Source: Macrostomum hystrix (Eukaryota > Animalia > Platyhelminthes). Taken from it: a stretch of 64,000 nucleotides of DNA. The translations under genes were made by a program, and so were the position numbers. The DNA is taken from assembly GCA_950097015.1 (NCBI GenBank), contig CATNEN010000038.1, forward strand, positions 11,036,001-11,100,000, written 5' to 3'. Shown piece after piece: positions 1 through 64,000 of this stretch (its first letter is position 1; each line of letters opens with the position of its first letter). The notes under the pieces are model-generated. The model did no database searches and was not told where the DNA came from. It saw only the letters and a list, made by a program, of their open reading frames with translations.

Positions 1-1200
1 CTCTCTCCCTTGATCTTCCTCTCTTCCTTCATCTCCCTCTCTCTCCCTTCATCTCCCTCTATCTCTCTATCTCCCTCTCTCTCACTTTATCTCCCCCTCA
101 CCCTTCATCTTCCTCTCTCTTCATCTCCCTTTCTCTCCCTTCATCTCCCTCTCTCCCTTGATCTCCCTCTCTCCCTTGATCTCCCTCTCTCCCTTGATCT
201 CCCTCTCTCCCTTGATCTCCCTCTCTCCCTTGATCTCCCTCTCTCCCTTGATCTCCCTCTCTCCCTTGATCTCCCTCTCTCCCTTGATCTCCCTCTCTCC
301 CTTGATCTCGCTCCCTCCCTTGATCTCCCTCTCTCCCTTGATCTCCCTCTCTCCCTTGATCTCCCTCTCTCCCTTGATCTCCCTCTCTCCCTTTATCTCC
401 CTCTCTCCCTTTATCTCCCTCTCCCCCTTGATCTCGCTCCCTCCCTTGATCTCCCTCTCTCCCTTGATCTCCCTCTCTCCCTTGATCTCCCTCTCTCCCT
501 TGATCTCCCTCTCTCCCTTGATCTCCCTCTCTCCCTTGATCTCCCTCTCTCCCTTGATCTCCCTCTCTCCCTTGATCTCCCTCTCTCCCTTGATCTACCT
601 CTCTCCCTTGATCTCCCTCTCTCCCTTGATCTCCCTCTCTCCCTTGATCTCCCTCTCTCCCTTTATCTCCCTCTCTCCCTTTATCTCCCTCTCCCCCTTG
701 ATCTCCCTCTCTCCCTTCATCTCCCTCTCTCCCTTGATCTCCCTCTCTCCCTTGATCTCCCTCTCTCCCTTGATCTCCCTCTCTCCCTTGATCTCCCTCT
801 CTCCCTTGATCTCCCTCTCTCCCTTGATCTCCCTCTCTCCCTTGATCTCCCTCTCTCCCTTGATCTCCCTCTCTCCCTTGATCTCCCTCTCTCCCTTGAT
901 CTTCCTCTCTTCCTTCATCTCCCTCTCTCTCCCTTCATCTCCCTCTATCTCTCTATCTCCCTCTCTCTCACTTTATCTCCCCCTCACCCTTCATCTTCCT
1001 CTCTCTTCATCTCCCTTTCTCTCCCTTCATCTCCCTCTCTCTCTATCTCCCTCTCTCCCTTCATCTCCCTCTCTCCCTTCATCTCCCTCTCTCTCCCTTC
1101 ATCTCCCTCTCTCTCTCTTTCTCCCTCTCTCTCTTAATCTCCCTGTCTCTCCCTTCATCTCCCTCCCTCCCTTCATCTCCCTCCCTCCCTTCATCTCTGT
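1..1200. repeat. 18-bp pyrimidine-rich minisatellite (CTCTCCCTTGATCTCCCT)n with degenerate edges
   Basis: Directly visible tandem array. Confidence 0.95.
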
Positions 1201-1650
1201 CTCTCTAAGAATCATTATCAATTGTTTTCAAGAGTGTTTGGTTAGAATTTCAACTTCAAAAGCCCTCATTAAAACTAAAAGAGTGTCACAGTTATGGCAG
1301 AAAGTGCTAGCTAAATTTATTCTGTTAGAAAAAAATTCTAGACTTATCGAGTCAAGGCGGTCGCACAAGTCCACAGATAATGCCCAATAGGTAAATTGCT
1401 TGGCTAATTGTACGAGCTAAGTCTACCCCAATAGCTACCTTAGATTTCAATCAAAGCTTGTACTTGGTGTGTCGTCTTTTCGAAATTCCGTCCCCTTATC
1501 TGCAGCGCTCAATGACATCACCGCAGGCAGCATAGCAGGGCATATTAGGCATATGTAAGTTCAGCTTTGGCGGGCACAACCAACTGGCCCACAGGTGAGA
1601 GCAGCACTATTTGTCAAGCTAAAATCTGCTCAACAGACAAGAGAAAAATC

Positions 1651-2426
1651 ATGTCCTGGAATAATCATCACCATCATCACCACCGCCACAACTGGGCGGC
1701 TGACAGGGCTTTTCAAGTGAGCATGAATAAGTCTAAATGAACCTGTCCATTTTAGACCCGTGTCTACATGTATCTGAATCTATCTTAACATTGAACACTG
1801 TTCAAAGAGTGCCTGATCTCAAAGAGACCCCTGTTCACTGGAGTCTGTCCTCAAAGAGACCCCTGTCCACTGGAGTCTGTCCTCAAAGAGACCCCTGTCC
1901 ACTGGAGTCTGTCCTCAAAAAGATCCCTGTCCACTTGAGCCTGTCCTCTAAAATACCCCTGTCCACTGGAGTCTGTCCTCAAAAAGATCCCTGTCCACTT
2001 GAGCCTCTCCTCAAAGAGACCCCTGTCCACTTGAGCCTGTCCTCAAAGAGACCCCTGTCCACTGGAGTCTGTCCTCAAAAAGATCCCTGTCCACTTGAGA
2101 CCCCTGTTCGAACTTAGGACGAAATGCGCGCAGAAGCGCAGGCCGATAACCTGCGCGCGAAGGCCTCCGATCGGCTGCATCGCGGCGACATCGGCGGCTT
2201 CCTGGCTGCCGCAATCGGCGCCGGGAGCGCCCAGATGCGCGCCAACGAGGCTCACATGCGCGAACGAGCCGCTCTGGGCGGATGGGCGTCCAATCACGGA
2301 CGACATCACCACCATTGCTTCCCGCCGCCGCCCACCTGCTCGTATCCTACCGGGCACGCTTCGTACCCACCCCCTCCACCTCCACATCACGGAGGTGGCT
2401 ATTATCCGCCACCGCCGATGCCTTAT

Positions 2427-2470
<44 letters not shown>

Positions 2471-2537
2471 TCCGCCTTACCCAGGTGTCAGCGGCTCTAT
2501 GCCACCACCTCCGCCGCCGTATCAGGGTGGAAAATAA
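1651..2537 (+). CDS. Small His/Pro/Gln-rich protein of unknown function, two coding exons (1651-1716, 2118-2537), about 161 aa
   Basis: ATG 1651 MSWNNHHHHHHRHNWAADRAFQ|gtgag splices in phase 0 to ttag|GAC GAA ATG, in frame with ORF 2124..2537. AATAAA near 2597; probable 5' UTR intron starting gtaagt at 1555. Confidence 0.65.
1815..2106. repeat. About 33-bp minisatellite (CCTCAAAGAGACCCCTGTCCACTGGAGTCTGT-like) inside intron 1717-2117
   Basis: About 9 tandem variant units. Confidence 0.9.
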
Positions 2538-4595
2538 TCAAAAAATGTTTAATTGGCGTGCTTGGAGACGTTTCGATTTTTTAACATTAAAATTACAATA
2601 AATCGTTCCCTTGTCACTCTAGGCAATGTTGGATTTATTTTTTAACGAACGCTCGTATTTTTCTAAGTTCTGAAACTTCAGTATTAACTATTGAAGATGT
2701 AATTTTTATTTTTATTCAGTTTCCTCTTTCGATTTAACAATTAGCTTGTCGACTGCATCGAAGTTTGAATTATTCAGCTTTCAAGCAGATTAACAAGAAA
2801 ACAGTTGGTTCGATATCTCAGATGTAATTATGAAATCGTCTATTCAGAGGTTGAGAATGCGATTTGTAGCATTCGAGAGCACAAAAAATTAAGAAACTTA
2901 TCAGCGAAAAACTTCAGAGTGCCTTTCCAATCTTGTGTGATTTAGTTTGACTGGGTAAAATGAGAATAAAATTTTGAATTGGGAAGCAATGAATTGGAAG
3001 GGAGGAAGAACTAGTTTAAAAGAAAGTTTGACAGAGAATTGGTCATTTTGGGAAGAATTGGCTTCAATTAGGTTGGGGACTCGGTTTAAGTGAGGGTGTC
3101 ATTTTTCTATTGTGGGAAAAATTGTTCCATTTAAGGCGTCAAGTAGGGGACAATTAGTTTCAAGTTGGGGATATTTTATGTCAAATAAAGTCTATGAAGA
3201 GACAAATGAAATTAGCATCGTGCAACTTTATTGGGCTTTGTTTAGGCCAGAAATTTTTTCTCGCAATTTTGTTAACTATCAAAAGTCGTTGCAAAAGCCT
3301 GTACTGGCACTGTTTTGATCTTATAGCTTTTGGTTAATTTGCCAACGTAAGTCGCTCCTGTTGTAATCATTAACAGCAGCGAAAGAGAGGTGAGAATGTA
3401 CATGAATAAACTTGTACATGATACTATTAGTAGGCAAGTCAGGGTGTGAGTCATAGACATGTATATTCTAGTATAGTATACATGTAGTATACATAAATAG
3501 TCAAGGGCCTTGCACCCTCTCACTGTCGATATTTTCCTGTACATCTTTATTAAGTTTATATAATCATGAACTGAAGTCACGCATGCATTGTCGTGCATTG
3601 TTAATATGGCTAAAATAGTCATACTCATAGTACTATGAGTACTTGAAGCACGTTTCTGATCGACTTTAAACCATCATAAAATCCAATCTTCTATTTGATC
3701 TGAACAGACGACCCTCACCAAAATGCATGTGATTTTCAAATCATTAACTAAAATTGTTCATCAGCGGTTCGTTAGCCGAGAAGAAATTGACGCAGTTCTT
3801 TATTTCGCATTTCGCCAGCTCACAGTTTCTCGGTACAGCTTGAGTTAGTCATTGCTGTGACATGGGAAAAATCTTATATATGCAAATCTGCTATCCCTTT
3901 GGGATCTTGATTTCACAGCTCGGCTTGCCGAGTCAGGCAAGGGTTGAGAAAGAGAATCGGATTCGGTGCAGCATCCCACAGCAGCTCTCATCACCACCTC
4001 GAAGTCCTCATCTCTCGCAGCACGAGAAGAAATTGTTGGAAGAGGGAATTCCTAGAAATTCTCAGTCAATTCAATCCCCAACAGATTCGCTCCCAAAACT
4101 TCGCTGCTTCATATTTTTATCTATATATGTGCTTGATAATAGGCAGTAAGATTGGTTTCCAATCACAAAACCCTTGTCGCACGCGCGTATAATACCATGT
4201 ATTAGCGTAAATACCTGAATGCATTACGATTATAAGACATATACGAGCGTATGTAATACTCCGAATATAAATTCTAAGCGATATTTTGTTATATTCGAGC
4301 CGTAATTGGTTAAATAACAGAACAAGGACCGCTAGCCAATTAACAAAAGTGGTAAAATTAAACTAGCTAGACAATAAGAAGAAAACCTCAAGGTCATTTT
4401 AAGCTACCAGCCAATAAGTAAACAGCCCTAAATAAACCGAAAGCCAGCTAAAAAGGCGACCCGAAATAGGCAGAAAGCACACAATGTTACCCTGGTGGAC
4501 TAGACAACCAATGAAAAATAAGAATAAAATATAGAGAATATATACACTCCCAAATCCACAGCTTAGACCGATAGCAGTGAAAATCTCAGTAAACC

Positions 4596-4930
4596 ATGTT
4601 TTCACCTACAACTATCGTATACCTCCTGGTAACTAGCATCAGCGTTAGTTGCCATGACAACCAGAACACCTGGCAGTGGCACTTTGAGCTGATTCTGGGT
4701 GCCATGACTTGGCAGGAGGCGGCAGACCGCTGCTTCACCGCTGGCATGGCGCTGGCACCGGTGGCGGCCACTCCGGCAGGCCTGGCGGCAGCGAGGGCGC
4801 GACTGGCCGGCGAGGGTGTCGTTGATCGGAGCGTCTGGATCGACGGAAGACGCAATCGACGAAGTTGCAGATGCTTTTGGCAGCAAAGGCAACGACAATG
4901 GCCGAGACTGCGGAATCAGCAGCTGCAGAG

Positions 4931-5002
<72 letters not shown>

Positions 5003-5041
5003 GTCTGTCTGGCTGTCTGTCTGTCTGTTTGTCTGTCTGCC

Positions 5042-5086
<45 letters not shown>

Positions 5087-5662
5087 GTCTGTCTGTCTGT
5101 CTGTCTGGCTGTCTGTCTGTCTGTCTGTATGTCTGTCTGTCTGTCTGTCTCGGTAACAGCCAAGCCCCCACATCCTCGCAGAAGCCCAGCCTCCTCTGTC
5201 GGCTTAGCAGACCAGGGATCGATGATGCTGCTGCTACTCCCGGAAGAAGAGACTTTTCAGTCGCGCAACGAGTGCCTAACAGTGCGCAGCAGCTCAGCCA
5301 AGCCGATTGAGGACGCTGGAGAGACCGTTGAGTTCGCCGACTGTCGGCAATACCAGGCTGGAGCGCTGTGCTCCGCTGCTCAGCAGCAGCAGCAGCAGCA
5401 GTCACCGCCACAGAAGCAGCAGTCTGGACTAGATCCACATTCGCAATTCCTATCCACAACTGTAGGTTCGATACAGAACATTGAGACATCGTCAACAAAG
5501 ATCCGAGCTTCAACCGACATAGACGACAACCATGCCTGGTGGTTGGCGGTGCTGTCTGCCTGTGTGGCTGCCAGCATCTGTGTCATCGCCTCCCTGCTGG
5601 CGGTCATTGCGGCCGGAGCTGGACGCGCCGGCTGCCAACGAAGATCGGCGGGCATTCAGTGA
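4596..5662 (+). CDS. C-type lectin-domain-like type I membrane protein, two exons (4596-4930, 5182-5662), about 271 aa
   Basis: Signal peptide; CTLD-like motifs [10 protein letters not shown]...LA, VWIDG, ECLTV, FADC...ALC; TM segment [26 protein letters not shown]. Intron 4931-5181 (gt...ctcgcag) removes the (TCTG)n tract and joins the two frames. AATAAA at 5819-5824. Confidence 0.7.
4931..5150. repeat. (GTCT)n microsatellite
   Basis: Directly visible; begins at the predicted donor GT. Confidence 0.97.
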
Positions 5663-5897
5663 AGGCGACAGATTAACAGGTGATAGTTGACAGATTCACT
5701 ATTCAATTTGTTTAAGTAATGCTGCCAATTTTTGGGGCAAAATATTCTAGAAGTCTAAACCTCGTCCTATCATAAGTAGTCATCTAAACCTTTATTGACA
5801 TTTTTGACAGTCAAGCAGAATAAAGTACTTTGATCTTCATCGTCATTATAAGGTACTCAATTAGGAGCTTAATTATATAAATACAAAGAACTAATTC

Positions 5898-6879
5898 CTA
5901 AATGTTGAAACAATTCGCCATGAAAATCCAGAACCCGGGCTGCAAATTTTCCGCTCCATCCGATGAAACAACTTCCAGAATCACATCGTCGAGATATTCA
6001 ATGATTCTCGTCGGGGTGTCTGGTGGCAGAAACCTCAAATATATGTAACCATCTCTGTGCTTATTGCTGATCATATTATATTGGTTGTATTGTTTGGCTC
6101 GGACGGCTTTGAAAGTTGGGTTACTTTGAAGGGCGGAAAATGTTGATTCAAACAGATGGTGGCCTTTCACGAAAATTGGCCATTCGGTTTGGTTGCTATC
6201 GTAAAATAGGCAATGGGTATTAAAATACCCCTGGTCTACTTATCTATCTATCTATTTTGCAGGGGGGCCTGGGGCACTTGTCGCACAGGCGACGGAGCGG
6301 CACGCCCCCAGACCGGCGAACTAGGCGCTTTTGCGCCCATCGCGCCGCCTCCCCTGAGCAGGCACCACACACAGCAGCACAGACCAGCCGGGGAGGGCAG
6401 GAGGCACCCAGAATAGACAGCAGTGTCCCCCACCCCAGCCCCACACGCACATAGCAGACCAATCCGGGGCGGAAGGCTGATAAGAAATCAGTCCTCAGGG
6501 GGGGCGGGTGATGAGTGTACAGTTATCCAATCACGCTGACGGAAGTCCAGAAAGCGCGCGGCGGTGCACACCCGCCCTCCAGCCACCCCCCGCAAGGTCT
6601 CACGCCCCAGCGCCAACGCACACAACTCACGCAACGCAGAACAGGCACACAGAAAGGTAGGAGCGAAGCTATTATTTCAAGCTTTGATTGCACGAAATAT
6701 GGTGCACCTCCGCCGGTCGCTACTGTCCAAACCCCCCCCAACAAGCCCCGAAATTAATCGTGACTTGAAGGGTAAATCGAACTAGCATCCTTTAGAGTGC
6801 GAGGCAGCGACGTTAGCCGCTGACCCACTCGCCCCTCCCCCTGGTCTACTTACTCTTGAGTGAAAATAGCGCAGACGGA
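5898..6879 (-). CDS. Possible 3' part of an unknown gene (exons 6854-6879 and 5898-6195)
   Basis: Phase-compatible junction CAAGA|gtaagt ... ttttacgatag|C gives SVCAIFTQDNQTEWPIFVKGHHLFES...FNI*. AATAAA on the minus strand at 5791-5796. No start exon or homology identified. Confidence 0.3.
6243..6837 (-). mobile_element. tRNA-derived SINE (family C), full length, with 15-bp target-site duplication
   Basis: Direct repeat CCCCTGGTCTACTTA at 6228-6242 and 6838-6852. Minus-strand head with A-box-like TGGGTCAGCGG and B-box-like AGTTCGATT; (ATAG)n tail. Confidence 0.75.
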
Positions 6880-7751
6880 CTAAAAAAAAACTTTAGCCAA
6901 AAAAATTGGAACTAGCTCGTAAATTTTCAAAGGGCAGAGGTGGGTTTCGTACTGCATCTTATAAAGTATATTTGCCGATAACAAATAGCTCGCTATATAG
7001 TAAGCGAAAGTTTGGATAAAGCATTCCAACTGAAAGCCGGAAAATCTGATCTATATTTGTTTAAATATGGCGAAGGCGATGAGTTATGCAGGTTTTAATA
7101 TAGAATAAAAAGCTATTCGAAATGTCGAACAAGACAGACTGGCGGACAGCCTAAAAGCAGATGGATCCACGGAGTTTGATTGGTTAAATAATTGTCGAAT
7201 AACTAGATGTCGGAGCGTGAACGTACATGAACAATACGCAGAGCCCTCGACATAGGACACATGTTTGAGAGAGTCTGCAATACAGCGATCAGAATAGTGC
7301 TCACTCTATCGAAATATTGGGGCGATAGGTTAAAACTCTTATAGCGAAAGTGAAGTCAATTCGAGTAAAGCATTTGTTTAAAATAATTGACTTCTTATAA
7401 AAGGGCAGCCAAAAACGTCTGTGACGTATTTGGCTGAAAAAGAAAAGTAGAGGCACTTTGCCGCCGGTCTCGACATGCGTTCAGACACGAGAGTAATATC
7501 AATGTGGGTAATACTAAATATGATCATAGTTAAATAGTTAAAAGCTGACGAGAGGCAGTCGCGAAGCAAATACATTAGTTGGCAGTGGCTACTAATATAC
7601 TAATTGTTGGCTACAGCTAAAAAAAACAGCTCGAATAATAAGCACGTAATGCTAGCGTACATGCAATCGTATTAATCAATAAGTGTAGAATCAAACGCTT
7701 GATCTACACCTAATCTATCATCATCTAGGATTCCTTGTTCCAATCAATTGA

Positions 7752-7757
7752 TTTATT
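7752..7757 (-). promoter_or_regulatory. Candidate polyadenylation signal (AATAAA) of the twitchin gene
   Basis: tttatt on the plus strand, about 270 nt downstream of the predicted stop at 8027. Confidence 0.45.
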
Positions 7758-8026
7758 TGGGTAAAAATATCAGAAAAATAACATTCAAAATACGAGGCGT
7801 ATATTCGAAATTTAGAACTATATCATTGTCAAATACGTGACAAAGAGAAGTTAAAACAAACACGTGTTCCTATTCGACTGGGAAACGAAGTTGTTATGCG
7901 GCTTAGAAATAAGAAGCACAAAACAAGCTTTGAGAAACAGAAAACTTAGCGACCGATGGAGACATAGAAAGAAAGCGACATTGTCAGATTTTACCACCAA
8001 TTTGTTGTCATTAGCAACCGAATTGC

Positions 8027-11000
8027 TTACTCCGAGTGCTTTTCAAGGATGCTCTGCAGGTCTTTCTGGTTTACATCCTCTCCGGCCAAGATCTGGGAAG
8101 CGATTTGATTTAGAAGCGTACAGGAAATTGCAGCAATGCATTTTGAAGCCTCATTCACTCACCTGCAAAGCGAAGGCTGCAAGCTCTTTGGCTCCGCCGT
8201 CGGGCATCGAAGCCTCCAGCTGGTAGCAGCCACTGTCCGTGCTCAAAGCCACTGGGATGCTCAGAGTAAATACGCCGCCCGATGAGCTAATCCGGAAACG
8301 ATCTCCGTCGGTCAACGGAGCACCATCCTTGCTCCAGGTGGCTGTCCAGGTGGGTTTGATTGGCGATATAAATAGTCTATGGTAAAGCTGGTACCATTGT
8401 ATCGTTCTGGAATCTATGGTTCAGAGCCTATGGTTCAGGAACCTTAGATTCCAATTCACTCACCGGTAGCATCGGTGGAGGTGGCCTTCGCGGTGACGGT
8501 CACCGGGGCACCCTCCTCGGCTGTGAATGAAACAGGAAACTCGGCAATGACGACCGGCGGTGGCGGCGGCAGGCCCGGCTCTTCGTCGGCAGGCGGTGGC
8601 GCGACTCGAACACTGCACTGGGTGACCAGAGGAACCTCACCGCCAGTCAGCTCCAGGCGATAGATGCCCGAGTCGTCTGGGTAGAGAGCCTCTGTCGCCT
8701 TCAGCGCAAACCGGCCAGCGCCAGCGTCAGCAAAAATCTCCACTTCATCCGACACGGCATGGCCGTTGACTGTCCAGTTGGCAGTTAGCTTCCTGTTGGA
8801 GGTGGCCGGGGCTGGTGCCACAATGGCCACTAATTCGAAAGGCTCAGCATCGGCCACAGACACCGAGGCTGGGTGTTTGAAGAATTTTAACGGCGCCGGC
8901 GGGGGCGGTGGCGGTGGCGGCGGCACTGGAGCAGCCTGAGGTGATTCCTGCCTAGCCCTGCCTCGACTGCTGCTGCTGCTCTTGACGCTTTGGCTGGAGA
9001 TTTCCGTCTTGCGCTCCTCCCTGATGCTCGTGCTGGAGCTACCATTGACAACGGTGGACGAGCGCTGCTGCTTCAGGGAGCTCTTATAGCTCGACGATGT
9101 TGTATCGGACGCCGAGTTTCTATCAACACTGATCGTCTCCTTGAAGCGAACCTTCGACGACTTGCTGGCAGACTTCCAGCGGCCCTCGCAGACGTCCAGC
9201 TTACACTGGGTCTCATCCTGGCCGCGGGAGTTCTCAACCCGGACGGTGTAGCGGCCGGCGTCCTCCAGACCGGCTGAGAAAATCTCGAGGCTGGCGACAC
9301 CGGAGACGAGCTGAATGTTGCACTCCTTGGATTTCGCGGTCAGCTCCTTGCCGTCCTTGAACCAGGAGACTGTTGGGGCCGGCTTGCCGTCCACTGTGCA
9401 GCTAAGCTTCACGAAGCCGGCCTCCTGAATGAAGCGGTTGCGGAGCGGGAAAGTGACTCGCGCTGGCCGGTCCGGCTCCGACCACAGCTCCGGCGGCGGC
9501 GAGGGCGACTTGCGGCGACGCGGCGCTTGCGCTTCGGAAGTTTCCGAGAGCTCGCGCTGGAGCATGGCTTCCACCTAATGAAGTTTGGTTTGAATCATCG
9601 ATTGCATTGAGTTTTACATTGAGTACAGCCTACCCACCAGCGAGAAGCAAATATGCCCATTTCCCTGGCACCAGAACACACGTGCACAGGGGTGTACAAC
9701 AATCTGACTTTCTTCTCGTCAGGCAGTGCGCACTCTCGCTGGGGCTCTAGACAAAGGGCGTAGATTGTGCAACAAGCTCCCTTTGTCTAGAGATACAATT
9801 CAGACTACTGACAGTAGAAAAGCAAAGACTTGGCTGCAAAACTCTCACATAACACTAAAAAGTATCGCCATAAAAATGGCAAGGTTAAAAGAGACTTCTG
9901 CGCACACTGAGAGTGGTGGGAGAGGACGGCGTGTGGCCATGGCTGACTGACGAAGGCAAACAAGCCAGAAACCGGTCTCGGTCTGCCAGCGCGAGGTTCG
10001 TTCCCCACTTTTAGTGTGTTACAAAGACCATCTCTACGATGCTGCACCACAAATGAATGTGGCCTCGTCAAATCCTGTCCGCTTTGCCACTCACCCCACT
10101 TTGGAATAGGCACAAAGTAGACGACTAAAGTAACGAAAAGACTTTATATTTGGTACAAATTCTTAGAAGGTGACTATATCATGAAGTTTATTGTGATTCC
10201 GTTTCTTTTTTAAGCTTGTTCGACCTAGCTCGGTGACCAATGCAGATCAGAAACACGCATTTAACAAAGTTATCGCAGCAGCGCCTTGAACAAACCTGCA
10301 GCTTGATGACGGCCTCCTTTCGACCAAAAGAGTTCTCAGCCTTCACCAGGTACTCGCCAGCATCCTCAGGTTTCACCCGATTGATTTTCAACGAGAAGTC
10401 GTTGCCAGAGTAGCGCTGCATGAACTTCACAGACTGGACTAGGGTCTCGCCGTTGCGTTGCCAGCTAACCAATGGCGGTGAGATCGAGAGCACCTTGCAC
10501 TCGAACACGGCGTTCTGGCCCTCTGCACAGTACGCATTGCGCGAGCGGAGTACGAACCTCGGCGCTGCCTCCTTACGGTCTGTTGAGAATGGAGTTGCCG
10601 TTTTTTTATGAAACAGAGCTGAGTACGAAATTCAGAATGGCAATCTAGCAAACGAAACTCACCAAAGCTGGTCTCGTAGACCTCGAACTGCTTCATCTGC
10701 AGTCGCCTGAGCGAGCCGAAGTCGGCAAGGCGGGCGATGCCCAGAATGCCCCACCAATTGGGCTGGAAGGTTCGAGTGATAATGTTAATAGTATATTCAG
10801 GTGGGCTGCTGGCAATGGCACATCATTTGGTGACTGTAGACCCGCAGCCAGCGAGGAGGCAGTTCTTTCCATTTCGCTGACTCCTGAGCACACGCACACA
10901 TATACTATACGCAGGCACAGGCTCACACAGGTGTGTACATATAACCTGACTTTCTCATCGTCAGGCTTGGAGGTTTAAAGGGCGTAAATTGTACGACAAG

Positions 11001-14000
11001 CCCCCAAGCCTTCTCTCTGCGGCTGCGCCCCAAATAATTATGGCCTCGCCGCGGATCTGAGCTCAGGGACCTTGGTGCGAGAGGCAAACGAGGCAATATG
11101 TCAGATTGCTCACATGCATGTCCAATCTGCGTTGGCGCAGCTTCTCAAACTTGCTGGCAGCAATGCGCTTGTCCAGGCCGTCCAGACTCCGGTCAGGCTG
11201 CAGCCAGACGTGCTCCAGGGCCTCGTGAACCGTCAGGCGTTTCTCGCCGCGTCGAACCAGCAGACTCTTGATGAAGTCCTTGGCTTCCTCGGACACCGAG
11301 GCGAAGGCTTCCTTGTTGAACTCCCAATCTCCGCGGCGCACGTTGGCAAGAGTCTCATAGCTGTCGTTGCCTAGGAACGGCGACAGGCCACTTAGACTGC
11401 GGGTTAAAGTGGGTTGGCCATCGAGGATTATTTTGTGTTCCTATTTTTGTTCAGTTCTGCTCCAATTTTTTTCATGTTTTCTGTTTATAACTCCTTTGTA
11501 TTACATTGTATCATTCGTTTGCTGCACTCGGCCTTCAGTTGTGTTTCAACCAAACCAAATCAATTTAACTATACCTTTTTGCGATTGAATTCGTCCAAAC
11601 TGCAAAACCTTTCGTCCACTAACGCTTTCTTAATGGGAGCTAAATTTAGATCATACCATAGACAACCGTGTTCACGCAAAACGGTTCATCCAGTTTGTAA
11701 AACATTTCGTCTAAACCCTTCGTCCAAACAGCTAACAGCTAAACGGAGCGACTTTATTTGATATCACGAGATATTGAACAAAGCAAAAACAGTGTCTCTT
11801 GTTAGAATGTTAGTTCAAAATGTCTTCGTAGTCCAAACAACGGCCGTAGTAACCCACAGTGTGATTGGTCCATTGCTGGCACTTCTCCTGTGTAATCACG
11901 TGCAGTGCAGCTTCGACCTCTCTCTTCAAAATGTGCATCCGCCAGGCATGCAGAGTCAGGTTCGCAGCAGCAGCAGCTTGCCGATTAGAGAGCTCGTGCT
12001 GAATAGCGGGAACTGACAGTGCCCTCTTCACTGATGCCTTCAGGGAAGACCCTGCGCGCTCAGTTGGGTTGAGATACGGAGAGTACGGTGGCAATTGATA
12101 GGTGCTGTGTTGCGGTGAAAGTCCAGGGACTTGAAGGTGAGCGCGGGCCCCATCAAAGATCGCCACCCACTCAGCCTCCACCAGGACATCCAGCTCTACT
12201 AAGAAGTCTGCAAAATTTTGAGCTCGAAAACCTCCTTCCATCAGCTGGCCTCGATATGCCCATCCTTGAGTTCTCGCCGTCCACAGGTTCAGCCCGAACT
12301 CATCGAGAAAAATCTGGTTCCTGTCGTGTCCTTCGTTCATCATCCACTGTGCGTACTCACATCTCGCCGCCTTCACAACTGGGTCGTTCCAATCAAACGT
12401 AATCTGCCTAGCCAGCTTCAAAGTCACCAGCTGTTTGTCAAGTGCTCGACTTATGGTTGAGACATGAGGAAGTTGACCTTCATTGCCAAGTTGCATCAGA
12501 TGGTTCCGCATCATTTGTAATGTCGCGGACGGGTTTGCCTCGAGGAACTCGATTATTGACTCAATCTGCTGCTCTTGCAGTTTCTTCGGACGGCCACCTG
12601 CTGATGGAAACTTCTCAATGCGCCCGGTTTGAACGTAGGTGTCGACAATCGTTTTGGCTGTCTTTCTCTTGATCCCAAGGATCTCGGCCAGTTGTTTCCA
12701 ATCGCGGCCTTCTTCAACAGCCAAGGCTAATCGCCTGCGGTCTTCGTTTGACACTGGATGGTAGGGGCCTCGGTTCATCTTCGACTGTTTTGCCGGGTTC
12801 GGAATGGAAGATAGGCCTATGCGTTGCTGTAGCTTTAGTGGTAGCAAAAGCGAACTGTCAATTGGGTGTTAACTATGGTAGGAACAGTACACTCGGTCTC
12901 TAGTCTAGGGGACGAAATGTTTTACAAACTGGATGAACCGTTTTGCGTGAAAACGGTTGTCTATGGTATGATCTAAATTTAGCTCCCATTAAGAAAGCAT
13001 TTGTGGACGAAAGGTTTTGCAGTTTGGACGAATTCAATCGCAAAAAAGTATAGTTTGCCTGCCTCGTACCCCAGGCCCTGAGCCGACGGGCTGGTCTATT
13101 TTCTCACCCTCCCTTCTTCTTTGCAGCGCTGATTGGCTCTGCTGGTTTTGCACCAATCAGCTTTACGCAGCTTTGGCAGCCAATCTCACTCTAGGGGGGT
13201 CATTTTCGTTTTTTTGTCGCAACTTCTAGCCCGCCTGGCTCGCGGATTGGTGGATTGGTTTGCGGGCATAGGTCCTTCTCTCACCCTCTCTCACCCATTC
13301 ATGAGACTAGTGCATATGCCGCCTCACCCCGTCACTTCAGGCGCCAAGTCTGGGCCAAAGAAAATCAACAAGCTAACAAGCCACCAGTGGAGAACGCTTT
13401 AGCAAGACGTGCTCTAAAAATAGATTAGGCCAGATCGTCTGAAGGCTCTGCATCTGAAGGCTGCGTACGGCTGTTCAGTCCATGGACTGAGGGACGACAC
13501 ACTAATTATGCCGGTACCCATTTAACAGCTAGGTGATTTGAACCAATGCAGAGTTTAGTGTATTGCTAAAGGACACAAATTGTTCCAGTGGAGTCTGGAA
13601 TCGAACCCCTGACCTTCAAGTCGTGAGTCCGACGCTCTAAACACTAGCCTACAACCTCCTACAACCTCCTTGCACTACTCATAGTGCAAAGGTCAACAGC
13701 TCAGTTCTATGCACTCACAGCACGTAGGCCAGAACTCCAACGGCCCACATGTCGGTATAGAATCCAACTGGCTCGTGATCGGCTATTTCCGGCGCAGCGA
13801 ACTCAGCAGTTGCCATGGTAACCTTGACCGGTTCGTTGGGATCCAGCTTAGTGGTCAGGCCGAAGTCGACTAGTTTGATATTTGTGGATTTCGACGTCTC
13901 GCAGATGATGTTCTCCGGCTTGATGTCCAGGTGCACGTAGCCCTGCTCGTGCATGTAGAGTAGACCCTCGCACACCTGCCTGATGTACTTTATCACTTCG

Positions 14001-17000
14001 GCTTCGGTCATTTTGTACGACTCGTCAGCGACGCGATCAAACAGATCCCCACCGGCGAGGAACTCCACGATCAGCACCGTCTCCTTCGTGCTCTCGTAGA
14101 CGTCGTGCAGGTTGATTAGCCGCGGGTGGTGCAGAGCGTTCATGACGGCCACTTCCTGACGCACCGTCTGCTTCTCGATAACACTGGGAGTCTGGATGAA
14201 CTTGGCAACGAAGAACTGCCCGGTGGACAGCTCCTTGCAGCGGTGAACAACACCGAAGGCGCCGCTGCCCAAGCGCTCCAAAATTTCGTAGTCGTCGTAC
14301 ACAGAGTGTGACTTAATAGTGGCCGGCAGAGGTCGCTTCTGCTTGTCCCACAGGTTGTTGTAAAACTTGTCGTAGTTGTCCGGCTTCGGCCCGCTGCCGT
14401 CCTCCGGTGGGCCCGCCTGCTGAGCGCCGGCCCTACGGGGCTTGACCGCCTCCTCGGCCAGCTGGTGCGGGCCGGACGGCTCTGAAGGCTCGCTTCGGCC
14501 ATGTAGGTTCTCGGCCGTAACGCGGAACTCGTACTGCCGACCGCGCATCAGGGCGCCTTCGATGGCGGCCTGCGTGAAACGGCTCTGGCTGCAGCGGACC
14601 CACTGGCCGTCTGGCAGGTCACGCTTCTCAACATCGTAACCGCTGATATAGGCTGGAGCTCCATCGGCGTCTCCGGGCGGCGGTTGCCATGTCAACACAA
14701 TGCTTGTGTCGCTGGCTGACTCGAGTCGCAGGCCACGCGGCGGCTCTGGCCTGTCGTTCACGCGAACCTCCACGCTGGCCGACGCAACTCCGAGCTCATT
14801 CTCTAGAGTGAGGCTGTACACACCCGAATCCGCTCGGCTGAGGTCATTCACCGTCAGCAGGCAGTGACGCTCTTTCTGCTCGGATTCGAACTTGCGACTG
14901 CCCACCTTTACGTCGGAGCCGTTGAGTTTCCAATTCGATGTCGGCTTTGGACAAGCGGAGAAGGGCAGTTTAATTGTGAGGCTGTCGCCCTTGTCCAACA
15001 CTGTTGGCTTCTCAAATCGAGGCGGCACCTTGATGCGTGGCTCCGAGCGGATTGTGAGGTCCGCCCGGCTGCTGCGAGAGCCGGCCTTGTTGGAGACACG
15101 GACGCTGTACTCGTCGGAGTCCTCGCCGAAGCAGTTGTTGATGGTCAGGTAGTACCTATCAAGATTTGCATGGTGGCATAATTCATTTCGGGCAAGACCG
15201 CGGAGAGCTTGTCGTGAAATTTACGCCCTTGACTACCAAACTTCAAGGAACAGTGAAAGTTTACATTGCTTGTGTGAGTGTGTACTCAGGATTCAGCGGA
15301 ATGGGCAGAATTGCCTCCTCGCTGGCTACGGGTCTACTGTCACCAGATCATGCTCCAGTGCCTACAGCCCTCCTGCAATTTTTTTCAATTTTTTGGGCAC
15401 GTTTTCTCAGGTTTGAGTGTTCTAATGCCAGATTTCTTACCTATCACCATCTTTTCCTATGTCTATGCGACCGCCAGATGACAGCTCGCGAACGCCTTTA
15501 AACCAGGCGACGTCCAGAGGCTGTGTTCCAGTTACCTGGACCTCAAACTCTGCCCTCTTGCCCTCGTTAACCTGCAGCCGCTTCAGTTGAGTAGTGAACT
15601 CCGGAAGGCTGGCAGCGTTCGGGTCTCGAACTGGGACTTTGCGCGACGCTCCTGACGGTTCGCTCATGCCGGCGGCGTTCTCGGCGAACACGCGGAATTC
15701 ATAGTCCTTGCCCTCCACCAGGCCGGGTATGTTGTAGGTGGTGTTGGGAATCGGCGCGAAGTTTACGCGGGCCCATGTATCTGTACCAGCTTCCCGCTTC
15801 TCAACGTGGTAGCCTGTGATTCGTCCACCGCCGTCAGAGGCTGGTCGCTGCCAGGTGAGCGACACAAAATCAGCGCCTATCTCTTCAGTGATCGGTTCGC
15901 CAGGCGCTTTCGGCTTGTCTGAAGAGTCGATGAAGGTCAGTTTGACGATGTCATAATATTATTTATGGAACTATGGGCTCCAAATTTGAGTGCAGTTGAG
16001 GAAAAGCACATTTTCAGAGCGTGTCAGAACATCACAATTATTTCAAGAAAACATCACGAGTACATCAAGACAACATCATGAGTTTATTAAGAGAACATCA
16101 CTAGCATATCAAGAGAACATCACTAGCATATCAAGAGAACATCACGAGCATATCAAGAGAACATCACTAGCATATCAAGAGAACATCACTAGCATATCAA
16201 GAGAACATCACTAGCATATCAAGAGAACATCACTAGCATATCAAGAGAACATCACTAGCATATCAAGAGAACATCACTAGCATATCAAGAGAACATCACG
16301 AGCATATCAAGAGAACATCACTAGCATATCAAGAGAACATCACGAGCATATCAAGAGAACATCACTAGAATATCAAGAGAACATCACTAGCATATCAAGA
16401 GAACATCACGAGCATATCAAGAGAACATCACTAGCATATCAAGAGAACATCACTAGCATATCAAGAGAACATCACTAGCATATCAAGAGAACATCACTAG
16501 CATATCAAGAGAACATCACTAGCATATCAAGAGAACATCACTAGCATATCAAGAGAACATCACTAGCATATCAAGAGAACATCTCTAGCATATCAAGAGA
16601 ACATCACTAGCATATCAAGAGAACATCACTAGCATATCAAGAGAACATCACTAGCATATCAAGAGAACATCACTAGCATATCAAGAGAACATCACTAGCA
16701 TATCAAGAGAACATCTCTAGCATATCAAGAGAACATCACGAGCATATCAAGAGAACATCACTAGCATATCAAGAGAACATCACTAGCATATCAAGAGAAC
16801 ATCACTAGCATATCAAGAGAACATCACTAGCATATCAAGAGAACATCACTAGCATATCAAGAGAACATCACTAGCATATCAAGAGAACATCACTAGCATA
16901 TCAAGAGAACATCACTAGCATATCAACAGAAAATAACAAAATCACAAGTATATGGTAAAAACTGAATAGGATATTAATGAGAACATATCGCGAGTGTATC

Positions 17001-20000
17001 GCGAGGTTATCACGAGATGTAAAATACGCACTTAGGCATCAACTATGAAGGCAAACAGCACGCTCAGGTGAATGGCACACAGGCTTAACTTGAGCAAATA
17101 AAACTTGAATAGAATTAGCTATGCCTTTCCTTTGTCATTCATTTACATCTGGCCTCTTATCCACAGAAACAGCATTCTACTACTCTTTAATAAAGGATAC
17201 AGATCTAATTGCTATTGGCATGAAACCTGTGTGGACGAAAGCATTGCTAATTATTTTTATGCACCCGCTATCATTGTTCATTTATTAGCTGCTCAGTCAA
17301 TCAATATTGGAACTTTTCAGTTAAGCTTTAATTGCCATGCAGGACGCAGTCGTTATCCACTATGCCAATATATCCCAGGCAGTTGTCTCACCAAACGGCA
17401 TCTTTGCCAGGATGGGGCTGGCAGTTTCAATTGGCTGGCTGGAGCCATTCTCATTCACGGCCGACACGCGGAAGCTGTACTCCGTACCCTCCACCAGGCC
17501 CTGCAGCTCAGCTGATGTATCCTGCAGGTAATATTTAGGGTTAGAAGTTTGGAAGAGGTGCGATAGTTGGCGGTTTGGTTTATCTCTCGCAAGGGGTACG
17601 TACGATTGGAGTCGGTTGTCAGACTGGTTAAGGAAGACAAAAATGTGTGTGAGGTATTTAAACGGTTCTTTTCCTTGCCTAAAAAATGGCTGAGTTTGAA
17701 AAGTATCAAATCAACTTCTGTATAACAAAATTAAACAGTATAAATTCGGCAGAATGACTTTGCTACTCTGCAAGCACAGTAAAAGAGGAACAACGACAGG
17801 TAAAATAGCTGATGTGTTTATCATCGCGATGATGCTAGCATCCGCCGCACTGCTCACTCAACTACCCTGTGCAAGAGGGTTCACTTCTGCAGCATTGCAC
17901 TTGTATGGCTCAACAACCACAGAGGAAATGACAACTAGTGAAGAGACCACTCAAACAACAACTCCAACGACAACTACGACTACCCAAACAATAACTACAA
18001 CGAAAACCCCTATAGAAACTACAGCAACAACCTTAACAACAGCTACCATGATAACTGAAATAACAAATTCCACGACAGTTTCATCGACAGTTCCAACGAC
18101 AACAACTCTACCAACAACTGCAGCGACAAGCCCTGCAGAAACTACGACAACAAACCCAACGACAACTTCCACGACAACTCCAACGACAAGTTCTACAACT
18201 TTAACAACAACTACGATGACAACTCCAACGACAACTACGGTGACAACTCCTACAACAGCCACGACAATTGATCCAACTACGACTACCACGACTACTCCGA
18301 CAACAACTTCGATGACAACTCCAACGACAAATGCAGCGACAGCTTCTGCAGAAACTACGACGACAAACCCAACGACAACTACGACGAATACTCAAACGAC
18401 AACTAGTACGACAACTCCAACGACAACAACTACAACGACAGCCGCGACAGAAACTACGACGACTACTCAAACAATAACTGCAACGACAAGCCCAGCAGAA
18501 ACTACGACAACAAACCCAACGACAACTACGACGACTACTCCAACGACAAGTTCTACAACTTTAACAACAACTACGATGACAACTCCAACGACAACTACGG
18601 TGACAACTCCTACAACAGCCACGACAATTGATCCAACTACGACTACCACGACTACTCCGACAACAACTTCGATGACAACTCCAACGACAAATGCAGCGAC
18701 AGCTTCTGCAGAAACTACGACGACAAACCCAACGACAACTACGACGAATACTCTAGCGACAACTAGTACGACAACTCAAACGACAACAACTACAGCGACA
18801 GCCCCGACAGAAACTACGACGACAAACCCAACGACAACTACTACAACGACAACCCCGCCAGAAACTACGACGACAAACCCAACGACAACTACGACGAATA
18901 CTCTAGCGACAACTAGTACGACAACTCCAACGACAACAACTACAACGACAGCCGCGACAGAAACTACGACGACTACTCAAACAATAACTGCAACGACAAC
19001 CCCAGCAGAAACTACGACAACTACGACGACTACTCCAACGACAACTTCCACGACAACTCCAACGACAACTTTGACAACTCCAACGACAACTTCCACAACT
19101 ACTTCAACGACAACTACGGCGACAACTCCTTCGACAACTACGATGGCTGATTTAACAACGACTACCCCGACTACAACAACAACTGCAACGACAACCCTAA
19201 CAGAAACCCCAACGTCAACCCCAACAACAGCTACTACGACAACTCCAACGACAACTGCTACGTCAACTGTAACGACAATTACTGCAACAACTCCAACGAC
19301 AACTACTCCGACTACTCCGACAACAACTACAACGCCAACCCAAACGACAACTACTACGACAACTTTAACGACAACTACAGCGTCAACCCCAACGACAACT
19401 GCATCGACTAACCCAACAGCAACTACCCTGACAACTGAAAGAGGAACTACGACAACAACCCCAACAACAACTGCCAAGACAACACCGACGACTTTTACGA
19501 CAATGTCAACATTAGGAACTCAGACAACTCAGTCCAGCGCTTCACTGTCAACAACGCTGTCAGCCGCGGAGATAAAGAAGGAAATACAGAGGCAAAATGC
19601 GATTGCCTATCAGCAGGAGAGTGTCAACGCTGCAGCCTTTATCGTCCCTGTAGTTCTTGGTGCCGGCATTGCATTCGTTATGTACAAAATTATCATACTC
19701 GGACTGAGAAACGGGCTTTAATTGCTTTTTAAAAAAACACAAATTCTTGTAAAAGGTTTTTTCTTGTATATAGTTTTCGAAAAGAAACAGCGATAATATA
19801 TTGGCGACTGACAAAAGTCCAACGACTTTAAGACTTTTACAAACGCACGGTAGTAAATAAGCAGTTCAGGACTAGTCTGTACAATTTATGAAAAGCATTT
19901 ATAAGTCAAGCAGTCTCATAAGTGGTAAACTCGATGAAAAAGAGTTTCTTACCTTGCAAAAAGAGGCCACGGTGAGCCAGTTGTCCTTCCCAGCTTCGCG

Positions 20001-23000
20001 TCGTTCCACCACATAGTGCGTCACCTTGGAGCCGCCGTCGTCACGCGGAGCCTTCCAAGTCAGCTTGCAGGCGTTCTTAGTCACATCGTTAGCCTGCAGC
20101 GGTCCGGTGGGAGCTGACGGTGGACACTTGACCTTCAGCTTGAATGAAACTTGCGCTGCACCGCTGTCGTTGGCCAGCTCCAGGCGGTACTCCCCGGAGT
20201 CTTCTGCGGCCAGGTCGCGCAACGCAATGGTCACATAATCGTCGAACTCCTGCAGACGGACGCGATCGCTGGCGCTGACGTCTTTGCCGGAGTGGCGCAG
20301 GCTCAAGCGCAGGGGCCCGTCGCCAGTGTAAGGAATCTTCAGCTTGAGCGACTCGCCGAGGGGCGCGCTCTGGTCTGGCGGGCCGCGATCTACGCGCGGT
20401 GGGCGGAGAATAGTCAGGCAAGCCGAGGCTGACTCACGACCAGCCTTGCTAACGAGCTGGCACTCGATCTCGCCTGCGTCTGCCTCTGTCAGCTCAGTCA
20501 GCGTCAGCGTTGCCGTTTCTCCATCGCATGCAACCTGGGCCCGCGCTGAGGGCCTAATCTCGACGCCACCTCTAAGCCAGCGAACTTCAGGCGCTGGTTT
20601 TCCATCGATGCGACAAGTGAATACTGACGTGCCACCTACGGCTCCAGATGCTGCTTGTGGCTTTGTCAAAAACTCAGGCGCCGTACCTGCCGTTTTGTCG
20701 ACGATCTTAACCGCAAGTGAAGCTGGCGACGATTCGCTGGCGCCACAGGCATTTAGGGCAGCCACACGGAATTCAAGCTCATCATTCTCAGTCAGGCCAT
20801 CGATTGTTGTCTCGGTAGATACGGCTGGCACAGTCGCGGCTGTTTCCCAATCACCATCACCGGCGCCCTTTTTGCGTTTCTCGACGCGATAGCCCGTCAG
20901 TCGGGAGCCACCGTCGTTAATTGGCTTTGTCCAAGCTAGCTCAGCGTAGTTTTTGCCCGTCTTGTTAACCAGCGGCGACCCAGGAGCAGATGGTGGAGCT
21001 GTCTTTGACTTTGTCTCGACAGCGTGGGAAGCCTCGCTTGGCTCGCCCAGACCGGCCTCATTCTTGGCGGTGACGCGGAACTCGTACTTCGCATTAGTCT
21101 CCAAGCCGGTCGCTTTAGCTGTGGTTTCCCTGGCCGGAACGTCTGAAACTTTCTTCCACTTGCCAGAGCCGCCGGCGGGACGGCATTCGACCACGTAGCC
21201 AGTCACCTTGCTGCCGCCGTCGTCGCGCGGCTTTTTCCAAGACAGCGACACTGAATCGGCGTCGGCATCGGTTGCGGTGACTGACTCAGGTGCTGAGGCC
21301 GCGTGGAAAGCGGGCTTTGGTGTCACGGGAGTCTCCAACTCTAGAGGCTCGCTCAGGCCGTTCCGGTTCTCGGCGCGAACCCGGAAACGGACAGGCTTAT
21401 CCGTCTCAAGGCCGATGGCTTCGTACTCCGGTTTGCGCACGAACTTGGACACTGGCGACCACTCTCCAGTGCGCGGATCCTGCTTCTCCACAACGTAATT
21501 GTCAATCGGTGCACCACCGTCATTTTTCGGTGGTTTCCAGGCCAGAGCGCAGAAATCAGCGCCAACCTTTGTTACCTCAAGCGGTCCCTCTGGAGGCGAT
21601 GGTTTGTCAACGACATTCACCTGAAGGAGGAACAGGTATGAAGAATTATTATGCATCCGAAGGCATTTCTAGTTCAAGCAAAAAAATTCTGGTAAAGAAA
21701 TGTACCTTGACATCCACTGAATCCTTTCCGGCTTTGTTAGTCAGCACAACATTGTACCGAGCCTCATCAGCTTTTACAGCCCTTCTGCAGACGACTAAAA
21801 CCTCCGAAGCCTCCTGGCGTACTTCAAAGCGATCCACGGGCACCGCTTCGTTGCCGTTGCGCAGGCAGTCGACGGAATCTGGGGGCGAGCCTTGGTAGGG
21901 GACGCGAATCTTAAACTCCTCACCAGCGTTGGCTGTCACCTCTTTGGTCGCAAAGTCGGCCAGCACTTTCGGGGCAGTTAACGGCGCCTGGACACGGACC
22001 CGCGAGGTGGGCTCACTTGCAGCTCCGGGGCCCGCCTTGTTGACTGGGGTAACGCGGAACTCGAACTCCTTGCCTTCTGGCAGATTCTTAACGGTGTAGC
22101 TGGTGCCCTGGACAGGTGTTGCAGACGCCTTGCTCCAGGCTGTGTCACCTTTGGCTCGCTTTTCAACCAGGTATCCGGTAATCGGACTGCCACCGTTTTC
22201 GCGCGGTGGCTCCCAGCTAAGACCGACACTGTCGGCTGTGACATCGTCAACAATCGGTTGGTTGCAAGCCGCTGGTGGACTGTACGGAGATTTTGGCGTC
22301 ACCGGCGCCGAGGTTGTCAGTGGCGCGCCTCGACCCTGACTGTTCTCCGCCATCACTCTGAACTCATACGGCTTGCCCTCCTCCAAGCCCTTGACGGTAG
22401 CGCTGGTACCTGACAGAAAACTGTTCACCGGCTGCCACTCCCCGCTGCCTTTAGGTCGCTTCTCCAGTACATAGTTGCTGACAGGCTCACCGCCGTCGGA
22501 CTTTGGCGGAGACCACTTTAGCGAGACCTGATTGGCCTCAATGTTGGTAGCTTCCAGCGGTCCGGTGCAGGCTCCAGGCTTGTCCAGCACAGTGACTCTC
22601 ATAGAACCAGAGTCCTTGCCAACCAGATTCTTCAGCGTCACTTTGTAATCGCCGCTGTTAGCACCGGTTGCCTTGGAGACACTGAGCGTCACCTCTCCTC
22701 CGTCACCGTTTTCATTCTCCGTGACCGTCATGCGGCCACCGTCCTCCGTCATCTCGTAGTCCTTGCCATCACGCTCCAGTGTCACTATCGGTTTGGGACA
22801 ACCGCGGTAGGGCAGCCGGACAAGCAGATCCTGACCAGCCTTGATCGTCACGTCCTTCAGACCAGACATATCTAGCTTTGGTGCCTCCGGTTGGTTCTCC
22901 GCTTTGACATTGCGACTTGGTCGAGTCGGCTCGCCAGGTCCGGCTTCGTTCTCCGCCCTGACGCGGAATTGAGTCTCCTCGCCTTCAGCAAGGGGGACGA

Positions 23001-26000
23001 AGGTGGCGCGATCGCTGGCTGGCACAGACTTCACTGGGACCCATTCACCGTTGGGGCCCTTCTTCTCCACGACGTAGCCGGTAATCTTTGAGCCGCCGTC
23101 GTTACGCGGCTTGCTCCAGCTCAGCTGGGCACCATCGCGGCGAACCTTGTCCACACTCACCTGAAAAGGTGTCGAAATTTACAAATAAAAATCTTGGCTC
23201 CATGATATAAGCTGTCATTTTGTACTTACCTCGCCAGGTGCTCCAGCCGGCAGCACCGGATCCCGAATCATCACCGGCTGGGTGGCCTTGCTTGGCTCGC
23301 CCGGACCGGCTGCGTTCACCGCCGAGACGCGAAATTCGAACTCGCGGTTCTCCACTAAACCGCTGGTTATTGTGTAGGCCAAGCGATCAGTAGTTGGGAC
23401 TCCCGTGCCAACCTTCTCCCAGAGGTCAACGCCCTTCTGTCGCTTCTCCAGAAGGTATCCAACTATCGGATTGCCTCCGTCGCTTTTTGGCGGCTTCCAT
23501 GACAGGGCTGCCTGGTGCCGATCGACCCTGTCAACGCTGAGCGATTCTGGTGCCTGCGGTGCATCGAACGGATTCTTGGCCAGCACCGGCGAGCTAGACT
23601 CGAGTGGCTCGCTGGCTCCATATCGATTGACAGCTCGAACTCGAAATTTGTAGCGCTTTCCTTCACGAAGCTGCTTTACCGGTCGGCTGGTCTCTGTGTC
23701 GCCGAGAGCAGTAGCCGGTGGCACCTTCTCCCAAACCCGCTCGCCCTCTTCGCAGCGCTCAACCTCATAGCCGGTGAGCTCACATCCGCCAGTATCTTTA
23801 GGGGGGCGCCAGGCCAGTTGGCAGGAGGTGGCTAGCAGGTCGGAGACCTCCAGGGGACCTTCGGGTGGGTCGGGCTTGTCCAGGACAACCACGCGAACAG
23901 CCGCCTTCGCTGTGCCATTCGCATTGGTCGCAAAGATTTCGTACAGTCCAGCATCCGATTTCTTGGCATGGTCGATTCGCATTTTGCTAGCCTCATCTTT
24001 CTCGGTTACCTCAGCTCCGGAGCCCAACGGTGCAGCGTCTTTTGTCCAGGCGACAGTTGGTTTTGGAGCACCGTCCACCGGCACATCTAGCTGAAGCGGC
24101 TCGCCAGCGCGAACACGAATCTCGCCTCCATCCGGTCCGAGACCCAGACCCGATAGATCCAACTGCGGAGGTTCCTTTGATGGCTTTGCCTTGACTGGCT
24201 TCGAGGATGGCGACGCCTCGCTAGGACCAGCCGCGTTCACTGCTGAGATACGGTACTCGTACTCCTTGCCCTCTTTGACTGTGTCGTCTGTGTATTCAAG
24301 ACCGGGCACAGGGTCACGCGTCACCTTCACCCAGCGCGTGGCCTTGGCCTCTTTGCGCTCAACGGTGTAGCCGGCAATCGGTGAGCCGCCATCTCGCCTC
24401 GGTGGCTTAAAGGCCAGGCTCACTTTGTTCCTGTCGTGGTCCACAATCTCAGGTGCGGCTGGCGCATCGGCAGCTTCGTAGGGATTCTTCGCCTTGGTTG
24501 GCGCGCCTGTCGTTTCGAGCGGTTCGCTCGAGCCCTGCACTGTTTCCGCAGCCACACGGAACTGGTACTCGTGGCCCTCCTGGAGTCGCGGCACAGCACA
24601 GGTTGTGCTGGCAACCGTCTCAGAGACGGTTTCCCACTCGCCCTTTTTAGTGTCCAACTTCTGTACGACATAGTTCTGAATCGGTGAGCCTCCATCGTCA
24701 ACTGGCGGTTTCCAGGCAAGTTGGCAGCTCGTCTTAGTCACCTCGGAAACTTCCAGCGGTCCCTCCGGTCGACCGGGCTTCCCGAGCACAAGAACTTCAA
24801 CATCTGCAGAGTCCTCTCCGACCTCGTTGCTGACTGTGAGCTTGTAGACTCCGGAGTGGCTCCTTGAGGCCTCCTTTACCGAGATTCTAGTTTAAAATGT
24901 TGATAATATAGACTATTTCATTTCGTATAGGATCGATTGAGTTCATTGATATGTGTAATTCGATCTGAACCTACCTGGCCCAATCAATGTTGGACTCGAC
25001 AGAGAACAAGGCCTCATCGACTGGTTTGTCAGCGAGCGTCCACACTGCTTCAGGCGGCGGCTCGCCGACAAACTTCACCTCCAGTCTGATCGGCGCTCCG
25101 ACCTTCAGCTGCACAGGTCGGAGGCCCTGCCGGTCGATCTTCGGCTTGAGGAAGCGCGGCTTAGCCACCACGGGCCCGGCCGCTTCTCCCGGCTCCGAGC
25201 TGCCGGCCTTGTTGACGGCAATCACGCGGAACTCGTACTCCTGGCCCTCCTTGAGCGAATCGACCCGGGCCTTGAGATCGCGGGCGCCGACCTCCTTGGC
25301 CATTGTCCAGGTAGGAGCGGCTTTGCTACGGCTCTGCACAATGTACTTTAGCACAGGAGATCCATTGTCGCTGCTTGGCGGACTCCATTCGAGGTCGGCG
25401 AAATTCCTTGAAAATAAAAAAACAAAAATGAGTTCTCACAGGCATGCTTGAGTTTTGTTGGATGGTAATAACAAGGCTTATTCCCCGATGAATTTCTCAC
25501 TTGTCCCAGTCGACCAAACTGCATGGTCCGGGCGGCTCCGGCGGATCCCAGGGGTCGCGAGCCACCGTGTCCTTCGCTGTCCTCAACCAGTCAGACTTGC
25601 CCTCGGCGTTCACAGCTCGCACACGGAACTGGTACTTGTTGCCCTCTGTCAGGCCACCGATGCGGCACTCCTCCTTCGGCACGGTCTTCACCGGCTTCCA
25701 ATTCTCCTCGTTGACGCCATCTGTGGTGTCCAGCTGCTCTACCTCATAGCCGGTGATTGGCGCGCCGCCGTCGTCCTCTGGGGCGTCCCAGAGCAGTGAG
25801 CAGCCGTCGTGTGCAAGATCGGTGACGTCAAGCGGATCGCCTGGACGATCCGGCCGGTCCAGAACGTCAATATTGAACGGCACCAGCTCCTCGCCGGCGC
25901 TGTTTGATAGTTTCAGGTCGTACTTGCCGCGGTCGGATCGCTGGGCGCCCTCGGCGTTGTCCAGCACCAGCTGCACCTGGCCAGGCAGAGGGATCGCCTT

Positions 26001-29000
26001 CAACTGTACCGTCTCTGGAGCCGGCTCACCTGTAAATATTTGTGGCACCAGGTATCGATTGGTTGGGCCGCTAACCTCGAACAAACCCGGTGGAGGGACA
26101 ACGAGAGTTGCCGTCAATCCTGAGCGGTCCGGTCCCATCTACCCGACTCCGAAAAGTCCTTCTGAACAAACCCCGGAAGGACGTCCAGGCCCTTATCATG
26201 ACCCTCACTGGCCATGGCTGCTACACGTGCGAGGCAATCAGAGTGAGTTTTGCCATTTTTTAATCTTAAGAATGAGGACGTCCTGCACTTCTTTTGAAAC
26301 GGATTTTCAGGGAAAGTGCGCGACTTTCACCTCCCCGCTGAGCATTCGGACCGCCCTGGGGCTAACTCAATTTATCGAATGGATATTCATTAGACGACCC
26401 ATCTAAGGCCAGTAACACTTTAACGAGCAAATACTCACCGTTTCGTAGAAGCGCCACACTTGGTATGGGAAATCCTTTCACTGGCATCACGCAGGAGAAT
26501 GGCTGGCCCTTCTTCAGCTGCACCGACTCCGGCTTTTTGCCAACAATGGCTGGCGGCTTCTCGCACTCTTCAACCTGTAGCTCGCCCTTACAACTGTGCT
26601 TGCCAACTCGCACCGTATAGATGCCTTCGTCATCTAGATCGAGACTGTGGAAGATGAGGTAACAGTCGTCCTTGTTCTCTTTGATTTCCACCCGGTCGCT
26701 GGTCTCGACCGGTTCACCATCCTTCAGCCATTTAACCTCGTGCTGTTTCGGGTTTCTCAGCGACACCATCAGCTCCTTCTTGCGGGTCTCGATACCCTTC
26801 GTGTCAAACAGGCTCTTCTTGAATTCAACGTCAGCTGTAAAGAGAATCGTGCGCAACTATCCTTTATTTGAAGACAATCTTTTGTTTTACATAGTTGACT
26901 GCCATGCGCTTCAATTGACTTACGCTTAACAGTCAGCCGTGCCGTGGTGACCTTCTTGGCAGTGCGACAAATGATGACACCATCCCAGTCGGTATCCAGG
27001 TTGAAGATGGTCAGCTTTCGCTTAGTTCTCTGCATCGACTCAGCTTTGTACTTTTCGTCCTTGCCAGGCTCTAGTTTCTAGTTGCATATTTAATTAAAAA
27101 TATTTCGTTGAATATAGTTAAAAATTGAGAGTAGACAGTAGACATATAAATAGCATAGTTTAGTAGTCCTTGGGTCTTTCTACTTCTAGTAGCTAAAATT
27201 AGCTACACTTTTTTTCTAACGTCTTCAGAAAACGTTTCACTAGAACTTTTTTGTCATTGATGTTTGTGCCCGGGTCTCACCTGCAGCCGACTGATGTCCA
27301 TGGGATCCACATCCGGGTTGGCGCAGAAGAACCATTTCACAACAGCGTCTTTGTCGTTGACTTCGCATTCGAAGGCCAGCTCGGCGTCGCCTTCGTAGCA
27401 CTCCTGCGGCCGAAGGTTCCGGTTGAAGAACCAGTCCGGGTCCTCCAGGACAACATCCGTGTAGGTCTGGTCGCCCTCCACCACGCAGCCAAACTCTGTT
27501 TCGTCCTCGTCGCGGGCCTTGACCACCCGCAGGATGCAGCGGTTCTCGCGACGCTTCATCTCGTACCGGTTGGGGAAGTACTGAAGAGTTTCAACGGGGC
27601 AGGTATGGGTTCGATTGCTGTACAAAAAATCTCGTCTATACAATTCAATAGTCTCACCTCAAGCTTCTCGCCATTCTTGTACCAGGTAACTGGCGCCCTC
27701 GGGTCGTTAACAGAGCACTCCAGGTTGATGTCTTTGTTGCGCACCACGTGAGTTGTTTCCGGCAGCTTCTGGTTGAAGCTGAACTTCTTCTGCTGCTCGC
27801 TCACCTCAAGGTTGGCGGTGGTGGACAAATCGTCGCCCATTTTGCAGGTGTAAACACCGGCGTCCTCCATCAGCACCTTTTTGATCTCCAGGATGTACTC
27901 ATCTCCATTGCTGGTTGGCAGGTGCGAGTGAAGAATGCGGGATGAAAATAAGTGAATGTACGTGCATCAGTACTGGCCGTTCAAGTGGGACGCGTCACTC
28001 GTCCACTTTCTCACTTGCTTTAGAAACGGTAAATTTAAGAGCCCCGCTTACCAAACAATATTGTACTTCGGCCCCTGGAAAATCTCCAGCTTATTCTTGA
28101 GCCAGCGAAACTTGGCGTTGGGACGCGAAAAAACGCAGCGAAACTTCACCATCGGACAGCCCTCCTTGACCTTCTCGTCAGACAGCGGCTCCTTGAAGGA
28201 GTCTTTGTCCTGCAAGTGTGAACCGGGAGCCGACAGTAGCGACAAAGTCAGGAGCAGCAGAACAGATAACAAGAGCAGAGCGCAAGCCCAAAGGCATTGT
28301 TGCGATGTGGACGAGATGTCAACGTCTACACCTGTTGGCTGGACAATGGATCCGCTAAGAACAGTATCGGCTCCAATAGTGCGACTCTCAAAGCTAAAGT
28401 ACATTGTCCGTATGGCTTCTCAATGCGAAACTTTCTATTCTTGTTTATTTTAGTATCGAAATTATTGCGTAGAAATGGCAAATGGTCACGACAACGGCTG
28501 CGTTGTGCCCTTGCACAGCCGAGGCCGATGCAGAGAAAGATTGGGTCGCGAATGACTTAAAACCTACATTTAAGTAGAATAGAAAGAGGATGCTGGTCAA
28601 GAGGAGAGAGGAAAAATTGGGATTTTCAGCAGTTGAAGCTGTCAGTCACCGTTAATTAGTCACTTAGGAAAAGTCGAGCCAGTTTTGCGCATCGAAGAGA
28701 CACGATTAAAATGGGCTCTCAACATGGCAGATAGTGCGGTGTCTGGTCTTTTTTACTTTAGCCGCTACCGAATGCTGTTAAGTGGACACAGATTCCAGGA
28801 AAACTGGAGCCATACAAAGCCTTCTTTTGTTAAAGGGTGAATGAATTCTACACAAGAGGTACTCTCTAAAAGTCTTTGCTTTGATCGCAGATTGGATCTG
28901 AACATATATCAAGTGACGCTCCAGTATCCAGTAGCTCTAGTGTTTGCACTTCCCTGCGACCTTTTCATATTAAAAATGCGATCCATTGTTTTAATTGTTA

Positions 29001-32000
29001 TCTAGGCTTTTACGAGTAGAATATTAAATTGTATTAAATTGAAACAGAACAAACATCACGTCACGTGATGCGCACTTGTCCTCTAGACCTTCCTGGTGCA
29101 CTCAATCGTGCATCCACCTCACTACATGACCTTCAAATCTACGCTCTCATTGGCTGTCAGCGAAGGAACGAGAAAACACCACAGAACGCATTCGTATTGA
29201 CTAGGGTCTGCTTATTACGAAGGGATGAATGATACTGTGTGTTGTCTATCGTCGCTTAGTGAGTTTCAGCTCTGATGGCTGCTTTTTTGAGGTCGTGACG
29301 ACTCACCACTTTCTTCTTTTCTGTCGCCTTCAGCTGCGCGAAGCCGGGAATGCTGCCGTCCGGCTTCTCGTGGGCCTTGCGCGCGTCCAGCTGATTCTGC
29401 ATCTCCTGAATCTCGCTGGCCATCTTGTTGCGCTTGTCGTCCTGAAGTATTGTGAGAAACGTGCGTACAATCCTTCTTAATTGCTTCGTTTATAGATTCA
29501 AAAAATTTGAGAAGTACTAAAGTACCTTGCTTGATGACACTGGGGCGATCTTTAGCTCCGGAATCTCTTCGTCTGAGTCGTCATCCGGTGCCGAGCCGTG
29601 CTCTGTGAAGTTTTTATGCTTATAATTCATATAAAAAGTTTTTTAATTGACTCAAACGACACCCTTATGTCACTCCATCGTCACTCAAGAGCCACACACA
29701 GGCCGTTAGGCAGCAGGTCAACTTGCTCACTCACCCTTGACCATCACGGAGAACTTGGCCTGGTCATAGACCACCCCGCTGGAGTCCTGCACAACGCACG
29801 AGTACTTTCCCTCGTCTGTGGGCTCGGCGGGTTTGATCTTAAGCACCGCCTCCTGACGCTCTGGCAAGCTGACAACTCGCGTGCGCTCGTCATTCGCCAG
29901 CTCCTTGTTGCCCTTGAAGAACTTCACCACCGGGAAGGGACTGCCCGAGATGGGCACAGCCACACGGATGCTGCGGCCTGCCAATGTAGTGAAGCGTTGC
30001 TTGTTGAACTGCTTGAGGTTGAGGGTGACCTGCGTTCAACTGTGTGAAATGTTATCTCACCCTCCACAGCGCTGACGGTCTCGGGTTTCTGCTTGATCGC
30101 CGGCCTGTCGCTTGGCGCCGCCAGCAGCGGCGTCACCTTCGCCGGCGTCTTCGGCTCCGCCTTGTCCGGCTCGGTTTTAGGAGGCTTAACGGGCTCCGGC
30201 ATTTTCTTTTCTGCGAAAGCGGTTGAAGAAATTGGGTGAGGGTTAGCCTCTGACACCTGAGGTAATTGTTTAAGGGTTAACCTCTGACACCTGAGGGAAT
30301 CTGGTTACAGTAAACCTCTGACACCTGAGGTAATTGGGTAAGGCTTAACCTCTGACACCTGAGGTAATTGGGTAAGGCTTAACCTCTGACACCTGAGGTA
30401 ATTGGGTAAGGCTTAACCTCTGACACCTGAGGTAATTGGGTAAGGCTTAACCTCTGACACCTGAGGTAATTGGGTAAGGCTTAACCTCTGACACCTGAGG
30501 TAATTGGGTAAGGCTTAACCTTGAGGGATCAGAGACGGTAACCTCTGACAACTATGGGAATAGGGTAAGGGTTAACCTTGAGGGATCAGAGACGGTAACC
30601 TCTGGCGCCTGAATGAATCGTGTTCAATATATAGTTAATTTGCTCATCTCGTACTCATGCACAGAAAGAACAATTTGCAAATCAGAACGGAGAAACAGTA
30701 TTTAAGATTTTTTTCTGGTAACTGTGTAAGGTTGTGAACTGTTTAAGGAAAAGGTGCTTCCAAAGCACAAAAAAGCAGTTTTTTTCTGTCAGTTAATTAC
30801 AACCCGAATATCGATAATTATCGGTACAATTGCTTCTTGAACAGGATATAAATGAAAGCCATTCCCTAAGCAATGCGAAGCGACATTGTGCAAGAGATTA
30901 CTGCGATTTCAGCATTGATTTGAGCAGACAGTGTGACTAGCAAGATTTTATAACAGTTCTGGGACGCGACTTCTGTACATAATCTTACCTGAAAAATCCA
31001 CAACGATTTTAAAGATAGTAACATTATGCAAGCATGCAAGAACTTTAAATAGCTTGGTTGACTAATTAAAGTCAACAAGCAGCAAGCGAGTTGAACTTTG
31101 TTAAGGTTTAGCAGCTTAGGTCACAAATCGCTTTTCAAATAGTTTCTTGTCGGCATAATTACGAAATTTTATGAAGTTGTTTTGTCTATAAGCCAACTCG
31201 ATCTTCGATGTAAACTTTCTTTTCCATCAAAATGTACTTTAAAATTGCTTTAAACCATGGAAAAGAGTACATTCCAAAAACACACGTCCCAATTTCGGAA
31301 TCGAATCTATTGTAAACAGTTTATCACATCAATTTGAAAATTGTTCAGCAATTTGAAAGTCTATACTCAATTTGAAACTCTTCTCTTCTCTCTTCTCTTC
31401 GCCTTGCGCCTTAATTGCTTTCATTAGGTTAAATTATAAATACCCGCCAAAATTTTGTCTGTGGCCGAAAGTCCTCCGCCAGATAATTTAGGCGGGTATA
31501 CACTGAAGCTTTCATTGGCTTCATTTCTAACGCCCATAGACTATCGTTGTCAACAACCACCCTCCTCCCCATTCACCCTCGCTCTTCTAATCCTAAAAGT
31601 GGGTTGTAAGAGTAAATTTGCACGAAGCCTCAACCACAGGCTGTCTCGAAGCTGTCTCAATTGTAACGAACAATGAGCGTGCATTATTTGTTTTCCATTC
31701 TACGAATACTATACCATTCTTGTCTTTGTTAAAGCCTTTGAGGCGAGCGAGGGCCTCAGCCAGCGACTCTTCCTCTTTGGGCTTTGGCTTTGGCGGCGGC
31801 CGTTTCTTCCCGGCAGGCTTTTTCTCGTCTCCGTTGGCTGCAACAGGTGATAATAGCACAGTGAATACCTATTAATCTTAATCCCCGTGTAAAACTAATG
31901 CGAGGGACACGCGTTAAACAAGAGTTAATTGTGCATTCCGATTGGCAAAAAATAGACTAACTAATTCATGTTCAACATCTGTCTAGGTGTTTTTGAGACA

Positions 32001-35000
32001 CCAGTTTTTGCCATCACCTTCTGGGATTCGATTGAGCCGATTTCAGTTAGTTTGAGCAATAAACCATGCAATTCCAGATTTAATCAGGTGTACTTTAAAA
32101 CGCAAAAAGTACATAAACTATACTAGATATATACAAATCGTGAACTATTGGCGGATGTAACATTGTTTCCCATTAACCTTGGCCTTTTCAACATTGTAAA
32201 CTAAGTTTTCATTTCAAACGCGCGCATGTATAGATATTTAAATAACAATGCAGATTTAATACACGGACGAATCGGTGACTGCCATATTTTTCATTACCTT
32301 CTGGCGCTTTCTCATTGTCTTTTTTGGCATCCTCTGCAGGCTTCTGCGCTGCCGGCTCTGGAAATAAAGAAGGTCATTGTTATTGGTGTGCGGGTCGGGA
32401 GACGAGCTTGCCGCATTGTTTGGGTAAACTCACTAACTCCATTGCCACGGGGCAATTAATTTTATTATGGCACATCATTTGGTGACACTAGACCTGCAGC
32501 AAACGAGGAGGCAATTCTGCCCATTTCGCTGAATCCTGAGCACACACGCACACGGACACTGTACGCTGGAACACACTCACACAAGTGTGTGTAAATCTGC
32601 CCTGACTTTCTCATTGTCAGCCTGTGTACACTCTCACTGTGCCTTGGAGGTTGGCCCTCAATGTCGTAAATTGCACGACAAGCCCCCAAGCCTTTTCTCC
32701 GCGGCTGCGCCCTAAATTGATGTGGCCTCGTCGCGGAATCGAGCTCAGGGACCTAGGCGCGAGAGGCAAACGCGTTAGACCGCTCTGCCACTCACCACCA
32801 ATTTCAAAATGATGCACCAGTAGCCCAAGTCCCCCTTGGTGAAATTGTTGAACAACTTGCACTTACCAGCCTCCTTCTTCGGTGTGGCAGTCTTTGACAC
32901 CGGCTCCTCGGCAGGAGCTGCAGGTAAATTTGAGATTGATTTAGAAACTGCCGTGGTTTCCCTTCCATAACCATTACGTATGCACATTAAATGACCAATA
33001 AGTAAATTCTTGCGTGTGACAACTCGTCACAATGGCCCCTATTTGTCTGACCATCGTTTATGACCATTCTACGACTTGTGTATGACCCCACTCACCTGCT
33101 TCCGCCTTCGGTGCCGCAGACTTTGACGCAGGCTCCTCAACAACAGGGGCTAAATATGGAAATAAACAGGTTAGTTTGTGTTTTTTAGACTTCAAAATTA
33201 GTTGCATCAATTTAGCTTTAATTACCGGACTCCTTCTTCGGACCTGTTGTTTTCGAAACTGGCTCCTCGGGAACAGGAGCTGAAACCGAGCTTTTTAGTG
33301 ACTTAATCGGAATGATAAACCCTTCATCTCTAAACCCTTCATCTCTAAACCCTTCATCTATAAACCCTTCATCTCTAAACCCTTCATCTCTAAACCCTTC
33401 ATCTCTAAACCCTTCATCTCTAAACCCTTCATCTCTAAACCCTTCATCTCTAAACCCTTCATCTGTCTAAACCCTTCATCTCTAAATCCTTCATCTCTAA
33501 ACCATTCATCTCTCTAAACCTTCATTTCTCTTCATAGTACTCTTCATTTCTCTAAACCCTTCATCTCTAAATCCTTCATCTCTAAGCCATTCATCTCTCT
33601 AAACCTTCATCTCTAAACCCTTCATCTCTAAACCCTTCATCTCGCTACACCTTTTATCTTTTCAAATCATTCGTCTGGCTAAACTTTTTATCTCTCTAAA
33701 CCCCTAATCTATTTTTAAGCTTACCCGCCTCTGTCTTCGGAACCGATGCCTTAGTTTCTGGCTGTTCGGGGGCTGAAAGAAATTAAAATTAGTTTACAAT
33801 ATGGAGTCGAAGCAAATATTATTTCAAAAGATAATTCTTTTTTTTAGTTGTTCTCTGACTTTTAACTCACCTGCCTCCTTCTTTGGAGCGGCAGACTTTG
33901 ACACTCGCTCCTCTGATGGTGCTGCGAAGTTAATTAATCAGAAATTCATTGGTCATTTACATGCTTCACTTTCCATCACCAGACCTAGACCGCATTTACA
34001 CTTTTGCAATCTCCCTTCATCTCCGTCTCCTCTCTCATCTCCCTACCTCCCTTCATCTCCCTACCTCCCTTCATCTCACTTTATCCCTTAATCTCCCCTT
34101 TCTCCCTTAGTCTCCCCTCATCCCCCTCTCCCTCAATCTCCCCTCTCCCTTAATCTCCCCTCTCTCCCTTAATCCCCTCTCCCTTAATCTCACCTCTCCC
34201 ACTTAATCTCACCTCTCTCCCTTAATCTCTCCTCTCTCCCTTAATCCCCTCTCCCTTAATCTCACCTCTCCCACTTAATCTCACCTCTCCCACTTAATCT
34301 CACCTCTCCCACTTAATCTCACCTCCCACTTAATCCCCTCTCCCTTAATCTCACCTCTCCCACTTAATCTCACCTCTCTCCCTTAATCTCTCCTCTCTCC
34401 CTTAATCCCCTCTCCCTTAATCTCACCTCTCCCACTTAATCTCACCTCTCCCACTTAATCTCACCTCTCCCACTTAATCTCACCTCCCACTTAATCCCCT
34501 CTCCCTTAATCTCACCTCTCTCCCTTAATCTCAACTCTCCCTTAATCTCACCTCTCTCCCTTAATCTCCCCTCTCTCCCTTAATCTCCCTCATTTTGTAA
34601 GATTATTCAAGGCAAGCAGCTCTAACCTGCTTCCTTTTTCGGAGCAGCAGATTTCGACACTGGCTCCTCTGCAGGTGCTGCGTGAAGTTGGAAGTTCAGA
34701 GGCAGTGTATTGTTTATTTGACAATTTAATTGTTTAGTTGTCGCTTTAATTCTTTTAACACTTACCAGCCTCCTTCGGAATTGTGGTCTTGGATTCCTGT
34801 GGCTGTTCTGGGGCTAAAATTACAGGTAGAAGTACTCTTTATAACCACCGTTTTCTAGGAAATAAGGTTCCTCGTGAAATCTGATAAAACTTTAACACAT
34901 TATGGTCGATTATCTAGACGCACTCAAGAATATCTAAACAAAATCCTTAATCCATCCATTTTCCTCAATAAAACTTACGCATAAACCACAATCCATCATC

Positions 35001-38000
35001 CACTATCCATGATCCACTATCCATCACCCACAATTCATCACTCACTATCCATCATCCACTATCCATAATCCGCTATCCATCATCCCCTATCCATAATCCG
35101 CTATCCATCATCCACTATCCATAATCCGCTATCCATCATCCATTGTCCATCATCCACTATCCATCACCCACTATCCATCATCCACAATCCATCATCCACA
35201 ATCATCATCCACAATCCATCATCCACAACCCATCATCCACTATTTATTATCCACTATCCATCATCCTCTATCCATCATCCACTATTTATTATCCACTATC
35301 TATCACCCACTATCCATCATCCACTATCCAACATCCACTATTCATCATCCACTATCCATCATCCACTATCCATCACCCACTATCCGTCATTCACTATCCG
35401 TTGTTCACTATCCATAATTCGCTATCCATCATCCCCTATCCATAATCCGCTATCCATCATCCCCTATCCATAATCCGCTATCCATCATCCACTATCCATA
35501 ATCCGCTATCCATCATCCATTGTCCATCATCCACTATCCATCACCCACTATCCATCATCCACAATCCATCATCCACAATCATCATCCACAATCCATCATC
35601 CACAATCCATCATCCACTATTTATTATCCACCATCTATCATCCACTATCCATCATCCACTATTTATTATCCACTATCTATCATCCACTATCCATCATCCA
35701 CAATCCATCATCCACTATCCATCATCCACTATCCATCATCCACTATCCATCATCCACTATCCAACATCCACTATCCATCATCCACTATCCATCATCCACT
35801 ATCCATCATCCACTATCCATCATCCACTATCCATCAACCACTATTTATTATCCACCATCTATCATCCACTATCCATCATCCACTATGCATCATCCACTAT
35901 CCATCATCCACTATCCATCATTCACTATCCATCATCCACTATCCATCATTCACTATCCATCATCCACTATCCATCATCCACTATCCGTCATTCACTATCC
36001 ATCATCCACTATCCATCATCCACTATCCATCATTCACTATCCATCATCCACTATCCATCATCCACTATCCATCATTCACTATCCATCATTCACTATCCAT
36101 CATCCACTATCCATCATCCACTATCCATCATTCACTATCCATCATCCACTATCCATCATTCACTATCCATCATCCACTATCCATCATCCACTATCCGTCA
36201 TTCACTATCCGTTGTTCACTATCCATCATCGATAGCAAATTTTCACTATTCACTAATTAATTTTCCCCAAAGCTTTATCTACTAATCCAATATTCACAAC
36301 TGCTCACCGGCCTCCTTCTTTGGAGCAGCAGTCTTTGACAAAGGCTCCTCGGGAACTGAATGAAAAAAAGCAGCAAAAATAGCATTAATAAATAGTAAAA
36401 AACTGATTAGCTATGACTCAAATAGAGAGCTCATCGCCCTCTTACCTGGCTCCTCGATTTTCTTCGCGGCTGCCGGCCTTTTCGGTTCCGGCGGCAGCTC
36501 GGACAGAAGCAGGGGAGCTGAGAAACAAAATGCGGAATATATGCTGAATAATACTACTAGCCAGCTGGTAGTAGTATAAGTAGCAAAAGTAGAGAATTCC
36601 GCTTACCAACTTCCTTCTTAGGCGCAACTGTCGCCGTTAGAGACTCCTCAACAATGGGAACGTCTGGTGGAACGACAGTTTTCGGTTTCAGTTTTTTACA
36701 ATTGAGCAAAAAAAGTTACAACTACAACTAAGATTCGGATCATTCCTCACCCGACTCCACTTTCGCTGCCGGTTTCTTCTCAATGGGCTTCTCAGCTGCC
36801 GCTTGCTGGCGCTTCTGTTCTTCTTTCTTGGCTGAGAAGGAAAATGAGAATGAGAGTGAGAATGAAGACTCTTTCTCATTCATCAACTAAACCTGTCATG
36901 CCATCTTACCTTCCTCCTCCTCGGCCTTCTTCCGCTCCATTTCAACGTACTCAGCCAGTGGCTTGGCTAAAAATTAAAAAAAATGTTGCAGACATTTCTA
37001 ATTTCGTAACTCTCATTATCCATACAAAAGTACATTCTTACCGCTGTATCTTGGCGGTGCGTAGACCTTTCCAACCTCTTCTTCCACGACTGAAGGCGCT
37101 GAAATTTATTGCAAAGTTTGAGGTGTGAAATTCGTCTTAAACTGGGCTGGATGAGAGGTGTGAAATTCGTCTTAAACTGGGCTGGATGAGAGGTGTGAAA
37201 TTCGTCTTAAACTGGGCTGGATGAGAGGTGTGAAATTCATCTTAAACTGGGCTGGATGAGAGGTGTGAAATTCATCTTAAACTGGGCTGGATGAGAGGTG
37301 TGAAATTCATCTTAAACTGGGCTGGATGAGAGGTGTGAAATTCGTCGGAAACTGCTCTGGATGAGAGGCGTATAATTCGTCTTAAACTGCTCTGGATGAG
37401 AGGTGTGAAATTCGTCTAAAACTGGGCTGGATGAGAGGTGTGAAATTCGTCTTAAACTGGGCTGGATGAGAGGTGTGAAATTCATCTTAAACTGGGCTGG
37501 ATGAGAGGTGTGAAATTCGTCGGAAACTGCTCTGGATGAGAGGCGTATAATTCGTCTTAAACTGGGCTGGATGAGAGGCGTGTAATTCGTCGGAAACTGC
37601 TCTGGATGAGAGGCGTGTAATTCGTCGGAAACTGCTCTGGATGAGAGGCGTATAATTCGTCTTAAACTGGGCTGGATGAGAGGTGTGAAATTCGTCTTAA
37701 ACTGGGCTGGATGAGAGGTGTGAAATTCATCTTAAACTGGGCTGGATGAGAGGTGTGAAATTCGTCTTAAACTGGGCTGGATGAGAGGTGTGAAATTCAT
37801 CTTAAACTGGGCTGGATGAGAGGTGTGAAATTCATCTAAAACTGGGCTGGATGAGAGGTGTGAAATTCATCTTAAACTGGGCTGGATGAGAGGTGTGAAA
37901 TTCATCTTAAACTGGGCTGGATGAGAGGTGTGAAATTCGTCTTAAACTGGGCTGGATGAGAGGTGTGAAATTCATCTTAAACTGGGCTGGATGAGAGGTG

Positions 38001-41000
38001 TGAAATTCATCTAAAACTGGGCTGGATGAGAGGTGTGAAATTCGTCTTAAACTGGGCTGGATGAGAGGTGTGAAATTCGTCTTAAACTGGGCTGGATGAG
38101 AGGTGTGAAATTCATCTTAAACTGGGCTGGATGAGAGGTGTGAAATTCGTCGGAAACTGCTCTGGATGAGAGGCGTATAATTCGTCTTAAACTGGGCTGG
38201 ATGAGAGGTGTGAAATTCATCTTAAACTGGGTTGGATGAGAGGTGTGAAATTCGTCAGAAACTGGACCGGATTAGTTGTGAAAAACTCACCGCTCTCATT
38301 ATCGGCGGCTTTGATCTTTCCAATTGGCTCCTCATTTGGCTGCGACTTAGGCGGAGCTGAAAGCAATAAGAACTTTTGAATTTTATATACTACTTAAAGT
38401 AGGAATGTTTGAAAATAGACCCGAAGCTAAGTAACATGCACTAAACTTGACGCACCGCTGTGCTGCGAAGCAGACTTTGTCTGACCGATGGATTCCTCGG
38501 CCAGAGGTCCGTCAGCTTCTGCAATATTAGTGTCAGTAACATCATATATATACTTTTTTACGAGCATATTTCGCTATTAAATTTGAGTAAGAGTTGAGAC
38601 AACCTGACCTTGCTCAACAGAGGGCTCGCTGAGAACGCTGAGGAAGTCCTCGATCAGTTTCTCCTTCTCCGACTTTGGCATGGCTTTCTCCTCTTCCTCG
38701 GCCGGCTTCTTTGGCTTTGGAGGCTCTGAAGATTGGTTGAAGTCAAAGCCTTGTAAAGTAAGCACTGGTTCTTGAAAGCGCCGGTTTTGAGAACACTGGT
38801 TATGAGAACACCGATTTTAAGAGCACCGGTTATGAGAACATCATTTTTGAGAACACCGGTTCTGAGAACACCAGTTCTGAGAACACCGGTTCTGAGAACA
38901 CCAGTTCTGAGAACACCGGTTCTGAGAACACCAGTTCTGAGAACACCGGTTCTGAGAACACCAGTTCTGAGAACACCGGTTCAGAGAACACCGGTTCAGA
39001 GAACACCGGTTCAGAGAACACCGGTTCTGAGAACACCAGTTCTGAGAACACCGGTTCAGAGAACACCGGTTCAGAGAACACCGGTTCTGAGAACACCGGT
39101 TCAGAGAACACCGGTTCTGAGAACACCGGTTCTGAGAACACCAGTTCTGAGAACACCGGTTCTGAGAACATCGATTCTGAGAACATCGATTTTAAGAATA
39201 CCGGTTCTGAGAAAAGCGATTCTGAGAACACCGGTTGTGAGAACACCAGTTCTGAGAACACCGGTTCTGAGAACACCGGTTTTGAGAACACCGGTTCTGA
39301 GAACACCGGTTCTGAGAACACCGGTTCTAAGAACACCGGTTCAGAGAACACCGGTTCTGAGAACACCGATTCTGAGAACATCGATTCTGAGAACATCGAT
39401 TCTGAGAACACCGATTCTGAGAACATCGATTCTGAGAACATCGATTCTGAGAACATCGATTTTAAGAATACCGGTTCTGAGAAAAGCGATTCTGAGAACA
39501 CCCGTTGTGAGAACACCAGTTCTGAGAACACCGGTTCTGAGAACACAGGTTTTGAGAACAACGGTTCTGAGAACACCGGTTCTGAGAACACCGGTTCTAA
39601 GAACACCGGTTCAGAGAACACCGTTTCTGAGAACACCGATTCTGAGAACATCGATTCTGAGAACATCGATTTTAAGAATACCGGTTCTGAGAAAAGCGAT
39701 TCTGAGAACACCGGTTGTGAGAACACCAGTTCTGAGAACACCGGTTTTGAGAACACCGGTTTTGAGAACACCGGTTCTGAGAACACCGGTTCTGAGAACA
39801 CCGGTTCTGAGAACACCGGTTCAGAGAACACCGGTTCAGAGAACACCGGTTCAGAGAACACTGGTTCTGAGAACACCGGTTCAGAGAACACCGGTTCAGA
39901 GAACACCGGTTCTGAGAACACCGGTTCTGAGAACACCGGTTCTGAGAACACCGGTTCTGAGAACACCGGTTCTGAGAACACCGGTTCTGAGAAAACCGGT
40001 TCAGAAAACACCGGTTCAGAGAACACCGGTTCAGAGAACACCGGTTCTGAGAACACCTGTTGTTAAGAACACTGATTCTTGTAAAAGACAGTTCTGAGAA
40101 CACCGGTCCTAAAAGTTCTCACCTTCCACAGTGAGTCTGGCACTAGAGCTGATTTTGCCGAAAGCGTTGCTGAATTCCACGGACACCTCGCCTTGGTCAG
40201 CCTTTGTCAAGCGCAGAAGGCGAAGTGTAGCGAGTCCGGCTGAGTACACCAGCTGGTAATTGCGGCTGGTGGACACTGCACGACCGGCAACGCGCCATTC
40301 AACGCTGACTGGCTCGCTGCCGGATATTTTGGCGCGAAATTCCACGCACTCGGACACTAGGCCCGTCATTGGCGACAGAGGCGACACAATCTTGGGCGCC
40401 TCGCCCGGCTTTGTCTGGGGAGCTGGGATGGTTGGCGATTTTCAAATATTTTTTATTATGAAAGTTTTAGTTTACAGTATGAAGGATTTATGGATCTAAA
40501 AGAAGGGAACCTTCGATGAATCTAGTATTCAAGGACTCTGGGATTTGAGAAATTTGAGACCTAAAAAATCTAAAATTTGGGACAACTTTGATCATGATTT
40601 GTAAAAAAATGCCAGATCTGGAAAATTTGTGATTTAGGAAATCTGGGATTTAGGAAATCTGGATTTAGGAAATCTGGATTTAGGAAATCTGGATTTAGGA
40701 AATCTGGGATTTAGGAAATCTGGGATTTAGGAAATCTGGATTTAGGAAATCTAGGATTTGGGAAATCTGGGATTTAGGAAATCTGGGATTTAGGAAATCT
40801 GAGATCTTAGAAATTGGGGATACGATTTTCCCAAATCCGAGATCCTAAAATCTTTATTTCTATGTGAGCAATCTGGGATTTAAGAGAAATTTGAGTCTAT
40901 AATTCGGTGTATAAAAATGTCGGGCTCTGGGGCTTCAGGAAACAATCAAATAAATGTGGGATTTAAGAATCGTGAGTTTATTGGAATCGGAAATTCCTAG

Positions 41001-41601
41001 ATCTAGAAATAGTCATCCTTCAATATTCAAAGTCGCACCTTTCAGGTTGAGGGTAACTGAGGCGTTTGCCTCCCCTCCTGCGGTGCGGATGACGCAGTTG
41101 TACATGCCATTGTCCGAGTTGTTCAACTGTACAAAATGAGCAAGAAAATCGAGCGCGCTTGATAGAGATTCTTTTTTTACTAGAGAATTTTTTTAGAAGA
41201 ATACAACCTTCCCATCCCGTTTCCCACAATTCCCAAATCCCACAATTCCCAAATCCCACAATTCCCAAATCCCACAATTCCCAAATCCCACAATTCCCAA
41301 ATCCCACAATTCCCAAATCCCACAACTCACAAATCCCACAATTCACAAATCCCAAATCCCACTATTCCCACATCCCACAAATCCCAAATCCCACAGTGTC
41401 TCTTTGGGTTATTCCATTCCGATCCTATCCGGTGGCTGTTGCTGTGAAGATTTTTCACTGCCTAGCTGGTGTAGTGAAATCCCGGGATGAAAATAACAGC
41501 CAGGAATGGAGGGTGTGAGAGCGGGAGCAGCGGGGGGTTATATGGCGAGGGCGGCCGATAGCCCGAGGATATCCGTGAGCACACGTGCTCAGACAGGAGC
41601 C

Positions 41602-41636
<35 letters not shown>

Positions 41637-44381
41637 CGATAGAAGACCTGCGGCGCAAGATGAGACGACGGGTGGGTCCGCGGCAGCGGCCAGCAGCAGC
41701 AGCAGCAGCTTAGATAAGCTCAGAGGCCTACTCAATCAACACGCGTCCATGAGTAGATCTCGACATGAGAGACGAGGGTTGGAGAGGACGGGGGAGAGGG
41801 ATGAAGCGCGCTGGGCAGGCACCCGGCCATCCAAGTCCATTGCGGAAGAAAAAATATTCCAGGGACTCTCGCTGCTGCTGCTGCTGCTCTTCGCTCTCTC
41901 TCTTGCTCTCGTCTGTCTCGCATTTCACAGGGCCGCGAGCCAGCACTGGCCGGACTTGTGTGTGTCTGCGTGTGGTAGGGGCGTTGTTGACTGGACGGTG
42001 AGTGAGCCGAGGCCCTGATGGGAAATGGGAAGTGACAGTGGGCAAGAATGGCGTGGAGCAGGAGGAGGAGGAAGAGGTGGTGGTGGCGGGGTTGGAGAGT
42101 GGAGACAGTGGTTTGAGAGCTGGCACGAGGAGAAGAGGAGACCTTGGGCGGAGGAGGTGGGTGGGTGGGCTTCGCCAGGGGCCACTCTTGGACCGCTCCA
42201 GATTTATCGATTGAGCCGGCTGCTGCTGCTGCTGCTGCTGCTGCTACCGCCGCTGCTGGAAGACCCTGGGGGCTAAGAACGGGAGAAGAAGAGAGAGATG
42301 GCGAAGAGCCGAGGCCACATTGCGGCGATGGCCCCGAGGTGGGAGGCTGGAAGATGGGGATAACGGGACTCAGGCGGAACTTGGGGTGGCCGACCCGAGA
42401 GCTGCTCATAGAGTGCTCATAGAGAGAGAGGAAGAGATTTTTCTGCCATCTGGATACGGTTGCGTGGCAGTCTGGTTCTTTTTTTCTACCTGAAACTTCG
42501 CACCCCAGATCCTGATGTCGCACACATTGTTTTGAAATAGCTCGTATATATTTAAAAAATCAAGGAAAAATTCTGTTTTAATTTCATTTAGGACCTCTGG
42601 CAGTGGGACTTCTTTGCAAACTTGTTTAATCCTAACCGGACAATGGTAGTTGGCAGGCAGAAGCAGAGCTGGGGATCATCTTGTCCTTGCCGAGGGGACG
42701 CATTAGGAAGAGGACGTGGCTGCACAGCATGACTAGCGGTGCTGCCCCCAGCTTAGTGCTGGCTGAAGCCCTAGAGAAGGGATTGAGAACTGGGGCGGTG
42801 GGTGGGCAGAATGGGTTGAGGCGTGCCGGCGGCGGCAGCTTCAGTGGCGTCTGTCGAGGCCACATGCAGTTTTTGACGCGAGGGAGAAATTGTCCCTTCG
42901 GTGGGTGGGAGTTGGGGTTAGGAGTGGGAAGCGGGGAAGCGGAGGGCGTGGAAATGGGAGCGGCTGGGGTGCAGTGGCGAGAGGGTCAGGCTGGGCAAAA
43001 AGGGAGCGGCCAGAGAGGTGGGGCCACCCAGGAAGGGAAGAGGAAAGGCGGGAGAGGAGCGGGCGGGTGCTAGACCAGGCTAAAGGCCAGCAAGAAGGCA
43101 GTCAAGTTTCGCACGGTGAGGACAGACTAAAATATAGGGATCGGCCTCTTCGCCTGCCCGGACTAAAGAGACGACTCGAGACCAAAGCCGAGGCCCAAAA
43201 TCCTCAAGCAGGCATCGGACGACAGCATCCTTCGAGAGCGACTCAGTCACAATGTCTGCTAAGCCGGATTCCGCTTGCGACGGTTGCGGCGCCGGCTCTG
43301 CAGGGGCCAATCAGGAGGCGGGGCCGCACCACCTGGGCAGCGCTGCCACTTTGGCGGAGCTGCGCCGACTGCTCGAGTCGCGTCTCGGCCTGGCGCCGGG
43401 AAGTGCGGAGCTCCGTCTGGAGCGTCTGGAGCGGGCGTCTCGGGAGGGTGGCGCCTCTCGCGAGGGCTGCCCAGTGGCAAAGTGGATCGTCCGCCGACGT
43501 CAGGTGGAACCGGAGCGCTTCCTCGCCCTCGTTCGGCAACGTCAGCGGCATACCTGCGACTCGGCCGTGGTCGCTGTGGCCATGGTGTGCTGGGAGGGCG
43601 TGCCAGTACACCTGGCCGACTACCTGTTTGGCTACCTGCGGGCGGAACTTCCGCGAGCCGGCATACCTAGCGAACGCCGCTGCTCGGCTAACGAGTCGCG
43701 CACCTGCGCCTGCCAGGGCTTCGACCCGGACTCCGGCGGTGCCATCTATAGCTTCGGCTGCGCCTGGAGCCTGTTTCACAATGCCTGCAAATTCGCCAGA
43801 ACGCGCGGCGCAGCTCGCAAATTCCGGCTACGGAGCGTCGAAACGGAGCCTGGCGTGGCGCGCGGCCTCAACTGCCTGGCGGACGCGGCGGGCCGCCTTC
43901 TAGCCACCGCCGCTCCAGTTGCCTTCGCCAACCAGACGCGACACTCGGCCGTGGCCGCTGACTGCCGGCTCGGCTCAGCGGAGACTCCGCCAGGCCGACG
44001 ACCGTTCAGCGGTGCCACTGTGGCGTTGGACTTCTGCGCGCACTCGCACAAGGAGCCGGCCCTGGTTGAAGGCGGCTGCAGTGTGGTGGTGGCTCTTTGC
44101 CGGCGGAGCGACTGGCCCGACGAGCAGCTGCACGTCTTCACTAACTACACCCTGGGCGACACGGACGAGTTCGGCTCGGCTGACGGGCAGCAAAGAAAGT
44201 TTGAAACTGGCGAGCTGCACGAGTTGAAGGCTTTTCCAAGAGTGGCTCGACTGAGGGGCGCGCCTGCTGAGTCGACGGGACTCTTCGCCATGACTTCGGC
44301 CAGAAAGAGAACCCTGAGAATGCAGCCAACGCAACCGCCGCCGCCCCCACCGCAACCTCCGACACAATTCAATCCACCGCT

Positions 44382-44428
<47 letters not shown>

Positions 44429-47400
44429 AGATGGCTCAGCTGTCGGCAACTGTCGCTTCGGAGGACGGCTCACCGGGGAGCATCGACAGCGGCATCGAGT
44501 CGGTGAAGAGCAACAACCAGAGCCCCTTCAAGGAGGAGCCTGCGACTACCGAGTCATCTGTCAAGCTTCTGCCACCGATATCGTCCTGGTTTAGAAAGTC
44601 ACCGCCGAGGTGGGAGCCGCAGCAGCTCGAGCCGCAGCACTACAAGCAGCAGGTGCAGCTGCAGCGCCAGTTGATGCTGCAAAAGCAGCAGCAGCAACAG
44701 AAGCTTCAAATGCTACAAAGGCAGCAGGAGCAGCTAAAGCAGCAACCGTCACCGCAGCTGCCATCGCCGCCGCAGCAGCCCCCGCAGGTTCAACAGATAA
44801 AGGAAGCTCATAAACCGCATGATGATTTTACACGGCATGTCGAAAATGTGGAGCATTCAAATCAAGAACATCGACAAGAACAGCAGCAACATCAGCAGCA
44901 GCAGCAACCCGTACATCCGCAGCCTTCTCAAACAGGATTCACAGCAGGTGCACAGAGTCATTCGGTAAGACAGCCGTCATCGGTGCGTGACCATCAACAA
45001 TGGCGCCACAACCAGCAGCGGTACTCGGCCTACTACAGCCACCAGCACAGCCAGTACCCGTGGCCTCAGCAGCACCAGTATCCGTATTATTCCTACTATC
45101 GAAACTATCAAAGCGGATACGAACGCTATCCTTATTATTCAAATAGTGGCCAGCAACAGTCAGCTTTCGGGTGCCAATGCTGTCAACACTCGGGCTATTT
45201 CCGGCACCAGCATCAGCACCCTCACCAGCACCAGCACCAGCACCAGCTCCAGCAACAGGCCCAGTCGCGGAGTCAGCCAGGTCCAGGCGACTGGGAGTTC
45301 ACCACCGACAGTTTGGAGGCCTTTCGCGACTCAGAAAGCGGCGGCGTTGCGGTGGCCCTGTCCCACGGTGCTGTGCTCATCGAGGCTGGCAAACGCGAGC
45401 CTCGAGCTGTGACTGCGGTTCGGCGGCCGAACCGCTGGGACCCGTCCAGCATCCGGGTGGCCTTCTTTCAGCACAAGAATCTGCGCTACGCCAAGCACGG
45501 CTTCGCTGAATACGCTGAGAAGATGCGTCTGCTGCGACAGCGCAGGCAGGGCCAGACGGCCGTCACGGAAGGTGCCGATTTCGATGACGACGGTGAAGCG
45601 GCTTGAAAAGAAATTCTTACCATTTATGGAACGAATCTCTGCTTCCTGTACATCCTCTATCCCAGCTGTTGCATGAGCTGGATGATGACATCGTGAGTCC
45701 CTTTCCGTGTCCTTAATCGTGATTTAACTAGTGTCATGAAGTACACATTTTTTCTAGCGCGTGTTAACAAAGCAGACGTTATAATTTTTTTGCTGGAAGA
45801 TTTCTTGTGTTTATTGTAACAGACATTTATTGTTCACAGCGCTCAATCAACTTTGTCGTTTTCGAGTAGAATGAACTGTTCGTTAACAGGCCCCCAAATA
45901 CACAATCGCCTGTTGGACAACAATAGTTTTTTGCTCAACTTGAAACACACTTCATCCCGGTTTCAACAGCTTACTTAATTCTGTGTTTTATGCGAACCTG
46001 AGGGGTGGCTTTCACATGACCGAAACTTCACAACGCCGAAAATTCTTGCACTGTCCTTCACAAGACCGAAACTTCATAAGACCCAAATTTCACAAAGCCG
46101 AAAAGTAAAAATGCAGACCCCTTCACAAGGCGTTGTAAAATTTCGGTCTTGTGAAGCCACCCAAGCTGAGCGATCGAATTAAAAACCTGACATCATATTC
46201 CAGCAACCCTACTCGCGATTTGTTGGTGAGTAACATAGTAAGGTATTCAAGCAATTTTATGTACATGGCGAAGCCTACCTCGTCGATCTCGAGAACGGCA
46301 ACAAAGTTTTCACCGTCTCGCGCCATATCCATAAAGTAGCGTCCTCCGTTGCCAATGGCAACGCCCTCGTGGGTCCACTTGGCCTCCGGTCGACTGAGCG
46401 ACTTCACGTGGATCTCGATGACAACCACTCGGCCATTGTTTTGCACCTTGATTAGTGGCTTGCCAACCAGCTGTGGTGCTGGCTCCTGCTGCTGCTGCTG
46501 CTCCTGCTGCTGCTCGGGCCTGCGGAGAGAATGGAGGAGCCAAATCTTATTTTTAACAGTCGAGAAACCTCAGGGGATTTCAAATATCCACATTTCTCTT
46601 TTTTGTGTGACTCCTAAAGTAATCAACCGATCGCAATTTCTGCCCACAAAATTTTATAATGTATCCATGTCGGCTATCATTGTTGACTATATTGTATTGA
46701 TTTTACAGCTTATTTCTGCACTTTTGAGCCGATATGGATTCGCCAAACAGGATCTTCGACGAGAACCGCAGGCAGTGGGTATTTGAAATACCGTGAAAAA
46801 TGGCATGGTCCTTCTACTGTTAAAACACTGAATTCTCTATAGTAGTAGAATAGAATTTCAGAGAACAGGACTCACTGCTGCATCTGCATGTTGATGCTGA
46901 CGGTAGCGTTGGCCTCTCCAAGGGCGCTCTTGGCCACAACGCGGTACTGCCCGCCATCCTCGGCTGTGAAATTCTGCCATCAAGTGGTTCGTTTTTTATG
47001 TTTTTTGTGTCATGCTCAAATAAATTGTCATTAAAAAGGAATGCAACCTCATGCTGGATCGTTAGAACGAGCTTTGACGAGGTTTTAAAAAACAAAATTT
47101 TAAATGATATGTACTATCAGGAGGACTGCGGGCAGTGGCACATCATTTAGTGACACTAGACCCGCAGCCAGCGAGGAGGCAATTCTGCCCATTCAGCTGA
47201 CTCCCGAGAACACACGCACACAGATACTGTACGCAGACACACGCTCACACAGGGCGAAACACAGGCTGTGTACATCTTTCTTGACTTTCTCATCACAAGG
47301 CAGTGTACACTTTCACTGTGCCTTGTAGGTTGGCCCTCAAGGACGGGAATTGCAGGATAAGCCCCCAAGTGAGCGTTAGATCTGCTTTAAGCTAAGCAGA

Positions 47401-49386
47401 TAGTTATCATGTTGAGCAACTCACAGAAATAAGCAGCACTAGGGTGTACTCCATGCCATTGTTGGTGGTAGAAAGTGTGTACCGCCCGCCGGAGGTCATG
47501 ACGGCCTCGTGGCGGTACCAGGTGAACAAGGGCTCCGGCTCGCCGCGGCAGATGCAGGTGATGCGAATGTTGTCGCCCTCTCTCTCGATCCTCGGCTTCT
47601 CCGTGAACGTCGGCGGCGTCCCAGCCGGCTGCGGAGCTGTTGAAAGAAGAATTTTGTTAGAACCGGCAGGTTATCTTCCACCTTCAGGGAGCACACACAA
47701 TTCTTTCATGATAAGTGCAGTCACCATTTTAGCCACAAACCACAACACATTCGAAGAAAACAGCAAATATAATTACAACAGCGTTTCTTTTAAAACTGAT
47801 AAATATACAACTGGATATACTAAGCCTGTGCTTAAGTGTGTGACACTTGGACTTTTGTTTCAATAAAGCAATCGACAGATTTCAAGTTCCCAATGCCAAC
47901 AGGCCAAGGCTGAACAGCTCGAAGCAAACTCTAAGTCACCTTAAATGCACCTTCAATGGACCTCAAGTGCCTCATGCGCATTCAGCGCCCCTTTGGTACC
48001 TCCTGTGCACCAGCCGTGCCGCAATTTTGAGCCTTACGTTCACGTTTTGTGCATCTCCAAAGCCCCTTACGCACCTTTACTGCATCTTACACTGCAAGCC
48101 AATCAAAATAGAGAAATCCCCTAATACCTGACCACTTCACCTATTGCAGACCTTTCATGCCTGTTTCAAAAGCTCTAATTATTTCAAATTATTTTTAAAA
48201 CACACACGAAATAAGCCGTCAAAGCTTTTGTGCACCGCTTTTGTGCAGTTCAGGTGCATGACGAAGCTCACCCTGACTCATGTTGAGTGTGAGGCTGGCG
48301 TTGCTCTCTCCGGCCTCGTTCACAACGTTGCAGCGATAGGAGCCGCTGTCCTCCGGGGCGGGTGACGCAATCACCAGGAGCAGCACGTAGGAGTCGGGCT
48401 GTGGTCCCGCGCTGCAGCTGATGCTGATCTTGCCGCCCGAGGTTATCTCCTGGTCGCTGCGGAACCAGGTGATTCGTGGCATCGGCTGCGCCTCGATGAC
48501 GCATTTCATCTCGATATTGTCGCCGACCTGAGCGATCGACGGCTTCTCTAGGAACTTCGGCGGTTTGCCGGTTCTGAGATTTCCAGATTTCGTTGGACAT
48601 ATCGCGTTGTATTTTTTATCAATTGATGTTTTAGGAAATGAAAACAAAACCATTACTAATTGATTGCACCTGCCCTAATTGGGCTCGATGTGCAGTCGAC
48701 AGCACCCATACTGGTACTAGTACCCATTTTACAGTTGGGTGAACTGAAGCAATGCAGAGTTAAGTGTCTTGCTAATGGCCACAAATTTTTCCACTTGAAT
48801 CTGGAATCGAACCCCCGACCTTCAAGTCATTCGTCCGACGCTCTAACCACAAGGCTACAACCCCCCTCTTTTAAGAAAGCAGATCAGTGAAGATTTACCT
48901 CTTCGCAGCTCCGATGTTCAGACTGATGGTAGCTGTTGTCTCGCCAAGCGGACCCTTGGCGAACACCTTGTATTCTCCGCCATCATTAGCGGTGACACCT
49001 TTGATCTCCAGGCTCAGCAGGTGGTTCTGTCCGGAGCTCTGGCAGCTGATGGCGTATCGGTCGCTATTTTCGATGGTCTGGCCAGCCTTGGACCAGGTGA
49101 TTTCCGGCAGCGGGTCAGCCAACAGGTTGCATTCAAACACAATGGACTTGCCGCGTTGCTTGATGGAAGGCTTCGTTGTGAACTGCGGCCTTGTGCCGCC
49201 ACCTCGGGCTGTGGTATTCAGTCGGTGTTTTGTTTATCCCCCGCATTATCCCTAAGCAAACCCATTTCCCTAAGCTCATATTCTATGAGCCTTTTAGGGA
49301 GCTACAAGTAGCATGCCCCAGTGTCCCCAGGCAAATCCCCTGATAATTTGAGCCAATCAATTTGGCAAATTTCGCTCACCCGACAT
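8027..49386 (-). CDS. unc-22: Twitchin/unc-22/projectin-family giant muscle protein kinase, multi-exon (49 coding exons, about 4,800 aa in a hand-built model)
   Basis: ATG TCG G|gtgag at 49386-49380 splices to 49208 giving MSARGGTRPQFTTKPSIKQ, a twitchin-like first Ig. Exons with GT-AG boundaries and consistent phases: 49380-49386, 48899-49208, 48272-48573, 47425-47636, 46876-46973, 46279-46519, 41039-41126, 40123-40422, 18 micro-exons in 31715-38725, 30061-30210, 29735-29977, 29526-29602, 29307-29441, 28052-28209, 27658-27910, 27281-27580, 26924-27077, 26439-26834, 25501-26029, 24975-25406, 23230-24886, 21706-23160, 19953-21620, 17392-17521, 15441-15918, 13719-15155, 11114-11396, 10663-10762, 10296-10579, 8464-9574, 8163-8341, 8027-8092. 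The sum is 14,391 nt, divisible by 3. Ig/Fn3 repeats (WxPPxxDGGSxI, YEFRVxAxNxAG), kinase, regulatory tail and C-terminal Igs occur in twitchin order. Confidence 0.93.
8464..9574 (-). CDS. unc-22: Twitchin exon: post-kinase Ig domains and Ser/Pro-rich linker
   Basis: ORF 8456..9574: I-set Ig (LSCTVDGKPAPTVSWFKDG...DAGRYTV) and further Ig domains; acceptor at 9575, donor gtgag at 8463. Confidence 0.88.
9625..9780 (-). mobile_element. SINE family A, degenerate fragment
   Basis: ccagcgagaagcaaatatgcccattt, ctgactttc...cgtcaggc and aaagggcgtagattgtgcaacaagc align in order with the 10797-11093 copy. Confidence 0.55.
10663..10762 (-). CDS. unc-22: Twitchin exon: C-terminal autoinhibitory tail
   Basis: PNWWGILGIARLADFGSLRRLQMKQFEVYETSF resembles the twitchin regulatory tail (GRxxxxSSLR type); phases fit the neighbouring exons. 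Confidence 0.8.
10797..11093 (-). mobile_element. SINE family A copy
   Basis: Collinear similarity to 32467-32797 (ggcacatcatttggtgac, gcgaggaggc, caagcccccaagcctt, gagctcagggacct). Confidence 0.75.
11114..11396 (-). CDS. unc-22: Twitchin exon: kinase C-lobe end
   Basis: LSGLSPFLGNDSYETLANVRRGDWEF...EAKDFIKSLL...RLTVHEALEHVWL; acceptor at 11397-11398, donor gtgag at 11113. Confidence 0.92.
11572..13050 (-). mobile_element. IS630/Tc1/mariner-superfamily DNA transposon, about 1.48 kb, in twitchin intron 11397-13718
   Basis: About 140-bp terminal inverted repeats (about 11572-11711 and 12911-13050, few mismatches), flanked by TA, enclosing a transposase ORF. The exact end is ambiguous by 2 bp because of TATA at both ends. 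Confidence 0.92.
11810..12778 (-). CDS. IS630/Tc1-like transposase (HTH plus DDE), probably with an in-frame internal deletion
   Basis: ATG at 12778 (MNRGPYHPVS); HTH WKQLAEILGIKRKTAKTIV; GRPKK; IFLDEFG, IFDGARAH and LPPYSPYLNPTE motifs. Confidence 0.88.
   Translation of the reverse strand: MNRGPYHPVSNEDRRRLALAVEEGRDWKQLAEILGIKRKTAKTIVDTYVQTGRIEKFPSAGGRPKKLQEQQIESIIEFLEANPSATLQMMRNHLMQLGNEGQLPHVSTISRALDKQLVTLKLARQITFDWNDPVVKAARCEYAQWMMNEGHDRNQIFLDEFGLNLWTARTQGWAYRGQLMEGGFRAQNFADFLVELDVLVEAEWVAIFDGARAHLQVPGLSPQHSTYQLPPYSPYLNPTERAGSSLKASVKRALSVPAIQHELSNRQAAAAANLTLHAWRMHILKREVEAALHVITQEKCQQWTNHTVGYYGRCLDYEDILN
13441..13660 (-). mobile_element. SINE family B copy
   Basis: gcatctgaaggctgcgtacggctgttcagtccatggactg is identical to the 50290 copy; same tRNA-like head (ggaatcgaacccctgaccttcaagtc). 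Confidence 0.72.
13719..15155 (-). CDS. unc-22: Twitchin exon: Ig, Fn3 and most of the Ser/Thr kinase domain
   Basis: LGSGAFGVV, VAKFI, HLDIKPEN, DFG, TAEFAAPE and DMWAVGV motifs are all intact, preceded by the NYDKFY linker typical of twitchin kinase. Confidence 0.95.
15170..15377 (+). mobile_element. SINE family A copy, 5'-truncated, opposite orientation
   Basis: gcttgtcgtgaaatttacgccc...ctcaggattcagcggaatgggcagaattgcctcctcgctggctacgggtcta matches the reverse complement of the other copies. Confidence 0.72.
16040..16926. repeat. 22-bp minisatellite (CAAGAGAACATCACTAGCATAT)n
   Basis: Tandem array in twitchin intron 15919-17391. Confidence 0.95.
17754..19721 (+). CDS. Thr-rich mucin-like type I membrane protein, single exon, nested antisense in twitchin intron 17522-19952
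   Basis: 655-aa ORF with a hydrophobic N-terminal signal-like segment (VFIIAMMLASAALLTQLPCARG), about 550 aa of Thr/Pro-rich sequence with varied codons, a C-terminal TM-like segment (AAAFIVPVVLGAGIAFVMYKIIILGL) and a very short tail. Confidence 0.75.
   Translation: MTLLLCKHSKRGTTTGKIADVFIIAMMLASAALLTQLPCARGFTSAALHLYGSTTTEEMTTSEETTQTTTPTTTTTTQTITTTKTPIETTATTLTTATMITEITNSTTVSSTVPTTTTLPTTAATSPAETTTTNPTTTSTTTPTTSSTTLTTTTMTTPTTTTVTTPTTATTIDPTTTTTTTPTTTSMTTPTTNAATASAETTTTNPTTTTTNTQTTTSTTTPTTTTTTTAATETTTTTQTITATTSPAETTTTNPTTTTTTTPTTSSTTLTTTTMTTPTTTTVTTPTTATTIDPTTTTTTTPTTTSMTTPTTNAATASAETTTTNPTTTTTNTLATTSTTTQTTTTTATAPTETTTTNPTTTTTTTTPPETTTTNPTTTTTNTLATTSTTTPTTTTTTTAATETTTTTQTITATTTPAETTTTTTTTPTTTSTTTPTTTLTTPTTTSTTTSTTTTATTPSTTTMADLTTTTPTTTTTATTTLTETPTSTPTTATTTTPTTTATSTVTTITATTPTTTTPTTPTTTTTPTQTTTTTTTLTTTTASTPTTTASTNPTATTLTTERGTTTTTPTTTAKTTPTTFTTMSTLGTQTTQSSASLSTTLSAAEIKKEIQRQNAIAYQQESVNAAAFIVPVVLGAGIAFVMYKIIILGLRNGL
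19953..24886 (-). CDS. unc-22: Twitchin central Fn3/Ig super-repeat exons (23230-24886, 21706-23160, 19953-21620)
   Basis: ORFs 23215..24789, 21649..23160 and 19899..21656 encode Fn3-Fn3-Ig repeats; short GT-AG introns at 23161-23229 and 21621-21705. Confidence 0.95.
30245..30610. repeat. 34-bp minisatellite (AACCTCTGACACCTGAGGTAATTGGGTAAGGCTT)n
   Basis: Tandem array with a degenerate right end. Confidence 0.9.
31715..38725 (-). CDS. unc-22: Array of 18 phase-1/phase-1 micro-exons (48-123 nt) encoding a PEVK-like Pro/Glu/Ala/Lys-rich segment of twitchin
   Basis: Exons 38609-38725, 38456-38518, 38291-38356, 37042-37098, 36910-36966, 36751-36831, 36607-36663, 36446-36517, 36308-36355, 34766-34813, 34627-34677, 33871-33921, 33725-33772, 33226-33279, 33096-33149, 32867-32917, 32298-32357, 31715-31837. 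All have AG/GT boundaries, are multiples of 3 and are stop-free. Many encode variants of APxEEPVSKxAAPKKEA. Confidence 0.85.
32467..32797 (-). mobile_element. tRNA-derived SINE (family A), copy with intact head
   Basis: Head TGGCAGAGCGGTCTAACGCG...GAGCTCGATTCC (A/B boxes); body shared with copies near 10800, 15170, 47120 and 9625. Confidence 0.75.
33316..33645. repeat. 15-bp minisatellite (TAAACCCTTCATCTC)n
   Basis: Tandem array. Confidence 0.92.
34010..34592. repeat. Degenerate 15-19-bp pyrimidine-rich minisatellite (CCCTTAATCTCACCTCT-like)
   Basis: Tandem array whose unit resembles the 1-1200 array. Confidence 0.85.
34990..36230. repeat. 14-bp minisatellite (ATCCATCATCCACT)n
   Basis: Tandem array with an internal block duplication. 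Confidence 0.92.
37120..38272. repeat. 35-bp minisatellite (GAGGTGTGAAATTCGTCTTAAACTGGGCTGGATGA)n
   Basis: Head-to-tail array with no spacers. Confidence 0.95.
38780..40108. repeat. 15-bp minisatellite (GAGAACACCGGTTCT)n
   Basis: Tandem array filling almost all of intron 38726-40122. Confidence 0.95.
40630..40802. repeat. 15-16-bp minisatellite (GGGATTTAGGAAATCT)n
   Basis: Tandem array. Confidence 0.88.
41222..41395. repeat. 16-bp minisatellite (CCCACAATTCCCAAAT)n
   Basis: Tandem array. Confidence 0.88.
43252..45606 (+). CDS. TET: TET-family (TET/JBP 2OG-Fe dioxygenase fold) protein with a degenerate active site, nested antisense in twitchin intron 41127-46278
   Basis: Ordered TET motifs: GCPVAKWIVRR, RHTC, RRCSANESRTCACQG, YSFGCAWS...CKFAR, CRLG...RPFSG...LDFCAHSHKE, EQLHV, a long low-complexity insert, GGVAVALSHGAVLIE and FFQHKNL...KHG. 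Uninterrupted 784-codon ORF. Upstream exons cannot be excluded: the frame is open back to an AG at 43136-43137. Confidence 0.93.
47117..47368 (-). mobile_element. SINE family A copy, 5'-truncated
   Basis: ggcacatcatttagtgacactagacccgcagccagcgaggaggcaattctgcccatt...aagcccccaag is shared with the other copies. Confidence 0.75.
48657..48866 (-). mobile_element. SINE family B copy (internally deleted)
   Basis: Shares cccattttaca...ggtgaactgaagcaatgc and ggaatcgaacccccgaccttcaagtc...ccgacgctctaa with 50290-50566. Confidence 0.72.
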
Positions 49387-50289
49387 GAGGCTGCGAACAG
49401 CGCAGTAGAGCAAGGCACAAAGGTAAGATTCAAGCCCTGCCGATAGTTATTGCTTTCTTTTTCTAAATTCTTAAAAAGCCTCGAAAGTAAAAAATCCAAC
49501 AGAACAGTTAAATTTTATCAGGATTAGGAACTGAATCGGGTGTAATTTGGAATCGAGCTTGAAAATCAGTTCAGTGAAACGAGAACCTCCGTCACTTTGT
49601 AGTTGAACGCTTTCGGCTAACACACCTGACCGGCTCTCGGAGGAAACAGAAAGAAAAAGGTTGGGAGAAAGGAGAGAGAGAGGGAGAGACAGTTTTGAGG
49701 GTGCAGGACGGCACTAGGCCTGAAGCTTGCGCTCTGCGCTTTAAACAACAGCTGGGTGCGTGCGCTTTCGTTCGCCAGTGGCTGCCGCCGTTGCTGCTGC
49801 TACTGCTGCTGCTGCTGCTACTGCTGCTGCTGGTAGGATCCGAATGTGCAGGCCAAGACTTGTTTCCGGGGACGGGGAAGGCTCCCAGGAGGTTAGGACA
49901 TTCTTTTAACATCAGTCAAGGCCCTGCGTACATCGGCCCAAACAGCAAGTCGCCCTGCGGCAAGGCCTTCTGGCCGGCAGTTCCGTTTCAGGCAGAGGTC
50001 GAAGGCTGCCGAAGCGCGGTGTTCTATTGATTTTTGCCTCCGCTGTGTCCGCTAAATTCATTGCGTGTTTCCAAGAAAGGGTGAAGAGGTGTCTTCTAAG
50101 AAAGACATTGATGCGTAACAATAGCGCGATAAAAACATGACGACTTTTAAGTCATTTTTTCTTTTTAGTTTCTTTTCAATCCATTACTCGGTACATTGTG
50201 ACTGTGTGCTGTGGACAAGTTGGTCATTGCTTCGGGGAAGATTGATTCTCGCCGCTAGCCCCAAAACAAATAGTTAGTTAATGTTCATA

Positions 50290-50566
50290 AAATAATAATT
50301 GATCGCACCCGCCCCAATTGGGCCGATGTGCAGCCGACAGCACAGCCGCAGCTATTGCGTGGCGCATCTGAAGGCTGCGTACGGCTGTTCAGTCCATGGA
50401 CTGGGGGGGCGCCACACCCACCTTCAATTATCCCAGCTGATGCTGTCACCCATTTTACACCTAGGTGAACTGAAGCAATGCGGTGTCTTGCTAAAGGACG
50501 CAACTTGTTCCAAAATAGTTGCAAATCGAACCCCCGACCTTCAAGTCGCGAGTCCAACGCTCTAAA
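50290..50566 (-). mobile_element. tRNA-derived CORE-like SINE (family B)
   Basis: Minus strand: TTTAGAGCGTTGGACTC...GGGTTCGATT head, then TCCTTTAGCAAGACAC...TTCAGTTCACCTAGGTGTAAAATGGGT, resembling the CORE domain of MIR-type SINEs. The 5' end abuts a minisatellite. Confidence 0.72.
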
Positions 50567-50567
50567 C

Positions 50568-51890
50568 AGAGTGTCTCACGGGTGTCTCTCTCTGAGTGTC
50601 TCACAGGTGTCTCTCTCTGAGTGTCTCACAGGTGTCTCTCTCTGAGTGTCTCACAGGTGTCTCTCTCTGAGTGTCTCACAGGTGTCTCTCTCTGGCTTTC
50701 TCACAGGTGTCTCTCTCTGAGTGTCTCACAGGTGTCTCTCTCTGAGTGTCTCACAGGTGTCTCTCTCTGAGTGTCTCACAGGTGTCTCTCTCTGAGTGTC
50801 TCACAGGTCTCTCTCTGAGTGTCTCACGGGTGTCTCTCTCTGAGTGTCTCACGGGTGTCTCTCTCTGAGTGTCTCACAGGTGTCTCTCTCTGAGTGTCTC
50901 ACGGGTGTCTCTCTCTGAGTGTCTCACAGGTGTCTCTCTCTGAGTGTCTCACAGGTGTCTCTCTCTGAGTGTCTCACAGGTGTCTCTCTCTGAGTGTCTC
51001 ACGGGTGTCTCTCTCTGAGTGTCTCACAGGTGTCTCTCTCTGAGTGTCCCACAGGTGTCTCTCTCTGAGTGTCTCACAGGTGTCTCTCTCTGAGTGTCTC
51101 ACAGGTGTCTCTCTCTGAGTGTCTCACGGGTGTCTCTCTCTGAGTGTCTCACAGGTGTCTCTCTCTGAGTGTCTCACAGGTGTCTCTCTCTGAGTGTCTC
51201 ACAGGTCTCTCTCTGGCTTTCTCACAGGTGTCTCTCTCTGAGTGTCTCACAGGTGTCTCTCTCTGAGTGTCTCACAGGTGTCTCTCTCTGAGTGTCTCAC
51301 AGGTGTCTCTCTCTGAGTGTCTCACAGGTGTCTCTCTCTGAGTGTCTCACAGGTGTCTCTCTCTGAGTGTCTCACAGGTGTCTCTCTCTGAGTGTCTCAC
51401 AGGTGTCTCTCTCTGAGTGTCTCACAGGTGTCTCTCTCTGAGTGTCTCACAGGTGTCTCTCTCTGAGTGTCTCACAGGTGTCTCTCTCTGAGTGTCTCAC
51501 AGGTGTCTCTCTCTGAGTGTCTCACGGGTGTCTCTCTCTGAGTGTCTCACAGGTGTCTCTCTCTGAGTGTCTGACAGGTGTCTCTCTCTGAGTGTCTCAC
51601 AGGTGTCTCTCTCTGAGTGTCTCACAGGTGTCTCTCTCTGAGTGTCTCACAGGTGTCTCTCTCTGAGTGTCTGACAGGTGTCTCTCTCTGAGTGTCTCAC
51701 AGGTGTCTCTCTCTGAGTGTCTCACAGGTGTCTCTCTCTGAGTGTCTCACGGGTGTCTCTCTCTGAGTGTCTCACAGGTGTCTCTCTCTGAGTGTCTCAC
51801 AGGTGTCTCTCTCTGAGTGTCTCACAGGTGTCTCTCTCTGGCTTTCTCACAGGTGTCTCTCTCTGAGTGTCTCACAGGTGTCTCTCCCTG
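50568..51890. repeat. 25-bp minisatellite (GAGTGTCTCACAGGTGTCTCTCTCT)n
   Basis: Tandem array. Confidence 0.95.
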
Positions 51891-52402
51891 ACGGACTCAC
51901 GGGTTTATTACGATAGGTAAATTGTACAGGTGTCTCTGACCGGTGTATAACTCCTTGCTACTTTTTGATAGTGCGCACAACTGTGTGCAATTCGGAAACT
52001 GATGGGGTGGGCGCGCATGTCAGTCCTGACCTTTCCAGAATTTCCTGCCCGACTAGCTCGACTTTTTTTTACCGTCTGTTCTCCCCTAATGGCAATGGCA
52101 ATCTTCTATGACGCAAATAATGCATGAACAGGGCATTGGCTAGACTGCAGATTATCTTGCAAAATGCGAACACTTCACAGATGCCATCTACAGTAGGATA
52201 TTGATTGTGGGCAGCTGCATTGAAAATATATTTTTTCTTTCGCCGATCAGCAATGTACTTATGTACACTGTAGTATGCTTTTATTATTATCAAAAAATGT
52301 CTAACAGCTGTCTAGAATGGCATAATATCTATACCTGTGTACGAGGCCTGTCTAATGCCTGTCTAACACCTGTCTAACAGGTGATATACCTTTCGAATAG
52401 TG

Positions 52403-53001
52403 GATATGCCTGTCTAACAGGGAATATGGATGTCTAACAGGGAATATGGATGTCTAACAGGGGATATGCCTGTCTAACAGGGAATATGGATGTCTAACAG
52501 GGAATATGCCTGTCTAACAGGGAATATGCCTGTCTAACAGGGAAATAGCCTGTCTAACAGGGGATATGCCTGTCTAACAGGGAAATTGCCTGTCTAACAG
52601 GGGATATGCCTGTCTAACAGGGAATATGCCTGTCTAACAGGGAAATAGCCTGTCTAACAGGGAATATGCCTGTCTAACAGGGAATATGCCTGTCTAACAG
52701 GGAATATGGATGTCTAACAGGGAATATGGATGTCTAACAGGGAATATGCCTGTCAAACAGGTAATATGCCTGTCTAACAGGGAATATGCCTGTCTAACAG
52801 GGAATATGCCTGTCTAACAGGGAATATGTATGTCTAACAGGGAATATGCCTGTCTAACAGGGAATATGCCTGTCTAACAGGGAATATGAATGTCTAACAG
52901 GGAATATGCCTGTCTAACAGGGGATATGCCTGTCTAACAGGGAAATTGCCTGTCTAACAGGGGATATGCCTGTCTAACAGGGAACATGCCTGTCTAACAG
53001 G
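52403..53001. repeat. 20-bp minisatellite (GCCTGTCTAACAGGGAATAT)n
   Basis: Tandem array. Confidence 0.95.
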
Positions 53002-53564
53002 TAAAGCATTAAATATTGCAGCTCATGTCTGCATACCACCAGCTCCATGTAGGCATCGCACAGAAAAAACCAACCCTTTAAGCGGAAAATAACGGGAATG
53101 AAGTCAGAGAGAGACTGTGCAGGCCTGTACACCTCCTGGCTAGCGCGCCAACGGAAAACTGCCCGAATCTCTCTATCTTTATAGCTCGTATGCAAGTAAA
53201 CACAAGCATCTGTCTGTCAGGAATCTTTCGATCCGCCGTGACATTTCTGCTTCCCCATTTTTACATAGCTTAGTCGGCGAGCAAACACGGACAGCCAAAT
53301 TTGGGAAGAAGTTTTCAGGATCTGGCTCGTTTCCTAACCTTTTCGCTTCCTAATTTTGAAAGTAAAGATAATCCAAATGTGGTGTAGAAAGTAATAGGTT
53401 TCTCAAAAAATAGTTATAATACTCCTCTCGCTTACTAACGAGTAGTCATGCGACTAATAAAAACATAAGCATATTATTTGTCTAATTGTACTGCTTCTAT
53501 TGTCAGATTTTAAAAAAATCTAGAAAATCTACATCTTAAAATATGATTAAGTAGAGCCTAGACG

Positions 53565-55451
53565 AATAGAGACAGAATGCATAGATACAGAATGGACAGA
53601 GACAGAATGGATAGAGACAGAATGGATAGAGACAGAATGGATAGAGACAGAATGGATAGAGACAGAATGGATAGAGACAGAATGGATAGAGACAGAATGG
53701 ATAGAGACAGAATGGATAGAGACAGAATGGATAGAGACAGAATGGATAGAGACAGAATGGATAGAGACAGAATGGATAGAGACAGAATGCATAGACACAG
53801 AATGGATAGAGACAGAATGCATAGAGACAGAATGGATAGAGACAGAATGGATAGAGACAGAATGGATAGAGACAGAATGGATAGAGACAGAATGCATAGA
53901 GACAGAATGGATAGAGACAGAATGGATAGAGACAGAATGGATAGAGACAGAATGGATAGAGACAGAATGGATAGAGACAGAATGCATAGAGACAGAATGG
54001 ATAGAGACAGGATGCATAGAGACAGAATGGATAGAGCCAGAATGGATAGAGACAGAACGGATAGAGACAGGATGCATAGAGATAGAATGCATAGAGACAA
54101 AATGGATAGAGACAGAATGGATAGAGATAGAATGCATAGAGACAGAATGGATAGAGACAGAATGGAAATAGACAGACAGAATGGATAGAGACAGACAGAA
54201 TGGATAGAGACAGGCAGAATAGATAGAGACAGACAGAATGGATAGAGATAGAATGCATAGAGACAGAATGGATAGAGACAGAATGGATAGAGACAGACAG
54301 AATGGATGGAGACAGACAGAATGGATAGAGACAGGCAGAATGGATAGAGACAGACAGAATGGATAGAGACAGACAGAATGGATAGAGACAGGCAGAATGG
54401 ATAGAGACAGACAGAATGGATAGAGACAGGCAGAATGGATAGAGACAGGCAGAATGGATAGAGACAGGCAGAATGGATAGAGACAGGCAGAATGGATAGA
54501 GACAGGCAGAATGGATAGAGACAGGCAGAATGGATAGAGACAGGCAGAATGGATAGAGACAGGCAGAATGGATAGAGACAGGCAGAATGGATAGAGACAG
54601 GCAGAATGGATAGAGACAGGCAGAATGGATAGAGACAGGCAGAATGGATAGAGACAGACAGAATGGATAGAGACAGACAGAATGGATAGAGACAGGCAGA
54701 ATGGATAGAGACAGACAGAATGGATAGAGACAGGCAGAATGGATAGAGACAGGCAGAATGGATAGAGACAGACAGAATGGATAGAGACAGGCAGAATGGA
54801 TAGAGACAGGCAGAATGGATAGAGACAGACAGAATGGATAGAGACAGACAGAATGGATGGAGACAGACAGAATGGATAGAGACAGGCAGAATGGATAGAG
54901 ACAGGCAGAATGGATAGAGACAGGCAGAATGGATAGAGACAGGCAGAATGGATAGAGACAGGCAGAATGGATAGAGACAGGCAGAATGGATAGAGACAGG
55001 CAGAATGGATAGAGACAGGCAGAATGGATAGAGACAGGCAGAATGGATAGAGACAGGCAGAATGGATAGAGACAGACAGAATGGATAGAGACAGGCAGAA
55101 TGGATAGAGACAGACAGAATGGATAGAGACAGGCAGAATGGATAGAGACAGGCAGAATGGATAGAGACAGGCAGAATGGATAGAGACAGGCAGAATGGAT
55201 AGAGACAGGCAGAATGGATAGAGACAGGCAGAATGGATAGAGACAGGCAGAATGGATAGAGACAGGCAGAATGGATAGAGACAGGCAGAATGGATAGAGA
55301 CAGGCAGAATGGATAGAGACAGGCAGAATGGATAGAGACAGGCAGAATGGATAGAGACAGGCAGAATGGATAGAGACAGGCAGAATGGATAGAGACAGAC
55401 AGAATGGATAGAGACAGGCAGAATGGATAGAGACAGACAGAATGGATAGAG
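53565..55451. repeat. Compound purine-rich minisatellite: 15-bp (ATAGAGACAGAATGG)n switching near 54170-54300 to 19-bp (ATAGAGACAGGCAGAATGG)n
   Basis: Tandem array; the 19-mer is the 15-mer plus a 4-nt (A/G)CAG duplication. Confidence 0.95.
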
Positions 55452-56079
55452 TCTGGATTGACATTGGATTTGGGTGTAAGTCAATCTAGTAATTTGCACT
55501 TCTTAATCAATGTCTATTTCCGCTAATTAGACTTGAGCAAATGAAATGAAAGCAGAGAGTATAGGAAAAGTTTATCAAGTATTTATTGTTGCAGCAAAAT
55601 TAGCTTGAAAGCCGAATTCAGTAGAGCGGAACGGTTTCCTATATATTATATTTGTGTCGCATTGTGCACAACTGAAATGGTTTCAGTTGTCCGAATGTTT
55701 AAATTGGTTTTGTGGATTCATTATTGCCACTCTGGCCTACTAAACAAGTCTGAATAAATAAAGCATTATAACTTTATAGTGCATGTATTTATGATTTGCT
55801 AATGTAAGCGCAAAGCACTTTTACACTAAAGCAATAAGTAGGTCGAAAGTTGCAATATACCAGCTAATGTAATTTAAAATTGAGAACATGTGCATTATGA
55901 AGATTATGGATTAAGAACATTGTGAGATTTGGAAGATTAGGAATAATGTCGATAAATGATTAGTGCGATAAGGAATTAGGAAGATTGTGTAGGGTGAAGA
56001 TTGAGAATTTTGAAGATTAGGGAACGGAAGATATGGAATGGGAGGAAATGGGATTGGGAAGGAATGGGATTGGGAAAAT

Positions 56080-59000
56080 TGGGAATGGGAAGATTGGGGA
56101 TTGGGAAGATTGGGGATTGGGAAGATTGGGGATTGGAAAGATTGGGGATAGGGAAGATTGGGAATTGGGAAGATTGGGGATTGGGAAGATTGGGGATAGG
56201 GAAGATTGGGGATAGGGAAGATTGGAGACTGGGAAGACTAGGAAGATTGGAGACTGGGAAGATTGGAGACTGGGAAGATTGGAGACTGGGAAGATTGGAG
56301 ACTGGGAAGATTGGCGACTGGAGGTTGGCGACTGGGAAGATTGGAGACTGGGAAGATTGGAGACTGGGAAGATTGGAGACTGGGAAGATTGGAGACTGGG
56401 AAGATTGGAGACTGGGAAGATTGGCGACACCAGCCTTATCCGACTGGGAAGATTGGAGACTGCGAAGATTGGCGACTGGGAAGATTGGAGACAGGGAAGA
56501 TTGGAGACTGGGAAGATTGGAGACTGGGAAGATTGAAGACTGGGAAGATTGAAGACTGGGAAGATTGGAGACAGGGAAGATTGGAGACTGGGAAGATTGG
56601 AGACTGGGAAGATTGAAGACTGGGAAGATTGAAGACTGGGAAGATTAGCGACTGGGAAGATTGGCGACTGGGAAGATTGGAGACAGGGAAGATTGGAGAC
56701 TGGGAAGATTGGAGACTGGGAAGATTGGAGACTGGGAAGATTGGCGACTGGGAAGATTGGAGACTGGAGATTGGAGACTGGGAAGATTGGGGACTGGAAA
56801 GATTGGGGGCTCGGAAGATTGGAGACTGGGAAGATTGGAGACTGGGAAGATTGGCGACTGGGAAGATTGGGGGCTCGGAAGATTGGAGACTGGGAAGATT
56901 GGAGACTGGGAAGATTGGAGACTGGGAAGATTGGGGACTGGAGATTGGAGACTGGGAAGATTGGAGACTGGGAAGATTGGAGACTGGGAAGATTGGGGAC
57001 TGGGAAGATTGGAGACTGGGAAGATTGGCGACTGGGAAGATTGGGGACTGGGAAGATTGGGGACTGGGAAGATTGGCGACTGGGAAGATTGGAGACTGGG
57101 AAGATTGGCGACTGGGAAGATTGGGGACTGGAAAGATTGGGGATTGGAGATTGGAGACTGGGAAGATTGGCGACTGGGAAGATTGGCGACTGGGAAGATT
57201 GGCGACTGGGAAGATTGGAGACTGGGAAGATTGGAGACTGGGAAGATTGGAGACTGGGAAGATTGGCGACTGGGAAGATTGGAGACTGGGAAGATTGGAG
57301 ACTGGGAAGATTGGAGACTGGGAAGATTGGGGACTGGAAAGATTGGGGATTGGAGATTGGAGACTGGGAAGATTGGAGACTGGGAAGATTGGCGACTGGG
57401 AAGATTAGGGACTGGGAAGATTGGCGACTGGGAAGATTGGCGACTGGGAAGATTGGCGACTGGGAAGATTGGCGACTGGGAAGATTGGAGACTGGGAAGA
57501 TTGGCGACTGGGAAGATTGGAGACTGGGAAGATTGGAGACTGGGAAGATTGGCGACTGGGAAGATTGGCGACTGGGAAGATTGGAGACTGGGAAGATTGG
57601 CGACTGGGAAGATTAGGGACTGGGAAGATTGGCGACTGGGAAGATTGGCGACTGGGAAGATTGGCGACTGGGAAGATTGGAGACTGGGAAGATTGGCGAC
57701 TGGGAAGATTGGGGACTGGGAAGATTGGGGATTGGAGATTGGAGACTGGGAAGATTGGAGACTGGGAAGATTGGAGACTGGGAAGATTGGCGACTGGGAA
57801 GATTGGCGACTGGGAAGATTGGCGACTGGGAAGATTGGAGACTGGGAAGATTGGCGACTGGGAAGATTGGCGACTGGGAAGATTGGCGACTGGGAAGATT
57901 GGCGACTGGGAAGATTGGCGACTGGGAAGATTGGCGACTGGGAAGATTGGAGACTGGGAAGATTGGCGACTGGGAAGATTGGAGACTGGGAAGATTGGAG
58001 ACTGGGAAGATTGGCGACTGGGAAGATTGGCGACTGGGAAGATTGGAGACTGGGAAGATTGGCGACTGGGAAGATTGGGGACTGGAGATTGGAGACTGGG
58101 AAGATTGGCGACTGGGAAGATTGGCGACTGGGAAGATTAGGGACTGGGAAGATTGGAGACTGGGAAGATTGGCGACTGGGAAGATTGGAGACTGGGAAGA
58201 TTGGAGACTGGGAAGATTGGAGACTGGGAAGATTGGGGACTGGAAAGATTGGGGACTGGAGATTGGAGACTGGGAAGATTGGAGACTGGGAAGATTGGAG
58301 ACTGGGAAGATTGGCGACTGGGAAGATTGGAGACTGGGAAGATTGGAGACTGGGAAGATTGGAGACTGGGAAGATTGGCGACTGGGAAGATTGGAGACTG
58401 GGAAGATTGGCGACTGGGAAGATTGGCGACTGGGAAGATTGGAGACTGGGAAGATTGGAGACTGGGAAGATTGGAGACTGGGAAGATTGGCGACTGGGAA
58501 GATTGGCGACTGGGAAGATTGGAGACTGGGAAGATTGGAGACTGGGAAGATTGGCGACTGGGAAGATTGGCGACTGGGAAGATTGGAGACTGGGAAGATT
58601 GGAGACTGGGAAGATTGGGGACTGGAAAGATTGGGGATTGGAGATTGGAGACTGGGAAGATTGGAGACTGGGAAGATTGGCGACTGGGAAGATTGGAGAC
58701 TGGGAAGATTGGCGACTGGGAAGATTGGCGACTGGGAAGATTGGAGACTGGGAAGATTGGAGACTGGGAAGATTGGAGACTGGGAAGATTGGCGACTGGG
58801 AAGATTAGGGACTGGGAAGATTGGGGACTGGGAAGATTGGCGACTGGGAAGATTGGAGACTGGGAAGATTGGCGACTGGGAAGATTGGGGACTGGAAAGA
58901 TTGGGGACTGGAAAGATTGGGGACTGGGAAGATTGGGGACTGGAAAGATTGGGGATTGGAGATTGGAGACTGGGAAGATTGGCGACTGGGAAGATTGGAG

Positions 59001-62000
59001 ACTGGGAAGATTGGCGACTGGGAAGATTGGCGACTGGGAAGATTGGAGACTGGGAAGATTGGGGACTGGGAAGATTGGAGACTGGGAAGATTGGGGACTG
59101 GAAAGATTGGGGATTGGAGATTGGAGACTGGGAAGATTGGGGATTGGAGATTGGAGACTGGGAAGATTGGAGACTGGGAAGATTGGCGACTGGGAAGATT
59201 GGAGACTGGGAAGATTGGGGACTGGAAAGATTGGGGATTGGAGATTGGAGACTGGAAAGATTGGGGATTGGAGATTGGAGACTGGAAAGATTGGGGATTG
59301 GAGATTGGAGACTGGGAAGATTGGAGACTGGGAAGATTGGCGACTGGGAAGATTGGAGACTGGGAAGATTGGCGACTGGGAAGATTGGGGATTGGAGATT
59401 GGAGACTGGGAAGATTGGAGACTGGGAAGATTGGGGACTGGAAAGATTGGGGATTGGAGATTGGAGACTGGGAAGATTGGAGACTGGAAAGATTGGGGAT
59501 TGGAGATTGGAGACTGGGAAGATTGGAGACTGGGAAGATTGGCGACTGGGAAGATTGGAGACTGGGAAGATTGGCGACTGGGAAGATTGGCGACTGGGAA
59601 GATTGGTGACTGGGAAGATTGGAGACTGGGAAGATTGGGGACTGGAAAGATTGGGGATTGGAGATTGGAGACTGGGAAGATTGGAGACTGGAAAGATTGG
59701 GGATTGGAGATTGGAGACTGGGAAGATTGGAGACTGGGAAGATTGGCGACTGGGAAGATTGGAGACTGGGAAGATTGGCGACTGGGAAGATTGGCGACTG
59801 GGAAGATTGGAGACTGGGAAGATTGGCGACTGGGAAGATTGGCGACTGGGAAGATTGGAGACTGGGAAGATTGGCGACTGGGAAGATTGGGGACTGGAAA
59901 GATTGGGGATTGGAGATTGGAGACTGGGAAGATTGGAGACTGGGAAGATTGGCGACTGGGAAGATTGGAGACTGGGAAGATTGGCGACTGGGAAGATTGG
60001 CGACTGGGAAGATTGGAGACTGGGAAGATTGGAGACTGGGAAGATTGGAGACTGGGAAGATTGGCGACTGGGAAGATTAGGGACTGGGAAGATTGGGGAC
60101 TGGGAAGATTGGCGACTGGGAAGATTGGAGACTGGGAAGATTGGCGACTGGGAAGATTGGGGACTGGAAAGATTGGGGACTGGAAAGATTGGGGACTGGG
60201 AAGATTGGGGACTGGAAAGATTGGGGATTGGAGATTGGAGACTGGGAAGATTGGCGACTGGGAAGATTGGCGACTGGGAAGATTGGCGACTGGGAAGATT
60301 GGCGACTGGGAAGATTGGCGACTGGGAAGATTGGAGACTGGGAAGATTGGAGACTGGGAAGATTGGCGACTGGGAAGATTGGCGACTGGGAAGATTGGAG
60401 ACTGGGAAGATTGGCGACTGGGAAGATTGGCGACTGGGAAGATTGGAGACTGGGAAGATTGGCGACTGGGAAGATTGGGGACTGGAAAGATTGGGGACTG
60501 GGAAGATTGGAGACTGGGAAGATTGGGGACTGGAAAGATTGGGGATTGGAGATTGGAGACTGGGAAGATTGGCGACTGGGAAGATTGGCGACTGGGAAGA
60601 TTGGAGACTGGGAAGATTGGCGACTGGGAAGATTGGAGACTGGGAAGATTGGAGACTGGGAAGATTGGCGACTGGGAAGATTGGAGACTGGGAAGATTGG
60701 AGACTGGGAAGATTGGAGACTGGGAAGATTGGGGACTGGAAAGATTGGGGATTGGAGATTGGAGACTGGGAAGATTGGAGACTGGGAAGATTGGCGACTG
60801 GGAAGATTAGGGACTGGGAAGATTGGCGACTGGGAAGATTGGGGACTGGGAAGATTGGGGATTGGAGATTGGAGACTGGGAAGATTGGAGACTGGGAAGA
60901 TTGGAGACTGGGAAGATTGGCGACTGGGAAGATTGGCGACTGGGAAGATTGGCGACTGGGAAGATTGGAGACTGGGAAGATTGGCGACTGGGAAGATTGG
61001 CGACTGGGAAGATTGGCGACTGGGAAGATTGGCGACTGGGAAGATTGGCGACTGGGAAGATTGGCGACTGGGAAGATTGGAGACTGGGAAGATTGGCGAC
61101 TGGGAAGATTGGAGACTGGGAAGATTGGAGACTGGGAAGATTGGCGACTGGGAAGATTGGCGACTGGGAAGATTGGAGACTGGGAAGATTGGCGACTGGG
61201 AAGATTGGGGACTGGAGATTGGAGACTGGGAAGATTGGCGACTGGGAAGATTGGCGACTGGGAAGATTAGGGACTGGGAAGATTGGAGACTGGGAAGATT
61301 GGCGACTGGGAAGATTGGAGACTGGGAAGATTGGAGACTGGGAAGATTGGAGACTGGGAAGATTGGGGACTGGAAAGATTGGGGACTGGAGATTGGAGAC
61401 TGGGAAGATTGGAGACTGGGAAGATTGGAGACTGGGAAGATTGGCGACTGGGAAGATTGGAGACTGGGAAGATTGGAGACTGGGAAGATTGGAGACTGGG
61501 AAGATTGGCGACTGGGAAGATTGGAGACTGGGAAGATTGGCGACTGGGAAGATTGGCGACTGGGAAGATTGGAGACTGGGAAGATTGGAGACTGGGAAGA
61601 TTGGAGACTGGGAAGATTGGCGACTGGGAAGATTGGCGACTGGGAAGATTGGAGACTGGGAAGATTGGAGACTGGGAAGATTGGCGACTGGGAAGATTGG
61701 CGACTGGGAAGATTGGAGACTGGGAAGATTGGAGACTGGGAAGATTGGGGACTGGAAAGATTGGGGATTGGAGATTGGAGACTGGGAAGATTGGAGACTG
61801 GGAAGATTGGCGACTGGGAAGATTGGAGACTGGGAAGATTGGCGACTGGGAAGATTGGCGACTGGGAAGATTGGAGACTGGGAAGATTGGAGACTGGGAA
61901 GATTGGAGACTGGGAAGATTGGCGACTGGGAAGATTAGGGACTGGGAAGATTGGGGACTGGGAAGATTGGCGACTGGGAAGATTGGAGACTGGGAAGATT

Positions 62001-64000
62001 GGCGACTGGGAAGATTGGGGACTGGAAAGATTGGGGACTGGAAAGTTTGGGGACTGGGAAGATTGGGGACTGGAAAGATTGGGGATTGGAGATTGGAGAC
62101 TGGGAAGATTGGCGACTGGGAAGATTGGAGACTGGGAAGATTGGCGACTGGGAAGATTGGCGACTGGGAAGATTGGAGACTGGGAAGATTGGGGACTGGG
62201 AAGATTGGAGACTGGGAAGATTGGGGACTGGAAAGATTGGGGATTGGAGATTGGAGACTGGGAAGATTGGGGATTGGAGATTGGAGACTGGGAAGATTGG
62301 AGACTGGGAAGATTGGCGACTGGGAAGATTGGAGACTGGGAAGATTGGGGACTGGAAAGATTGGGGATTGGAGATTGGAGACTGGGAAGATTGGCGACTG
62401 GGAAGATTGGAGACTGGGAAGATTGGAGACTGGGAAGATTGGAGACTGGGAAGATTGGAGACTGGGAAGATTGGAGACTGGGAAGATTGGGGACTGGGAA
62501 GATTGGCGACTGGGAAGATTGGAGACTGGGAAGATTGGCGACTGGGAAGATTGGCGACTGGGAAGATTGGAGACTGGAAAGATTGGGGATTGGAGATTGG
62601 AGACTGGGAAGATTGGAGACTGGGAAGATTGGCGACTGGGAAGATTGGAGACTGGGAAGATTGGCGACTGGGAAGATTGGCGACTGGGAAGATTGGCGAC
62701 TGGGAAGATTGGTGACTGGGAAGATTGGAGACTGGGAAGATTGGGGACTGGAAAGATTGGGGATTGGAGATTGGAGACTGGGAAGATTGGAGACTGGGAA
62801 GATTGGAGACTGGGAAGATTGGCGACTGGGAAGATTGGCGACTGGGAAGATTGGAGACTGGAAAGATTGGGGATTGGAGATTGGAGACTGGGAAGATTGG
62901 AGACTGGGAAGATTGGCGACTGGGAAGATTGGAGACTGGGAAGATTGGCGACTGGGAAGATTGGCGACTGGGAAGATTGGCGACTGGGAAGATTGGTGAC
63001 TGGGAAGATTGGAGACTGGGAAGATTGGGGACTGGAAAGATTGGGGATTGGAGATTGGAGACTGGGAAGATTGGAGACTGGAAAGATTGGGGATTGGAGA
63101 TTGGAGACTGGGAAGATTGGAGACTGGGAAGATTGGCGACTGGGAAGATTGGAGACTGGGAAGATTGGCGACTGGGAAGATTGGCGACTGGGAAGATTGG
63201 AGACTGGGAAGATTGGCGACTGGGAAGATTGGCGACTGGGAAGATTGGAGACTGGGAAGATTGGCGACTGGGAAGATTGGGGACTGGAAAGATTGGGGAT
63301 TGGAGATTGGAGACTGGGAAGATTGGAGACTGGGAAGATTGGCGACTGGGAAGATTGGAGACTGGGAAGATTGGCGACTGGGAAGATTGGCGACTGGGAA
63401 GATTGGAGACTGGGAAGATTGGAGACTGGGAAGATTGGAGACTGGGAAGATTGGCGACTGGGAAGATTAGGGACTGGGAAGATTGGGGACTGGGAAGATT
63501 GGCGACTGGGAAGATTGGAGACTGGGAAGATTGGCGACTGGGAAGATTGGGGACTGGAAAGATTGGGGACTGGAAAGATTGGGGACTGGGAAGATTGGGG
63601 ACTGGGAAGATTGGGGACTGGAAAGATTGGGGATTGGAGATTGGAGACTGGGAAGATTGGCGACTGGGAAGATTGGCGACTGGGAAGATTGGCGACTGGG
63701 AAGATTGGCGACTGGGAAGATTGGCGACTGGGAAGATTGGAGACTGGGAAGATTGGAGACTGGGAAGATTGGCGACTGGGAAGATTGGCGACTGGGAAGA
63801 TTGGAGACTGGGAAGATTGGCGACTGGGAAGATTGGCGACTGGGAAGATTGGAGACTGGGAAGATTGGCGACTGGGAAGATTGGGGACTGGAAAGATTGG
63901 GGACTGGGAAGATTGGAGACTGGGAAGATTGGGGACTGGAAAGATTGGGGATTGGAGATTGGAGACTGGGAAGATTGGCGACTGGGAAGATTGGCGACTG
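56080..64000. repeat. Large 16-bp satellite (GACTGGGAAGATTGG[A/C/G])n with higher-order duplication, running off the window end
   Basis: About 8 kb tandem array; all long ORFs here are translations of the unit. Confidence 0.97.

Follow-up and report, generated by a model that had tools for sequence, protein, structure and literature searches.

The 784-codon TET in the window (the whole 64-kb stretch of Macrostomum hystrix DNA that we analyzed) is probably a genuine TET paralogue, apparently transcribed and kept by selection, that would be unable to hold catalytic Fe(II), i.e., a TET pseudoenzyme. We give this reading a probability of about two in three. As the original prediction had proposed, the scaffold of the fold and the Zn residues are retained in the alignment and the predicted structure, while ligands of Fe(II) and 2OG that are otherwise invariant are replaced. 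The 2-His-1-carboxylate triad appears to have lost its third ligand, and because of this the protein would oxidize neither 5mC nor any other substrate. It would still fold and would keep most of the TET2 DNA-contact residues; together with the loss of the Fe ligand, this suggests that the protein most likely acts without oxidizing anything.

Locus, domains, and predicted fold

The ORF listing of the window contains a frame of 784 codons plus a stop at 43252..45606 on the + strand; no ATG was found upstream of it within 43132-43251. The best rival among the other five frames has at most 216 codons, and from the base composition the probability of encountering no stop in 784 codons is about 4e-10; chance was therefore rejected as an explanation for the open frame. 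That this frame is unbroken, as claimed earlier, was borne out by the ORF, Pfam, and phmmer results. Minisatellite arrays surround the gene, and its GC content and amino acid composition are skewed. The coding sequence and its domains are located as follows:

43252..45606, +, CDS of the 784-codon TET; domain order as in TET2, no CXXC domain
43273..43290, +, N-terminal Cys pair ACDGCG (C9, C12), which aligns to the TET2 CxC (SCRC) with CxxC spacing
43309..44286, +, Cys-rich domain and N-terminal half of the double-stranded beta-helix (DSBH), aa 20-345 (alignment, predicted structure)
44287..45276, +, low-complexity insert, aa 346-675, with 22% Q, 16% P, and 10% S (composition; predicted disordered)
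44374-44430, +, Pro run inside the insert (sequence)
45277..45546, +, C-terminal half of the DSBH, aa 676-765 (alignment, predicted structure)

The Pfam profile Tet_JBP (PF12851) matched the translation over profile positions 2-164 of 164 with 81.5 bits (E = 5.3e-23), above the cut-off of 34.9 bits that serves as gathering threshold for the TET/JBP family (PF12851, metazoan TET subfamily). In a phmmer search against the PDB, human TET2 was matched with E = 7.5e-92 over aa 22-341 and again over aa 676-761, and these two blocks reproduced the ungapped TET2 alignment of the original prediction. Human TET2 (PDB 4NM6, 5D9Y, 7NE3, 9HXV), to which the identity is about 40-44%, likewise has a Cys-rich domain, a DSBH split by an insert, and no CXXC domain; a zf-CXXC profile had no match on contig C38 or contig C1. 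The N-terminal CxC pair of TET2, in contrast, reads CxxC here (CDGC, aa 9-12).

The AF2 model has a core pLDDT of mostly 85-97. In Foldseek comparisons, this predicted structure matched 4NM6, 7NE3, and 9HXV with E = 1e-32 to 1e-34, and its fold is TET2-like, with a target-normalized TM of 0.87-0.89 and an rmsd of 2.3-2.8 A to TET2. The Cys-rich domain precedes the DSBH and contains the conserved Zn-binding Cys and His residues; C1193, H1219, C1221, C1263, C1271, C1273, C1289, C1298, C1358, C1378, H1380, and H1912 (TET2 numbering) are all retained, and the motifs that had been listed earlier as retained (GCP, HTC, TCAC, CRLG, RRC, EQLH, and KHG) were all found. The sole strongly conserved Cys/His column that is changed is C1374, which is A in this copy. 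Of 89 other TETs, 85 have C in this column and 4 have V, and because of the latter C1374 is probably not a Zn ligand. The TET2 DNA-contact residues R1262, W1291, K1299, R1302, T1372, and H1904 are kept, and M1293 is replaced by L; R1261, H1382, and H1416 are also retained.

Replaced ligands in the catalytic pocket

The catalytic residues were compared with those of 89 other TET representatives, in which D1384, H1881, and R1896 are each found in 89/89 and S1898 in 84/89. The segments that differ are the following:

43744..43746, +, I165 for TET2 S1284 (S in 88/89 other TETs and in the paralogue)
44035..44055, +, CAHSHKE; H264 (Zn) and H266 (Fe) kept, E268 for the Fe Asp (alignment)
45403..45405, +, R718 (CGA) for the distal Fe(II) His, TET2 H1881 (H in 89/89, the paralogue, and M. 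lignano)
45448..45456, +, S733-I734-R735 for TET2 R1896-I-S1898 (alignment, codons)

The Fe ligands of TET2 are H1382, D1384, and H1881 (PMC6244454). Where these form the HxD...H facial triad, the 784-codon TET has H266-x-E268 ... R718, and where TET2 has the 2OG Arg (R1896) and S1898, it has S733 and R735. The 2OG pocket is thus remodeled at three positions (S1284 to I, R1896 to S, and S1898 to R), and relative to human TET2 the full set of pocket changes is D1384E, H1881R, R1896S, S1898R, S1284I, N1387L, H1386A, and Y1902F. R735 is a new Arg two residues past the lost 2OG Arg, on the same strand, and occurs only in this copy. The codons (GAG at 44053 for E268, CGA at 45403 for R718, AGC at 45448 for S733, and CGG at 45454 for R735; L271 is at 44062 and F739 at 45466) agree with the alignment on the four ligand changes first proposed, D to E, distal His to Arg, 2OG Arg to Ser, and Ser to Arg. 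The CAHSHKE motif was correctly recognized (aa 262-268) but misplaced: it spans 44035-44055, and the start given for it, 44041, is that of HSHKE.

It is very improbable that these codons are an assembly or sequencing artifact, and we found no support for this. Contigs from three other samples or runs, from two studies, match the gene. Over the C-terminal strand they have 0 differences in the pieces covered (45265-45901 in run X2 and 45314-45485 in run X6). The HxE motif is covered by a single run, X2 (43132-44371), whose one mismatch in this interval, at 43249, precedes the ATG. Reads of the paralogue can be told apart by 11 differences at 43730-43764. The independent contigs thus uphold the unusual codons.

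Patient-derived H1881Q and R1896S have served as catalytically inactive forms of TET2 (PMC6317994), and H1881R/Q/N and R1896M/S/G were classed as abolishing activity while keeping the structure (PMC6625141). The leukemia-derived changes H1881R/Q and R1896S/M are at the same positions as those described here, and two of them, H to R and R to S, occur naturally in the 784-codon TET. However, the leukemia mutants are somatic loss-of-function alleles, whereas the 784-codon TET carries its changes in the germline, in a gene of its own that has been retained.

We regard it as quite unlikely that the 784-codon TET is still an enzyme, with an unconventional metal site or other chemistry, for example one in which H266 and E268 act with a recruited ligand and R735 binds the C5 carboxylate of 2OG or another acid. 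Other families of 2OG oxygenases have HxE as a legitimate form of the motif, and R1261 (PMC6244454) and H1416, two further residues that we take to be 2OG contacts, are retained. By geometric inference, the new Arg at the S1898 position lies on R1896's side of the strand. In the paralogue on contig C1 and in the M. lignano TET, HxD...H persists in the absence of R1896, and the clade evidently tolerates the loss of this Arg. However, the distal His is present in 89/89 other TETs, and changing it kills TET2 (PMC6317994, PMC6625141); Arg is incapable of coordinating Fe(II), and the aligned strand, KREPRAVTA, offers no evident new His, Asp, or Glu. A bulky I occupies the position of S1284, where S1284F is among the class Ia (activity-impairing) TET2 mutations, grouped with changes that replace or clash with Fe/2OG ligands (PMC6625141).

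The sister TET, the duplication, and constraint

Only two TET loci were found in the genome, in which at least three loci also carry a C5-DNA-methylase domain. The second TET (contig C1:5257073-5259829; L004:7073-9829) encodes 918 aa with a single-ORF catalytic region and has a GC content of 0.55 versus 0.63 for the 784-codon TET; its orthologues in M. lignano are BOX15_Mlig025520g1-g3. HxD, the distal His, S1284, and S1898 are all present in it, and HxD...H is likewise intact in the M. lignano TET. Identity between the two M. hystrix copies is 53-55% in both domains, and the 784-codon TET is equally near to the C1 paralogue and to the M. lignano TET (53.1% and 53.7%). At sites where the latter two differ, it matches each about equally (14 vs. 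17). The tree, (784-codon TET,(C1 paralogue, M. lignano)), with SH-aLRT values of 99 and 99, places the divergence of the 784-codon TET before the split between the C1 paralogue and its M. lignano orthologue.

The 2OG Arg is absent from all three Macrostomum TETs examined (S in the 784-codon TET, N in the C1 paralogue, S in M. lignano), and all three have Phe at Tyr1902. The cytosine-contacting Asn1387 (A in the C1 paralogue) and His1386, the latter conserved in 81/89, are absent from both TETs of the genome; for M. lignano, only R1896 and Y1902 were tabulated among these four positions. These four losses, being common to Fe-competent relatives, predate the duplication. In total, 13 departures at family-conserved columns are common to both copies, including R1896, N1387, and Y1902. 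The original prediction had presented the pocket losses as one set; D1384E, H1881R, and S1898R are indeed specific to this copy, whereas the losses at R1896, N1387, and Y1902 are common to the Fe-competent C1 paralogue (those at R1896 and Y1902 also to M. lignano). Three of the six losses in that set are thus not specific to this copy; H1386, which the set did not include, follows the same pattern. S1284I is likewise specific to this copy, and most of the other copy-specific changes at conserved columns are conservative (K>R, M>L, V>A, L>V, S>A, A>G). Since the otherwise invariant 2OG Arg is missing from the Fe-competent sister too, the usual rules may not hold in this clade, and the residue logic of TET2 may not fully transfer to it.

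The branch to the 784-codon TET has a length of 1.08 versus 0.79 for the sister lineage (ratio about 1.4), and its protein evolution is, by these comparisons, only about 1.4-2 times faster than that of the Fe-competent sister. The pairwise dN is 0.39 and dS is 2-3; because dS is saturated, dN/dS is given as an upper bound, at most about 0.16-0.19. These pairwise and branch figures may reflect selection before as well as after the H-to-R change. The GC structure across codon positions is kept (0.69 / 0.50 / 0.705), and from substitutions alone the probability of an intact frame is 0.006 at a neutral divergence of 0.05.

The contigs of the three runs at this gene lie only on 43132-45901, with empty flanks, in sets of 41-50 Mb compared to a genome of 220 Mb. 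X2 has a depth of 12.8-14.8 across 43137-45810 and 0 at 42182-42945 and 46002-46192; X5 and X6 (second study) contribute pieces only inside 43434-45797. This confinement is what an intronless transcript would give, and the gene is apparently transcribed, although the library type of the runs is not on record as RNA and the contigs show neither strand nor level. The approximate extent is:

43132..45901, +, approximate mRNA, taken as intronless (two X2 contigs, broken only at skipped simple repeats)

A gene that was constrained for most of its history and lost the His only lately, so that its frame is still unbroken, would now be decaying. None of the public protein sets searched contained an orthologue of the 784-codon TET, and all the M. 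lignano proteins recovered belong to the other paralogue; M. lignano may have lost the gene, and such a loss would argue for dispensability. The surrounding minisatellite arrays and the skewed GC content and amino acid composition would also fit decay. We nevertheless hold recent disablement to be decidedly unlikely. The active site of this copy has changed in four distinct places of its own (D>E, H>R, S>I, S>R), and together with CGA as the codon for R718 this suggests old multi-step remodeling over one recent hit. The 2352-nt frame is intact despite slippage-prone Pro and Gln runs, and with an assumed indel rate the probability of its being intact falls below 0.06 after 1% neutral divergence. 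Three runs have contigs on the gene, and motifs in the insert are retained. A maintained gene, as opposed to a decaying copy, is thus what the intact frame, the branch ratio of about 1.4, the pairwise dN/dS of at most 0.19, and the contigs point to, in line with the original prediction.

Possible role of the putative pseudoenzyme

It is still debated whether TET proteins act mainly as 5mC oxidizers or as scaffolds, and work on the question has so far used engineered catalytic-dead alleles. If it is a true dead TET, the 784-codon TET would be a natural test case for the debated non-catalytic roles; a dead TET that is separately encoded and apparently constrained would make it possible to tell the catalytic and scaffold roles apart genetically. 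RNAi and transgenesis exist for the genus Macrostomum. JARID2, a pseudoenzyme of the 2OG-oxygenase superfamily, has kept the cupin/DSBH fold, lost its Fe ligands, and has a non-catalytic role in chromatin; it differs from the 784-codon TET in belonging to the JmjC family, with another substrate class. Our literature search found no natural TET counterpart of such pseudoenzymes.

Drosophila Tet is reported to have both enzymatic-independent and enzymatic-dependent functions (PMC12560471). The likeness to Drosophila Tet and mammalian TET1 and TET2 consists in a TET fold working without oxidation; in those cases, however, a single protein has both roles and its inactive forms are engineered, whereas here the dead version would be a separate natural gene. 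It coexists in the genome with a single Fe-competent paralogue, and the relative M. lignano has low 5mC and has kept DNMT1 and DNMT3 (PMC11292947).

The putative pseudoenzyme may occupy nucleic acid sites or bind partner proteins shared with the active paralogue, via conserved motifs in the insert, and would then be a competitor or regulator of that paralogue, or a scaffold. A tentative and rather doubtful extension is that the Macrostomum TETs are an enzyme-pseudoenzyme pair in a clade that had already departed from canonical TET chemistry, with a Fe-competent copy of altered co-substrate or base specificity and with the dead copy serving, by way of the motifs they share, to regulate or target it. 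The common loss of the 2OG Arg raises the question of how the Fe-competent copy binds its co-substrate and what its substrate is.

Two linear motifs are conserved in the insert and, among the TETs fetched, are confined to Macrostomum:

44470..44514, +, SPGSIDSGIESVKSN, common to the C1 paralogue and the M. lignano TET (SPASIDSGFESIKSN)
44566..44601, +, LLPPISSWFRKS, common to the C1 paralogue and the M. lignano TET only

The SPGSIDSGIESVKSN motif was not seen among about 240 other TET sequences fetched. We take it to fit the DSGxxS phosphodegron pattern.

Identity and setting of the window gene

The single TET-like gene in the window is best explained as a maintained TET pseudoenzyme, a reading to which we assign a probability of about two in three. 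Inactive members occur in other 2-oxoglutarate (2OG) oxygenase families, such as JARID2. In the literature searched, no natural TET without its Fe ligands was described; the known catalytic-dead TETs are engineered or somatic, whereas the gene described here is natural. Catalysis-independent functions of TETs are reported, for example in Drosophila (PMC12560471).

Only one long open frame was taken as a gene:

43252..45606, + strand: TET-like open reading frame, 784 codons from the ATG

From base composition, the probability of 784 stop-free codons in this frame is about 4e-10, and the remaining five frames are open for at most 216 codons. The protein matches the Pfam family Tet_JBP with 81.5 bits (cut-off 34.9). 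In a sequence search, human TET2 was its only PDB match (E = 7.5e-92), with one block at aa 22-341 and another at aa 676-761. The protein thus has the divided layout of TET2, in which a low-complexity insert separates the Cys-rich domain and first half of the double-stranded beta-helix (DSBH) from the second DSBH half.

The window corresponds to C38:11036001-11100000 in an assembly of 220 Mb and 42 contigs, which contains exactly two TET loci. The other one, here called the C1 paralogue, is a single open reading frame of 918 codons (C1:5257073-5259829 = L004:7073-9829, + strand) and has 53-55% identity to the window gene in both domains. No CXXC domain was found on either contig, C38 or C1; a C5-DNA-methylase domain is present at at least three loci of the genome. 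For M. lignano, low 5mC has been reported, with DNMT1 and DNMT3 kept (PMC11292947, PMC10658182).

The GC content of the window gene is 0.69, 0.50, and 0.705 at the three codon positions. Over 43252-45603, its GC is 0.63 and its GC3 0.705, compared to 0.49 in the flanks and 0.55 in the C1 paralogue; GC-biased conversion or local mutation bias may underlie this richness. The gene is an island amid minisatellite arrays (30230-41395 and 50569-64000), which include the following:

38781-40107: minisatellite, 15-nt unit, 88 copies
50569-51891: minisatellite, 25-nt unit, 53 copies
56055-64000: minisatellite, 16-nt unit, about 502 copies

These arrays yield long spurious open reading frames in several frames, with repeat-type Pfam matches. 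The long open reading frames at 38.8-40.1 kb, 53.5-55.5 kb, and 56.6-61.3 kb were rejected as genes; they are translations of tandem repeats.

Active-site residues in the Macrostomum TETs

Both domains were aligned with 89 further TET representatives, which came from a full HMMER scan over 1.84 billion cluster representatives; the numbering is that of human TET2, with the crystal construct P0059 as the reference row. The HMMER alignment to TET2 from the PDB search reproduced the ungapped TET2 alignment of the original prediction, and the variant codons, when re-read, were as it had stated. Its start of 44041 for the CAHSHKE motif was a small slip. The codons read are the following:

44035-44055, + strand: CAHSHKE motif, aa 262-268
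44053, + strand: E268, GAG
45403, + strand: R718, CGA
45448, + strand: S733, AGC
45454, + strand: R735, CGG

Table. Residues of the window gene at conserved TET positions (TET2 numbering), with the frequency of the usual residue among the 89 other TETs
D1384: D in 89/89; window gene E
H1881: H in 89/89; window gene R
R1896: R in 89/89; window gene S
S1898: S in 84/89; window gene R
S1284: S in 88/89; window gene I
N1387: N in 87/89; window gene L
H1386: H in 81/89; window gene A
Y1902: Y in 88/89; window gene F

The Fe ligands of TET2 are H1382, D1384, and H1881, and R1261 contacts 2OG (PMC6244454). H1881Q and R1896S are patient-derived, catalytically inactive TET2 mutants in use (PMC6317994); H1881R/Q/N, R1896M/S/G, S1284F, and S1898F have been classed as abolishing activity and preserving structure (PMC6625141). 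Among the strongly conserved Cys and His columns, the only one changed in the window gene is C1374, which is Ala. The gene keeps C1193, C1221, C1263, C1271, C1273, C1289, C1298, C1358, and C1378, as well as H1219, H1380, H1382, H1416, H1868, H1904, and H1912. R1261, R1262, W1291, K1299, R1302, and T1372 are likewise kept, and the N-terminal CxC pair of TET2 reads CDGC.

The C1 paralogue retains the HxD motif (CMHAHKD), the distal His (SHAST), S1284, and S1898; it departs from other TETs at R1896 (N), N1387 (A), H1386 (F), and Y1902 (F). In its M. lignano orthologue (P0242, full-length, 930 aa), the sequence is EAAKHDSHATT...HPTSMSLVFF, with the distal His retained, Ser at the R1896 position, and Phe at Y1902. 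P0242 belongs to three near-identical M. lignano TET gene models (Mlig025520g1-g3; P0001, P0241, and P0242), all orthologous to the C1 paralogue; the C-terminus of P0001 is mis-modelled.

We compared the 132 columns that are at least 95% conserved among the other TETs. The window gene has changed 27 of these, the C1 paralogue 20, and the median TET 1; 13 are altered in both Macrostomum hystrix genes. Changes specific to the window gene are D1384E, H1881R, S1284I, C1374A, and P1419T, together with the conservative replacements K>R, S>A, M>L, V>A, L>F, A>G, and L>V. In the alignment with 89 TETs, S1898R is specific to it also. The original prediction had described losses concentrated in the catalytic pocket of this gene. 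Of the changes that it listed, D1384E, H1881R, and S1898R are confined to the window gene; R1896, N1387, and Y1902 are also lost in the C1 paralogue.

Judged by its residues, the Macrostomum TET clade is aberrant as a whole. Because R1896 is also absent from the C1 paralogue and the M. lignano orthologue, the 2OG arginine was lost before the duplication. The C1 paralogue is Fe-competent and lacks the canonical 2OG arginine, a state conserved in two species. This clade-wide absence of an otherwise invariant arginine with the Fe triad kept is a separate point, and possibly the more surprising one biochemically.

Structure modelling had been proposed with the original prediction, and the AF2 model, built from a 38-row alignment, gave a predicted TET2-like fold. 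The core is confident (pLDDT 85-97 in most blocks) and the insert disordered. In a Foldseek search, the model matched TET2 with E = 1e-32 to 1e-34, a target-normalised TM of 0.87-0.89, and an rmsd of 2.3-2.8 A; CcTet, CMD1, and NgTET1 ranked far behind. Low confidence at the HxE loop was not taken as evidence for disorder peculiar to the window gene: pLDDT is about 59 there, versus about 54 at the HxD loop of the C1 paralogue. Since the Fe-competent paralogue has the same dip, nothing was inferred from the confidence of this loop.

It is rather unlikely that the product is an enzyme with an unconventional site. In favor of this alternative, R735 would lie on the same strand face as the lost arginine, the Macrostomum clade already tolerates the loss of R1896, and HxE is a motif variant employed by other 2OG oxygenases. 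We prefer a pseudoenzyme because the protein has lost the third Fe ligand and has a remodelled 2OG pocket, and at the same time retains its fold, its Zn sites, and most of the residues that contact DNA. Such a pseudoenzyme may occupy nucleic-acid sites or partners common to the Fe-competent paralogue, plausibly through two conserved motifs in the insert, which recur in the C1 paralogue and the M. lignano TET:

44470-44514, + strand: first insert motif, SPGSIDSGIESVKSN
44566-44601, + strand: second insert motif, LLPPISSWFRKS

Over both paralogues and the M. lignano TET, the consensus sequences are SP(G/A)SIDSG(I/F)ES(V/I)KSN and LPPI(S/A)SWFRKS; in the C1 paralogue the motifs lie at about aa 437-451 and 475-486. 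Outside of them, the insert is unalignable, and both are absent from the other TET sequences fetched (n ~240). The first motif matches the DSGxxS phosphodegron pattern.

Age, constraint, and orthologues

The maximum likelihood tree groups the sequences as (window gene,(C1 paralogue, M. lignano)), with SH-aLRT values of 99 and 99. Because the window gene sits on a long branch, we also examined site patterns. At sites that distinguish the C1 paralogue from M. lignano, the window gene sides with one of them 14 times and with the other 17 times. Its identities to the two are 53.1% and 53.7%, respectively; the C1 paralogue and its M. lignano orthologue are 81% identical. The topology, the even split of sites, and the equal identities therefore place the duplication before the species split. 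The tree analysis also flagged the amino acid composition of the window gene product as deviating from that of the TET family.

After the duplication, the window gene accumulated 1.08 changes per site, versus 0.79 (0.61 + 0.18) in the sister lineage; derived states relative to the family consensus number 46 in the window gene and 22 in the sister. The branch of an unconstrained copy would be expected to be several-fold longer over that span. Between the window gene and the C1 paralogue, dN is 0.39 and dS is 2-3; the pairwise dN/dS is at most 0.16-0.19, an upper bound only since dS is saturated. In the frame of the window gene, 4.3% of the possible single substitutions create a new stop. With substitutions alone, the probability of an intact frame is 0.006 at 5% neutral divergence; once indels are included at an assumed rate, a divergence of 1% already takes it below 0.06. 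The intact frame passes through Pro and Gln repeats. As indirect evidence, the tree, rate, pairwise dN/dS, codon GC, frame, and motifs agree that the window gene is apparently under constraint.

A recently disabled copy is an improbable reading. The age of the gene, its apparent constraint, and its apparent transcription lead us to regard the pseudoenzyme as maintained.

No orthologue of the window gene was found by protein searches with the N domain, within the whole protein or alone, or by the full HMMER scan of 1.84 billion representatives, blanks that are not proof of absence given search length limits and clustering at 50% identity. The C-terminal piece as sole query gave no match in the protein search. 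In every search with a match, the best was M. lignano BOX15_Mlig025520 (54-57% identity), which is the nearest named protein and the orthologue of the C1 paralogue; none of the M. lignano proteins found was closer to the window gene. The gene may be lost or unannotated in M. lignano.

Contigs from other sequencing runs

Assembled contigs of four runs were placed on 41800-47500 (5701 letters). Run X2 is from another sample of the same study as the probable source; X5 and X6 are from a different study (2020). The X2 contigs span 43132-44371 and 44437-45901, with an even depth of 12.8-14.8, and differ from the window only by one letter at 43249 and by gaps at skipped simple repeats. Small pieces from X5 and X6, confined to 43434-45797, have 0 differences; one from X6 (45314-45485) covers the complete C-terminal strand. 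That the odd codons are a sequencing or assembly artefact is scarcely credible: X2, X5, and X6 agree with the window over the pieces they cover, and the variant codons of the original prediction were thereby checked against independent sequence. A separate contig has 11 differences at 43730-43764 and is evidently the C1 paralogue; therefore, the two TET genes are separable in the reads.

X2 depth is zero at 42182-42945 and 46002-46192, and the contig sets total 41-50 Mb, versus the 220-Mb genome. Since coverage in three runs is confined to the gene, as RNA would give, we infer that 43132-45901 is an intronless transcript, from contigs that show neither strand nor level and libraries whose types are not on record. 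If the transcript starts at 43132, the 5' UTR is about 120 nt and contains no ATG. Ahead of 43132, the X2 contig continues for 23 letters that do not match the window (43109-43132); they may stem from a spliced leader or from a further exon upstream, but no AG acceptor precedes 43132.

A 240-nt contig of run X9 (2024), labelled as a different organism, is identical to window 43545-43784; the organism may be a very close relative, the sample may have been mislabelled, or there may have been carry-over. A 194-nt piece (46279-46472) also occurs, with 0 differences, in three runs, within long contigs (1.7, 2.9, and 14.5 kb) that are otherwise off the stretch; it may be a dispersed repeat or belong, as an exon, to a spliced gene nearby.
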